DNA of 64,000 nucleotides from Asterias rubens (GCF_902459465.1 NC_047076.1:372001-436000); one strand, 5' to 3'; shown: positions 1 to 64,000, counted from the first letter of the stretch. Numbers and translations are program-made. The notes: generated from the letters alone by a model not told the origin.

Positions 1-623
1 AAAAACAATTACTGACCCTCAAAACCCCAGTGAAGCATATATAACAGGCATGCTTTCTTGCTTATCTCAAGAAGAAAAAAAATGAAACGAATTGATCATT
101 TCTAAATGAAGTTATGCCCATTTGACTGCAAGCACTCAGGTTTGTAGCTGTCCATGGAATGTTAATGCTTGACTGGATCTAAACATCTGAGTATTAAGTA
201 GCAAAGGGTATGCAAAGGTCATTCATTTGTTTTGTCAAGTAATCCATGGAAAGCTTGCAAAATGAGTACCTTTAATAATGTCGAGATAACTCCTCTGACT
301 CTCTTAGGAACGATCAATTTATTTCATTATTGTTTCTAATAAGCAGGAGAGAGTGCTTGTTTAATAAATGCTTTACTGAACTTTTGAGTTTCATTTGTTT
401 GCTTTGAAAAAAAAAAGTACCAACCCCAGTCAACTTCTTTTTGACTCACCCTGTACTTTCGCAATTCGTAGTGAAGTATGAAATGGTCGTGGACATTATG
501 TCATTCAAATTTAAGACTCGATATGAAAATTCCACCAGGTCTTTGAGCTCATCACACCAACCTCAGAAAGAACTAAGATTGCAATTCATACCATGCTCAT
601 GCAAAGAGTAGATTTATACTTAC

Positions 624-1729
624 ATAATAATAGGAACGACAGTAAGAAACTTTCTTGTAGTTGTAAATTGGTCTCCATTGTCTATCTGTTCCCATTGTGT
701 TAAGTAGCGTTCTGTACCTTGGCTGTCTGACCATATAGCTCCTTTGATGTAGTGAAAGAGCAAATACATCAACTGCACAACAAATAAAAGAAAACAAAAG
801 GTACAAATGATTAATTTCTTTGGCTTCCCAACCCAAGTTTATTAAAGCCCCAAGGAAACACAACAAACACAAATTAAAGCTTGGAAGTTATTTGTCCACT
901 TATTGGATAATTTCCTTGAACAACTATTGTTAATTGGTTTGTTAATTGGTTTGTTTCTGTTGTTTGGCACTCCTTTCAAGGTCTGTTGGGACCTCTTGTT
1001 GAGCATCTATTATCATAAGAAAGTAACTGGATGGCTAACTCCTTTCTAACTCATCTCGCTACTTTGATCGTTGTCCTGGCTATAACATTCTCTCATTTTC
1101 AAGGTTTCGCCAATGTAGCCAACACAGTTACAAGTAATATGCTTCTAAAAAACTAAATAGATTTACACATGGTGCTACTGCAAACCTCCACTATTATACT
1201 CACAGTATGCAAAGATTAAAATACTACAGAAATATACAATACCAATGTGAATACTAATGTAATGATGTGAAATTATACATGCCATGTGAAGAGCAGTGTG
1301 CGATAGAACTCTAAAAATAATATTAGTAATTGTAATAAAGTGGAGGTTATTAAGAAATAAGGGATTTGGGGATTTTGCTGTTGAGGAGAGACGTATGATT
1401 GAGAGATTGGAATAACCAAGTTGACTTATCTACCGTACACTTTTTTAATCCCAACGTCCCCTACCCGCTTAACAAGAAGTGCTCCGCATTTAGGCCAACT
1501 TTGAAAACTTTACAATAAAACTCACCAAACTGTGTGAAACTGTTGTGAGTGTCCACACCATGGCCACATTCAGGAATGGCAGGCACAAGAAAAATAAATG
1601 CAAGGCATAAATCCCGATAAGGTAGGAGATCCACATTCCTCTGCTACTAAGCCATGAGTGGAAGTTAGACTCCATCACAACACCGGCTACTCCATTGGTG
1701 CCTCCATTCGTCTGCTCAGATATCTTCAT
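624..1729 (-). CDS. ORMDL: ORMDL (ORM1-like sphingolipid biosynthesis regulator), partial: coding exons 1729-1526 and 772-624; last exon not found in window
   Basis: Exon 1729-1526 reads MKISEQ...SRGMWISYLIGIYALHLFFLCLPFLNVAMVWTLTTVSHSL, then GTGAG. Exon 772-624 (CAG acceptor, GTAAGT donor) reads LMYLLFHYIKGAIWSDSQGTERYLTQWEQIDNGDQFTTTRKFLTVVPII. Both match the ORMDL pattern (SRGxW, WTLT, KG..., WEQxD.G.QFT..RKFL). Phases are compatible. The start Met could be 1729 or 1675. A 5'UTR acceptor lies at about 1819. Confidence 0.93.
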
Positions 1730-1867
1730 ATTCGATATCTAGTCTCGGATACTTGAAGATAATATTCCGAATGCTTTGTAGTACGTGATCTTTAGCAATG
1801 TTTCTTTCTATACAGCTTCTGTAAACAAAATCCCCAAATACAAATTTACACTAATTAGACTTAGCAA

Positions 1868-2029
1868 TAAGGTTTTTTGCTATTAAGAACCGCAATGTGC
1901 GGTGGGTAATAGGGGGCATTTGACGACTGCGCTATATGTTGTCATGCACGAGGTGTGCACACATGGCCGTTATCTGTGTGGGTTCAACAGCACCCTCTCT
2001 TGATATTTTGCTATTCACGATAAACCTTA
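1868..2029 (-). mobile_element. Short TIR element (MITE), inverted copy of the element at 4333-4444
   Basis: Termini AAGGTTT...AAACCTT. The internal block GGTTCAACAG..CCTCTCTTGATATTTTGCTATTC.CGATAAACCT is the reverse complement of 4333-4444. Confidence 0.7.
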
Positions 2030-2244
2030 TGGGGGACTTTTGGTGGCAGCATGAACTCCGGTATCTATTGCACTGAATTGGTGACTGGCATCCTGTAAAT
2101 AATAAAGCTTCTCTGCAAATAAAACTTCAACTAATGTTCATGTTTTTGCTTGTTTTAGGAATCTGAAGTTGTTTTTATATTTTCTTCATATATATCTTTA
2201 ACTTAACTTTTCATTGGTCCACAATAACTCTATCAATAGGTCTA

Positions 2245-2675
2245 GCCCACACTGTTGAGCTGTAAATGGCTCCGCTTTTAACATCGCAAAAAACCCTCAT
2301 CGCAAAAAAACGTCTTCGGGCTTCTTCGGCGCTTTCCGAAGATTTCCGAAATCCATTGTCCACGGGGTTCAAAGGTGACGTCATGCACAAACGAATGGGC
2401 GCTGCACGCGGGGCCAAGCATCCGGTTTCTGTCGTTGCTCTCTATTTTTTACAATATCTCAGAAAATATTCATCCGATTTCAAAATTTTTGAAATGTAAG
2501 CATGAGGAGAGAATGCTCCTGCCTGCTGTCAAGTCTCATAGTTGTGAGTTGTACAAAATGTGAGTTATGATTTAATACATTTCAGTCTTTTATTTCGGGG
2601 CTGTGTGTGTGTGTGTGTTGGTACACGTGAAATCAACTTGATGAAACTGTCTATTTACAGCTCCACAGTGTGGGC
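2245..2675. mobile_element. MITE, 431 bp, 23-bp TIRs, TA on both sides
   Basis: GCCCACACTGTTGAGCTGTAAAT at 2245 versus ATTTACAGCTCCACAGTGTGGGC ending 2675 (1 mismatch). TA at 2243-2244 and 2676-2677. Confidence 0.8.
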
Positions 2676-2957
2676 TACATACATGTACCATATGTCACTG
2701 AGGTGACATTATTCCCAAAAATCTCCACGCTTCCAACTCCTAGATAAGAGGTATGAGGTTAGTGTAGACAACAGTAGATAGATCCCGTTATTGCGGTGCT
2801 GGGCGCGCGTACGCTTTTACGCTTTCACACATTATGTCGCTGTCACACTGTCAGTGCAAAAATTTACAACATTGAACCCAACACTAACAGTCTTGGAATT
2901 TCTGACAAGAAGAGTGTATTACTGTACTGTGACTCAGTGAGTTAAGCGTCTGGTTAC

Positions 2958-3933
2958 CCAATTTTCTTAATTAAAACCACGTCGCCTTGAATCAAAACGG
3001 AGGGATTCCACACTGCACGACTACGAAGGCAGACAGGAAGTTGACGACTCGATCGAACTTCCGTGAACGAGCGTAGACACTGTCATTGACTAATGACACC
3101 CGTATTTCTCTTAATAACTCTGTCAGTCTGTACACATTTTAATAAATAACTGAATACGAATAGGATAACTTTCCGTATGGCGCCACCACTTTTTCACTAA
3201 TTTTTACAAAAAGGGATATATCAATCAGGTAAATTAGATACTATATTATTTTATATCGAATGAAAAAGTGGTGGCGCCATACGAAAACTTTTCCTACGAA
3301 TAATATGCAAAGACCTGGTTATATTAAAAAATATTATGTTCTGATCGTATGAGTTAGTTTTATTTCAATTAAAAAGAACTCACGTTCAGTGTTTTCCACA
3401 CATCTTCGTCGTCACACACAGCGCGTATAACACTGTATGAAAAAAAACCCAGACTCTATTAAACATTTATGCTGGTTTGTTTGTACATGTAAAAAGTAGC
3501 AATAAACGCACCAGACTACGTGTTGACATCTCCGTCGCTCCGTCGTGGAAAGTGGTGTACGCAACTTTCCTGTTTCTGTATAAGCTAATCAGTGATTGGT
3601 TTATTCTAATCCAAAATACAGCAAATAGTGACAGTTTATATCAATTTTTAATATTAAATATACTGCAGCAGAGTTTTTGATTTAAGAACATAATCTTGTT
3701 AAGATAAATTGTCATTTAATTTTTTCATCAAAAAGTATTTTTTGACCTTGAATAGGTCTTGGCTACATTTTGTAAAATCAAAAACTAACCAATCAAAATT
3801 GTTTATGGAGGGGTTAAAGGGCCATTGAAGTTACTTCGGTGACGTCATTCTGCCTGTCTCTGAAATGTCATGTGAGGGCGCGCGGGAGATATGACTGAAG
3901 TTAGTGAACACAAAACAACATATCATCATGCAG
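2958..3933. promoter_or_regulatory. Putative bidirectional promoter between ORMDL (-) and PMS1 (+), with candidate non-coding first exons
   Basis: CpG-richer patches. ETS-like CAGGAAGT and ACTTCCG at about 3035-3063; CRE TGACGTCA at 3840. Candidate donors are TGG|GTAACC on minus (exon end 2958) and CAG|GTTTGT on plus (exon end 3933). Both genes have a 5'UTR acceptor just before the ATG, so upstream exons are required. Confidence 0.5.
3163..3294. mobile_element. 132-bp MITE with GG...CC termini and 8-bp target-site duplication (Merlin-like signature)
   Basis: TIR GGA.AA.TTT.CGTATGGCGCCACCACTTTTTCA at both ends. Direct repeat TACGAATA at 3155-3162 and 3295-3302. Confidence 0.85.
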
Positions 3934-4147
3934 GTTTGTTATTGTTTTATTCTACACTAACTAAGCAATAAAAAGACAATAATGGTATTATGTACTATTT
4001 GAATAAACACTCTCCTGCTAGTGCTAGGAGTAGGACTAGGTGAGCTTACGTATAACTATAATAAAAAGTTCCAAATACTAAATAGAAATAGGGATACTGA
4101 CGATACTGTGCTGGGTCCTTGGGATAGGCTGGGCTCCCTCACTCAAT

Positions 4148-4297
4148 CAATAGGAGACTTTCCAACGCTAGGTGGCAGCAGACATACCGGGTAAATTTCC
4201 ATTGTTTACGTAGTTCTGAACATGCGCATAATTCTGAGAACAATGGATTTACCCGGTAAGTCTGCTGCCCTCTATCGTCCCAGAAAGTCTCCCATTG
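4148..4297. mobile_element. 150-bp near-palindromic MITE
   Basis: CAATAGGAGACTTTC / GAAAGTCTCCCATTG termini, and inner arms GCAGCAGAC.TACCGGGTAAAT.TCCATTGTT / AACAATGGATTTACCCGGTAAGTCTGCTGC. Confidence 0.8.
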
Positions 4298-4332
4298 GTC
4301 ACTGTCATTGATGATTGGTCGTACTCGTACGT

Positions 4333-4444
4333 AGGTTTATCGCGAATAGCAAAATATCAAGAGAGGCACTGTTGAACCAACACTAAGATATAGCCATGAT
4401 GCGTGCGCATAACGTAATGCGGTTCTGAATCGCGATAAACCTTA
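4333..4444 (+). mobile_element. Short MITE with 13-bp TIRs
   Basis: AGGTTTATCGCGA ... TCGCGATAAACCT; second copy inverted at 1868-2029. Confidence 0.7.
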
Positions 4445-4466
4445 TGTCTGAATTGATGGGAGGTAT

Positions 4467-4840
4467 TAAAGCCATCATTATACACTTTCGGTAACAGTAT
4501 TGTCCAAGTCCCACACTTGGTGTATCACAACTTATATATTAAATAACAAACCTGTGAAAATTTAGGCTCAATCGGTCATCGGAGTCGGGAGCAAATAACG
4601 GGAAAACCCACTCTTGTTTCCGCGCGTTTTGCCGTGTCATGACATATGTTAAAAATATATCCGTAAATCTCGCTATCGAGACTTGATATTGTTTTAATGT
4701 TTTCTCAAAAAGTAAAGCATTTCATGGAACAATATTTCAAGAGAAGTCTTTCACCATTACCTTCTGTAAACCCTGTAAATTATTTGTAAATCTGTGAAAT
4801 TTTTTCTTTTTTTCTGTACCGAAAGTGTATAATGGCTTTA
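4467..4840. mobile_element. TA-flanked MITE (Tc1/mariner-type signature), TAAAGCCAT family
   Basis: TAAAGCCAT..TATACACTTTCGGTA.CAG versus CTGTACCGAAAGTGTATAATGGCTTTA. Homologous copies at 35187-35539 and, reversed, 53858-54225. Confidence 0.85.
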
Positions 4841-4856
4841 AGAGGGAGCTGTTTTT

Positions 4857-5328
4857 TCAAGCTCCCAGGTTATTACTTCTATTGTTAGCATCACTAAGGA
4901 ATTGGTAGACAACTCATTGTATTTATTTGTTATTTCAGAGCAAGTAAGATGTCTTCACTACAAAAGCTTCCATCGATACAGTACGTCTAGTATCAAGCTC
5001 TCGGGTTATTACTTCTATTGTTAGCATCGTCAAGGAATTGGTAGAGAACTCATTGTATTTATTTGTTATTTCAGAGCAAGTAAGATGTCTTCACTACAAA
5101 AGCTTCCATCGGATACAGTACGTCTAGTATCAAGCTCTCGGGTTATTACTTCTATTGTTAGCATCGTCAAGGAATTGGTAGAGAACTCATTGTATTTATT
5201 TGTTATTTCAGAGCAAGTAAGATGTCTTCACTACAAAAGCTTCCATCGGATACAGTACGTCTAGTATCAAGCTCCCAGGTTATTACTTCTATAGTTAGCA
5301 TCGTTAAGGAATTGGTAGAGAACTCATT
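4857..5328 (+). repeat. ~137-bp tandem duplication (3.4 copies) of the acceptor plus most of the first PMS1 coding exon
   Basis: Unit TGTATTTATTTGTTATTTCAG|AGCAAGTAAGATGTCTTCA...GAGAACTCAT. ATGs at 4949, 5085 and 5222 (spacing 136 and 137). Only the last copy continues to ...[11 protein letters not shown] and a GTAAGT donor. Confidence 0.95.
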
Positions 5329-8300
5329 AGATGCACAAAGTGACAACATTGAAGTCAAATTGGTAAGTAGAAAATCTTTTCTGACAGCTTTTTAGAGATG
5401 AGGGTTTTTCAGACTTTTTTCCTGAACTAAAAAGGATGCCATCGTTCGATCGGCTGACCAAATTCTCGCTGGGGTGGATTTTACACAGAGATAAGCCAGG
5501 TTCATACTTCCTGCGAATACAAATGCAATGCGAATTTGACGTGAATTTGAAGTCACATCCTTCCTTTCGGAGCGATATTCGCAAGTAAGTTGAACGGAGT
5601 TGAATTGTTGCAAATTTGTGGCGTCAACATTCGCTTTGCCTTCGCATGCGCAAGAAGTATGAATTAGGCTTTAAGACTAGTCTAATCTTAGACTTGCCTT
5701 AAGTTTTTAACAACTTCTCATAGACCTACATGTATCTATGAAATCAACCCTTGAGAATGTTGGGATTGTGATGCTGCCAAACTCAAAGCAGTAGCACTCA
5801 CACTAGAAGGATGGGCTGAGGTGGGAGTACCAGTGATTCAAGCTGGGTACAAGGAGGAGACCACGGGCAAATGCTTATAGATGTCTACTAGACAGAGACT
5901 TATTTATAAATGCCTGCCTTATAAAGCTGTTATTTCTTCCATGTATAAAATACCCTGCAGTCGATTTCACGAAACGCTAGGATTAATCCTAAGTCGAGTT
6001 GGGCATATAACCCATCCTAACTCAAAGTGGTTTATTTATAGCTGTGGTGCCATGGGTTAACTCAAGGCATGGCATCATGAATGATCAGTCAGATTTTGGT
6101 GTTTGAAGATTTTCTTGGATTTTGTGCCAACAATGATTTCATTTGGGGGCTTTAATTTTTAAAGAACTTTGTCATGTGATGTTCTATCATCGAACTTCTA
6201 CTCAAGATCACATCCATTCCTGATCACCAGTGAGTGTAGAAAGTAGAAACAGAAAGTAAGTTGTGAACCTTGATTATATATCAAAAGTATTTTGAAGAAT
6301 AAAATCTATAGATCAGAAACAAAAAAATGAGTCATCAGTAAGTGTCAAAACAGTGAGTTTTTTTTAATTAAAAGCAAAGTGAAATAAACGGTGCATTTGT
6401 CGGATCAAAAATTCAGTCATTAAAATAATACTAGTCCCTAAAATAAACTATGAATTTAAAATGTATTAAATAAAATGAATATTTTAGTTTAAAAATGATG
6501 CTTAGGAGGCATGTTATGTAAAGATTTAACTTAAAATGACCTTGGCAAAAATGGAACTTAAGCTATTTAATATCTTACTGAACATAATGAATCAATCTTC
6601 CTCATAAATAAAATCAAATCAAATTAACGAATAGGTGTCATGGCCGAGTGGTTTAAAGCATCAAAATCAAGTTTTGATGTTTAAGTCATGGGGTGTCGGT
6701 TTGATTCCCAGTCATGACAAATGTGTCCTTTAAAAGCAACACACTTCACTAATCACTATCAATCTTTTTTTCTGGCCAGGGTACCTGGGAGGGTAGAGGT
6801 TGATATTGTGTATAAAAAAGCCTTTGGAGCGCTGCAGTTGCCCAGGTTGTATACTCCTATAGTACCTGGGAGGGTAGAGGTTGATATTGTGTATGAAAAA
6901 GCCTTTGGAGCGCTGCAGTTGCCCAGGTTGTATACTCCTATAGTACTGGGAGGGTAGAGGTTGATAGTGTGTATGAAAAAGCCTTTGGAGCGCTGCAGTT
7001 GCCCAGGTTGTATACTCCTATAGTACCTGGGAGGGTAGAGGTTGATATTGTGTATGAAAAAGCCTTTGGAGCGCTGCAGTTGCCCAGGTTGTATACTCCT
7101 ATAGTACCTGGGAGGGTAGAGGTTGATAGTGTGTATGAAAAAGCCTTTGGAGCGCTGCAGTTGCCCAGGTTGTATACTCCTATAGTACCTGGGAGGGTAG
7201 AGGTTGATATTGTTTATGAAAAAGCCTTTGGAGCGCTGCAGTTGCCCAGGTTGTATACTCCTATAGTACCTGGGAGGGTAGAGGTTGATATTGTGTATGA
7301 AAAAGCCTTTGGAGCGCTGCAGTTGCCCAGGTTGTATACTCCTATAGTACCTGGGAGGGTAGAGGTTGATATTGTGTATGAAAAAGCCTTTGGAGCGCTG
7401 CAGTTGCCCAGGTTGTATACTCCTATAGTACCTGGGAGGGTAGGGGTTGATATTGTGTATGAAAAAGCCTTTGGAGCGCTGCAGTTGCCCAGGTTGTATA
7501 CTCCTCAGGGAGCTAAAAAAGGAATATTTTTGGCCCAATGAGCAGGGCACTAATTTAAAGCGCATTGATAGAGTAGTAAAATGCTAGTCTAATTATTATT
7601 ATTAAATTATTATTGTTAAGGATACTGATTTAATGTTATTTTTTGATTATTTAGTGTCTTAGTATTATATTTTAAAAAACGTAAACAAATTAAGTCTCAA
7701 CTTTTTGGGGGAATGTTGCTTTCTTGGTTGCCCTCTGAAGAACTGCTGCAATTGACCATTCCCAGTCAACAAAATATTGGACACTAGGCCGTAATATAGG
7801 ATATTCAGACTTAATATTAGGACACTTGTCCTTCTACTTTACTGGATTCTGTTGTCATACATCTTTGTGTAGTATGGCAAAGCAATATCAATCAAGCGCT
7901 GTAGGTCAGCTGTAACTTCTGGCTTAGACTCTTGGCTTTGGACCTGAGGCTTCATAAAACAAGTGCCATTTCGGAAATTCTTAAAACCGTCACTATCGTT
8001 AATGATATTATTTAATGTCTGACTGACTGTCCAGTCCTTAACAACGTCAACTCCAGCATCCCAGCTAAGTAACTCATCACTGTACGGAATCCCTAATGTC
8101 TTACAGAAACCAGAAAGTATGGTTGCTGGATCATTCACAAGATCATCTGCATCTAAGATAACTGGGTCTGGGTCTAAACCTTTCTCTTTTACATAGGAAT
8201 ATAAATCATAGGTTTCTTTGAAACTACCTCCTGGGGGAAGTATTTCTGGAGGTTGTTGGTCAAATTCCACTTCATCTAGTGATATATTGGTCTTATTGTC

Positions 8301-11300
8301 TGACTGTACTGACATAAGATTCATCATTTCAACTACTAGTTTCTTCCAAGATGGAAAGACCTTGGCTGGGTTACGGATGAGGAAAGCATGACGGTAGCCA
8401 GAATCTGGAAGATACTCAAATTTCCCATCTGGACAAAAAGATATTTCTTTGGCAAAAATAATCTTCTTATCAGGGTACCCTGTCTCCATGTGGTGTTTTA
8501 GCCATTTATAAGTACAGATTGAGCTATGGAAACCAGACCCAGGATCTTTCTGTAGTTCTTCTGGTGTTTTTTCGGTGATTACTTCAGGCTCTGGTGGCAT
8601 CTCCATGTTATTGTTTGATACAATTTGTCTCTCTGGTCCAAAGAATCTTGCCGTGCTGTACATCTCAAATAGCATTTTAGAATCGGGAAGTTTGTCCATA
8701 CACTTCAAGAAAGCGGATGAGACGGTGCGAGGACACGCCCAGAGAATGACTTTGATTTGGTCGGCCATGATGACAGTCAGTTGTCTTCCTTTTTGTCTTG
8801 GACTGGAAAGCAAGATTCTGCACTGAGAAGAAGAAATGAGTAAAGGCAAAAAAGAAAATTGCAAAGAAAATGAAACATTACACTTGTGTAATGTATGTAC
8901 AGTAAACAAAGGAAATTAAATTTTGATTAAATATTTAAATGCTGGAAGCATTTAATTGGCTACAATTGGAGGTAGAGGACATTTGACATCAATGTTTAAT
9001 CTGTGTTGATAACCTATGGTTGATAAGATAATCTAAAGTGAAGGACAGGCACAGCTTAGCTCATTTTGAAATTAGAGTGAACAAATTTCTTTTCAACTCA
9101 AAAGTTCATATTTCGTTGTCTTTGGTTACATTGACAATTCAACAGAACATATTTGACCCTGTGAATATGGAGAAGCAGACCATACTATGGAAACCACGGC
9201 TTCGGCTACAGATTCAGCTCAGGCTAGCTTGGCCAGGCAGTTGTTTTGACAATTACGCTATAAACTTTGTGTATGTGCTCGGGGCTTCATACGAGAGAAC
9301 GGAGCCGAACGGAGCCAAAGCCGAAGCCATGGATTTGAAAAGGGCCTATTGAACACACCACACTGCCTTGTTTGACCTCTACTACCCAACCCTTGTAGCT
9401 CAAAAGATCTTGCAATCTTCAATAAAACCCAAAGGACTGTGTAAAGAAATTTGAAACTGATATAACGGTAACACTTTATGAGTCATGTCAGTGAAATGAA
9501 AAGAAGACTGTAGGTGTTCCTTCATGCATGCTTTATATGCTTTTAAGAAGGCTCTGCTAGGGCAGAAAGTGAAGCCAGTAAAAATAACATTTTGCATTTA
9601 TATCTGGTATTATTCTGATTGGTAAAGCAATCTGCAATCAGTGAGTTATTTTTTTCATGCTGTGTTTTTCAATCAAACTAGCTTTCATTTTATCTTACAT
9701 ACAGGCATGATATTCTTCCTACTTAAGTCTGATTAATGATTTGTTGTGCTCTTGGAAAAATCAGAAAAATGTGATAAATAGCCCGAAAAGTATATTAAAC
9801 CCTCATTATGAACTTGTGTTCAAACATGATTTTTTAACTTTTTTCCCAGGGACTATATATCATGTCTGTTTCAGTTGTACATTTACTTGCAAAGAATGAG
9901 AAATACATACCAGTTTGTCCTTCACTGTGAGAACCTCCACCAGTCACTTAACACTACCGATTGGAAGGCCAAGACTTTCCAATGCAAGCAAATAGTACTT
10001 GGTGAGATTAGATGCTGTTACCAAACTCAATTGAGTCTTATGCATTGGATTGTGGATGGCAAAAAGTACTTGGTGACTTTAGACGCTGTTACCAAACTTA
10101 ATTGAGTCTTTTGAAATGCATTGGATCGTGAAAGGAGTGCCAACTCATCCTATATCCATTCATTTACATAACAGATAAAGTTATGTAATAGTTAAACACA
10201 GAGCTTAGCAGGTAAGAGATAGCAAAGCTGACGTTTCAGATAATTTTGAGGATTGAAAACCTTTTAAAAAAAAACTACTATGCAGTAGTAGAATTTACAG
10301 CAAGACAAGATTTACCTAGGAAGTAATAAGACTGTGAATATTTGTATTCCCCCTGGATAGGATGCTAGTCTATCATAGGTTGCTCCCCAGCTCTAACAGA
10401 CAGGTACCCATTTGTACTCCTGGTTTGAGATATCACAATAGTGATAAAGTGTCTTGCTCAAGGACACAGGTGTTGCGATTGACCGGGTCAAGATTCAAAC
10501 CCACATTCTGTAAATTACAGAACTTAAGTCCACCGCCCTAGACCGCTCGGCTACGTGTCATCACAACTCGATATGTTCTGTTATTAGAATCACTTTTAAG
10601 AAAACCAACATTAATAAATTTTAATTAATCTTAAGATTCCCTGAGTCACTGACGTTTAATGATGTATGAAACCATGGAGGATTCTTCCTCCATGTTGAAA
10701 CTTTGCATTGTCTTGAAGATAAGAAGTACATGTAACTATAGCAGGCCTTGAACTTCAAAAGTGCGGCACCAGTGACATCAATGTAAGTAATCTTTATAGA
10801 ATGTTGGCTGGTAGCCTGTTTCTGCTAAGCAATATTAACCAGTGCTTAGCAAGTTTTGTGCCTACAGATTTTATTAAACTGGAGTCTGGTATGTCACTGG
10901 TGAAACTATTTGTACAAATCGAGCAGCAAATAAATGATAGAGTGGCGTTTGAAGCTATGCATACATTTATAAGAAGATGAGACTTGAGGGTCGACCATTT
11001 GTAAAATATATTTTTTTATTTTTTAAAGTTTTTTTTTAAAATAAAAAAAAATAAAAAAATCGGTGCGGCCGCCAAGATCAAGGCAGGGGGGGACGTGCAA
11101 CATGTTAATTATTTTACTTGGCCTTATGGGAGGAGTGTTGGCTCTGAAAAGAGCTGGTGTGGTGTTAACATTTCAAAGAGTAGACTCGCTCTTTTTCAGG
11201 AGAAAGATGAGCCAGATTAGCAGAGTACACTTTTCGAACTGTCAAGACCACACCGCCTTTTTCAAAGCCATCACTCCTTCCAAACAAGTTTTTACATTCC

Positions 11301-14300
11301 ACACACAAGTTTACTATTTGTAGTTTTATCTTATTGACATTAACAAAATTGAAATCCTGTACATTTGCAGAATTCATTAGGAAAACAAGATTGAAGTCAA
11401 AAAGCAAATACTTCAGAAGCAATATTAAGTTTTTGTTATATAGTGGTTTTTTAGTGTCTTTTTATAAAATTACTTCTAAATGTACCAAGTCTTGTTTTAT
11501 TTTTAAACAATACAAAATCTATACTATTCAAAGCGTAACCATTGGATTGAAAATTAGAAGGTCCAGTGGCATGGCATCTTTGTGGTTCCAACACGGTTGT
11601 GTCGTTACAGATGTCGGGTTGCAAGTCTACAAAACCCTGAACCGAACTCCCTCTTACGAGTTGTCTGATTGGCTGGAGTCACGAGCGATATCTCCTTACA
11701 TGTGTGGTTGTCTGGTTTTGATATGGGCCACCTGTTGGTCTAAGGCGGGGAAGCTGTAGGCTGCACACAGAGCCACCCCTTTAGGTTTGAAGTGGGTGGC
11801 AACCTCGGACTCCCATTAACATTCCAGAGTGACTCATTGATGTTTCACAGAGTGGTAAATGGCATTGTGTATATACCATTTTGTACAGGGGGGTTTAATT
11901 TCGCGTGTTTAATAAAAAACATTAGGCTTTAATACATGCATCTGTTACATATGTGTTTATTACAATTAAGTCACTCATGTAGGCCTACCCAACTTTCCAG
12001 CATTTTTTAAACGCATCAAACAGCAACCCATTGTTGTGAAACTTTATTTGTTCCATTTAACTCTGCACCATTAGTGGTACAGTCCATAATGTCATCCCTC
12101 ACACACAACGTATACACGCAAAAGTTGAAACATTTTCAAAAAGAAAGTAAATACATTACTGATTCTTTTCATATACATTGTAGAGGTTTTGCCAGTTAAA
12201 CCTACAAAAGAGTACATGAAATCACCATTTAAGAATAGTATGCTTTCATAGTTACGAACTTTGTGAAACATCAACGGCTGTTTTGAAGCTGTAAATGAAC
12301 ATTCCATTCAAAGTTCTGAAGCAACAAAATTGTTAGAATGCAGTTTGGTGAGGACTCAGGATGTAGATTTTGCCAAATCCGTTTTGTATTAAGCAATCGG
12401 CCGTCAGGTTTTCGAAAGAGCCCTCATGTGCAGCTGAATCGGGTACTTTTTACGAATTTCTCCATACAAAATTAACCAAACTGGCCTACAAACCCTTAAA
12501 TTAACAAGGCAAATGTTTTCTGAAAGTGAATTAAGTGAGAGGATGTAGGGGTAGCTGGCATACAAACCCTCAAAATAACTAGGCAAATGTTTTCTGAAAG
12601 TGAATTAAGTGAGAGAATGTAGGAGTAGTTATTAAAGACCAATAAAATTACCGTTTCTATTATTTTAGTTTGTACAGGGTTTACATGAGAATTAATTGAT
12701 ATGAGAATAAACTTAACATAATTAGGCTGACGCTCTGTTACTCCCAAAAGCGGTGGTAAAAACAGTAGATTAGATGTTGCACAGCATGCTCCGAAAACTC
12801 GCTTTATTTGGTGCTCAGACAACTGTGTATGCGTCGTTGGACGTACGCTCAATAAATCACGATGAATGGGGCCTTAGATTCTAAAATCGTGTACACGTCA
12901 TTGGAAACAAAGCAAAAATCATTCAACAGTTATAGCAACCAATCATTAAATATATTTATTTTCAATACAATTTTGCAGAAATTGACTTTGTCGTTAAAGT
13001 CCATACCAACTGGCGCGTTTTTTTTTTGTATCTGCTGTATACCAGAACTTCTTCGAAGCTTCCTTTTCAGTCAGATAAACTCTGCGGCTATTAGTGGCTG
13101 TGATTATGAGTTTGTTTTAAAAGAGGGTACCTCTTTCATACAAGCCTTTTTAGTCGGATATCTCCTCTGCTATTAGCAGCGGTGATAATTATTGAAGGGG
13201 GAGACCAGACTTAGACCACTCAAATCCGTGGCTATCGGTGACTATGGATTTGTTGCTAAGGGAACCAAATACCACTGCTGATTCCAAATTCAGCGTGTTA
13301 TACATTGTCCGATTGGCCCATCTCCATATAAATTAACCAAACTGGACGTACAGACCCTCAAAATAACAAGGCAAATGTTTCACAAAGTTCGTAACTATAA
13401 TGAAAGCAGTTTGGGCGGGACTCAGGATGTACATTTTGCCAAGTGTAACTGAATTATACCAAATGTGCTCAACACAATAAAATAAGTTGTCATTGGAGCA
13501 GTGTACGCGCTATATTTTTAGTCGACTAAGCATTATTACCCTTACAGTCATCTTAGCTGGGAAATACTCAGTGCAGTGGATAAAATTGACACAATGACAA
13601 AAGCCTTAAGAGTTAAAACTATGCGTAAAAGAGGTGAAACATAATCTACATTACGGATAATGCGTTGGCCCGCTCGATCAACACTAAAACGGGTTATTAT
13701 TATAATTATAATATTACGAAATACCCTACATATCATGCCAAGTACCACCATTGCCAAGAATACCCATCCCCAATATTAAAGCTCAATTCCAGAAACAAAC
13801 ACCAATTCCTTTAGTTGGAGAACGCAAGAGAGAAGGTGAGGAGGGGAGGGACGTTTCACAACTAAGTTGTGCATGCTCAACAATAAATTTTTATCAAAAT
13901 ACAACATTAATGACAAATTTCCATACCGATTATAAATACAATTTCTAATCCAATATTACGAAATGATTATTACCTGTAAGAATACCTCCCTTTCCCCCAC
14001 ATTACCTTTTACAACATTTGTATACTAGAATCCTCCTCATCTAGCGGGGTGCAGCGCGAAGCGCGGCATCCCGCTAGTAACTTCTTAAACTTGTTACATT
14101 TTCAATGAGTGCTCTATGTTTTATATAAAAAATAAAAATATGTTCAAGTCTTTCCCACTTTTCAGGAATCTCATGCAATTTAACATTGAGTTGTCAAAAG
14201 GAAGACAAATGTTGTTGTTTTGTAAAGAAGGGCTTTGTAAAGTAACTTCAGCTTAGGAATCCAACTTATAGTCAATAATTATTCCTTTTGAATAATGGTC

Positions 14301-17300
14301 CATTGATGACCAGTACAATTTCTCTTGTGCTGAAATGATGATTTGGTTTTGAATAGTGACACATTTTGTGTAGAATTTTCCCTGCTTTACAGGGGAAATC
14401 ATTCACTGGGGTCATGTTTGTTTTAACTTGTTTTAAAATGTAAATAGATAAATAAAACAAATAGTTTTGTAAATGTTACTCTGCTTATTGTAGTAAATTG
14501 AGTATAAACATGCCATACCCTCTATCTCAACTACAGTACTAAACATGCCATACCCTCTATCTCAACTACAGTACTAAACATGACATACCCTCTATCTCAA
14601 CTACAGTACTAAACATGCCATACCCTCTATCTCAACTACAGTACTAAACATGCCATACCCTCTATCTCAACTACAGTACTAAACATGCCATACCCTCTAT
14701 CTCAACTACAGTACTAAACATGCCATACCCTCTATCTCAACTACAGTACTAAACATGCCTCACCCTCTATCTCAACTACAGTACTAAACATGCCTCACCC
14801 TCTATCTCAACTACAGTACTAAACATGCCATACCCTCTATCTCAACTACAGTACTAAACATGCCATACCCTCTATCTCAACTACAGTACTAAACATGCCA
14901 TACCCTCTATCTCAACTACAGTACTAAACATGCCATACCCTCTATCTCAACTACAGTACTAAACATGCCATACCCTCTATCTCAACTACAGTACTAAATA
15001 TGCCATACCCTCTATCTCAACTACAGTACTAAACATGCCATACCCTCTATCTCAACTACAGTACTAAACATGCCATACCCTCTATCTCAACTACAGTACT
15101 AAACATGCCATACCCTCTATCTCAACTACAGTACTAAATATGCCATACCCTCTATCTCAACTACAGTACTAAACATGCCATACCCTCTATCTCAACTACA
15201 GTACTAAACATGCCATACCCTCTATCTCAACTACAGTACTAAATATGCCATACCCTCTATCTCAACTACAGTACTAAACATGCCATACCCTCCATCTCAA
15301 CTACAGTACTAAACATGCCATACCCTCTATCTCAACTACAGTACTAAACATGCCATACCCTCTATCTCAACTACAGTACTCATACAAAAATATACCTTGT
15401 TATAAGTGTACATTGCATACCAAGTATTAGACTTATTTTACTTAATTCTTTCTTGACCCTAGCAGAGTCTTAGCAGAGTCTTTCTTGACCCTAGCAGAGT
15501 CTTTCTTGACCCTAGCAGAGTCTTTCTTGACCCTAGCAGAGTCTTTCTTGACTCTTGCAGAGTCTTTCTTTCTTGACCCTAGAAGAGTCTTTCTTGACCC
15601 TAGCAGAGTCTTTCTTGACCCTAGCAGAGTCTTTCTTGACCCTAGCAGAGTCTTTCTTGACCCTAGCAGAGTCTTTCTTAACCCTAGTAGAGCTTTTCTG
15701 GCTCCTAGCAGAGGCTTTTCTAGGGTCAAAAACGTCAAGCCATTAACTAATTATTTTGCATTCACCATGGTCCTTTTGGTTTGCATTAGTTTGCAAGAGC
15801 TGATGCTATTTTTTCATTTAATTCTTTTGTCATACATCTTTGTGAAGTATGGCATTGACAAATCAATCAGGCGCTGTATGTCAGCTGACACTTCTGGTTT
15901 AGACTCTTGGCTTTGGACCTGAGGCTTCAAGAAACAAGTGCCACTTCGGAAATTCTTAAAGCTTTGACTAAATTGAATGATATTGTGCAGTGGTTCACTG
16001 ACTGTCCAGTCCTTAACAAAGTCAACCCCAGCATCCCAGTTAAGTAACTCATCACTGTATGGAATCCCTAATGTCTTACAGAAACCAGACAGCATGGTTG
16101 CTGGATTATTTACAAGATCATCTGCATCTAAGATAACTGGGTCTGGGTCTAAACCTTTCTCTTTTACGTAGGAATATAAATCATAGGTTTCTTTAAAACC
16201 ACCTCCTTCTGGAAATATCTCCGAGGGCATTTTGTCAAGGTCCACTTCATCTAGTGACATATTGGTATTACCTTTACGATTCACCATTTCAACTATTAGT
16301 TTCTTCCAAGATGGAAAGACCCTGGCTGGGTTACGTATGAGAAAGGCATGGCGATAGCCAGAATCTGGAAGATACTCAAATTTCCCATCGGCACAATAAG
16401 ACATTTCTTTGGCAAAAATAATCTTCTTATCAGGGTATCCTGTCTCCATGTGGTGTTTTAGCCATTTATAAGTACAGATTGAACTGTCGAAACCACACCC
16501 GGGATCCTTCAGAATTTCTTCCGGGGTCTTATCAGTGATCACACCAGGTAAAGGGGAAATATCAATCATTTTGTTTGGGCCAAAGAATCTTGCCGTGCTG
16601 TACATCTCAAACAGCATCTTAGAATCTGGAACTTTGTCCATACACTTCAATAAAGCTGAAGAGATGCTTCGAGGACTCGTCCAGAGAATGACTTTGATTT
16701 GGTCGGAATTATCAATCATTTTGACTTTGATTTGGTCGGCCATACTTCAATAAAGCTGAAGAGATGCTTCGAGGACTCACCCAGAGAATGACTTTGATTT
16801 GGTGTGTATTAACACCCAGTTTCTTGACCTGAGGCTGATGATGTTCCTCTAAATTGAAAAGGAAAAAGAAAAAGTAACAATATAAAAACCCAATGTATGC
16901 CTGGAATGCATCTATTGCCCCTGGTCTTGGCCTTGGTGCCCCCTTCAGAAGTTTCCCATAGACTTTAAGATTTTCCAATGGAAGTGCTCGTTTCAAAATG
17001 GAAATGGCTTTGCTCTCTCAAAGATAACATTCCAGGCCTGATTGTATGCTTGACCCTTTTACATATGTCACATCTATTGACTCTGACTAGACTGTCTTGA
17101 GGTTAATTTTGCATCCAGGGGGTGGGGGGGGGGGGTGGTCAAGAATATTAATTTTGGATTTATCCTTACAGAGATGTGTGTTAGCTCTGTATGTACTTCT
17201 AAAGTACTTTCCCCAGGTCTGTGAAAACAAATCCACAACGTATTAGAATCTTGAACTTTGTCCATACAAAGTTGTGGGTTAGAATCCCATCCGAGTAATA

Positions 17301-20300
17301 TGCCTGTCAGGCCCTAAACTCAGCCCAAAGAACTCAATCAATTTTTAAATCAACTCAAACAGCTCAGGTTATCCCATTTTTACTGATTTTCTTAATCCCA
17401 ATTTTACTGGCTTTTGTTATTACTCCATTGTGGTTCATCTGTTTGTTTTTTTTGTTTTTGGTTGTGTGTTTTTAATGGATGTGTATTTTTCCCCCTTTAA
17501 ATTTCTTCGTCCTATTTAAAAACGTTTTTTTTTTTTTAAGTTTTCAAAATGTATGTGTGCTTGGATCTAGTGCTTTTTTTAAATGAATGTGCAATGTTTT
17601 TCTGTGTAAATTTGTAATATTTTATCTTAAGTTCACTTCTGTAGTTTGTTATTAGCTGGGATCCATGGGAGATCAGTGAGTTTTTCTCACTGAATGGATT
17701 TCCCAGGATAAACAAGAAATGGGATAAATAAATAAATAAATAAACTGTTTTTCGGCATTTTTCTTCAAATTATGTCCTTTTGGTTAGGCCAAATAAAATA
17801 AATAACCAGTTGATCGTCCCCTGCCGCATCCTTTTTGGGGGCCGCATCCTTTTTTTAACTATGTGTTATTTTTCGATTTTTGTATAAAAAAAATATATAA
17901 AAAAAGGACTGGCCTAGGAGTTAAACAATATTAGTGAATGCCTACCAGCAAATCTTTTAGTGTAATCCGACCCTGTTAATAATAGTGTTAACACAGGTCC
18001 TCATGCAAGAAGAATTGGTGGCCTGTTCGATTTGAAATACTAAGTGGTCATCTTGAAAAAACATAATAAAATAAAAAGGCCCTCATCCTCCTCTTTTTTG
18101 AAAAATCCAGACGATCAACTGGTATTTTTTTTTTTTTTTTTGCGTTTGTAAGCAGTTTGCAACAGCTAATTCCATTTTCACATCTTTAATTGTACCTATA
18201 AATTTCATTATGTATTGAAAGTTTATCGTACATTTTGTCTTTCTCTGTTTCATCACAAACTGCTTTGGTCTTGATGAAATGGCGGTATGTAAAACATTTT
18301 TGTATGTATGTATATTGGAGCACATAACCTGCTATTCCTGGCAACATATTATGCGACCAATATTTCTCTTGAAAAAGTTTTAAAGATCATCATCTTTTTC
18401 ACTTACATTCAACTAGCTGTGTTTACTCAGATTCTCATTGTCCGTCAGTCCAAAAGTTTTTTCTCCTTCTTCCTTTTGAGAGCAGTCTCGAGATGATTGC
18501 AGAAAACAGTGGCTTCTTCAAACTGATTACAAACCAAACTTATAAAGGTGGTTTAACAGTACGTAAATGCAAAGTGTTGTAGTGGTGTACCGTTATGTTG
18601 GATGGAACAATAGCTAATCTTGCTCCAAGGTCAGACACGAAGCCACAGAACGAATACGCAGACTAAAAGGTGTAGGAACACTGAATACAAAGCAGGATTG
18701 TGTGGAGGCTCTGGATGGGAGTGTGTTAGTGCACAGGTGTATGAGCTGGTTTTTGTGTCAGAAGCAGAGTGTACTCCCTCAAAGGCTAAATAACAACACA
18801 TACAAGAAGTCAAATAGGGTCCCGTAAACGTTGAGAACAATTAAGTGAAGTAAAAAAAAAAAAGTCACCTCAATCCACTAAAATAGTCCTGGCTGTTTTT
18901 CTCCCTACGCCCAGGCTGTAGGTAAAAAGCAGGACAGTTCTTTTCAGAGCTGAGAAGTCTCCCAAATTCACCCCAAAACGTACTTCACAGTAGTATAATA
19001 TAACAAGATAAGTTCTCATAAGAACACCCCAGGAGTTGTAAATATACTTATGATGTTACCACAAACCAAATAAAAATACACCTATAACAGGATCATTGAA
19101 TACAAAGCAGAATGGTTCTGAATATGGGGAAATGTACGTACGTGTAGTACCATCCAGCTGGGGGGGGGGTGCATAGTATACACAAAACACAATTCTGTAG
19201 TTCCTGTTAAACCGGGTTCATATGTCCTGCAAATTTGCTCTTTTTTTTATGCGAATTAATTTTTTTTTTATGCGAATTAATTGTGTGATATCAAAATTTG
19301 TATCGCATCCGCATTCGCAGGAAGTATGAATCGGGCTTACCTCCAACATTTAAAGTTTTATATCCTACTTGTTCTTTTTTGTTGGTATTTTTGGGGGGGT
19401 TTTTTTTTTTTGGGGGGGGGCTTGGTATTTATACAATACACCTGTAGTTGTTGCTACTAAAAATTAAAAATCAAAATCAAGACTTTGGTTGTAGCCATAT
19501 TGCCAGGTACTGTCTGTTTACTGATTGGCCTTTACTTAATTCAAGTTTGACCTCGTTTGTATGATCTCAACCCCCCATGGTTAGGAAGGTTCTAAACTTT
19601 CTGCTAGTGCTAGGTCATCAATTGTGTTGCAGACTCAGTTTGTTGGGTTGATGGAATCTCTGAAGTGTACAGATAATGTATGTTTATAATATAATAACAA
19701 TACACAGATTTTATAGTGCATGAAATTTGTGCTACATTTAACAAGGATTAGGAAACATCAACTTTTGCGAGTAGTTCATCAACTAGTGAGTGCCAATGAC
19801 AGGAAATTGTGAACTCTAATAATTATATAAACAAAATTAATTAAATCCACCATATACATAAACTGACAAACCTGTGAAAGTTTGAGACCCATCGGCCATG
19901 TGGGTCACACAAAAATAGTGGAAAACCAATTTGCACATTTTTGCATGACATCCTTAAAAAACAAAAAAATACGCTCACTGAGCGGTAAACCCCAATTCAG
20001 AAATTAGGTTATTTATATCTCATCAAATATGACATTTCAAGGGATGTTTTTTACTATCATCATCATTAGACCATATTAGTTTTATGTTTATCTGTAATCT
20101 TTATGATTTGTTTCTTGCCAATTTTGTAATGTTCCTTGAAGGTTTTAATAGACAATTCCATTAAACCTTGTTTTTTATTGGACTAATCACTACTGGGACT
20201 TTGAGCAAACAAAATACAAAGTGCTACTATTAAATTCCACCACATTCTTGTTTATAGATAGCTCATTATGTACCAGTATACAATTGTTGCACGCTGTGGC

Positions 20301-23300
20301 GGGATCCATGGCGTTTTGTTCACCGAAGGGGGGAAATGGCACCTGAGGCGAAACCGAGGGTACCATTTGCCACCGAGGGTGTACAAAACCCATGGACCCC
20401 AGTCACAGCGTGCAACAATTGTTTTGTTACACCTTTGTATAATTGTTGTTCCTCTTCTCGAAGTTCTGTTTTCATCTTCAAACATTATTACGACTGACTA
20501 TTCATTGTTTAATTAGCAGACGAACAAGAAACAATTCCCTTGAACCCGCGGTTGTTTCGTACACGGCGCTGGAAATCGACCAACGCCGGGAACGATCACG
20601 GTGATGTACACCGGTTGTACATCACTTTTCATGTTACCCGGCCCGTCAAGCCATGTAACATGCATCTTTGTTGCGCGTCACATGATTGGTTCTCGACCAA
20701 TCAAACTTCACAGTTTGTTACCGAGGTATAACAAGACTGTATGCTTCATTTTTAAAAAGGCAAGGGCACCAAGGCGTTTTCTACTTGGCAAAGGGCACCC
20801 TACATGTATGAGGAAGTTGTAAATTTCTTCGGGAGCATTTTAAGAGCACCAAGGTATTGATGAGGGGGCATGGAGGCAATCGCCTTCATTGCCACAGTGA
20901 AGTATTAGGTCTGATGTACAATGCATCAATCATGTATCAATGTGACAGTTCACAATGATAGGTTTAAAAGGGGTATTTATTGATGTTAAAGTGTCAAAAC
21001 ATTTCATTTCATTCTTTTTTTATGCATCTCTTTGTAGTATGGCATAGCGCTATCAGTGTGTCTCTGAACATATTCACATAAGTCTGCTGACCATTCGGCT
21101 TCAGATCTAGGCATTTGACTTTTGACATTTGGCTTCAAAAAACAAGTGCTGTTTCGAAAATTCTCAAAGCTTAGATCATGTTTAATGATATCATACAGTG
21201 GTTGACTGATTGACCAGTCCTTAACAACGTCAACTCCAGCATCCCAGTTGAGTAACTCATCACTGTATGGAATCCCTAATGTCTTACAGAAACCAGACAG
21301 TATGGTTGCTGGATCATTTACAAGATCATCTGCATCTAAGATAACTGGGTCTGGGTCTAAACCTTTCTCTTTTACATAGGAATATAAATCATACATTGCT
21401 TTAAAAACCTCCTCATGTGGAAAGAACGTAGTGTCATCTATCGGTCGCGCACTATACCTATCAGAGAAATTGTCTTTGAATGTTATCGATTGTTGCATCC
21501 ATGAATGAAGAACTTTAGTTGGATTCCTAATGAGGAAAGCATGGCGACATCCAGAGTCTGGAAGATATTCAAACTTCCCTTCAGCACTGTAACATATCTC
21601 TTTAAAGATAACCACCTTCTTGTCAGGGTATCCTGTCTCCATGTGGTGTTTTAGCCATTTATAGGTACAGATTGAACTGTCGAAACCACACCCGGGATCC
21701 TTCAGAATTTCTTCCTGGGTCTTATCTGTGATCAAACCTGGTAGAGGTGTTAGTCGCTCGTTAATGTTGGCAGGCGCAACCCTGTCAGGACCAAAGTACT
21801 GCGCAGTAGAGAACATCTCAAACACCATCTTAGATTCTGAAACTTTGTCCATACACTTCAAGAAAGCGGATGAGACGGTTCGAGGACACGCCCAGAGAAT
21901 GACTTTGGTTCGATCGGCCATCTGTCTTGTTTTGTTACGAGGTTCTGGAATGAGAAAATAAAGAAACCAATATCATAAGGAAATTAATTAACCTTTTAAC
22001 GCATACATTGTCATTAATTGCTATGTTGTGTTCACAGAGGGAAAATTCATTCAAAAGATAAGCCCCCCCCCCCCCACAAAAAAGAAAAAAGGAAAAAAAA
22101 AACATACCAAAACTATTCTGTTTTTGAAGCAGCAATATGGAAAGAGTCTAGCAAGATGCAAAGTGCAGTTAAAGGAACATTACAAAATTGTTTTTTTGCT
22201 AACAAAATAGTTGCTGGCAATGTAAGCACCATAAACTGACAAACCTAGGTCACATTAAAAAATAGTGACATTGATGCAAAAACAAAAATGAATAAAACGC
22301 TCACTGAGCATTAAACTCCAAACAGGAAATTAGTTTGATTTATTTCTCATCAAAGATTCTGTCAGTCACTATAGAGGGGTACAAAGATTTATTGATAATT
22401 TAGAAAACTGCTTAACTGTCTAAAATAGTAATCAAAAACACTGGAATTTAAGCATTAGCCACGGAAATACCTCACAAAAATCACAGACGCCCTAAAAAAA
22501 ACACAGGAGAGTTTATGAAGACTTACATGTATAAATGTCCACTCAAAATGTTTACCTTCTTGTGAAATCCAAACAAGTTGACTGGTGTGACAGGTGCAAT
22601 AGAGGTGGGATACAGGTGCAATAGAGGTGTGATTCAAGTTGACTGGTGCAGGTTTACTGATGAGAGAGAAAACTACTGACATGAACTGACCAGCTTGCAA
22701 TACTCAGAATGATTCTTCAAAATCCAAAACAGTTCCTTTTAAAAGGACTCCTCCTACACAAAAACAAACACAAAGTCACAAGATCGAACTATGCCCTCCT
22801 TAAATACGTCAAACCAAATTCAGAAATGGTGGTCTGATGTTATGTATTTATTCTATAGTTTATATCAAAGGTCTTCAAACTTTTAGTTAACTCAGTCTAA
22901 ATATAGAACCTCACACCACCATTTCTTGATTTCATTTGACTTGATGAATTAGGTCACATTGGCAGGTTTAAAAATTTAATTTTTTTTGGTAATTATTTGT
23001 ATAAATGCTTATCATTTGCCTAACGTGAAAAAAATCAGGTATTGTTTCAACTTTGAGTGCATGTTTTTAGCTTGTGCCAAGCGTCACTATCTTGTGTAGG
23101 CACTGCATGGGATTCATCGCGCCTCGATTGACGTCACGAACAGCGCCCTCTTGGGTCGGGCTTATTTTCAAATTTGTAAATAACATGGAAACTAATTTTT
23201 TTAAACCTTAGTTAATTGTTTATTCATATTCCACTCATCAAAACACATAGTTTAGTGACAAAAGCTTTATTTTGACAAAATACCACTTCCAGATGACTTT

Positions 23301-26300
23301 AATGGTCTACAATTTAACTCCAGCAGAGGCGTATCTGTTGACTCAATTGAGCAAGAATATTTTCAGGATATTTTGGAAGATAAATTACCATGATATGGTA
23401 GAAACTGTTTTTTAAAAATTAACACTTTTAATACAAAACACATAAATTAAACTTTGGGTTAGAAACCTACATGTACTGCTGCAGGTTTTTATAGTATAAG
23501 GCATTTTGAGAAACATTTCACCTTTCCGTGAAGAAATTTGTTTAATTTAATGGAAACAAAATATAAGGTTTTTTGCCCGAAAATTTGAATCTAAGAAGTG
23601 TTACCCGGTAAGGTTTTGCAGGTTGTGTATTCCTATGAGGAACTATTCTTACTAAGATGGATATATTCACTGAGTGGAGCATAGTAAGAATAGTTCCTCA
23701 TAGATTCACTCCTGATTATGGGAGGATATCTCAATAATGCAACCACCTTTTTAAATGAAGTTTTTACATGTTAGTTCTCAAGAATCTTCTACTCATGTAT
23801 TGAAATCTGAAATCTGCTTACCAAAGGTTTTTATTGATAACCAAAGGTATGCATTCCCTTACTGCATTCCTTTAAATGTACAAGCTTTGAGTATAATTCC
23901 TCTATTTTATTGAAAATCTTTCAGAGAAGATAATTATTATTTAACCCCCTCCTCTCTTTTTAAACACTTGCAGTTAACATATAAGTTGTAGCACGAGTTA
24001 TTGTTTTTTTTATAAACTACATATATCAATTTTTTCTCCCCTTCTGCAGGAAAATCATGGCTTTGAAAAGTTGAAAGTTCGAGACAATGGGACTGGAATT
24101 AAAGCAGAAGATGCTGTGTACATGGCACAGAGACACTACACCTCTAAGATATCCCAGCATGGGGATCTAGAATCATTAGAAACGTATGGTTTCCGTGGTG
24201 AGGCTTTGGGCTCACTATGTGCAATGTCAGATGTTACCATAGTAACAAAGACATCTGCAGATGACTTTAGTCATATGTATGTACTGGATCATGAAGGATA
24301 TATTATATCATCGAAACCATCTCATCTTGGAAATGGTAAATATCACATTCAGTTGTCAAAGTATCAAAGTCACATTACAATTGTTATAGTTGAGGTAAGA
24401 GAGAGAGAGAGCGAGAGATGTAAATCAACAAATCAACAAATTCTAAAAGCTAATGCACCTCAAAATTGTCATCTTTTTACAGGATTTTACTTTTTTTAGT
24501 GACTAGCTAGCACGACCTTGGGTCCATTTCACAAAGAGTTAGGACCTAGGAGATATTAAAAACTAAGTTAGGATGAGTAACTCGACCAAACTCAAGATAA
24601 AACTAGTCTTAACTCTTTGTGAAATCCAGCCGAGTTGCTTGTCATGTCACTAGTCCACCAGTTATTAGACTAAATTTAACCAATGATGTTGTTATCCTGA
24701 CCAATTCTGTACATTTAAACAGTTTTATCTTTTTGATTTTTTTCAACAAATGATCATCAGGAACTACAGTAACTGCTACCCAAATATTCAAAAGTGTACC
24801 GGTGCGTAAGCAGTATTACTCAAGCATCAAGAGACGTAGGGATGAACTCAAGAAAGTGGAGGAATTATTGAGGAGTTTTGGAGCAATCTGTCCCAATGTA
24901 CGCCTTTCCCTCTACCATAACAAAAGCAATATCTGGCAGAAGAATAAAGTAGCCAATCATAAGGTGGCTTTAATAAACATGTGGGGTTCAAGTGTGATGT
25001 CACAGATGCAACATGTTCAGCGATTGGTTGATGAGGATGGAAATGGTCAAGTAAGTCTTATTTTTTCTAGATGCACTGTATGAGACATATAAAATGTCTC
25101 GACCACTTTTTATCCTATTCATGTGTGTTATGTTGTCATTTAGCCTCTTCCAGCGGCTAGGGTCAAAACGTCAGGCCATTAGCAATTTTGTGCATATACC
25201 GTTGGTCATTTTAGTTTGTAAGCAGTTTGCAACAGCTAATTCCATTTTCTAATTTTGTGTCCTTGTTAGAATTATTGAAAGTAAACCATAATATTAGGGA
25301 AGACTGGGGATTAAAACTAAAATAGAATTAAAGATTTATCCTTAAGTAAGAACCACAGTCACTACCACAAACTTTCAAGTCAAAGAGACTACAACCAAAG
25401 AAAATGAATAATATATTTGAAAAAGTTATTGAGAGTTTATTCTTGCCCAAGAGTCATCTAATCGGGCATTATATTCTTTCTACTTTTAAGTTGGAAATCA
25501 GATTTAAAAGTCTGATTTTCAATTTTTCAGAAAACTAAATTTGTTTTATTAAACAGCCTGAAAAGTCTTCATGGTCTATAATAGCCACATGTAGGACTAC
25601 TCAAACTTGTCCTACTTTTTCCCAAGAGCCAAATGTCACCCTGTGTAATATTTTGTAGATGAAGGAAGTTTCTAAATAAAAATTGTCTATGTTGTTGTCT
25701 TTTTATAGATCCAAGTTGAAGGCTTCTTACCTCGTCCATTAGTCAACAGCCAATCAGTGACAAGAGCAATGCCAGACAGGTGTTGGATTGCCATTAATAA
25801 TCGACCAATCACCTTCAAGGAAATTGAAAAGGTAACCATGGTTTATTCTTATGACTTTATGTACATTTGTGATTTAGACAAGATTTCTTCTAGATGTTGT
25901 AAAAACAGCTTTTAAGTGCCTAACCACTATGATTAAATCAGAAATGTCGTCTAATGGTATGTTCCTACTTCCTATTTTCACACATTCTAAGACAGTCAGA
26001 TTTATGTTTTGGCATTGTTCTGGATAAATGTCTCAATGGAAAATTATTTTCATTTTACTCAGTCAGTTACTGTTTAGTTTTATTACATGATGTTCTACTA
26101 AGACGCCTTCCTGAACTCATACCTATCTTACCTCTTATTGTTTTCTCATTCTAAGATGGTGAAGCTAGCATACTGCCAAGCAATAAAGCAAGAAACTTCA
26201 TCCATACGCTACCTGACAATGTTTCTCAGCATTACCGTTCCTTCACACTGTGTGGATGTGAACCTGGAACCCAATAAAACCAAAGTGATGCTCCAGAATA

Positions 26301-29300
26301 AGGTACAGAATGCCAGTTGTGAATTTTTATAGTCAATCTACATATTCAATTTTTTCTAACATCACTACTTCATGTATTTATTTTCTGAAATGTTTAGAGC
26401 TTTTTGATTTATCATTTTTCTTTGAAAATATCGTTACCACAATGAAACCCTGAAACAAAGGTTCTTATATTTAGTCTTGTGATTTGATGTTTTCTGAAAA
26501 AAAATCAGTAGCACTCACTGAGATTTGCTGAACCTCGGCTTTAAGCCTAAAATTTGGCATCTCGGAATATGATGATGACCTTTGGTGGCAGCCTGTCCAT
26601 TTTTGTATGCCACATTTGTACACTAATAGGACAAAGGTTTGAAACCTGGGGTTACACAATAACACCTGGAAAGGGAGTTTACAGAGCATGTTATCCAGAA
26701 CCTGTTGTGACTCTTTGAACAGGTGAAATTAACGCTACACGTTGAAAGCAAAAACAAAGAATATCACAGTAGAAGAAAAAAGTATCTGCTGTAATTCTGT
26801 CAAAAAAATGAATCTTAAGATGTCATTTGGCGGAAGTGGTTTCAAAAGCTGAATCATTGAACTCGTAGGATCCACAACGTATGTCAACTCAACTGAAAAA
26901 GGAAATAAAAAGTGACTTTAATTTTTTATAAGGCAATTTTTTTTTTTTTCAAAAGTCGACTAAAAGTGTTAAATGTCTTCCCATATTTTTCAGGAGGATG
27001 TATTTTCAGTTCTATCAGGGTTACTTGAAGAAGTTTATCCCAGTAATCACCTTCCAGCAGTTGGGACTACATCACTTCAACAAGAGGACAATATTGTATG
27101 CAACACCAAAACAACAACCCATCATCCAATGTTATTAGAGGACAATATTGTATGCAACACCAAAACAACAACCCATCATCCAATGTTATTGGAGGACAAT
27201 ATTGTATGCAACACCAAAACAACAACCCATCATCCAATGTTATCGACGGACAACATTGTATGCAACACTAAAACAAAAAATTCGCATGAAATGTTACTGG
27301 AAGACAATACCAAAACAACAACCCATCATCCAATGTTATTGGAGGACACTATTATTCCCAATCTCCATGATGACACAGTTACTGAGGAAAACCATTCTGA
27401 CAATAAGGAAGATGTACATGAAGATGGTATAAGAACACCAGAGATACGGATTGAGTCACTGATGGAGTCATCACCTATTCAAGACTCTATCATCGAATCG
27501 TGTGAAGATGTTCCTAATGAAACTCAAGATGATTTGGGAAGTTCAGCTGGTTCGGGCAAAGATGAAGCGTTTCAACTCAATTTTAGTATATTTGATGAGG
27601 ATTTTGAACTTGATGACAACATTGACAGTGTTCTTGTGAATAGACCACAGGAACATGAGAATTGTTCAATTGAGTCCAATACCTCAGAGATAGCATCAGT
27701 TGAAGGCAGCCGTGGGTCAATCTCATTGGATTGTATGGATGATAACCCATCAGTGAACAAATCATTGAGTCTTACTGACTGGAGTAAAGGAAGAGGACTA
27801 ACAAACAAAGATGGCAAAGTAATACAACCTGCAACCTTACTTATCCCTACAACAGCAAACAGAGAGAAACTTGTGACCAATCACAATGCACCCAATCAAC
27901 TATCAGCCAATCAGGATGTTGGAAAATCAGCTTCATCCTTTCAGACTACATTAGTCTGTGAACCACGTTTACAACCCCAAAGCAACAGCGGGGATAGAGT
28001 CAGGTTACCTGACAGCATCTCTCCTGGAGGCCAAAGTATGACATCATATTCCCCTTCAGCCAATCAGAAGAGAAGCCCTGGCAAACGGAGACTCTCATTG
28101 GAGAAGAAAGTTGGCAAAGGAATCTTATTTGATCTGATTGGCCAATCAACTATCAGAAGACCTCTCAGTCCATTTGCGTTTTTCTCCAAAGAAATGAGAC
28201 CACAAGGTTAGTTAATTGTTCATTGAATTGATTTTGTGGAGATATTTGTGTAATTTCTTTGTACTTAATATTGTGATTCTTTCTTTTAAATTTCACAGAA
28301 CCATGGCTATCGTTTAATTTTTAGTTTGAGACAAAAGTCAAACCAACCAGTATAAATACCCGCAATAAACTAGCTTTGAAAACTTTGCTCCTTGAATAAC
28401 TTTAAACCAACTCAGTTACAAGAGATTGTTGCAACTTGTGGCACAAAAATGTCTCACACTTCAAATAAACAGAAAGCAAAATTTAACAACTTAAATTATT
28501 TTGTATCTTCAGTTAACTTATTACCATAATTTTCTGCGTATAAGGCATGTCTTATCTGCTTTCAAGAGTCTTTCTTAAATGTCTTTCCAGGGTCCAAAAA
28601 GTCACTGCATCCTATTCTCAGATGCACCTTGTCTGATAAGGATCGATTCCATTGTGATGATCATTGTCGGAAACCTTACATTTATACCGTTAAAAACTAC
28701 CTTTATTTCGTCCAGGGTAATTCGACTTGTTTCATTTTTTCTTAAAATAAAACTTTCACCATTCACAAAGTGCAGTTTTAACAATCTTTGAGGCAACATA
28801 CTGATGAACAAAGTCACTGGAAAGGCTAAATCAGTATATCTGAAGTCACCTTCACAATGTAATTGTGTTTAGAGGTGAACAGTGGTTTCTGCCGATATAA
28901 CAAGTTTACATTTTCAAGTTTTACTTATTTTGATTCTGAACAGTGGTAAAGAAGAACCCCAAAGCTAACTTCAGTGAAATCACGAAGACTGTGGAAGATA
29001 AATGGGAGGAGTTGGATGAAGAGATGAGAGAGAAATATGAAGAAATGGGACGGAAAGACGAAGACAGGTAATTCCCATCACCCAATCGACCAAACTCTGT
29101 CAATATCCAGCAGCAGTTTAACTGAATTTTAGTTTACTTCCTTCTGAATAAAGCCCAGCTCATACTTCCTGTAAATGCGAATGCAAAGCAAATTTGACAA
29201 GAATTTGACGTCACACCTCTCACATTGCTCAACTGCTGCGAGTTATTCGTTGCAAATTTGTGATGTAAACATTCGCTTCGCATTTGCATTTGCAGGTGAG

Positions 29301-32300
29301 GAAGTATGAGCCGGGTTTTACCCTACTTTCACAGGGGACGTAAAGCTGTTGGTTCCAAGTGTTGTGAAATGCTTGTAAAAGAAACCTTTGCACTCGAAAC
29401 CTACAACTAATCAAAACAATCAACCACAAAACAATCCAAGATTGTGATTTGATGTCTTAATTCTACGCAGGTATCAAAATCAGTTGAAGACAGCTCAGAA
29501 GAAACTCACTGCTGATTCTGAAAGAACACAAGATGACATGCCAACAAGAAAGAAGAAAAAGACATCACTGGTAGTTCTTGACTCTCCATCTTGATTTTGC
29601 TTAATAAATTTGTGGGTATTCTGTGATGATAACCAGTAGAATTTCCCTTCAATTAGTGTTAATTTTTTTTCCACCATTTTTGTCTCAGCCAGATTTTTTC
29701 AAAATTCTCCAGATGTTAAAAAATTAATTCTTAAAACGTTGTCAGCATATTTTGTAATTGCTGCATTTTGTTTTATTGTAGCCATCTAATCAGGGATTAA
29801 TTGACAAGATGCTGTTGTCACAGCAACAGAGGATTTTAGCCAATCAGCAAACAGCTTCTGAAACGTCTGACATACCGACCATAGATGTATTATTCAGTTT
29901 GATTGGTCTGGAAAGACTGATAGAGACTCAGAAAGAAGCAAGGTATGTGGAAATATAAAATTATTCAATTAACTTGAGAGTAGTTTTGTGATTTTCATTT
30001 TTCCTAAAGTGATAAAAAAAAAAAACATTGTCCAAAATGAAGATTCAATGTAACTGATAACCTTGTTATTTTCATAATACCGGCTGTATACTCCCCAGGT
30101 AGCTGAGATGGTTTAGGGATTGAAATATATGGCCCAGTAACTAAGGGTAATAATGGCAGATGCGCTTTGATATGCCCTTCGGGCTGTGATAAAGTGCTAT
30201 AAAAAAATCGCTGATTAGGCCTATTAACATAGTTCTCCCTCCCTATTTCCTAGATTTTTCAGAAAAAATAGCATAAACACCCCCACAATCTGATGAGCAA
30301 ATGTAAATTTCCCTTTTCTTATTCTCATGCTCATTTCTTTAGAGCCCCGGATGAAGGATTTCACCTTATTGGTCCAATTGAATCACATGGTGTTTGGCTT
30401 GGTTGCCAAGGCAATGAGCTGAGAGTGTTCAATCAATACAGGTGATATTGCTGTCTTCAATTCATTCAGCAGAATAATAAGGGAATAACAGTGCGAGAAC
30501 CCGGTCTTCACTGCATGGTAATGACCGGGTTGGTGGCTGGCGCTGTTAAGCGAGGTCCGTTAACAGCGCCAGCCACCAACCAAGGTCATTACCATGCAGT
30601 GAAGACCGGGTACGAACACTGTTACTCCCATTAATAAAAACCTTTTTTGGCGAATTAAACGGCTACAATTGTCCACATTTTGTGACTTTTCTCTCGGCGG
30701 TACTTCTAGACATGTTCATGGGCCATATTTGAGCTTTTGATGGTTCCCATCTCTTTCGTGCGTTAATCACATTACTGATCTTTGAGACCAGTGACTCTTT
30801 GAAATAATGATCTGTTCAGGGCCTTCACTGGGGTCAAAGGAGGCAAATAATTGGACGATAGCTGTTCCTTGTGCATTAAAACGTGCGCATGAGCTCGGCG
30901 TCAGTTTATACGCGCGCACATATTACACGCGCGCACTCAAAACGTGACCGGGTTTTGACCAATCAGAGACTTGAAACTGTCCAAGGTATTTATTAATATT
31001 ACTTATTTGATCTTGACTTAGGGCCCAGCTGTCATTTTTGAAAGTTTTATTTAATTTTGTATGTGTTACGCATCCAACAGCACAATTAACACCAATAACA
31101 AACTGTATGAATGGGAAACAAGAAGAAAAGTTCAGTTTCAGATGTGGGAGGGAAACCTCTTAATAATGGGGAAAACCCACACAATAAAGTGGGGACTGAA
31201 AACCCAATCTATATATGCAAGGTTCTGGTCTGGGGTGGGATTTGAACCAGGGTCCACAGATTTGAGCAGGGAAAGAAACCATAGAGCCAACCTGATTCCC
31301 TGTCTTTGCAACTGTTATTTACTTTTACCCTATTTAGGGTTCAGGTTCAAATTTTAGTTTATAAATGTATTTCTGCTGAGGTATCGTTTTTGCATTTCAC
31401 TTTCTTGCGAAATTGTTCAACCAGCTCACCTTTCTTGCTAGTGTTCCAAGAAATTATTTTTTTTAATTGTTTATGAAATTATCAAAAAATTATATTTTCC
31501 TTATCTTTTTCATTCAGAGTGGAGGAGACCCTTCTATTTTACAGGCTGATGGCCAAACATGAGTTACCACGGCAACCAGAAGATATACCTATCATGCTTT
31601 CACCCGAGTACGTTTATTCTATAACTTGAGAAAATAGAAATTAGCTGTTGCGAAATGCTTACCAACCATAGGGAGCTTTGGTATAAATGCAAAAACTAGT
31701 TCATGGCCTGACGCTTTGAACCTAGTCTTTCTCAAAGACTGAAAAACATTTTTTATTTAACTGCACTGAAACAGAGTAAGAATGAAGCTTCTTTCCTGAA
31801 TGGTACTGTTATCTTTTGTATCATTGTATGAATGTTTCTTATGTACAGTTACTTTGACAGAAATGCTATATTATAAGAAGTCTCTCAAATTCCTAAAAAT
31901 CTACTTCATGGTAATAGAGAAGTTTCCCGAATTCCCCCAAAATCAACTCCGCGGTAGTAGAGTATGATACAGCAAGACAAGTTTTCATAAGAACCAAATC
32001 TATCCAGCAAGTAGAGACAAACATGGTGTTACCACAAACCAAATATACAACAATACTATTAAATAACCCAATACACTTGACCTTATCATCACAATAATCA
32101 TGATTTTCCCATTCGGCGTTTTAAAAGTTGACTTCTACAATGACAGGTATATTCTTCCTAATCTAAAAAATCAATGAAACTTTGATTAAATGGCCTGAGA
32201 AGTTTGTGACAGCCTGAACCACATATAGGTCAGTGGCATTCTACTCTATAATAAAATTGTTCTACTTGATTTCATAAGGTCACCTATTAGGACTGAATCT

Positions 32301-35300
32301 TGTGCTTGGCAGTAGTAGTTGAACGTAATGTTTGTAGAAGGGGTCAACAAGTGTAGATACCACCCTGGATAAACTTTATGGTGTGGGGAGAAATTTCAAG
32401 TGACTGGTTTCTGTAACCTCAACACTTTTCTGTGACTAATAGATGGACGTCATTAAAACCATTTTTGATGTAAAACAATGGGAAAATGCATGCAAGTATG
32501 GGCTACGCAAGACTCTCGGCCAATGAGAGACTTACACATGTACACATAGAATCAAAGATGACGCCAATGAAAGGGGTCTAAGCGTCATAACATCTATGTA
32601 ACCATTTTTATTAATATCTAGGCACTGTCTAACTACTTTTCAATTTTTGTGTAACCAATTTTGACGTTTCCATTCTGTTATTGTGTTATTTTATAAATTG
32701 TTTATATTTTGTATTTCCTGTCTTTTTTCCTGTGGAATTCGACCCTTGATGTGATTAAAGAATAAGCCATTAATTAACAAAGTGAAAAGATGTTATTGTA
32801 TTGGTTTTGCTTTTCAGGCTGCTTGGTGGTGATAACAACTGGAATATGTTTCTTTCAAGTAGTCTATCGAGTCACTCCAGGCCGCCAGATCCTGCTATTT
32901 ATTACACTGATGATCGACTGATGGCCAATGGTTTCCAGATTAAACAGACGATTGGTAAGACACCTTAAAGGAACATTACAGAATTGGTTTATACTAGCAA
33001 AACAGCTGCTGGCAGTGTAAGCACTTTATATAATCCACCATATACATCAACTGATAAACCTGCAGAAGTTTGAGATCGTTCGACCATCTGGGTTTATGAG
33101 AAAATAGTGAAAAAACAATTACACATTTTGCATGACATCGATGCAAAAAAAAACGTTCATTGAGCGATAAACTCCAACCAGGAAATTAGTTTAATTAATT
33201 CTTATCAAACATGACATTTCAAACATTACTTTTTCAAGAGATGTTTTCTACTATCATCATCATTACACCATGTAAGTTTTATGTAAATCTGTGATCTTCA
33301 TGATTTTTTTGTACATATTCTGTAACGTTCCTTTACTTTTAAAGGGACTGAGTCTGTTTGATAAAAGCAACCCACTGTTTTTTTGAGATATTGCAAAAAA
33401 TCTCTAAGAATAATCCAGAATTGGAATACTCCAGAATTGGAATACACAATCTGAGAAACGTTTCTCTCGGATTCAAATTTTTGGGGAATCAAATCGGTAT
33501 CTTTTTCCATAACTGCATTAATTTCAAGTGAAAAGTTTCTCAAAATGCATTATGCTATCCAAAGCTAAGTTTTTATAGCCAATCATTTTCAGCGTCATTA
33601 CCAAAAGTATCAGATCCTTTAAAGGCTCTGTACACGTTTGGTAATTGCCCAAGACCAGTGTTCTCACTTGGTGTATCCCATCAGGCATAAAATAACAAAC
33701 CTGTGAAAATTTTTGCTCAATTGGTCATCGAAGTTGCGAGAAAATGATGAAAGAAAAAACACCCTTGTTGGACAAATTTGTGTGCTTTCTGATAGGAATA
33801 AAAGACTTCTAGCATGAAGTCTGACATTTTAGTGAGAAATTACCGTGAGGGAGCCGATTCTCACAATGTTTTATACTATTAACAGCTCTCCAATGCTCGT
33901 TACCAAGTCAGTTTTTAAGTTAATATTTGTTTTGAGTAGTTACCAAACGTGTACCTTCCCTTTAAGACACATCCACCTTGTCAGTGATAAAGTAATAAGT
34001 ATTTACATCGTAATCAGAACACTAGCAGTGCCCTATATAAATTTGGGTAATTAGCATTTTCAATTTATTAATTTTTCGATGTGTAAATTGCAACTGTGTT
34101 ATATAAGTTGCAAAAATTGTTTTGTAGCAGCAATAACAGCAGTTAATACATACAAGTTCAAAAGAAGTTGAAATAAAATTTAAAACGAAATCCAACATTC
34201 CAAACTTTATTTGTTTGATGATAACAACTGATGTTTGGAGCAAAGGGTGTGAATAAACACTTAAAGGCAGTGGACATTATTGGTAATTACTCAAAATAAT
34301 TAATAGCATAAAACCTTACTTGGTAATGAGTAATGGGGAGAGGTTGGTAGTATAAAACATTGTGAGAAACGGCTCTCTCTGAAGTGTCATAGTTTTTCGA
34401 GAAAGAAGTAATTTTCCACGAATTTCATTTTGAGACCTCAGATTTAGAATTTGAGGTATCTAAATCAACCATCTAAACGCACACAACTTCTTGTGACAAG
34501 GGTGTTTTTTCTTTCATTATTATCTTGCAACTTCGACGACTAATTGAGCTCAAATTTTCATGGTTAGTTATTTTATGCAAATGTTGAGATACACCAAGTG
34601 AGAAGACTAGTCTTTGACAATTACCAATAGTGTCCACTGTCTTTAAAAGTCTCTCGTCTGATTTTATAGATTCAGATACAAAGGAGATCAAACTTCAAGT
34701 AGTTGCCATGACAAAGCTGATAAACTATTATGGGATAGATGATCTTAAGGAGATACTAGAGTTAATCAAAGTTGAACCACGTCTAGAGCTGGGTCAATGT
34801 CGACCACTTAAAGTCACTAACTACCTCAAGGTCAGTGTGTATCTTTACCAAACTCAGATTTAGATTAGATTTATCTCCTAAAATAAATATATGAATAATA
34901 ATGCATGGTTCTTATATCGTGCTTAATCACACCCTTAGGGGCGTATCAAAGCGCTTGTTACTTTGTCTAGCAAGGTATGTAAAAACCATGTTTTTCAAGC
35001 ATGAAACGTTTTCCTTTATAGTACCCTGTACATGTTATGGTTAACAAGGTGATGGGGCGCCAATCAGACCAGGAACACTTGGACGAACCACTTATTTGCA
35101 ATCTTTTAGTCTGCTTTTATCTTTTCTTGAAGCTTCCAGTGTCATTAATAATCTAAATAACTTGTCTTATCTAGCGCAATATACATTAAAGCCATTGGAC
35201 ACTTTCGGGAAACAATAATGTCCAAGGCCCACACTTCGTGTATCACAACTTCTTAATAAAATAAAAATTCTGTAAAAATTAAGGCTCAATCGGTCATCGC

Positions 35301-35827
35301 AGTTGGGAGAAAATAACGAGAAAACCTACCCTTGTTTCCGCACACTTAAAATAAATCCATAGTTTTCGATATCGAGAACTTATATTGTTTTTATGTTTTC
35401 TCAAAAAGTAAAGCATTTCATGGAATACTATTTCAAGAGAAGTCTTTCACCATTACCTTCTGTAAACCCTGTGAGTTATTTGTAAATCTGTGAACTTAAA
35501 CAAAACAATTCTGTACTGAAAGTGTCCAATACGCTTTACATTAGTGCCCTGGTCATTGCTAAAATCTTTCTCTGCTCCCTGGCTGTCTTTGTGTTCTGAA
35601 ACTTTTTCAAACACAATATCAATTTTTTTATTATTATATTTTTATATTTATTTTCGTTTACTTTTCTGTTGCAGGGAGAAGCAGTTCGCATGGCACGTAG
35701 TCTACCATCCAACATGTCTGCTCAAGATATAAAAAACATCCTGAAACGAATGAAACAATTACCAGATCATTGTCAGACATGTCTACACAATCTGCCCTTT
35801 GAACACCTCTTGTGTTTACTTCCATAA
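5222..35827 (+). CDS. PMS1: PMS1 (MutL-family mismatch repair protein with HMG box), 14 coding exons, ~1074 aa if one T is removed at 29898-29901
   Basis: Exons 5222-5362, 24050-24335, 24761-25050, 25709-25831, 26156-26302, 26994-28206, 28944-29067, 29471-29570, 29782-29943, 30343-30441, 31518-31607, 32818-32954, 34670-34830, 35675-35827, all AG/GT bounded. GHKL motifs [21 protein letters not shown] and [11 protein letters not shown]; HMG box [38 protein letters not shown]; C-terminus [11 protein letters not shown]...CLHNLPF. It lacks the PMS2 DQHAxxE endonuclease motif (NQYRVEE instead), which fits PMS1. There is one phase conflict, at the 29943/30343 junction. Confidence 0.93.
5492..5673. 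mobile_element. MITE with AAGCC.GGTTCATACTTCCTGCGAAT TIRs
   Basis: Inverted termini TAAGCCAGGTTCATACTTCCTGCG / CGCAAGAAGTATGAATTAGGCTTTA. Related copies at 19208-19339 and 29149-29320. Confidence 0.75.
6634..7614 (+). mobile_element. tRNA-derived SINE whose central domain is tandemly amplified
   Basis: A-box TGGCCGAGTGG (6641) and B-box-like GGTTTGATTCC (6698), then GTCATGACA..TGTGTCCTT..A.GCAA.ACACTT as in other SINE heads here. The 3' body TATACTCC.CAGG.AGCT...GGCCCA...AAGCGC.TTGATA is shared with 30082-30216, and there is an (ATT)n tail. Confidence 0.75.
6781..7505 (+). repeat. 81-bp minisatellite, 9 copies
   Basis: Unit GTACCTGGGAGGGTAGAGGTTGATATTGTGTATGAAAAAGCCTTTGGAGCGCTGCAGTTGCCCAGGTTGTATACTCCTATA starting at 6781, 6862, 6943, 7023, 7104, 7185, 7266, 7347, 7428. 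Confidence 0.97.
7839..8768 (-). CDS. Sulfotransferase-fold protein, copy 1 (Sulfotransfer_5-like / N-terminal domain of 'BCAT-like' proteins), intronless CDS, 309 aa from MADQIK
   Basis: PAPS-binding-like loop [12 protein letters not shown], 3'-PB-like [12 protein letters not shown], and [28 protein letters not shown]...LLSW. A pyrimidine tract with CAG acceptor at about 8823 precedes the ATG at 8768, so the longer ORF-track start (8909) is probably intronic. Confidence 0.85.
   Translation of the reverse strand: MADQIKVILWACPRTVSSAFLKCMDKLPDSKMLFEMYSTARFFGPERQIVSNNNMEMPPEPEVITEKTPEELQKDPGSGFHSSICTYKWLKHHMETGYPDKKIIFAKEISFCPDGKFEYLPDSGYRHAFLIRNPAKVFPSWKKLVVEMMNLMSVQSDNKTNISLDEVEFDQQPPEILPPGGSFKETYDLYSYVKEKGLDPDPVILDADDLVNDPATILSGFCKTLGIPYSDELLSWDAGVDVVKDWTVSQTLNNIINDSDGFKNFRNGTCFMKPQVQSQESKPEVTADLQRLIDIALPYYTKMYDNRIQ
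10342..10560 (-). mobile_element. tRNA-derived SINE
   Basis: Minus strand TAGCCGAGCGGTCTAGGGCG...GGGTTTGAATC...CCTGTGTCCTTGAGCAAGACACTT...CCAGGAGTACAAATGGGTACC...TAGCATCCTATCCAGGGGGAATAC. Confidence 0.75.
14041..14078 (+). mobile_element. Helitron-like terminus: GC-rich hairpin ending in CTAG|T
   Basis: CTAGCGGGGTGCAGCGCGAAGCGCGGCATCCCGCTAG|T, an isolated GC hairpin in AT-rich DNA. The other end was not identified. Confidence 0.5.
14506..15380. repeat. 35-bp minisatellite, 25 copies
   Basis: Unit AAACATGCCATACCCTCTATCTCAACTACAGTACT, nearly identical copies. Confidence 0.98.
15446..15743 (-). repeat. 21-bp minisatellite (~11 copies) of a hairpin, adjoining a degenerate hammerhead-like motif
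   Basis: Minus-strand unit AAGAAAGACTCTGCTAGGGTC. The plus strand ends CTAGGGTCAAAAACGTCAAGCCA, matching dispersed motifs at 25141, 31704, 52677 and 54429. Confidence 0.9.
15814..16743 (-). CDS. Sulfotransferase-fold protein, copy 2, intronless CDS, 309 aa
   Basis: Same motifs as copy 1 ([37 protein letters not shown]). TAG acceptor at about 16849 upstream of the ATG. Confidence 0.85.
   Translation of the reverse strand: MADQIKVKMIDNSDQIKVILWTSPRSISSALLKCMDKVPDSKMLFEMYSTARFFGPNKMIDISPLPGVITDKTPEEILKDPGCGFDSSICTYKWLKHHMETGYPDKKIIFAKEMSYCADGKFEYLPDSGYRHAFLIRNPARVFPSWKKLIVEMVNRKGNTNMSLDEVDLDKMPSEIFPEGGGFKETYDLYSYVKEKGLDPDPVILDADDLVNNPATMLSGFCKTLGIPYSDELLNWDAGVDFVKDWTVSEPLHNIIQFSQSFKNFRSGTCFLKPQVQSQESKPEVSADIQRLIDLSMPYFTKMYDKRIK
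16744..17265 (-). pseudogene. Two short fragments of the sulfotransferase N-terminus upstream of copy 2
   Basis: About 16805-16744 reads [20 protein letters not shown]; about 17265-17215 reads [14 protein letters not shown], matching [14 protein letters not shown]. Confidence 0.7.
18820..19075 (+). mobile_element. Dispersed ~300-bp repeat family (same as 51594-51920); further copies at ~31860-32050 (+), ~37320-37400 (-), ~50950-51140 (+), ~57345-58000 (-)
   Basis: Shared blocks AAAAAGCAGGACAGTTCTTTTCAGA.CTGAGAAGTCTCCC and CTCTACCTGGCAAGTAGATACACACATGGTGTTACC.CAAACCAAATATA. This copy starts with AAACGTTGAGAACAATT, like the ribozyme 3' end at 51626. Confidence 0.75.
20280..20734. mobile_element. 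Palindrome-plus-tail non-autonomous element
   Basis: 143-bp imperfect hairpin ACAATTGTTGCACGCTGTG...CACAGCGTGCAACAATTGT (20280-20422), then a tail bracketed by TTGTTACACCT / AGGTATAACAA with TGATTGG..CCAATCA near its end. Confidence 0.7.
21004..21921 (-). CDS. Sulfotransferase-fold protein, copy 3, intronless CDS, 305 aa
   Basis: [37 protein letters not shown] motifs. Pyrimidine tract and CAG acceptor at 21945-21947. Confidence 0.85.
   Translation of the reverse strand: MADRTKVILWACPRTVSSAFLKCMDKVSESKMVFEMFSTAQYFGPDRVAPANINERLTPLPGLITDKTQEEILKDPGCGFDSSICTYKWLKHHMETGYPDKKVVIFKEICYSAEGKFEYLPDSGCRHAFLIRNPTKVLHSWMQQSITFKDNFSDRYSARPIDDTTFFPHEEVFKAMYDLYSYVKEKGLDPDPVILDADDLVNDPATILSGFCKTLGIPYSDELLNWDAGVDVVKDWSISQPLYDIIKHDLSFENFRNSTCFLKPNVKSQMPRSEAEWSADLCEYVQRHTDSAMPYYKEMHKKRMK
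27084..27347 (+). repeat. In-frame 54-bp (18-aa) tandem repeat, ~5 copies, in the PMS1 linker exon
   Basis: [18 protein letters not shown] units at 27084, 27138, 27192, 27246 and 27300 (the last with a 12-bp deletion). Confidence 0.95.
29149..29320. mobile_element. MITE, same family as 5492-5673
   Basis: TAAAGCCCAGCTCATACTTCCTG ... GAGGAAGTATGAGCCGGGTTTTA. Confidence 0.75.
30082..30216 (+). mobile_element. SINE 3' fragment (family of 6634-7614)
   Basis: GGCTGTATACTCCCCAGGTAGCTGAGATGG...GGCCCAG...GCGCTTTGATATGCCCTTCGGG; another 3' end lies reversed at about 34890-34960. Confidence 0.65.
30481..30997. mobile_element. Palindrome-plus-tail element with ~69-bp near-perfect hairpin arms
   Basis: Arms 30481-30549 and 30560-30629 with a 10-nt loop. 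Tail bracketed by ATTAATAAAAACC / GGTATTTATTAAT, with GACCAATCA near the end. Confidence 0.8.
32966..33335. mobile_element. TA-flanked MITE (TAAAGGAACATTACAGAAT family); partial relatives at ~19790-20160 and ~22166-22350
   Basis: TAAAGGAACATTACAGAAT versus ATTCTGTAACGTTCCTTTA. Confidence 0.8.
33620..33964. mobile_element. TA-flanked MITE (TAAAGG...GTACACGTTTGGTAATT family)
   Basis: TAAAGGCTCTGTACACGTTTGGTAA versus TTACCAAACGTGTACCTTCCCTTTA; reversed relative at 36150-36456. Confidence 0.8.
34262..34645. mobile_element. TA-flanked MITE (TAAAGGCAGTGGACACTATTGGTAATT family)
   Basis: TAAAGGCAGTGGACATTATTGGTAATT versus AATTACCAATAGTGTCCACTGTCTTTA; reversed copy at 40009-40394. Confidence 0.85.
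35187..35539. mobile_element. TA-flanked MITE, TAAAGCCAT family
   Basis: Colinear with 4467-4840; TIRs TAAAGCCATTGGACACTTTC / GAAAGTGTCCAATACGCTTTA. Confidence 0.85.
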
Positions 35828-36149
35828 TCTCAGGTTTAATCTTCTAAAGCCTTTGTCTAGAGGCACAATGTGACTGTTTTCATAATCATGCTAGAGGGGT
35901 GTGGGGTGGGGGGGGGGGGCTCTGTGTGTATTTGGGGAAAGGTTACTGTTGGTTTTTTGAACGGTTTAATTTCTATATCCTAATGTAATGTAGATGTATA
36001 AAACTCACATTTGAAAATTTCATTTCAATTCAATTCAATTCAATTTTTATTGGTCCTGCCATGGAGGAAAATCATTTTGAATACCTGCAATACAGACAAT
36101 AACAAATCACAATCATAAGTTGCATTTTCGAGATCATCGCAAAATTCCT

Positions 36150-36456
36150 TAAAGGGGAGGTACACGTTTAGTTATTACTCAAAATGATTATTAACTTAAA
36201 AACTGACTTGGCAACGAGTAATGGGGAGCTGTTGATAGTATAAAACATTGTGGAAAACGACTCCCTCTGAAGTATTTTAGTTCTGAAAGCACACAAATTC
36301 GTCAAACAAGGGTGTTTTTCTGTCATATTTTCTAGCAACTTTGATGACCAATTGAGCCCAAATTTTCACAGGCTTGTTATTTAATGTTTATATGATGGGA
36401 TACGCCAAGTGAGAACACTGGTCTTTGACAATTACCAAACGTGTACAGTGCCTTTA
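36150..36456. mobile_element. TA-flanked MITE, reversed relative of 33620-33964
   Basis: TAAAGGGGAGGTACACGTTT ... AAACGTGTACAGTGCCTTTA. Confidence 0.8.
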
Positions 36457-37937
36457 AGAATAGTCCCTAATATAAACAATCCAAAAGCATAACTGCAGTA
36501 GCACATCCAAGATATGAATTTATTCCAACTTCATTAATCTTTTGTCCTAATGGAATCATTCCTAGAATATTAAGTTACCCTCATCTTCATCAAGTTATGT
36601 TTTGATCAACATTATGCGAGAAATAAAACAAAATTTAATCAAAGAAAACAAATGAAGTTGTAGCCATGATCCAAAGTTGGACACTTAAATGGATCTTTAT
36701 ATTGGAAAAACATGGTCAGTCTGCTAAAATGATCTTTGTTTTGCAAATAAATGGAATGCATACATTTTCTTATGCTGACTATTTTTTATAAAATATATTA
36801 TCTAGACAGCTTGCTAATAAAATGACTTATTTTTGAATAATTGTATTTCTTAGCAAATCTCCAGTTATTGCTGTTTTTGTTCATTTAATTTTTGCTGTCT
36901 GTTTTGTTTCATTTTTTATTTATTTTTTATTATTTATTATTTTAGAACAAAACAGGTTTCATCAGAAAACCACCTTTAATCGGTAAAAAATAATTTGTTT
37001 CCTGTATTTTTATACCAAAAAGGCATTTTGATGTATAAAAGGCTATGACACACAGTAGTAGGTTTGGGTAAACCGAATCATAACCACCCAAACCGAACAG
37101 CAATCCCATTGTGACACCATTTTTTAGAAAGGCTAATCGCTTTGGAACTTTTAAACAATCTGAACGAAAATTTACTGCCTTTAAATTATTAGTTGTCCAG
37201 TCACAGCGAATAGTTCATTTCAGTTCAACAATGCACAAACTCTTGGGGCTTGGCAGTATCCTGTGGTTATAGGATTTGAGGCATTGCATGGAGAGGTATC
37301 GATATAGGTTTGCGCTAACGCCATGTGTGTATCTACTTTTTTTGCCAGGTAGAGTTTGTTCTTAGAGAACGGTTGTTCTGGAAAAGAAACGACTTGTACA
37401 GCATGGCATGGCACTGTTCACTCATTGTAAAACGTACGCAAAACAACACTAACCCGCCCCTACGCCAGAGGACAGAGTGGAATAGGTAAAAAGACATCAA
37501 TCAGGGGCAACTTTACTAAACGCAGCCTGTCAGAGGTTAATAAGAGTCGGCGATATTCAGCCAGGTTATGTAATCATCATTCAAAATATTTGGAATTTCT
37601 ACTTAAATCAGTTGTTGTTATACAAAATAGGAAAGCAGCTCCCTGAACAACAACATCGCAAACTGGAAAAGAAGATCATTGAATAGAATGGTCTATTACG
37701 CAACAAGCATTTAAAAGGTTTCCCAAAAGGTGTTCTTTCTAAAGATGTTTTTGTATAAAACAACATAATAGAGCCACACACCGCTACTCTACTGAGGTAT
37801 TTGAATTCATGGTTTGTGGAGATCTTGTCGATTGTAGGGCCAGGGCCATTAAGTAAGACGGTGCATCTCTGGACCTAACAGTGACCTGACAAGAGTCGTT
37901 GTGCATTAGTTGGAGAGTGGGTCTGACCACTTTGATC

Positions 37938-39843
37938 ATGGCGCTCGTCCGTTCCTTCGTGTTTCTCTTAGCGGTTTGTGTCTGCATCCACGCTGAATTA
38001 TTAACGGAAGATGAAAAGAAGACAGTTTTGGATGTCCACAACATTTGGCGCAGGGCCGTTCAGCCTACTGCCTCCGATATGATCAAACTCGTGAGTACAT
38101 TATCGCCAAACAATTCAGTTGTCCAATCTGAACGTTTTTTTCTTTTTTTTTTTCTCTTCAAATATCCTTTGCGCTGTTATGTGTTGCTAAAGAACGTCTG
38201 CAACAGCAATAAATAATGATTAATTCAAATGATTGTGTTTGTTTATTGGTTTTTATTTGACAATCTTGACAAAATTGAAAAGTAAAAAGGTAAAATGTAA
38301 CAAATGCACACAAAAACGAGGGGGGGGGGGACCCTAAAAAAAAATTGAAAGGCGGAATTTTAAATTGGGAAAGAATGTGAAAAAGTAAATTACGTGGTTA
38401 CCGGAGCCAAACAAGAAAACACATCATTCTCATACATTCGAAGGATTAAAGGGAGCAAGACAACTTCTTAAGAACAATTTACACGGCCCACATCAAATCA
38501 CCTATAGTAATCTATAGTTCTTGTCCATTCCACCATACAGCAATGGAGCGATGTCTTGGCCAATGGAGCAAATGACTGGGTTGCTCAATGTAAAAAGGGC
38601 AATAACCGATTTCTTAATTCCGAACCATCTGCAATGAAAGAGAACTTCAAGAGGATTGGTCAGAATCATTGGTCAGAGGCTACTGACAAGCTGGACATGA
38701 CAGCCATCGTGAACTCATGGGGGAATGAATTTGAATATTACTCCTACAAGATGAGAAGATGCGTCAGCAAAGATGGCGTCGCGCCTACCTGTGGTCATTA
38801 CACACAAGTGAGTTTAACTGTATATCCTGGATGACAATAAGTTTGAAAGTTTTATGTGAGCTTACGGGAGTGCCCTTGTGAGGTGTTTCACAAAGGACTC
38901 CAAGGGACTTAATTGCTACTTGTTTATAAAACGAATTGATTTAAAACCCATTCACAGGTTGTCAGGGCAAAGACGGAGTTTATTGGATGCGCTAAGAATA
39001 TGTGCCAAGAAGATGGTGTTTCCCGTGTAACCTGCTTCTACGGACCTGGGTTAGTTTAACAAACAGTCAGTTTTTACTCGTGGAGATACCGTTTTCAGAC
39101 CAGACCACAGGTAGTGTCACTGTAGAATTTTCTTCGATCCCAACATGGAAAGTTTCAAAACGATTTCAGTCGTGATTACCAGTATTCCTTCTTGACTTTA
39201 AAAGGCAACGTAACTCATGACAAGATGTGTTAACTTTTAAACTATAATCTTCTGTGGGTGATTTTGCTGATTTTTAAAACTTATTGACAACAAGTCATAA
39301 TCCCAGAATTACCAAGAGACAAACGAATAATAAATCATATAAGTGTTATCGTTTTTCCTTCATTACTTGCACCTTGACTATTTTCCAAACAGGTACGCAT
39401 GAAGCTTAAATCATTATTTTACTTTCATCCAAATATTCTTGTAGAGGTAACAGCTTCTTCACAAGTCCATATAAGAAAGGAACTCCATGCAAAAAGTGCC
39501 CCAAGGGATATACGTGTGAAGACAAGCTATGTGGTAAGGGCAGGCTAATCGTCATATAATGAGCAATCAGTAAAACTATAGGCCCCCTATCTAATTACTA
39601 ATTAATTTGAATGGGTTGGTATAAGGAAACTGTACCACAGGAACCATAACTAATAAGGAAAGACTACAACTAAAATAAAATTCTGGAGTGATTGGAAGTT
39701 GGTATCATCACGATAATGATAGTTGCAAAAATTTGTTATTTTCGAGGAATAATTTCTCGTACTTTTCTCTACTTTCAGTTGACCCCAATCCTTCTGAGCG
39801 TGCGCTTTCCGACGTGGAGTTTCTTGATTTTCTGTTAGAGTGA
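37938..39843 (+). CDS. Secreted CAP/SCP (CRISP/GLIPR1/PI16-like) protein, 5 exons, ~221 aa
   Basis: Exons 37938-38090, 38541-38807, 38958-39049, 39445-39533, 39779-39843 with compatible phases. Signal peptide MALVRSFVFLLAVCVCIHA; HNIWRRAVQPTASDM; IGQN; CGHYTQVV; IGCA; TCFYGPGGN; Cys-rich hinge PYKKGTPCKKCPKGYTCEDKLC. The last exon is less certain, since read-through of exon 4 would stop at 39559. Confidence 0.88.
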
Positions 39844-40008
39844 AGACGATGGACGGACAACATGCTTGGAACAATAATTGATTGATTTTGTAGCTCTTGA
39901 TAGTTTCTGATAATAACACCAAAGTGACAGATTTCGTCTGTATTACGTTTACGGATTGAGTTTGAGGCAAAGTATATATCATTGGTTTTTGAAACCGTTC
40001 GATTGTTT

Positions 40009-40394
40009 TAAAGACAGTGGACACTATTGGTAATTGTGAAAGAGCAGTCTTCTCACTTGATGTATCTCAACATATGCATAAAATAACAAACCTGTGAAAA
40101 TTTGAGCTTGATTGGTCGTCGGAGTTGCGAGATAACTATGGAATAAAAAAAACACCCTTGTCACACGAATTTGTGTGCTTTCAGATGCTTGATTTCGAGA
40201 CCTCAAATTCTAAACTTGAGGTCTTGAAATCGAATTCGTGGAAAATTACTTCTTTCTCGAAAACTACGTCACTTCAGAGGGAGTTGTTTCACACAATGTT
40301 TTATACTATCAACCTCTCCCCTTTACTCGCTACCAAATGAGGTTTTATGATGATAATTATGTTGAGTAATTACCAATAGTGTCCACTGCCTTTA
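40009..40394. mobile_element. TA-flanked MITE, reversed copy of 34262-34645
   Basis: TAAAGACAGTGGACACTATTGGTAATT versus AATTACCAATAGTGTCCACTGCCTTTA. Confidence 0.85.
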
Positions 40395-40957
40395 ACCCTT
40401 TAAAATGTAGATGTAGGCAAAACAATTTGAGAAGTGTTTCCTGCAGTAATGCATCTCATATTCACATTTGATACAAAAGGCATAAAAACTGATTTCCCAA
40501 TTTAACTTCGAAGTGAAATTCTCAAAATGTTTGAAACAATGTGTCGAAAGCTTCTGTGTAGTCTTAACCAAGAGTTGTTATTGCCTTTCATTTTAAAAGT
40601 AGTAAGCTTACAATATTTAGAAAACCCTCAGCATTTCTTGTAAGAGCCACTTTTTGAAATAAAAATTTTAACTAAAATTGCACTGTTGTCTGTTTCTTAA
40701 TTATGTTTTTGTCTTCTTGCCAACACAACGGACATCCGGCTAATGAAATAATCTGTAGTGAAATGAAAGTTTGTCTACTGTGGTAATCACAAAACAACAA
40801 TAAAACAAAAATTGCAGCCCCCCCCCGAAACAAATAAAATAAAAATGTGTGTGTGCGTGTTAGACGATGACATTAAAGGTTTGCTGTTATACAAAGTAAT
40901 GATGCTTTAGTTGAACCGTGTAATCTTTATAAAATAATTCAATTTGAAAAAAATTAA

Positions 40958-41314
40958 TTTTTACATACCTGAGTTTTTTTAAATGATTTATTTTCTTTAA
41001 AAATAATAGTCTTCAGGAACGCCCACATAAATAGGTCACTTGCTGATATATGGCTGGATTCCCTACGTGACGTCACATGCGTTACATAATATATACTCTT
41101 GAGTGAATTTGACACTAGAAGGAACACATACTTGTAATTCTTTTAGCAGACTCTGTCCCATAACAATTGTTCTCTGAAATAGCTCAAGAATTCAGTAATG
41201 AAAACGTCACGTAGGGAATCCAGCCATATGTCAGCAAATGACCTATTTATGTAGTCCTAAAGACTATTTATTTTAAAGAAAATAAATCATTTAAAAATCC
41301 ACATGAATGTAAAA
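40958..41314. mobile_element. Fold-back element with ~115-bp inverted arms upstream of OXSR1
   Basis: ...AAATGATTT.ATTTTCTTTAAAA..AATAGTCTT.AGGA...CATAAATAGGTCA.TTGCTGA.ATATGGCTGGATTCCCTACGTGACGT is mirrored at about 41203-41314. Confidence 0.75.
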
Positions 41315-41963
41315 CATTATTTGTTAGTTACCTTTTGAACGAAAACAATGCAAGTTTATGTGTTTGAGTTGTATCCCAATTTTCAATCTTGAAACTTGTT
41401 GTCAACATAGAGTGCTCCGGGGGGAAGAATTCATTTTTCAGCCCCGATTCAGACATAATAACCACCATTATTAATTCGAACAGTAGAGGGCTCTGTTTAT
41501 CTTAATACAAGTTTTGTGCCGAAAAATAAAGTCAATTTTTTGGGGGGAGGCAACATTACAAGTAGCCTAGGCCGCGCCCCTCCCTAGGCCCCTATTATAT
41601 TACTTTGTGCAGTCTTCATTGTGACAAAATGTACCTAAGCATTGTTACATATCAGTTTGCATTATCTGTCTAATTTATCCTTTTCTTGCTGTGCCTGAAT
41701 TTCCCAACTGTTTTGTCTATTTTTTAAGGGGGGCAGTAGCATCAGTAGCATCCCCCAGAATCACCATACGTTCCGCCCCTTAAAATATGATCGTACAGGA
41801 TGGATTGTACAACTGCAAGGATTTAAGAAAACCTGCCCGATTTGCACTAAAATCTATTCGTTTCAAGGAGACCTGCAGCAGGATTTCATTGGTACTCGTG
41901 CAACCAGATTTATATCATGGTAAATAAGGCACTTTAACCGAGAGTACCAGCGTAGATTTCACG

Positions 41964-44900
41964 ATGGCGGAAGGCGGTGCTACCGAAGTTGAAGCCAGCG
42001 TTGGGCATGCCTCGCCTCCTTTACCGGCAGTGTCTGGTCCTTGGCCAAATACTAAAGATTCCTACGTTCTCGGAGATCTTTTGGGTATGTTTGTTGGCTA
42101 GTTTAACTGTCAAGGTTAATATGATTAATTTAATCCATGGCCGAGTTTTTTTTTGCTGACTAGACTGAGTCTGGACTACTCAATCACATCAATATAGAGC
42201 ACAAGGATCACATTCACTATTCCGACATTGGACATTTGGCATTGGCATTGGCATTGCATATCGTATCTCATTATCTGCAATACATTGTCATTGTTGCACC
42301 ACCTAACGTCCTAACCTTCTAATCTTATCTTTAGTTATAGTGACACGACCTACGTTAATTTAATTTAGTTATATTTCAGAGACATTTGCTTCCATTTTCA
42401 CCAGTTATAATAAATGGTGCCATACAAAATTTAATTGAATTGATAATTGATTTGAATGAAAACAATGAAGGAGTTAAGTTTAATAAAGTAAATGTTGATG
42501 AGAGACAGAGACAGTCGGACTAGAGTAGAGAGGAGAGATTATTGAGTAAAGTAGAGTAGGGCATTTGACCTTGCTTGCCCTTCTGTCATGTCCGTTTACA
42601 ACTTGGGAGCTGCTCATTTTTTTTACAAGTTTTTTTACTTGTTTTGTTTGTTTCTTTTTTTTTCTTTCTACAATCTAATTTGTATGCACAAAATTGAAAA
42701 TCAGAAGATGATTTAAAAAAAAAATACTACAAAATAGATGCAGATGCACAATGTGTTATTTATGCTATGCAATGGCTTACAAGTTACATTCATATGAAAG
42801 TTAAATGAGCCAAAACCTGCGGCTGCCCATGTGTTATATTCTTTTACCTTTAGCAGAATTTACAACTGTCTACATGAATTTTGGAGTAGTCAGTCACAAT
42901 TGTTTTTGTTTTCTTATCCGTCTCCTGTTTTTCATTAACTAGGACATGGAGCGACGGCGTTTGTACAGAAAGCTCTGTGTACGCCACGTAACGAGCAATG
43001 TGCCATCAAAAGAATTAATCTGGAGAAATGTGACACTACCATGGAAGAGTTGGCTGTAAGTAAACAAACACAAATCATCCTCAATAGTGGTGTAGCCACG
43101 GTGGGCGGTGCTGGGTGTGCCTAGAACAAACAATTTGGCCCAGCATTCTCTGGGGGTTTCCTCCAACATCTAAAACTAAAATGTCCCTCTTATCTTCTCT
43201 CCATATGGGGTACTTGGCTAGTGCAATGATCAAAGTCACTTTTCTGAGAATCCTTGGCTTCATAGAAAGCAAATGAAATTAAATTAAACAATCTGTAATT
43301 CTGATCATTGTAACACTTAATCCTCATGATCTTACAAACTCAAGCTTTCTCTTTTTCATTGACTCAGAAATGTTCAATTTAAACATAAATAACATTGCAA
43401 GATAACTGCTAAGTATCAGTGGTTTTTAAACCATTGATTGTTTGTCAAAAGGACCTGAACAAAACTTAGCACTGCACAGAGGCTTTTTGGTCTCATGTTA
43501 ATCTAAACATTTTAATTTCAATCAGCTTCATTTTTACTTTAACAGAAAGAAATCCAGTCTATGGGTCAGTGTAAACATGAGAACATTGTGAGTTACTACA
43601 CTTCATTTGTGGCTAAGGAAGAACTATGGTTGGTCATGAAGCTACTAGCTGCAGGTAAGAATTTAAACAAAATCCTCAGCCGTGACACGTGTGTCCTTAA
43701 GCAAGACACTTAACCATTGCTTCGTTCTTCAGATGGGACGTAAAGCCGTTGTTCCCATGTGTTGTGTAACGCATGTAAAAGAACCCAGTGCACTTATCGA
43801 AAAGAGAAGGGGTTCGCCCCGGTGTTCCTGGTCCGAGCGGCAGCAAATTGCCCACAGCACTCTGTAAATCATTACATGGTGCTATCAGAACTAGGTTTCA
43901 TAATTCAAAACGTAGTCCAAAATATGGCAGGAAATACTGTATGTTACAGCGCCAGGAGCGTCACTGGGTGACGGACATGTGAGCTATATAAGAAGCCACA
44001 ATTATTATTTATGGGACAAAGGTCCTCTTTGTTTAACTGCCCCCAAGGGACTTTTTAGAAAAGTGAATAATAGAACAGCAACAGCAAGGAAGTATCCACA
44101 ACCCTGTGTGTATAAGTTTGTGTGACTTTGTTATTTACAAAACAAAATGACAACACATATCCATAATTTCTTGTAAAGAGTAATTACTACACGATTGTAC
44201 CCCCAATAGTCACCATACGATTGTACCCCCAATAGTCACCATACGATTGTACCCCCAATAGTCACCATACGATTGTACCCCCAATAGTCACCATACGATT
44301 GTACCCCCAATAGTCACCATACGATTGTACCCCCAATAGTCACCATACGATTGTACCCCCAATAGTCACCATACGATTGTACCCCCAATAGTCACCATAC
44401 GATTGTACCCCCAATAGTCACCATACGATTGTACCCCCAATAGTCACCATACGATTGTACCCCCAATAGTCACCATACGATTGTACCCCCAATAGTCACC
44501 ATACGATTGTACCCCCAATAGTCACCATACGATTGTACCCCCAATAGTCACCATTAATCTAACCATGTTTACTCCACAATTGAGTGAAATTTATCTCATA
44601 TCGAATACGTTCAGGATCTGTGTTAGACATCATGAAGCACGCTATGAAGAAATCCCCCACTAAAACTTGCCATTTGGATGAAGTCGTGATTGCCACAATC
44701 TTAAAGGAAACTCTTAAAGGTCTTGAATATCTGCATGAAAATGGACAAATACACAGGTAAGCCTAATCCAATTTCCATTCAGTTCAGTTCAATTCAAAAC
44801 ACTTTAATTACATTTACCAGGCAATTCCAACAGCAGATCAGATTTCCTTTACAGTATCTGTATCTTTATCTGTCATCAATCTCCACACTGGGATATTACT

Positions 44901-47900
44901 AGTTGCAGGCCCAATAATATACTTGGTCTCATTTTTCAAACCACAGTGGATGAATTTGACTAGTCAGATAGTAGGAGGGTTGACTGTTTACTGTGTAGAT
45001 GCATTGACCACATGATATCATATTACAGGCTGGCATAGTTTATCCATCATTTAAAACCACAGTGGATGATATTGAATGGTCAGACAGTAGGAGGGTTGAC
45101 TGTATGGTGTAGATGCAACCACCACATGATATCATATTGCAGGCTGGCATAGTTTATCTATCACTCAAAACAACAGTGGATGATATTGAATGGACAGACA
45201 GTAGGAGGGTTGACTGTGTATGGTGTAGATGCAACCACCACATGATATCATATTGCAGGCTGGCATAGTTTATCCATCATTTAAAACCGCAGTGGATGAT
45301 ATTGAAGGGTCAGACAGTAGGAGGGTTGACTGTGTACTGTCTAGATGCATTGACCACATGATATCATATTGCAGGCTGGCATAGGTTTTTTTTTCTTTCC
45401 AAATCACAGTGGATGATATTGAATGGTCAGACAGTATGAGAATTTAAGAAACCGGTCGTTAAAGATAATTATTACAAAATAGGCAGACCACCAACATTGA
45501 GGCAAGAAAGCTCAGGTGGTAGAGCACTGGCCCATTAATCCAGATGTTGCAGGTTCAAATTCTGCTCTAGTCAAATGTCTTTAAAATTAATTCTTCTCTT
45601 TGCCAGGGATGTGAAAGCTGGTAACATCTTACTAGGAGATAATGGTATGGTACAATTGGCTGATTTTGGAGTCAGTTCTTGGATTTCTACTGGTGGAGAT
45701 ATGTCAAGAGATAAAGTTCGAAATACTTTTGTCGGAACACCATGCTGGATGGCTCCAGAAGTTATGGAACAGGTAATCATGATGATTTGATTTGACTACA
45801 AGGATTTGGAGGATTAACAAAAACAAGAAAATGGATATGTTCTAACCTTTAATTGCAGTTATGAGGTTTAATCAACAGCGTAACTTTGGATAAAAATGAA
45901 ATAAACTTATGTAATAGACTTTAATTTTTGCCACGGGGATAAGAAAGATAATTTTGTTTTGACCCCTAAAACAATCCCCTGTTCTGTGAAGAAAAATCTA
46001 CAGGCTAATCACTTGGGTGGGATTCAAACCCACGACCTTTGCATTGCTAGAGTAGATGTCTTACCACTAGATCACCGAGCTAGCTTGATTGCTAGCGCAG
46101 TTTGAATCCTATGTGTTGGCAAATCACTCCGGTGGGATTCAAACCCACGACCTTTGCATTGCTAGAGCAGATGTCTTACCACTAGACCACTGAGCTAGCT
46201 TTATTGCTAGCGGCAGTTTGAATCCTATGTGTTGGCAAATCACTCAAGTGGGATTCAAACCCACGACCTTTGCATTGCTTGAGCAGATGTCTTACCACTA
46301 GATCACCAAGCTAGCTTGATTGCTAGAGGCAGTTTGAATCCTATGTGTTGGCAAATCACTCTAGTGGGATTCAAACCCACAACCTTTATATTGCTAGAGT
46401 AGATGTCTTACCACTAGATCACTGAGCTAGCTTGATTGCTAGAGGCAGTTTGAATCCTATGTGTTGGCAAATCACTCAAGTGGGATTCAAACCCACAACC
46501 TTTATATTGCTAGAGTAGATGTCTTACCACTAGAACACTGAGCTAGCTTAATTGCTAGAGGCAGTTTGAATCCTATGTGTTGGCAAATCACTCAAGTGGG
46601 ATTCAAACCCACAACCTTTGCATTGCTAGAGTAGATGTCTTACCACTAGATCACTGAGCTAGCTTGATTGCTAGAGGCAGTTTGAATCCTATGTGTTGGC
46701 AAATCACTCAAGTGGGATTCAAACCCACGACCTTTGCATTGCTTGAGCAGATGTCTTACCACTAGATCACCAAGCTAGCTTGATTGCTAGAGGCAGTTTG
46801 AATCCTATGTGTTGGCAAATCACTCTAGTGGGATTCAAACCCACAACCTTTATATTGCTAGAGTAGATGTCTTACCACTAGAACACTGAGCTAGCTTAAT
46901 TGCTAGAGGCAGTTTGAATCCTATGTGTTGGCAAATCACTCTAGTGGGATTCAAACCCACGACCTTTGCATTGCTAAAGTAGATGTCTTACCACTAGACC
47001 ACTGAGCTAGCTTGATTGCTAGAGGCAGTTTGAATCCAATGTGTTGGCAAATCACTCTAGTGGGATTCAAACCCACAACCTTTATATTGCTAGAGTAGAT
47101 GTCTTACCACTAGAACACTGAGCTAGCTTAATTGCTAGAGGCAGTTTGAATCCTATGTGTTGGCAAATCACTCTAGTGGGATTCAAACCCACAACCTTTA
47201 TATTGCTAGAGTAGATGTCTTACCACTAGAACACTGAGCTAGCTTAATTGCTAGAGGCAGTTTGAATCCTATGTGTTGGCAAATAACTCAAGTGGGATTC
47301 AAACCCACAACCTTTATATTGCTAGAGTAGATGTCTTACCACTAGAACACTGAGCTAGCTTAATTGCTAGAGGCAGTTTGAATCCAATGTGTTGGCAAAT
47401 CACTCTAGTGGGATTCAAACCCACAACCTTTATATTGCTAGAGTAGATGTCTTACCACTAGAACACTGAGCTAGCTTAATTGCTAGAGGCAGTTTGAATC
47501 CTATGTGTTGGCAAATCACTCTAGTGGGATTCAAACCCACAACCTTTATATTGCTAGAGTAGATGTCTTACCACTAGAACACTGAGCTAGCTTAATTGCT
47601 AGAGGCAGTTTGAATCCTATGTGTTGGCAAATCACTCAAGTGGGATTCAAACCCATGACCTTTGCATTGCTAGAGCAGATGTCTTACCACTAGACCACCG
47701 ATCTAGCCCGGTGGCTAGAGGCAGTTTGAATCATTACCAGCAGGGACAAGTTGTACTGAGAAATTGATTTGAATGATTTAATTGCAGGTCAGAGGTTATA
47801 AATTCAATGCTGATATCTGGAGCTTTGGAATTACCGCGATTGAGCTGGCGTCTGGTACCCCACCTTATGCTAAGTATCCACCTATGAAGGTAAGAATGGA

Positions 47901-50900
47901 TACCAAGATATTAAAGTAGTATCAGGTATGAAAATATTGTCAGTGTTGTGATCAAGAGTTTACCTAAATTGTAGTATCTGGTGTGTTTGTGATGGTTGAA
48001 TGTAAGGTCATCATGTGCCAGTAAGTTGGAAATATTAAAGACACCATTTTCTTCATTAAAATCTCAACTTGAAGACATTTTTTCTTCATTGAACCTCTTC
48101 GCAAAGGGTTTGGTTACTTTTTGTAGGACACAAAACACAATTACCAATGATTAACATTAACCTTACCAGTTTGAAGTAGTGATGGTGGAAAGCTTCCCTT
48201 CAAATATTACTTGCTGATGTGCTGTAGTTTTTGGGAAATTAGTAAAACAATGTAAAAAAAATAATTTTAGTCTCAGGAGAAAATTATATTAGCGTGTTCA
48301 ACGTATTATCAGTAGTGGTACTTATGCGACGCTCTTTAAAATATCACTCTGTGATTTTCACTTTTTTTCTAAAACTTGTCAACTTAATTAAGCTGAAACT
48401 TCTACAGGTAACTTATATAACACACATCTTCATTCACAGTGAGTTGGGATTCATGTCATGGCCAAAAACCTTGATCTACAAAATATATTAAAAACCTTTC
48501 AGACATCTGTTTCTTCTTTTATTTTCTCAGGTTCTGATGATGACTCTTCAGAATGACCCACCTTCTCTAGAGATGGCATTTAACAACAAAGATGACGTCA
48601 AGAAATATAGCAAAGAGTTTCGCAAAATGATCTCCAAATGTTTACAGAAAGACCCAGACAAGAGGTGAATTCCTTCTTTCTTTTTTTGTAATTTTAATGA
48701 ATGAGTTTTTACGTTTTTAAATTCGAATTGCAGATTTTGGATTCCAATTATGAAATAATCTTCCAGCGTGGACTCGAAGATGCTTTCACTTATTGACATT
48801 TAACATGTTAGTTTTATTGAATAATATATACATTTGTTCAAATGGTTCCTAAAACCAAAGTATAGATTACCTTTACATTGGTTTAAGAACACTTAGCAAA
48901 AGTAATTTGTTTTTTTCTCTGTCAATCCAGACCATCAGCAAGTGAGCTTCTGAAGAGTCCCTTCTTCAAGAAAGCCCGAGACAATCATTATCTGAAAGAG
49001 AAACTCTTGGATCAAGCACCAACGCTAGATGACCGTGGACAAAAGGTAAAGAGACATTTGAAACCCAATCCTTTGTATTGACCGCTTGCATGCACATCAC
49101 ACGCGGTGACTGTGCCACGCTTACCATTTTGTGACCGCTTGCATGCACATCACATGCGGTGACTGTGCCACGCTTACCATTTTGTGACCGCTTGCACGCA
49201 CATCACGCGCGGCGACTGTGCCACGCTTTCCATTTTTACCATTTACCTTATTTCACGGGTTAGCAGGTATTTTTGCTTTGGCCTGTGCATAGGCATTATT
49301 CTGCTACACAGCTAGCGCAGAAATTTGACGCTTGTGCAGTAAGCCAAGAATTTGGCGATGAGCAGAGCCATGAGGTTGCCCGAATATGACTGGTAGTTAC
49401 GATATGACATGTTGATGATTTATTTGTATCCACACTCAGGTAACTCTTGTACCAGGGTCCAGTGGTCGTCTTCACCCTACAGAGGAAGGATGGGAATGGT
49501 AGTTACGATATGACTTAATGATGATTTATTTGTATCCACACTCAGGTAACTCGTGTACCAGGGTCCAGTGGTCGTCTTCATCCTACAGAGGATGGATGGG
49601 AATGGTCCGATGATGAACTAGATGAGAATTCCGATGAGGGACGGAGAGCTAGCATTGGACGCTCTCCTCGGATTGCTATGGATATGAAGATGCAGCTGCA
49701 GAAAGAAAAAGCAGATAAGTTGCCGGTAATAAAGATGGCTTCAATTCTTTACATTACACATTATAGATCAATCAGATGCTTGTATTAAAAATAGGGTCAT
49801 ACTTTGGTAATGACCAGATTTTGTTTGTGTAATTTTAATCGCAAAGCTTACCTGTTATAAAGATGGTAGTGGTAGTGTGAAATGCCCTTTTTGATCAGAA
49901 ACCAGAAGAAAAAACATTTGAATCTGAGAAACGATTATTGCATGAATTATTCTCTGATTTCTGAGTGTTCATGTCCGTTCACGAAAGCTGTGGCCAGAGA
50001 TGGGCCTGCTCTCACCTTGCTTAATATAGTACAGTAGGTTGTGATAATACAAAGCATGTTGAGAATTGTTTCACTTTGAAGTCATGTGGCTGTGGAACAG
50101 GACACCAGTTGTTATCCCCCCAAATCTGAATCAGAGAAATGTTGCTGTCAGACACGTTTCTCACATTGTGTATTCCATTTACGGTTTATTCTTCCTGCGT
50201 TGACATAAAACCGCTCCGAAACTAAACAATTCTACCACCTTTGAAATAAAATGGTTACTTTTATTGTATATATCTACATTTGTATAGGATTGAAACCAGA
50301 GGTATGCTTTCTTTTATAGTTTAAAGTTGAAATACTTTGATTTGGATGTGATTTGAAGGTTTCAAAAGAAGAAGCTAAGAAACCTGAGATTGTGAATTCC
50401 AACGTGTTAGCTCAGCCACCAGCTTCACCGTCAGCAGCTACTACTGAAGGGGATCTGGAACCAGGACCTACACTTCATATGGTACTCAGGTTAAGGTATG
50501 CTTAGTATTTAAGAACATTCTAGAATTGCTAATAGAACAGGGGCCAATGTCTAAAGCTGCTTAAGCAAAAAAAATTGCAAAACAAGCACAAAATTTGCAT
50601 AAGCACGAAAATAGCTCGCTTATTTTTCACATGTTACTGGCAAAATGTTCGTGTCATATACATTACTTGTGACTGATATTTAACTGTTGTTTACTGAGCA
50701 TAACAATTGACTGGAGTCTTAGCCGACAATCTGATTTTACTAAGCAATGATTTTTTTGCTTTAAAAGGAAAATGTTGTGCTTTAGCAGCTCTATGAAATT
50801 GGGCCCAGTTGCTGGCATGAGTTTATTGGCCCAACTCTAGGATTACAGGCGTCTACTGGAAATTTCCAGCCCTTGCTCATTAAGTTGCAATAATTTGATG

Positions 50901-52846
50901 TTTGGCTAATTACTGATTGCAGACACCAACTTGCAAAAAGAAAAACTTGGAGTTTAATTCTATCTCAGAACTGAGGAATCTCCCGAATTCCGAAAATCTA
51001 CTCTGCAGTAGTAGTGAAGTCTCCCAAACTCTAAAAAATCTACGAAAAGTTTTCATAAGAACATAATCTACCTGGCAAGTAGATACACACATGGTGTTAC
51101 CAAATATACATTATTACCTCCCCATGCAATGCCTCAAATCACATAATTTTATCTCTCTTTTTGTTTTTTTAGGAATGCCCAACAGGAACTGAATGATATT
51201 CGCTTTGATTACACTAAAAATAAAGACAATGCCGACAATCTCGCTCGTGAGTTAGTTTCAGCTGGTCTTGTTGATGGTCGAGATCTTGTTATTGGTAAGT
51301 GGTATGAAAGAATACAACAAGTTGTTAAGGTTGTTGTTTATTTGGGATCAGAGAACGAGGAATGAGATTTGCTGGGCACTGTAGTAGGAGCGAGGAGTCT
51401 GCACCAAAACTCATTCACTGGGAACCAAACCATGGACACAGGAAATGTGGTCGGCCAAAGTTGACCTACTTGGATCAATTAAAGGAAAGACACCGCACTG
51501 AAGACATCAGAGTTCTGGACATCCCTAGAACCTTATAGAGAGCCATCACAGTATGGGGGAAACCACCAATCATAAACTGAACTAAACTAAACTGTCTCCT
51601 GAAGATGACTAGAGCAAGCTAGTTGAAACGTTGAGACCAATTCAGAACTGACTCCGTGGCAGTACAGTTAATACGATCCTATAAGCTAAAGTTGTAGTCC
51701 AAATCTATTTTCTATATTATCCGCCCTGGTAATAGTTAAAAAAGCAGGACAGTTCTTTTCAGAACTGAGAAGTCTCCCGAACCCCCGATTATCTACTCAG
51801 CGGCAGTAGAATAAAGCAAGACAGTTCTCTAAGAACAAACTCTACCTGGCAAGAAGATACACACATGGTGTTACTGCAGACCAAATATATATTGATACCT
51901 CACCATGTATTGCCTCAAGTACTACAAACTAAACTAACAGTTGTGATGGTACTTGTCATTATTTTTTGATTATTACAAATATGAAATTTCAATTAATGCT
52001 CTTAGAGCACTGAGTCGACAATACAACAAAATAATTTATTTATTTATGTATCAAATGTTGCTTTCCATTTTCCAGTGATATAACGTCTTAAGATCTGTTT
52101 CTTTACAGTTGCTGCAAATCTTCAAAAGACGGTAGATAACCCAGAGCATAAAAACGCCACGTTTAAATTGGTAAGTAATTTCTTAAGACCAAAAGCTTTC
52201 AAAGATAAACTACTGTTCTGTAATTCATTAATAGTTGTTGTGATATATTACAAATCCACCAAACCATTCAAGATACTTAAATATTATTCATGGCCTTTTC
52301 TGTGGAAAATATGTTGAGGACCTGCCGTCGATTTCAAAAAACTCTTACTAACTTAAGACTAATCTTAGGACTTAAGACGAGTCCCAACCCTGCACTGTAG
52401 CATGCAGACCTTAAGATTAATTCTTCGTTAGGACGAGTTACTCGTCCTAACTCGAGATGAGACGAGTCCCAACCCTGCACTGTAGCATGCAGACCTTAAG
52501 ATTAATTCTTAGTTAGGACGAGTTACTCGTCCTAACTCTAGATGAGACGAGTCCCAACCCTGCACTGTAGCATGCAGGCCTTTAGATTAATTCTTAGTTA
52601 GGACGAGTTACTCGTCCTAACTCGAGATGAGACGAGTCATAACTCTTTGTTAAATCCACCCCTGATGTTTCAACCCTAGCCTTCGAGAAAGACTCTCGGG
52701 TTAAAACATCAGGCTGTTAACTTGGTTTCCCTTTTTTTCTTGTTGTTAATTATTTTTCAAACTTTTTATTATTTGATCAGAATTCTGGTGATAGTCCAGG
52801 GGATGAGGAGCATCTTATAGGTTTCGCGAAGTTGTCAATCAGCTAA
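41964..52846 (+). CDS. OXSR1: STE20-family kinase OSR1/SPAK (Fray) ortholog, 13 exons, 522 aa
   Basis: Exons 41964-42084, 42943-43055, 43546-43654, 44615-44756, 45607-45772, 47788-47889, 48531-48664, 48931-49045, 49546-49725, 50359-50495, 51173-51294, 52109-52170, 52781-52846 total 1569 nt with all phases compatible. Motifs: [65 protein letters not shown] domain VLRLRN...LNDIRF, end [11 protein letters not shown] single invertebrate gene is co-orthologous to OXSR1 and STK39. Confidence 0.96.
43671..44009 (+). mobile_element. SINE, 5'-truncated within its tRNA-like head
   Basis: AATCC...CCGTGACACGTGTGTCCTTAAGCAAGACACTTAACCATTGCTTCG...GCTATATAAGAAGCCAC(AATT)ATTATT tail; head block shared with 6634 and 10342. 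Confidence 0.75.
44191..44554. repeat. 26-bp minisatellite, 14 identical copies
   Basis: Unit ACGATTGTACCCCCAATAGTCACCAT. Confidence 0.98.
44906..45436. repeat. ~116-bp tandem repeat, ~4.6 copies
   Basis: AGGCTGGCATAGTTTATC.ATCA...CACAGTGGATGATATTGAATGGTCAGACAGTAGGAGGGTTGACTGT... units at 44907, 45027, 45141, 45257, 45373. Confidence 0.9.
46007..47731 (-). repeat. 116-bp tandem array, 15 copies, each containing a tRNA-like SINE head on the minus strand
   Basis: Units start at 46007, 46122, 46238 and then every 116 bp to 47630. Minus strand reads GGTGGTCTAGTGGTAAGACATCTGCTCTAGCAATGCAAAGGTCGTGGGTTTGAATCCCAC (A-box and B-box like). A dispersed fragment of the same head is at 17272-17305. Confidence 0.92.
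49080..49236. repeat. 53-bp tandem repeat, 3 copies
   Basis: GACCGCTTGCATGCACATCACACGCGGTGACTGTGCCACGCTTACCATTTTGT at 49080, 49133, 49186. Confidence 0.92.
49391..49502 (+). pseudogene. 106-bp tandem duplicate of the OXSR1 exon 9 acceptor and first 20 codons, ending in TAG
   Basis: ...TTTATTTGTATCCACACTCAG|GTAACTC.TGTACCAGGGTCC... occurs at 49440 and 49546. The first copy reads [20 protein letters not shown] then TAG (49500-49502). Confidence 0.92.
51345..51593 (+). mobile_element. RTE-like LINE 3' remnant
   Basis: From 51362: [41 protein letters not shown](fs)DTAL, resembling the RLRFAGHC..R....W.P..G.R..GRP..T C-terminus of RTE-type ORF2; followed by an (AACT)n-like tail. Confidence 0.7.
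51594..51637 (+). ncRNA. Minimal type I hammerhead ribozyme motif (Penelope/retrozyme type)
   Basis: GTCTC-CTGAAGA-T-GACTAG-AGCAAG-CTAGTT-GAA-ACGT-T/GAGAC: stem I GTCTC/GAGAC, canonical CUGANGA and GAAA core, stem II hairpin, loop-less palindromic stem III (ACGT), and a GUU cleavage triplet ending at 51632. Confidence 0.78.
51594..51920 (+). mobile_element. Longest copy of the dispersed ~330-bp repeat family, headed by the hammerhead motif
   Basis: Continues into AAAAAAGCAGGACAGTTCTTTTCAGAACTGAGAAGTCTCCCG...TCTACCTGGCAAG.AGATACACACATGGTGTTAC...CCTCACCATG, shared with five other loci in the window. Confidence 0.75.
52320..52665. mobile_element. MITE with an internal 85-bp unit triplicated; relatives at ~5955-6030, ~24520-24630, ~55790-56030
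   Basis: GACGAGTCCCAACCCTGCACTGTAGCATGCAG...TTAGGACGAGTTACTCGTCCTAACTC.AGATGA at 52376, 52461, 52546. Ends GTCGATTTCA.AAAACTCTTA / TAACTCTTTGT.AAATCCACCCCTG. Confidence 0.75.
52661..52715 (+). ncRNA. Degenerate hammerhead-like motif, family 2 (further decayed copies at 25141-25178 +, 31704-31740 -, 54429-54472 -)
   Basis: AGCCT-TCGAGAA-A-GACTCT..GGGTT-AAA-ACAT-C/AGGCT. The consensus across copies is AGCCT-TCGAGAA-A-GACTCT-GCT-AGGGTC-GAA-ACGT-C/AGGC; most deviations are CpG-to-TpG/CpA changes. Confidence 0.5.
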
Positions 52847-53857
52847 GATCAAGAAGTGTCGTCAATAGGTGATGTATTCATCATATCATGATCTTAAGGC
52901 GTTAAATGAGAGCTGATGTAACAGTATAGTGTGGAAAATGACACAGTTTTGACTCATTACTTGAAGTCTGGTTGTCAATCCATAAATCTTGGTTGGTATA
53001 CATTTCAATATAACCATGTAGATATACAGAGGACCAGGCTTACACTGCAGTGGAACAGGCCAGAAAAGACTGGTGCTTATAAAAGAGATTGATTTAACGC
53101 ACTGGCTGGTCAGGTTACTAGATATTATTTCTGTTGTTGTGAATTTGTGCACACTACAAGGACAGACAGAAGGTGTTGTTTTTCTTTTAACACAAACACA
53201 ATGTACAGAAATTAAAATCTTGTTACTTAAAAAAAGTTGCACACTGTTTGCAAAAAGTATGTAATGGACGTCCTTGCAAATGGTTGTTTGTTAAACGATC
53301 ACTCTCTGAAAAAGTATGTAATGGACGTCCTTGCAAATGGTTGTTTGTTAAACGATCACTCTGTGAAAAAACCAATAAGGTGTACATTTATTTATCTTTT
53401 GATAAGCCAGCTTTCCCGTGTAAAATGGAAATATGTATCCAGTAAAAACTCATTTTAAATATCCAAAACTTGAACTGAAAGTAAAGACTTGAAGAAGTGA
53501 CAAGTTATCCTCGAAGGAACTGTCTTCTTTGTAAAACATGAGCAGTTTAAATGGAGCCAATTATCGCCTTTTCATGCTCTGGACCTAGTTTTGTGAATAA
53601 AGAGATCAAACTATTCCATGTGCCATATTCAGGTGTCGCAATTTGTTAGTACTTGAAAAGGAAACAAATTGGTTGAAAAGGAAAAACATCATCACACCAA
53701 ATTGCACATTTTATTTAACATCAGGTTCAAGGCTGAAAGTAACAAGAACTGTTTGGCGTGTATACATGTATTTGCCTTCAGAATTGTAGATTGAGGAAAA
53801 AAAACCAGTCTTGTCGATTGTATGCAACTCTTGGTGTGTATAAATTGAGCAAGTTCT

Positions 53858-54225
53858 TAAAGCCATTGGACACTTTCGGAACAGAAAAAAAAATGTTCAC
53901 AGATTTACAAATAACTTACAGGGTTTACAGAAGGTAGTGGTGAAAGACTTCCCTTGAAATAATATTCCATGAAATGCTTTACTTTTTGAGAAAACATTAA
54001 AACAACATCAATGCTCGATATCGAGAGTTCTGGATTTATTTTAAACACATGTCATGACACGGCGAAACATGCAGAAACAAGGGTGGGGTTTTCTGTTATT
54101 TTCTCCCGACTCCGATGACCGATTGAGCCTAAATTTTCACAGGTTTGTTATTTTATACATAAGTTTTGATATACGAAGTGTGGGCCTTGGATAATACTGT
54201 TTACCGAAAGTGTCCAATGGCTTTA
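53858..54225. mobile_element. TA-flanked MITE, TAAAGCCAT family, reversed
   Basis: TAAAGCCATTGGACACTTTCGG ... CCGAAAGTGTCCAATGGCTTTA; interior is the reverse complement of 4467-4840. Confidence 0.85.
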
Positions 54226-55306
54226 AAAAGCAGCTTTTCAAAATAAATATTCTCATCTCCATTTAAAAGTCTTAATTAATATTTTAAGCATCTTCCACCG
54301 AAGGTTTCCACGACAACCATTAACGACCTCTATTTTGTTTATTTGTTTAATTTGAGGAAATATTATTAGTTGCTTGTAAACTGCTTACCAACCAAATGGA
54401 CTTATAGTATATATGCAATTATCAGTTAATGGCTCAACGTTTTGACACTAGCAGAGTCTTTTTCGAGGGCCAAATGAAAGGGAAAGACTCTGGTCAAAAC
54501 ATCGGACCATTCACTATTTTTTGCATTTTTTGTATTTGATTTCTTAGTGTATTCATTCATATTTTTTTAAAAAGGTATGGGCATTTCACTCTACTCTTGA
54601 CATAAGAGCAGCCATCTTGGGCTGTAGCAGAATATTAAATTAATAACCCATTGACGACGCAGAGCGCTTTTTATAAAACATAACAAAAAGATTAATGACA
54701 GATCCCCTAACAGACGGCAACTTAACTGTCTGGTGAGCACTACACTTAACTGCCAGGAGTCGTTAACTTTGTGTACATTTTGACTCCTAAAATGGCAGAC
54801 TGGATAGGTATGTGTAAGTGTGCAGCGTGGTATGCAATGGATCCATACCATTTTTTTGTAAAAGTCTGACCCAACTTAGTCATCCTTGAAATAGTTGCCG
54901 TTATGATGGAGATCATTTCTATTTGTTTTTCTCTTTTAAAATAAACCCCCCAATTATTACAGATCATAGCACAAAATCTTCTCAAGTAAAAAGCGGGAAA
55001 ACACTTTTGTAATTACAAACCGTGTAAATTGTGTGACCTGCCCTGAAATTTAGAAAAAGTGTAAAAAATATAAAAAGAATGATATATAGTTTACATAGAT
55101 AAATGCATAATGGAAGTATAGTGTTCTGATGGGTGTGTAGGGATGAGATTTAATGAAACCCTAACATCAGGAAAAATTATGAAACTGTCATACCTGCTCA
55201 GCCCTCTGGCAAAACAGCCTCACTGACAAATTTTGGTTTCTTATTTAAGTTGATTTCTGGGTAAATTGAGGGCCTTTTTTCCATTTCAAAGTTTCAAAGA
55301 TAACAT

Positions 55307-56072
55307 TGCCTCATTGCAGGTATTCTACATTAAACTACATTCAAATGAATGTGCCTCATTGCAGGTATTCTACATTAAACTACATTCAAATGAATGTGCC
55401 TCATTGCAGGTATTCTACATTAAACTACATTCAAATGACTCTTTAAGCCCATTATATATAAAGCAGCTAAAAAATAAACTACTATTGTGTCATCTTGGTG
55501 ATCGATAGTTGCTGAAGTATTTAAAACAATGTAACACATAAGGTTGCAGCCAAAAGTTAGTTAAAATGTAACATCAAATTTGAAAAGGATAACTTTGAGT
55601 TTTAAACATAAGGTTGCAGCCAAAAGTTGGTTAAAATGTAACATCAAATTTGAAAAGGATAACTTTGAGTTTTAGTTTCTATAGTATATACAGTTTGCAT
55701 GTAGTTCCTTTGTAGTTACTTTGCAAACACTAATTGAAAATTAATGAAGTAAAAACAACAAATTGTTCCCATGCTCTTCAGTCATGGTCAGGGGTGGGTT
55801 TCTTAAAGAGTTAACACTAGTCTTATCTCAAGTTAGGACAAGTTACTTGTCTTAACTTAGGACTAGACTTATGTTTTTAAGTTAGGACTATTCCTAACTC
55901 TTTGTGAAATCGCTCCCTGGTTTCCGTTTTAATAGCAGATGCCAACACTCTCATAGGTTTGTCTTAACTTAGGACTAGACTTAAGTTTTTAAGTTGGGAC
56001 TATTCCTAACTCTTTGTGAAATCGCTCCCTGGTTTCCGTTTTAATAGCAGATGCCAACACTCTCATAGGTTT
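55307..56072. repeat. Cluster of local tandem duplications: 45 bp x3 (55307-55438), ~70 bp x2 (~55536-55675), ~111 bp x2 (~55850-56072)
   Basis: Direct repeats are visible in the sequence; the 111-bp pair includes a MITE end plus flank. Confidence 0.85.
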
Positions 56073-56424
56073 GCCATAACAATTTTTGAGTGTCCAATTA
56101 TGTACTGAAATTAAACCCAATGATATGGATTGATTGTATTGATTTTATACACAAGTGTATAAATAAGGCGTGTTTAAACTCCTCAATATTGCCTCTGTAG
56201 CCGTCAGTCATAGCCATAGTCGCTTGAATCTGACTCGGCTAACTATTCTGATTGGCTCATTCTTACATAGACTGGTGCCATGTTAATATCCCAATAATAC
56301 ATTGTTATTAGAAGTAAGCGGACAATATAGCTATGGTAACCATCTTGTTTTTCTCCCATTTAAAGGGGCTGTACATGTAATTATGAACTCTTACTGCAAG
56401 CTTGTTTGGGCTCTCCATAGATAT

Positions 56425-56600
56425 TAGAGAGTTTTCGTTTTCTACGACGGATGGTTCTGCATTGTTGATTTCAGCACAATGCAGATTCATCCCAAGTACT
56501 GTCAGAGAAATTGAGGGATGACCATCCCCATGCGCAGAGGACACCAAACGTCATCATGATCATTGCAGAACCATCCGTCATCGAAAACGAAAGCTCCCTA
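56425..56600. mobile_element. MITE with ~37-bp TIRs starting TAG
   Basis: TAGAGAGTTTTCGTTTTCTACGACGGATGGTTCTGCA versus TGCAGAACCATCCGTCATCGAAAACGAAAGCTCCCTA. Confidence 0.8.
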
Positions 56601-57479
56601 TGGAGTGAAGGTGCGCAGTAACCGGGTGAGAGTTTATAATTCCTTGTTTAACCACAGGTCTGCTTTGATCATAATGACATTACCTGTAAGTCAGTTTCTA
56701 TCCGAATGAGGCGGTAATGGTCCTCAATGAACCAGGCAATATTGCATGAAGATTATAGAAATACAAAGCTAAGAATGTTGAGTATTGTGGTCCGACTGAC
56801 TCAATAGAGCTTTGTGTGTCTGCTAGTTATCGAGTATCAAGATCATGTTATTTCACATTAAGCATTCATCTGAAGTTTAGTTTCCAATATCTGCTTGAAC
56901 AGCAAATTATTACTGCTGAGCAATACACCAGGACACCAGTTACAGATTGTACATGTGGGATGGTATTTTGGCTGGTTACCTTTTTCTGCTTAGCATTTTT
57001 GGTATGCTTAGCTATTTTTGTGCATAAGCAGCTGAATTAAAATATGCCCAGGAACACACTTAGTATTCTCAGAGTGCTATTTATAAATCAAGTAAAAGGC
57101 TAAGAATTTTTATTTTAGTTTCATCTTCCCAAACATATTTTATTGAAAGAGATTTGGTTTTGTTTGTAAAGGATTGCATAAATGTAAGAAAAAGATAGAA
57201 ACAAGACTGAATGGTTATAAAAGGAATGTTGGAAAGAGAGTAATAATAAGTAAAATGCATACTGTGCATTTATGTCAAATCTTGTCTCAGTGTCAGTGAA
57301 ATTTGTAAATAACAAAATTTTATAGTTAAGTGTCTTGTTCATTATATATATTTGGTTTGCGGTTACATCATGTGTGTATCTACTTGCCAGGTAGAGTTTG
57401 TTCGTAGAGAACTGTCTTTCTTTATTCTACTACCGCGGAGTAGATTTTCCGGATGATCGGGTGACTTCTGAAACAACCA

Positions 57480-57930
57480 CACTGGCTCCCTATCTCTCAA
57501 CGAATCATCTTCAAGCTGATGCTCATTGTCCACAAAGCACTTAATGGCAAGGCTCCCCTCTATATTTCTGAACTTCTCCAAGTTTACACTCCATCAAGAA
57601 ATCTTCGATCAAGTTCCATGCTTCTTCTCATTGAACCCAAGTCTCAACACTCATGGGGAGACAGGTCTTTTTCTTCAGCTGCGCCACGCATCTGGAACTC
57701 TCCACCACTTAATCTTAGAACTTGTTTTTGTACCACAACATTCAAATCTCTTCTCAAAACTTATCTTATGTCACAGGTTTTCAAGGAGTAATTTTTGTTG
57801 TGTCTGTTTTTCTTTGTTTTGTTTTTGTTTTGTTTTGTTTCGTTTGTTGTTGGTTTTACTGCGCCTTGAACACCCAGCAGGGTGGATACGTGCGCATTAC
57901 AAGTCTTATTATTATTATATTATTATTATT
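57480..57930 (+). mobile_element. 5'-truncated L2/CR1-group LINE (ORF2 C-terminus, 3'UTR, (ATT)n tail)
   Basis: HWLPISQRIIFKLMLIVHKALNGKAPLYISELLQVYTPSRNLRSS...GDRSFSSAAPRIWNS...FKSLLKTYL*, stop at 57791. This is the typical post-RT C-terminus of L2/CR1-like elements. Confidence 0.9.
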
Positions 57931-60141
57931 ATTCTCAATTCTGAAAAGAACTTTCCTGCTTTTTAACTATTCTGGGTGGATGGTATAGAAAATAGGCTGG
58001 GACTACTACTTTTATGTCTCTCGAGATTTGAACTGACATTTGCACATTGTATCAATCTTGTCTCAGTGTCAGTGAATTTTGTAAATAACCAGATGTTGTA
58101 TTTTTATTTTATAGTTAAGTGTCTTACTCACGGACACAAGTGCCAGGACAGAGATTTGAACCCACATTGTCGCTCAGCCACAACTTGAACTCGGTGTGCT
58201 AGACCGCCTGGCCCCAACTTGCTTAGCGAAGGACCTAAAGCCTCCAGTATACTCTTCTTCTATGTCATTACTTACTTAATTGTCTAGACATTAAAGATTG
58301 GAATGTCTGTTTTTAGGCTTAACAGCCCTACACCCAGAACGATTAGGTTCGTTCCACTATCGTCTCCAAGATCGATAGCGGAACCAACCTCATATAGTTC
58401 TACTGTAAACCAGAATCTGAATCATTCACTTTGGCAATTTGATAGAGGGAAATGGGACTGTGTTGAGGTTGAACAATGCACAGTCCTCATAGAGCCAAGC
58501 TTCAGTGCTAGCCAAGCTTCAGTGCTTTGTGTTTTTAAATCACCCGATTAAACGCTTATTGTTTAAATCATCGCATGAACTTTGGAGCGTGAATGTAACA
58601 AGTGTTGGAGCCTGCAGCAGAAAAGAGTGAGCCATCAATGTTTGTTATTTTACTTGGAATAATGAAATAAAACTAAGATTGATTATGAAAAAATAGTAAT
58701 CAGTTTTGTAAAGTAAGAGTTGGACTGATGTTTTGGGTAACCTAGGTTCTGGTTGTAGGTACAGTCCTTGAGTTTCAGCTTTGAGGGGGCAAAGGCTATT
58801 TTTCTTTTGAACAGGGCATTTCCACTGGTAAATCTTAAAGTGTACCTGAAAGTTTTGAAGGGGCACCAATGCCAAAGACCAGGGCAACAGAGGCCATCTC
58901 CATGGCCTTAGTGTAATTACTGTCAACCATTGCGAGGTCGGACTCCTTGTCCCGACTTGCCCTTCATCCTACTAACACTCATTGTTGTTTAATAACCGCA
59001 ATGTCTGTATGAATTTATGCTTAAATATTTTACTTTGCTAATTTATTTGACTCCAGAAATCTCTCCTGTGGTGCATTCATTCTTTGGATAAGTTTTCAAC
59101 TCTGATGGAAATGATGTTCAAATAATCTCTGAGGGAATCAGATGGACTACAAAAAAATCAGCTACGACCAGTTATGCCAGTCCACACTCACTGCAACTGA
59201 GATAAAGGTGAGTTTTTAAAGCATATTGAATGAAGGTAATTCTTTATCACCAGAGTTCAAAAGATTATTGGTGTGATAGGCTTGTACGCTACCCAGCAAC
59301 CATCCCACTTAAATGTCACTCTAGATCATCCCCAACATGTCACTGTGCAAGCCATGTTCTGTGTCAGATCGCTTTTCATGCATCTACACTGTACTACCAA
59401 TATACATCATCCAAACTGTATGTCACCAATCTTTTCATCTTTCGACATGATTTCAGTTTATTCTGGATCTCATCATGGAGTAAGATCTCGTCTGCGTCTG
59501 TCTGTCCTCCTTATCAGCATCTCCTCCCCTGTCCCTGTCTTGCAGTTTTAAAAATAATTTGCTTTGTATGTGCAATGTGTCTAATTTCCTTTGTCTTGTT
59601 TTTTTACATTTTGACTGGTTATTTTCCAATTTAGAATTATTGTTGTCTACTTAGATTTTGATTTTTTTTTTATCTTGTAAATTGTCATGTAATTCGACAT
59701 TTTGGTCACAATGTGATAACTTAAACAAAATATACCAATTTACTCTTAAGCACATAATTCATCGGTAAGCAGACGTATGATGAGCACAGGAATATAAAGA
59801 TTCATTACAACCTAATAACTGTGTAAGTTGTTGATCCATGGATAGGGCATGAATATTGGTATATTTTATTAACCTTATCACCCTGTGACCAAAAGGAGAA
59901 AGGATAAGATGATCCGAAGACAAGCAGAGCATACAAATTGAAACATTGTGTTATAACCTAACCCAACCACGTTATAGATTATCATCACATGGTGTTATGG
60001 CAAACCTTACTATACCGTATTTGAACCATGCAAAGTTTCAATTCTTACTTGCATTAAATAAAGTAATTCTTGTGTTGATATTGCAGTACACTCAAGCATG
60101 AGTACACTCAAGATGATGACAACACTTCAGATCTAATGAGA

Positions 60142-60431
60142 GATGCACAAGCTCGGATGAAGAGAAACACTTGGAATCTGTCTTAGCCATCCAGTCAAAG
60201 ATGCACAAACTCAGATGAAGAGAAACACTTGGAATCTGTCTTAGCCATCCAGTCAAAGATGCACAAACTCAGATGAAGAGAAACACTTGGAATCTGTCTA
60301 AGTCATCCAGTCAAAGATGCACAAACTCAGATGAAGAGAAACACTTGGAATCTGTCTTAGTCATCCAGTCAAAGATGCACAGACTCAGATGAAGAGTAAC
60401 ACTTGGAATCTTTCTTAGCCATCCAGTCAAA
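60142..60431. repeat. 58-bp tandem repeat, 5 copies
   Basis: GATGCACAAACTCAGATGAAGAGAAACACTTGGAATCTGTCTTAGCCATCCAGTCAAA at 60142, 60200, 60258, 60316, 60374. Confidence 0.95.
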
Positions 60432-60466
60432 CAAAAATGATAAAATGGTGAACATATCCCATGTTG

Positions 60467-63400
60467 TTTTTCACAATTTTAGGCCCAAAATGGCTAAAAA
60501 TGCTGGACTTACCCCTTGTGATTTTTTTTCAATTTTAGGCCCAAAATGGCTAAAAATGCTGGAGTTACCCCTTGAGACTTTTTCAATTTTAGGCCCAAAA
60601 TGGCTAAAAATGCTGGACTGTTACCCCTTGTGTTTTTTTCAATTTTAGGCGCAAAATGGCTAAAAATGTTGGACTTGCCCCTTGTGATTTTTTCAATTTC
60701 AGGCCCAAAATGACTAAAAATGTTGGACTTACCCCTTGTGATTTTTTCAATTTTAGGCGCAAAATGGCTAAAAAAGCTGGACTTACCCCTTGTGTTTTTT
60801 TTTCAATTTTGTGCCCAAAATGGCTAAAAATGCTGGACTTACCCCTTGTGATTTTTCCAGTTTTACGCCCAAAATGACTAAAAAAACTGGACTTACCCCT
60901 TGTGATTTTTCCAATTTTAGGCCCAAAATGACTAAAAATGCTGGACTTACACCCCTTGTGATTTTTCCAATTTTAGGCCCAAAATGGCTAAAAATGCTGG
61001 ACTTACCCCTTGTGTTTTTTTTCAATTTTGTGCCCAAAATGACTTAAAATGCTGGACTTACCCCTTGTGTTTTTTTTTATTAAGTTTTACGCCCAAAATG
61101 GCTAAAAATGCTGGACTTACCCCTTGTGATTTTTTCAATTTTAGGCCCAAAATGACTAAAAATGCTGGACTTACCCCTTGTGATTTTTTCAATTTTAGGC
61201 CCAAAAAACTGGACTTACCCCTTGTGATTTTTCCAATTTTGTGCCCAAAATGACTAAAAATGCTGGACTTACCCCTTGTGTTTTTTTTTATTAAGTTTTA
61301 CGCCCAAAATGGCTAAAAATGCTGGACTTACCCCTTGTGATTTTTTCAATTTTAGGCCCAAAATGACTAAAAATGCTGGACTTACCCATTGTGATTTTTT
61401 CAATTTTAGGCCCAAAAAACTGGACTTACCCCTTGTGATTTTTCCAATTTTGTGCCCAAAATGACTAAAAATGCTGGACTTACCCCTTGTGTTTTTTTTT
61501 ATTAAGTTTTACGCCCAAAATGGCTAAAAATGCTGGACTTACCCCTTGTGATTTTTTCAATTTTAGGCCCAAAATGACTAAAAATGCTGGACTTACCCCT
61601 TGTGTTTTTTTTTCAATTTTGTGCCCAAAATGACTAAAAATGCTGGACTTACCCCTTGTGTTTTTTTTTATTAAGTTATTCGCCCAAAATGGCTAAAAAT
61701 GCTGGACTTACCCCTTGTGATTTTTTCAATTTTAGGTCCAAAATGACTAAAAATGCTGGACTTGCCCCTTGTGATTTTTCCAATTTTAGGCCCTAAATGG
61801 CTGAAAATGCTGGACTTACCCCTTGTGATTTGTCCAATTTTAGGCCCAAAATGGCTAAAAATGCTGGACTTACCCCTTGTGATTTTTCCAATTTTAGGCC
61901 CAAAATGGCTAAAAATGCTGGACTTACCCCTTATGTTTTTTTCAATTTTAGGCCCAAAATGGCTAAAAATGCTGGACTTACCCCTTGTGATTTTTCCAAT
62001 TTTAGGCCCAAAATTACTAAAAATGCTGGACTTACCCCTTGTGTTTTTTTTTCAATTTTGTGCCCAAAATGACTAAAAATGCTGGACCTTCCCCATGTGT
62101 TTTTTTTTTATTAAGTTATTCGCCCAAAATGGCTAAAAATGCTGGACTTACCCCTTGTGATTTTTTCAATTTTAGGCCCAAAATGACTAAAAATGCTGGA
62201 CTTACCCCTTGTGATTTTTCCAATTTTAGGCCCAAAATGGCTAAAAATGCTGGACTTACCCCTTGTGATTTTTTCAATTTTAGGCCCAAAATTACTAAAA
62301 ATGCTGGACTTACCCCTTGTGATTTTTTCAATTTTGTGCCCTAAATGGCTAAAAATGCTGGACTTACCCCTTGTGTTTTTTTTTATTAAGTTTTAGGCCC
62401 AAAATGGCTAAAAATGCTGGACTTACCCCTTGTGATTTTTTCCAATTTTAGGCCCAAAATGACTAAAAATGCTGGACTTACCCCTTATGTTTTTTTCAAT
62501 TTTAGGCCCAAAATGGCTAAAAATGCTGGACTTACCCCTTGTGTTTTTTTTCAATTTTAGGCCCAAAATGGCTAAAAATGCTGGACTTACCCCTTGTGAT
62601 TTTTCCAATTTTAGGCCCAAAATTACTAAAAATGCTGGACTTGCCCCTTGTGATTTTTTCAATTTTAGGCCCAAAAAACTGGACTTACCCCTTGTGATTT
62701 TTCCAATTTTAGGCCCAAAATGACTAAAAATGCTGGACTTACCCCTTGTGATTTTTCCAATTTTAGGCCCAAATTGGCTAAAAATGCTGGACTTACCCCT
62801 TGTGTTTTTTTTTCAATTTTGTGCCCAAAATGACTAAAAATGCTGGACTTACCCCTTGTGTTTTTTTTTATTAAGTTTTGTGCCCAAAATGGCTAAAAAT
62901 GCTGGACTTACCCCTTGTGATTTTTCCAATTTTAGGCCCAAAAAACTGGACTTGCCCCTTGTGATTTTTCCAATTTAGGCCCAAAATGACTAAAAATGCT
63001 GGACTTACCCCTTGTGATTTCTCCAATTTTAGGCCCAAAAAACTGGACTTACCCCTTGTGATTTCTCCAATTTTAGGCCCAAAATGGCTAAAAATGCTGG
63101 ACTTACCCCTTGTGTTTTTTTTTCAATTTTGTGCCCAAAATGACTAAAAATGCTGGACTTGCCCCTTGTGTTTTTTTTTATTAAGTTTTACGCCCAAAAT
63201 GGCTAAAAATGCTGGACTTACCCCTTGTGATTTTTCCAATTTTGTGCCCAAAATGACTAAAATGCTGGACTTACCCCTTGTGTTTTTTTTTTTTAAGTTT
63301 TACGCCCAAAATGGCTAAAAATGCTGGACTTACCCCTTGTGATTTTTTAAATTTTAGGCCCAAAATGACTAAAAATGCTGGACTTACCCCTTGTGATTTT

Positions 63401-63830
63401 TCCAATTTTAGGCCCAAAATGGCTAAAAATGCTGGACTTACCTCTTGTGTTTTTTTTCAATTTTGTGCCCAAAATGACTAAAAATGCTGGACTTACCCCT
63501 TGTGTTTTTTTTTATTAAGTTTTACGCCCAAAATGGCTAAAAATGCTGGACTTACCCCTTGTGTTTTTTTCAATTTTAGGCCCAAAATGACTAAAAATGC
63601 TGGACTTACCCCTTGTGATTTTTCCAATTTTAGGCCCAAAAAAATGGACTTACCCCTTGTGATTTTTCCAATTTTAGGCCCAAAATGACTAAAAATGCTG
63701 GACTTGCCCCTTGTGATTTTTCCAATTTTAGGCCCAAAATTACTAAAAATGCTGGAGTTGCCCCTTGTGATTTTTTCAATTTTAGGCCCAAAATGGCTAA
63801 ACATGCTGGACTTACCCCTTGTTATTTTTT
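60467..63830. repeat. ~54-bp satellite array, roughly 60 monomers with variant units
   Basis: Consensus TTTTAGGCCCAAAATGGCTAAAAATGCTGGACTTACCCCTTGTGATTTTTTCAA, with short and T-extended variants. Confidence 0.98.
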
Positions 63831-64000
63831 CATTTTATATAAAACGAGAAAAACATTTCATATAAAACTTGCTTCGTCATAAATATCGACGTTTAAATTG
63901 TACACAAATAATTCTAATAGAATGTAATAAATGCGAAGCGGTAAATTGAACATTGGTCTTCATGGTGTTTTTATTTCAAATTTTTCTGAATTTGTATAAA

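What the first reader, a model, noticed from the sequence alone, without database searches (positions are those of the whole stretch)
7839..21921. Cluster of three intronless, bacterial-like sulfotransferase genes hidden antisense in one PMS1 intron
Seen: three intact 305-309-aa ORFs on the minus strand lie within the 18,687-bp intron 5363-24049. Each has a 5'UTR acceptor but no coding introns. Established: W-x-x-PR-S/T-x-S and R-N-P-x5-S resemble the two PAPS-binding motifs of sulfotransferases. This domain type is known mainly from bacteria and from the N-terminus of plant 'BCAT-like' proteins, is often mis-annotated as an aminotransferase, and has no known animal substrate that I am aware of. 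Inference: a lineage-specific, possibly horizontally acquired or retroposed sulfation module has expanded inside a DNA-repair gene. If the host is a sea star, sulfated steroids and saponins are obvious candidate products. The antisense nesting also implies transcriptional interference with PMS1.
Basis: partly seen in the sequence, partly recalled or inferred. Interest (0 to 1): 0.75.

Follow-up and report, generated by a model that had tools for sequence, protein, structure and literature searches.

The report
Three sulfotransferase genes inside PMS1 intron
Three intact, tandemly duplicated genes for soluble PAPS-type sulfotransferases (Pfam PF19798) lie antisense in the first intron of the sea-star PMS1 gene. 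They are ordinary members of a family of about 45 genes found in all echinoderm classes, not a hidden or recently imported bacterial module.

Summary
Three intact minus-strand ORFs (A 7839-8768, B 15814-16743, C 21004-21921; 309, 309 and 305 aa) lie inside an 18,687-bp GT..AG intron (5363-24049). The host is a MutL homologue with an HMG box, which identifies it as PMS1.

All three ORFs match Pfam PF19798 (Sulfotransfer_5). A confident model (pLDDT 92.6) matches only PAPS-dependent sulfotransferases (Z 14 to 9.7). A family profile aligns the conserved Arg25, Glu46, Lys112, Arg137 and Ser145 with the CurM sulfotransferase domain.

Gene B is transcribed and has a 1,558-bp intron in its 5'UTR. Gene A is very probably transcribed, in other samples. 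Support for gene C is weak.

The genome, very probably Asterias rubens, holds about 45 such loci, about 38 of them uninterrupted ORFs. The family occurs in all five echinoderm classes, and the echinoderm sequences form one clade apart from fungi and bacteria.

The same intron holds the same trio in A. amurensis and a single copy in Patiria miniata. The nesting is therefore ancient, and the trio arose by local tandem duplication. Related genomes already annotate these genes. The substrate is unknown. Sulfated steroids and saponins are only a hypothesis, and canonical SULT genes also exist in this genome. No data bear on interference with PMS1.

The parts
7839..8768 (-). Gene A: single-exon CDS, 309 aa, PF19798 sulfotransferase
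   Evidence: ORF. Pfam E 3.2e-10. The A. amurensis ortholog P0002 is 98% identical with dN/dS 0.10. Runs X19-X22 hold 54-63% of the stretch 7400-10400 but were not listed among the holders of gene B's stretch.
8818..8819 (-). Predicted 5'UTR splice acceptor (AG) of gene A; not tested with RNA
   Evidence: A polypyrimidine tract followed by CAG, conserved in A. amurensis. The neighbouring AG at 8823-8824 is not conserved.
15814..16743 (-). Gene B: single-exon CDS, 309 aa, PF19798 sulfotransferase
   Evidence: ORF. Pfam E 2.7e-10. AF2 model pLDDT 92.6. RNA-run contigs with 0 mismatches cover 16000-16773.
16744..16848 (-). Gene B: 5'UTR part of exon 2. It contains an out-of-frame relic of the ancestral CDS start.
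   Evidence: X1 records 2 and 3 are contiguous across it. The alignment with A. amurensis shows a 10-bp deletion of the old ATG and a duplication of about 96 bp that supplies the new start.
16849..18406 (-). Gene B: 5'UTR intron, 1,558 bp, GT..AG
   Evidence: X1 record 3 joins 16848 to 18407 with 0 mismatches. GTAAGT starts at 18406 and AG lies at 16850-16849.
18407..18566 (-). Gene B: non-coding exon 1 (minimum extent)
   Evidence: X1 record 3, positions 101-260.
21004..21921 (-). Gene C: single-exon CDS, 305 aa, PF19798 (also a weak Sulfotransfer_1 match)
   Evidence: ORF. Pfam. The A. amurensis ortholog P0005 has dN/dS 0.56. RNA support is thin: depth of about 1-3 in X13, less in X12, none in X1 or X7.
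21945..21946 (-). Predicted 5'UTR splice acceptor (AG) of gene C; not tested with RNA
   Evidence: A polypyrimidine tract followed by CAG, 24 nt upstream of the ATG, conserved in A. amurensis.
5222..5362 (+). PMS1 coding exon 1 (47 codons)
   Evidence: ORF with a MutL-type N-terminus. HATPase_c_3 profile positions 4-25. GTAAGT at 5363. 98% identical to the A. amurensis exon and 72% to the Patiria exon.
5363..24049 (+). PMS1 intron 1, 18,687 bp, which holds genes A, B and C
   Evidence: GT..AG with the frame kept. The orthologous intron holds 3 copies in A. amurensis and 1 copy in P. miniata.
24050..24335 (+). PMS1 exon 2
   Evidence: Matches PMS2, MLH1 and MutL N-terminal domains at residues 67-151, E 3.4e-17. 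HATPase_c_3 profile positions 37-97.
28937..29062 (+). HMG-box exon of the host gene. The HMG box marks PMS1 among the MutL homologues.
   Evidence: PF00505 hit at G000:C16:400937-401062, with translation. DNA_mis_repair domain at 26150-26302.

Best explanation
Genes A, B and C are three functional paralogues that encode soluble, cytosolic PAPS-dependent O-sulfotransferases. They belong to the PF19798 (Sulfotransfer_5) branch of the sulfotransferase superfamily, the branch nearest by sequence to the CurM and olefin-synthase sulfotransferase domains.

Proposed mechanism (inferred from the alignment with characterised enzymes): the strand-loop-helix P24-R25-S/T-x-S-S binds the 5'-phosphosulfate. 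R137 and S145, at the start of the following helix, bind the 3'-phosphate. The near-invariant E46 acts as general base on an acceptor hydroxyl, and K112 stabilises the transferred sulfuryl group.

The proteins have no signal peptide or membrane anchor. The paralogues differ most in two loops, at residues about 57-80 and 150-180. The acceptors are therefore most likely small hydroxylated metabolites, possibly different for each paralogue.

One ancestral gene already sat antisense in PMS1 intron 1 before the Asterias and Patiria lineages split. It was tandemly duplicated to three copies before the split between this species and A. amurensis. The nesting is a tolerated accident of location, shared with other family members that sit in introns of unrelated genes, and not a regulatory device.
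For: Pfam PF19798 above the cut-off for all three. The AF2 model has pLDDT 92.6 and pTM 0.91. All 50 top PDB matches are PAPS sulfotransferases in both Foldseek and VIA-align (Z 14.0 for 4gox, 13.0 for 4gbm, 12.5 for TPST1; aligned over residues 9-305).

The family profile hits CurM ST by sequence at E 2.1e-12. It aligns the PRS motif, the Glu, the Lys and the R-x-P-x5-S motif with the corresponding CurM residues. Motif residues are invariant or nearly so across 20 and 128 homologues, and they fall on the expected strand-to-helix junctions of the model.

Gene B gives a spliced transcript. Gene A's stretch is held by runs that were not listed among the holders of B's stretch, and the reverse also holds. 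Selection is purifying for A (dN/dS 0.10) and among the paralogues (0.29-0.42).

The trio lies in the same order in the same intron in A. amurensis, and one copy lies there in Patiria. The PMS1-nested clade has 98% SH-aLRT support. Only the CDS is alignable between the paralogues, not their flanks. Other members are nested antisense in a TPR gene and in a HIG_1_N gene.
Against: No enzyme of PF19798 from any animal has been assayed, and I found no paper that does so. Catalytic roles are inferred from alignment, and my memory of the CurM and TPST literature was not checked against a paper here. TM-scores to solved structures are modest (0.35-0.48).

Gene B evolves with dN/dS of about 1.15 between the two Asterias species and has a remodelled 5' end, so its constraint may be relaxed. 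Gene C has only trace RNA support. Transcription of gene A is inferred from k-mer shares, not from laid reads.
Confidence: 0.8

Rival explanations
1. The cluster is a recent, lineage-specific acquisition. On this reading a bacterial gene arrived by horizontal transfer, or a retrocopy inserted into the PMS1 intron, and it then expanded.
For: The CDS has no introns. The domain family is abundant in bacteria.
Against: About 45 loci sit on 15 contigs of this genome. The family occurs in asteroids, ophiuroids, crinoids, echinoids and holothuroids. All 60 echinoderm rows form one clade (99% SH-aLRT) apart from fungi and bacteria, which are only 21-25% identical and about 60 aa shorter. The orthologous Patiria intron carries a copy. 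Gene B has a spliced 5'UTR. GC content is not distinct from the flanks. Paralogue dS values of 0.35-0.82 compare with ortholog dS of 0.03-0.08.
Confidence: 0.03
2. The family entered the echinoderm stem lineage, or an earlier animal ancestor, once, by ancient horizontal transfer or retroposition. That would explain why nearly every member has a single-exon CDS. This is compatible with the best explanation.
For: About 38 of 45 loci in this genome are uninterrupted ORFs, and all gene models examined in other echinoderms are single-exon. The distribution outside echinoderms is patchy: cnidarians, a chiton, some fungi, plants as a fusion protein, and bacteria.
Against: The tree does not place echinoderms inside a bacterial clade, and the branches are long. 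Presence in several eukaryotic groups also fits vertical descent with losses. Hemichordates and other animals were not surveyed systematically.
Confidence: 0.2
3. The enzymes are general xenobiotic or dietary-toxin conjugating sulfotransferases (phase II detoxification), not biosynthetic enzymes for sea-star sulfated steroids or saponins.
For: Large, tandemly expanding, fast-diverging families of soluble enzymes are typical of detoxification genes. dN/dS is raised for B and C. The paralogues appear in different samples.
Against: The genome also has clusters of canonical PF00685 SULT genes that could do this job. Nothing here distinguishes the two roles.
Confidence: 0.3
4. Antisense transcription of the nested genes regulates PMS1 by transcriptional interference.
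For: Gene B is transcribed antisense inside PMS1 intron 1. The arrangement is conserved from Asterias to Patiria.
Against: There are no expression data on PMS1. Other family members sit in introns of unrelated genes or between genes, so nesting looks incidental. Conservation is also expected simply because a gene inside an intron is hard to move.
Confidence: 0.08
5. One or more of the three ORFs is a decaying copy without function.
For: B has dN/dS of about 1.15 and a rearranged start. C has almost no RNA support in the four runs laid.
Against: All three ORFs are intact in two species, and every motif residue is kept. B is the copy with direct transcript evidence. Paralogue dN/dS is 0.29-0.42.
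Confidence: 0.1

Closest known systems
Pfam PF19798 (Sulfotransfer_5), including the N-terminal domain of Arabidopsis BCAT-like proteins 1 and 2 (Q8W0Z7, Q9ASR4)
   Same: All three proteins score above the Pfam cut-off. The Arabidopsis N-terminal domains (residues 3-240) are the best structural matches in AlphaFold/Swiss-Prot, with TM 0.61-0.62 and 21% identity. The automatic name 'BCAT-like protein' given to echinoderm homologues comes from these proteins.
   Different: The sea-star proteins are free-standing, about 305 aa, and have no aminotransferase domain. They carry two extra loops relative to the bacterial members of about 240 aa. I found no biochemical function on record for either group.
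CurM and olefin-synthase (OLS) sulfotransferase domains (PDB 4gbm, 4gox)
   Same: These are the nearest solved structures (Z 13-14) and the only ones found by sequence (E 2.1e-12 and 5.6e-9). The PRS-x-S loop, the Glu, the Lys and the R-x-P-x5-S motif all align.
   Different: CurM ST is a domain of a polyketide synthase that sulfates an ACP-bound beta-hydroxyacyl group to activate it for decarboxylative elimination. The sea-star proteins stand alone, share about 15% identity with it, and have no carrier-protein partner.
Animal cytosolic sulfotransferases (SULT1, SULT2; Pfam PF00685)
   Same: The fold, the PAPS-binding logic and the soluble nature are shared. The 3'-phosphate motif is similar, and gene C also gives a weak PF00685 match. 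Z is about 10 to SULT1E1 and SULT2A1.
   Different: This is a different Pfam family with Arg in place of Lys in the 5'-PSB loop. The aligned position suggests a Glu base where the SULTs use His (my memory). The genes have a single-exon CDS, whereas the canonical SULT clusters of this genome are multi-exon.
Tyrosylprotein sulfotransferases (TPST1, TPST2)
   Same: High structural rank (Z 11.4-12.5). An Arg-type PSB loop, and a Glu about 21 residues downstream as in TPST2 (Arg78 and Glu99, from memory).
   Different: TPSTs are Golgi type II membrane proteins that act on peptides. A, B and C have no signal or anchor sequence.

Membership tests
PAPS-dependent sulfotransferase superfamily | Sulfotransferase fold: a P-loop-like alpha/beta core with a central parallel sheet | tested here: met
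   The AF2 model has pLDDT 92.6. All 50 top PDB hits are PAPS sulfotransferases, with Z 14.0 to 9.7 over residues 9-305.
PAPS-dependent sulfotransferase superfamily | 5'-phosphosulfate-binding (PSB) strand-loop-helix motif | tested here: met
   P24-R25-S/T-x-S-S lies between strand 16-22 and helix 28-35. P24 and R25 are invariant. The motif aligns with the SPRSGST motif of CurM.
PAPS-dependent sulfotransferase superfamily | 3'-phosphate-binding motif: an Arg at the end of a strand and a Ser 8 residues later in the next helix | tested here: met
   R137 and S145 are invariant. They follow strand 130-136 and lie in helix 139-158. They align with the R-H-P-x5-S motif of CurM.
PAPS-dependent sulfotransferase superfamily | PAPS-dependent sulfuryl transfer activity | not testable with these tools
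   This needs a recombinant enzyme assay.
Pfam PF19798 Sulfotransfer_5 | Score above the curated gathering threshold (23.2 bits) | tested here: met
   40.2, 40.5 and 32.3 bits. However, only profile positions 138-198 of 226 are matched by the best stretch, so the echinoderm branch is divergent.
Canonical animal cytosolic SULT (PF00685) | Score above the PF00685 threshold with a Lys-type PSB loop | tested here: not met
   A and B have no PF00685 hit. C scores 22.9 bits against a cut-off of 22, below its own PF19798 score. The loop carries Arg, not Lys.
Host gene = PMS1 (MutL homologue with an HMG box) | GHKL ATPase, DNA_mis_repair domain and HMG box in one gene | tested here: met
   HATPase_c_3 in exons 1 and 2. 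DNA_mis_repair at 26150-26302. HMG box at 28937-29062. The A. amurensis and Patiria gene models of 1078 and 1049 aa carry the same three domains. No cDNA of this species was examined.
Horizontally transferred gene (recent) | Restricted to one lineage and nested within a donor clade in the tree | tested here: not met
   Present in all five echinoderm classes. The echinoderm sequences are monophyletic and separate from bacteria.

The most novel reading that the evidence does not exclude
The PF19798 radiation has about 45 loci in this sea star and dominates the 150 best of the 50%-identity clusters returned by the search. Every named cluster sampled among those was echinoderm. This radiation may be the unidentified enzyme set behind the phylum's hallmark sulfated small molecules: asterosaponins and polyhydroxysteroid sulfates in sea stars, sulfated triterpene glycosides in sea cucumbers, and sulfated sterols and pigments in brittle stars and crinoids. 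On this reading the PMS1-nested trio sulfates steroid or saponin intermediates, with each paralogue taking a different acceptor or position.
Probability: 0.2. Interest if true: 0.7.

Novelty: new member of a known kind. Interest (0 to 1): 0.35.

Why it matters
Taken alone, the locus is ordinary: three annotated-type members of a known Pfam family that happen to sit in an intron.

The useful result is the corrected picture of the family. A sulfotransferase family that automatic annotation calls 'aminotransferase-like' has diversified greatly in echinoderms. These animals are known for sulfated steroids and saponins, and I found no paper that names the sulfating enzymes. That gives a concrete, clonable candidate list (single-exon, about 300 aa, soluble) for assays.

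The locus also shows that a nested antisense gene can persist in the same intron from Asterias to Patiria, the two sea-star lineages compared, and duplicate there.

Tried and rejected
1. A single-sequence search of PDB gave only spurious pentatricopeptide-repeat hits driven by one 25-residue stretch. The family profile was needed to reach CurM ST.
2. Weak SecB, Trehalase and Mre11_C Pfam/NCBIfam hits are far below their cut-offs and were dismissed.
3. I considered the Renilla coelenterazine sulfotransferase as a possible characterised animal relative. The paper places it in Sulfotransfer_1, not PF19798, so I rejected it.
4. The fungal sulfotransferase ppzF appeared as a structural hit. I could not fetch its sequence or find a relevant paper, so its family membership is untested.
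5. Literature searches for PF19798, BCAT-like proteins in echinoderms, and sulfotransferases of asterosaponin biosynthesis found no functional study. One sea-cucumber proteomics paper lists a 'BCAT-like protein 1' under amino-acid metabolism.
6. In the laid reads, high depth at 16800-17400 and 18800-20800 comes from dispersed repeats that are 90-95% alike, not from the genes.
7. The first attempt at the gene A run search failed because the machine was busy and was repeated. Reads were laid on genes B and C, so A's transcript structure was not seen.
8. The scan's earlier notes held nothing on this family beyond the finding itself.


Full report
**Observation**

The window carries three intact minus-strand ORFs at the stated coordinates:
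- A at 7839-8768, 309 aa counted from its ATG. The listed ORF runs further upstream to a TTG.
- B at 15814-16743, 309 aa.
- C at 21004-21921, 305 aa.

tblastn with the three proteins finds no other copy in the 64 kb, only a short duplicated N-terminal fragment just upstream of B. The paralogues are 77% (A-B) and 63% (A-C, B-C) identical in protein. Only their coding parts align at the DNA level, at 84% and 75-76%. The flanks do not align.

**The host gene**

On the plus strand an ORF starting at 5222 encodes a MutL-type N-terminus and ends at a GTAAGT donor at 5363. A polypyrimidine-CAG acceptor ends at 24049, and the exon that follows continues the same GHKL ATPase domain:
- Exon 1 matches HATPase_c_3 profile positions 4-25 and exon 2 matches positions 37-97.
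- Exon 2 matches PMS2, MLH1 and MutL N-terminal structures at E 3.4e-17.

Downstream on the same strand lie a DNA_mis_repair segment (26150-26302) and an HMG box (28937-29062). A MutL homologue with an HMG box is PMS1.

I did not see a cDNA of this species. However, the gene models of A. amurensis (1078 aa) and Patiria miniata (1049 aa) carry the same domains and span the nested genes.

An ORMDL exon lies upstream at 1490-1729 on the minus strand, as in Patiria.

**Which organism**

- The genome has 417.6 Mb in 150 contigs.
- It encodes, at 100% identity, a protein that the databases name as Asterias rubens (P0025).
- The closest named orthologues of A, B and C are A. amurensis proteins at 98, 93-94 and 93% identity.

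The host is therefore a sea star, very probably A. rubens.

**What the proteins are**

All three match Pfam PF19798 (Sulfotransfer_5) above its threshold.

An AlphaFold2 model of B, built on 128 homologues, is confident (pLDDT 92.6, pTM 0.91).
- All 50 best Foldseek matches in the PDB are PAPS-dependent sulfotransferases.
- VIA-align gives Z 14.0 and 13.0 for the sulfotransferase domains of the Synechococcus olefin synthase and of CurM, 12.5 for TPST1, and about 10-11 for heparan-sulfate and cytosolic enzymes. The alignments span residues 9-305.
- In AlphaFold/Swiss-Prot the best matches are the N-terminal 240 residues of Arabidopsis BCAT-like proteins 1 and 2.

A profile of the family finds CurM ST by sequence alone (E 2.1e-12). 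That alignment pairs four family motifs with their counterparts in CurM:
- the P-R-S-x-S loop,
- a Glu 21 residues after the Arg,
- a Lys in a K-D/E motif,
- the R-x-P-x5-S motif.

R25, P24, R137, P139 and S145 are invariant in 20 echinoderm sequences. E46 and K112 are at least 90% conserved in 128 sequences. In the model the first motif lies between strand 16-22 and helix 28-35, and the second lies at the junction of strand 130-136 and helix 139-158. These are the positions of the 5'-PSB and 3'-PB elements.

From memory of the CurM and TPST2 literature, which I did not check here, the aligned Arg, Glu and Lys are the catalytic residues of those enzymes.

The N-termini run straight into the first strand with no hydrophobic leader. 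The proteins are therefore soluble and not Golgi-anchored.

**Expression**

Contigs from two runs of the same species (X1, X7) cover the laid part of B's CDS (16000-16743) and the exon sequence just upstream, to 16773, with no mismatch. One X1 contig joins 16848 directly to 18407.

The skipped 1,558 bp start with GTAAGT and end with AG on the minus strand. This proves a spliced mRNA with a non-coding first exon (at least 18407-18566) and an intron in the 5'UTR.

C has no contig in those runs, only about 1-3-fold read depth in the raw RNA run X13 and less in X12.

Four runs of one study hold 54-63% of the stretch 7400-10400 and were not listed among the holders of B's stretch. X1 and X2 hold B but almost none of A. 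Genomic DNA runs would hold both, so these are transcriptomes, and A and B are expressed in different samples.

The acceptor sites proposed for A and C are conserved in A. amurensis but remain predictions.

**Evolution**

The genome holds about 45 loci of this family on 15 contigs. About 38 of them match end to end as uninterrupted ORFs.

The family is widespread in echinoderms:
- Named homologues come from asteroids (Asterias, Patiria, Acanthaster), ophiuroids (Amphiura), crinoids (Anneissia, Antedon), echinoids (Strongylocentrotus, Lytechinus, Diadema) and holothuroids (Apostichopus, Holothuria).
- Of the 30 representatives that I looked up among the best 150 of 864 hits, every one that carries a name is echinoderm.

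Outside the phylum the family occurs in cnidarians, a chiton, some fungi, plants and many bacteria.

In a maximum-likelihood tree of 70 sequences:
- All 60 echinoderm rows form one clade (99% SH-aLRT) apart from the fungal and bacterial rows.
- A, B and C pair with their A. amurensis orthologues.
- The trio, plus a paralogue now sitting in a HIG_1_N gene intron, is sister to the Patiria gene that lies in PMS1 (98%).

tblastn places PMS1 exons 1 and 2 on either side of the three genes in A. amurensis and of the single gene in Patiria. The orthologous intron therefore carried the gene before these sea-star orders diverged.

Synonymous divergence is 0.35-0.82 between the paralogues and 0.03-0.08 between the orthologues. 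The triplication is thus several times older than the split of the two Asterias species.

dN/dS is 0.10 for A, 0.56 for C and about 1.15 for B between species, and 0.29-0.42 between paralogues. B also lost its ancestral ATG through a 10-bp deletion and now starts in a tandem duplicate of about 96 bp. Even so, it is the copy with direct transcript evidence.

Other family members also lie antisense in introns: a TPR gene in Acanthaster and a HIG_1_N gene in A. amurensis. Others lie in intergenic tandem arrays. Nesting is therefore not special to PMS1.

**Verdict on the interpretation**

Correct:
- the sulfotransferase call,
- the plant and bacterial resemblance,
- the mis-annotation,
- the gene structure (shown for B),
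- the nesting,
- the sea-star guess.

Not supported:
- That the genes are 'hidden'. Related genomes annotate them.
- That the cluster is lineage-specific or recently acquired or retroposed. An ancient transfer or retroposition at the root of the echinoderm family would explain the family-wide single-exon CDS. It is neither shown nor excluded here.

Untested:
- The steroid/saponin idea. It is reasonable, but it competes with a detoxification role, and this genome also has clusters of canonical multi-exon SULT genes.
- Interference with PMS1. Nothing here bears on it.

I found no published functional study of this family in animals. A sea-cucumber proteomics paper lists a protein under the misleading BCAT-like name as amino-acid metabolism.

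**Score**

The locus is a new member of a known kind and of modest interest. The family-level radiation is the more interesting lead.

Noticed in passing
window 4857-5328: A 137-bp unit is repeated 3.5 times (96% matches). It contains the PMS1 start codon and about the first 36 codons. The last copy continues into the real exon 1, so upstream copies may add out-of-frame ATGs to the PMS1 5'UTR. A. amurensis also has at least one extra partial copy (L001 20741-20803).
   Followed up: partly
window 16744-16848: The 5' end of gene B is remodelled relative to A. amurensis. A 10-bp deletion removed the ancestral ATG, and a tandem duplication of about 96 bp supplies the present start. The old copy is now an out-of-frame part of the 5'UTR.
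   Followed up: yes
window 6781-7505, 14501-15380, 15471-15718: Three minisatellite arrays: 81 bp x 9, 35 bp x 25 and 21 bp x 11.6. The last lies in or just after gene B's 3'UTR. The first creates the spurious 268-aa and 190-aa ORFs in the ORF list.
   Followed up: no
window 1490-1729 (-): An ORMDL exon (Pfam E 6.8e-11) lies upstream of PMS1 and divergent from it. The ORMDL-PMS1 synteny is the same as in Patiria miniata L002.
   Followed up: partly
L006 10001-20903 (Acanthaster planci): A PF19798 paralogue (P0024) lies 3 kb from a sulfatase gene (PF00884 and SGSH_C) on the same strand. This may be a sulfation/desulfation gene pair.
   Followed up: no
L007 1335-18471 (Patiria miniata); G000 C16 6.46-7.09 Mb, C11 11.61-11.71 Mb, C6 5.99-6.01 Mb, C1 10.19-10.20 and 10.97-10.98 Mb: Further tandem arrays of single-exon PF19798 genes occur outside any host intron, in Patiria and in this genome.
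   Followed up: no
window 16800-17400 and 18800-20800: Very high read and contig depth at 90-95% likeness, with many loose ends, marks dispersed repeats (transposon fragments) in the spacer between genes B and C.
   Followed up: no
G000 C7 18.43-18.48 Mb and 21.15-21.19 Mb: Clusters of canonical multi-exon Sulfotransfer_1 (PF00685) genes. Several of them show in-frame stops in the six-frame matches.
   Followed up: no
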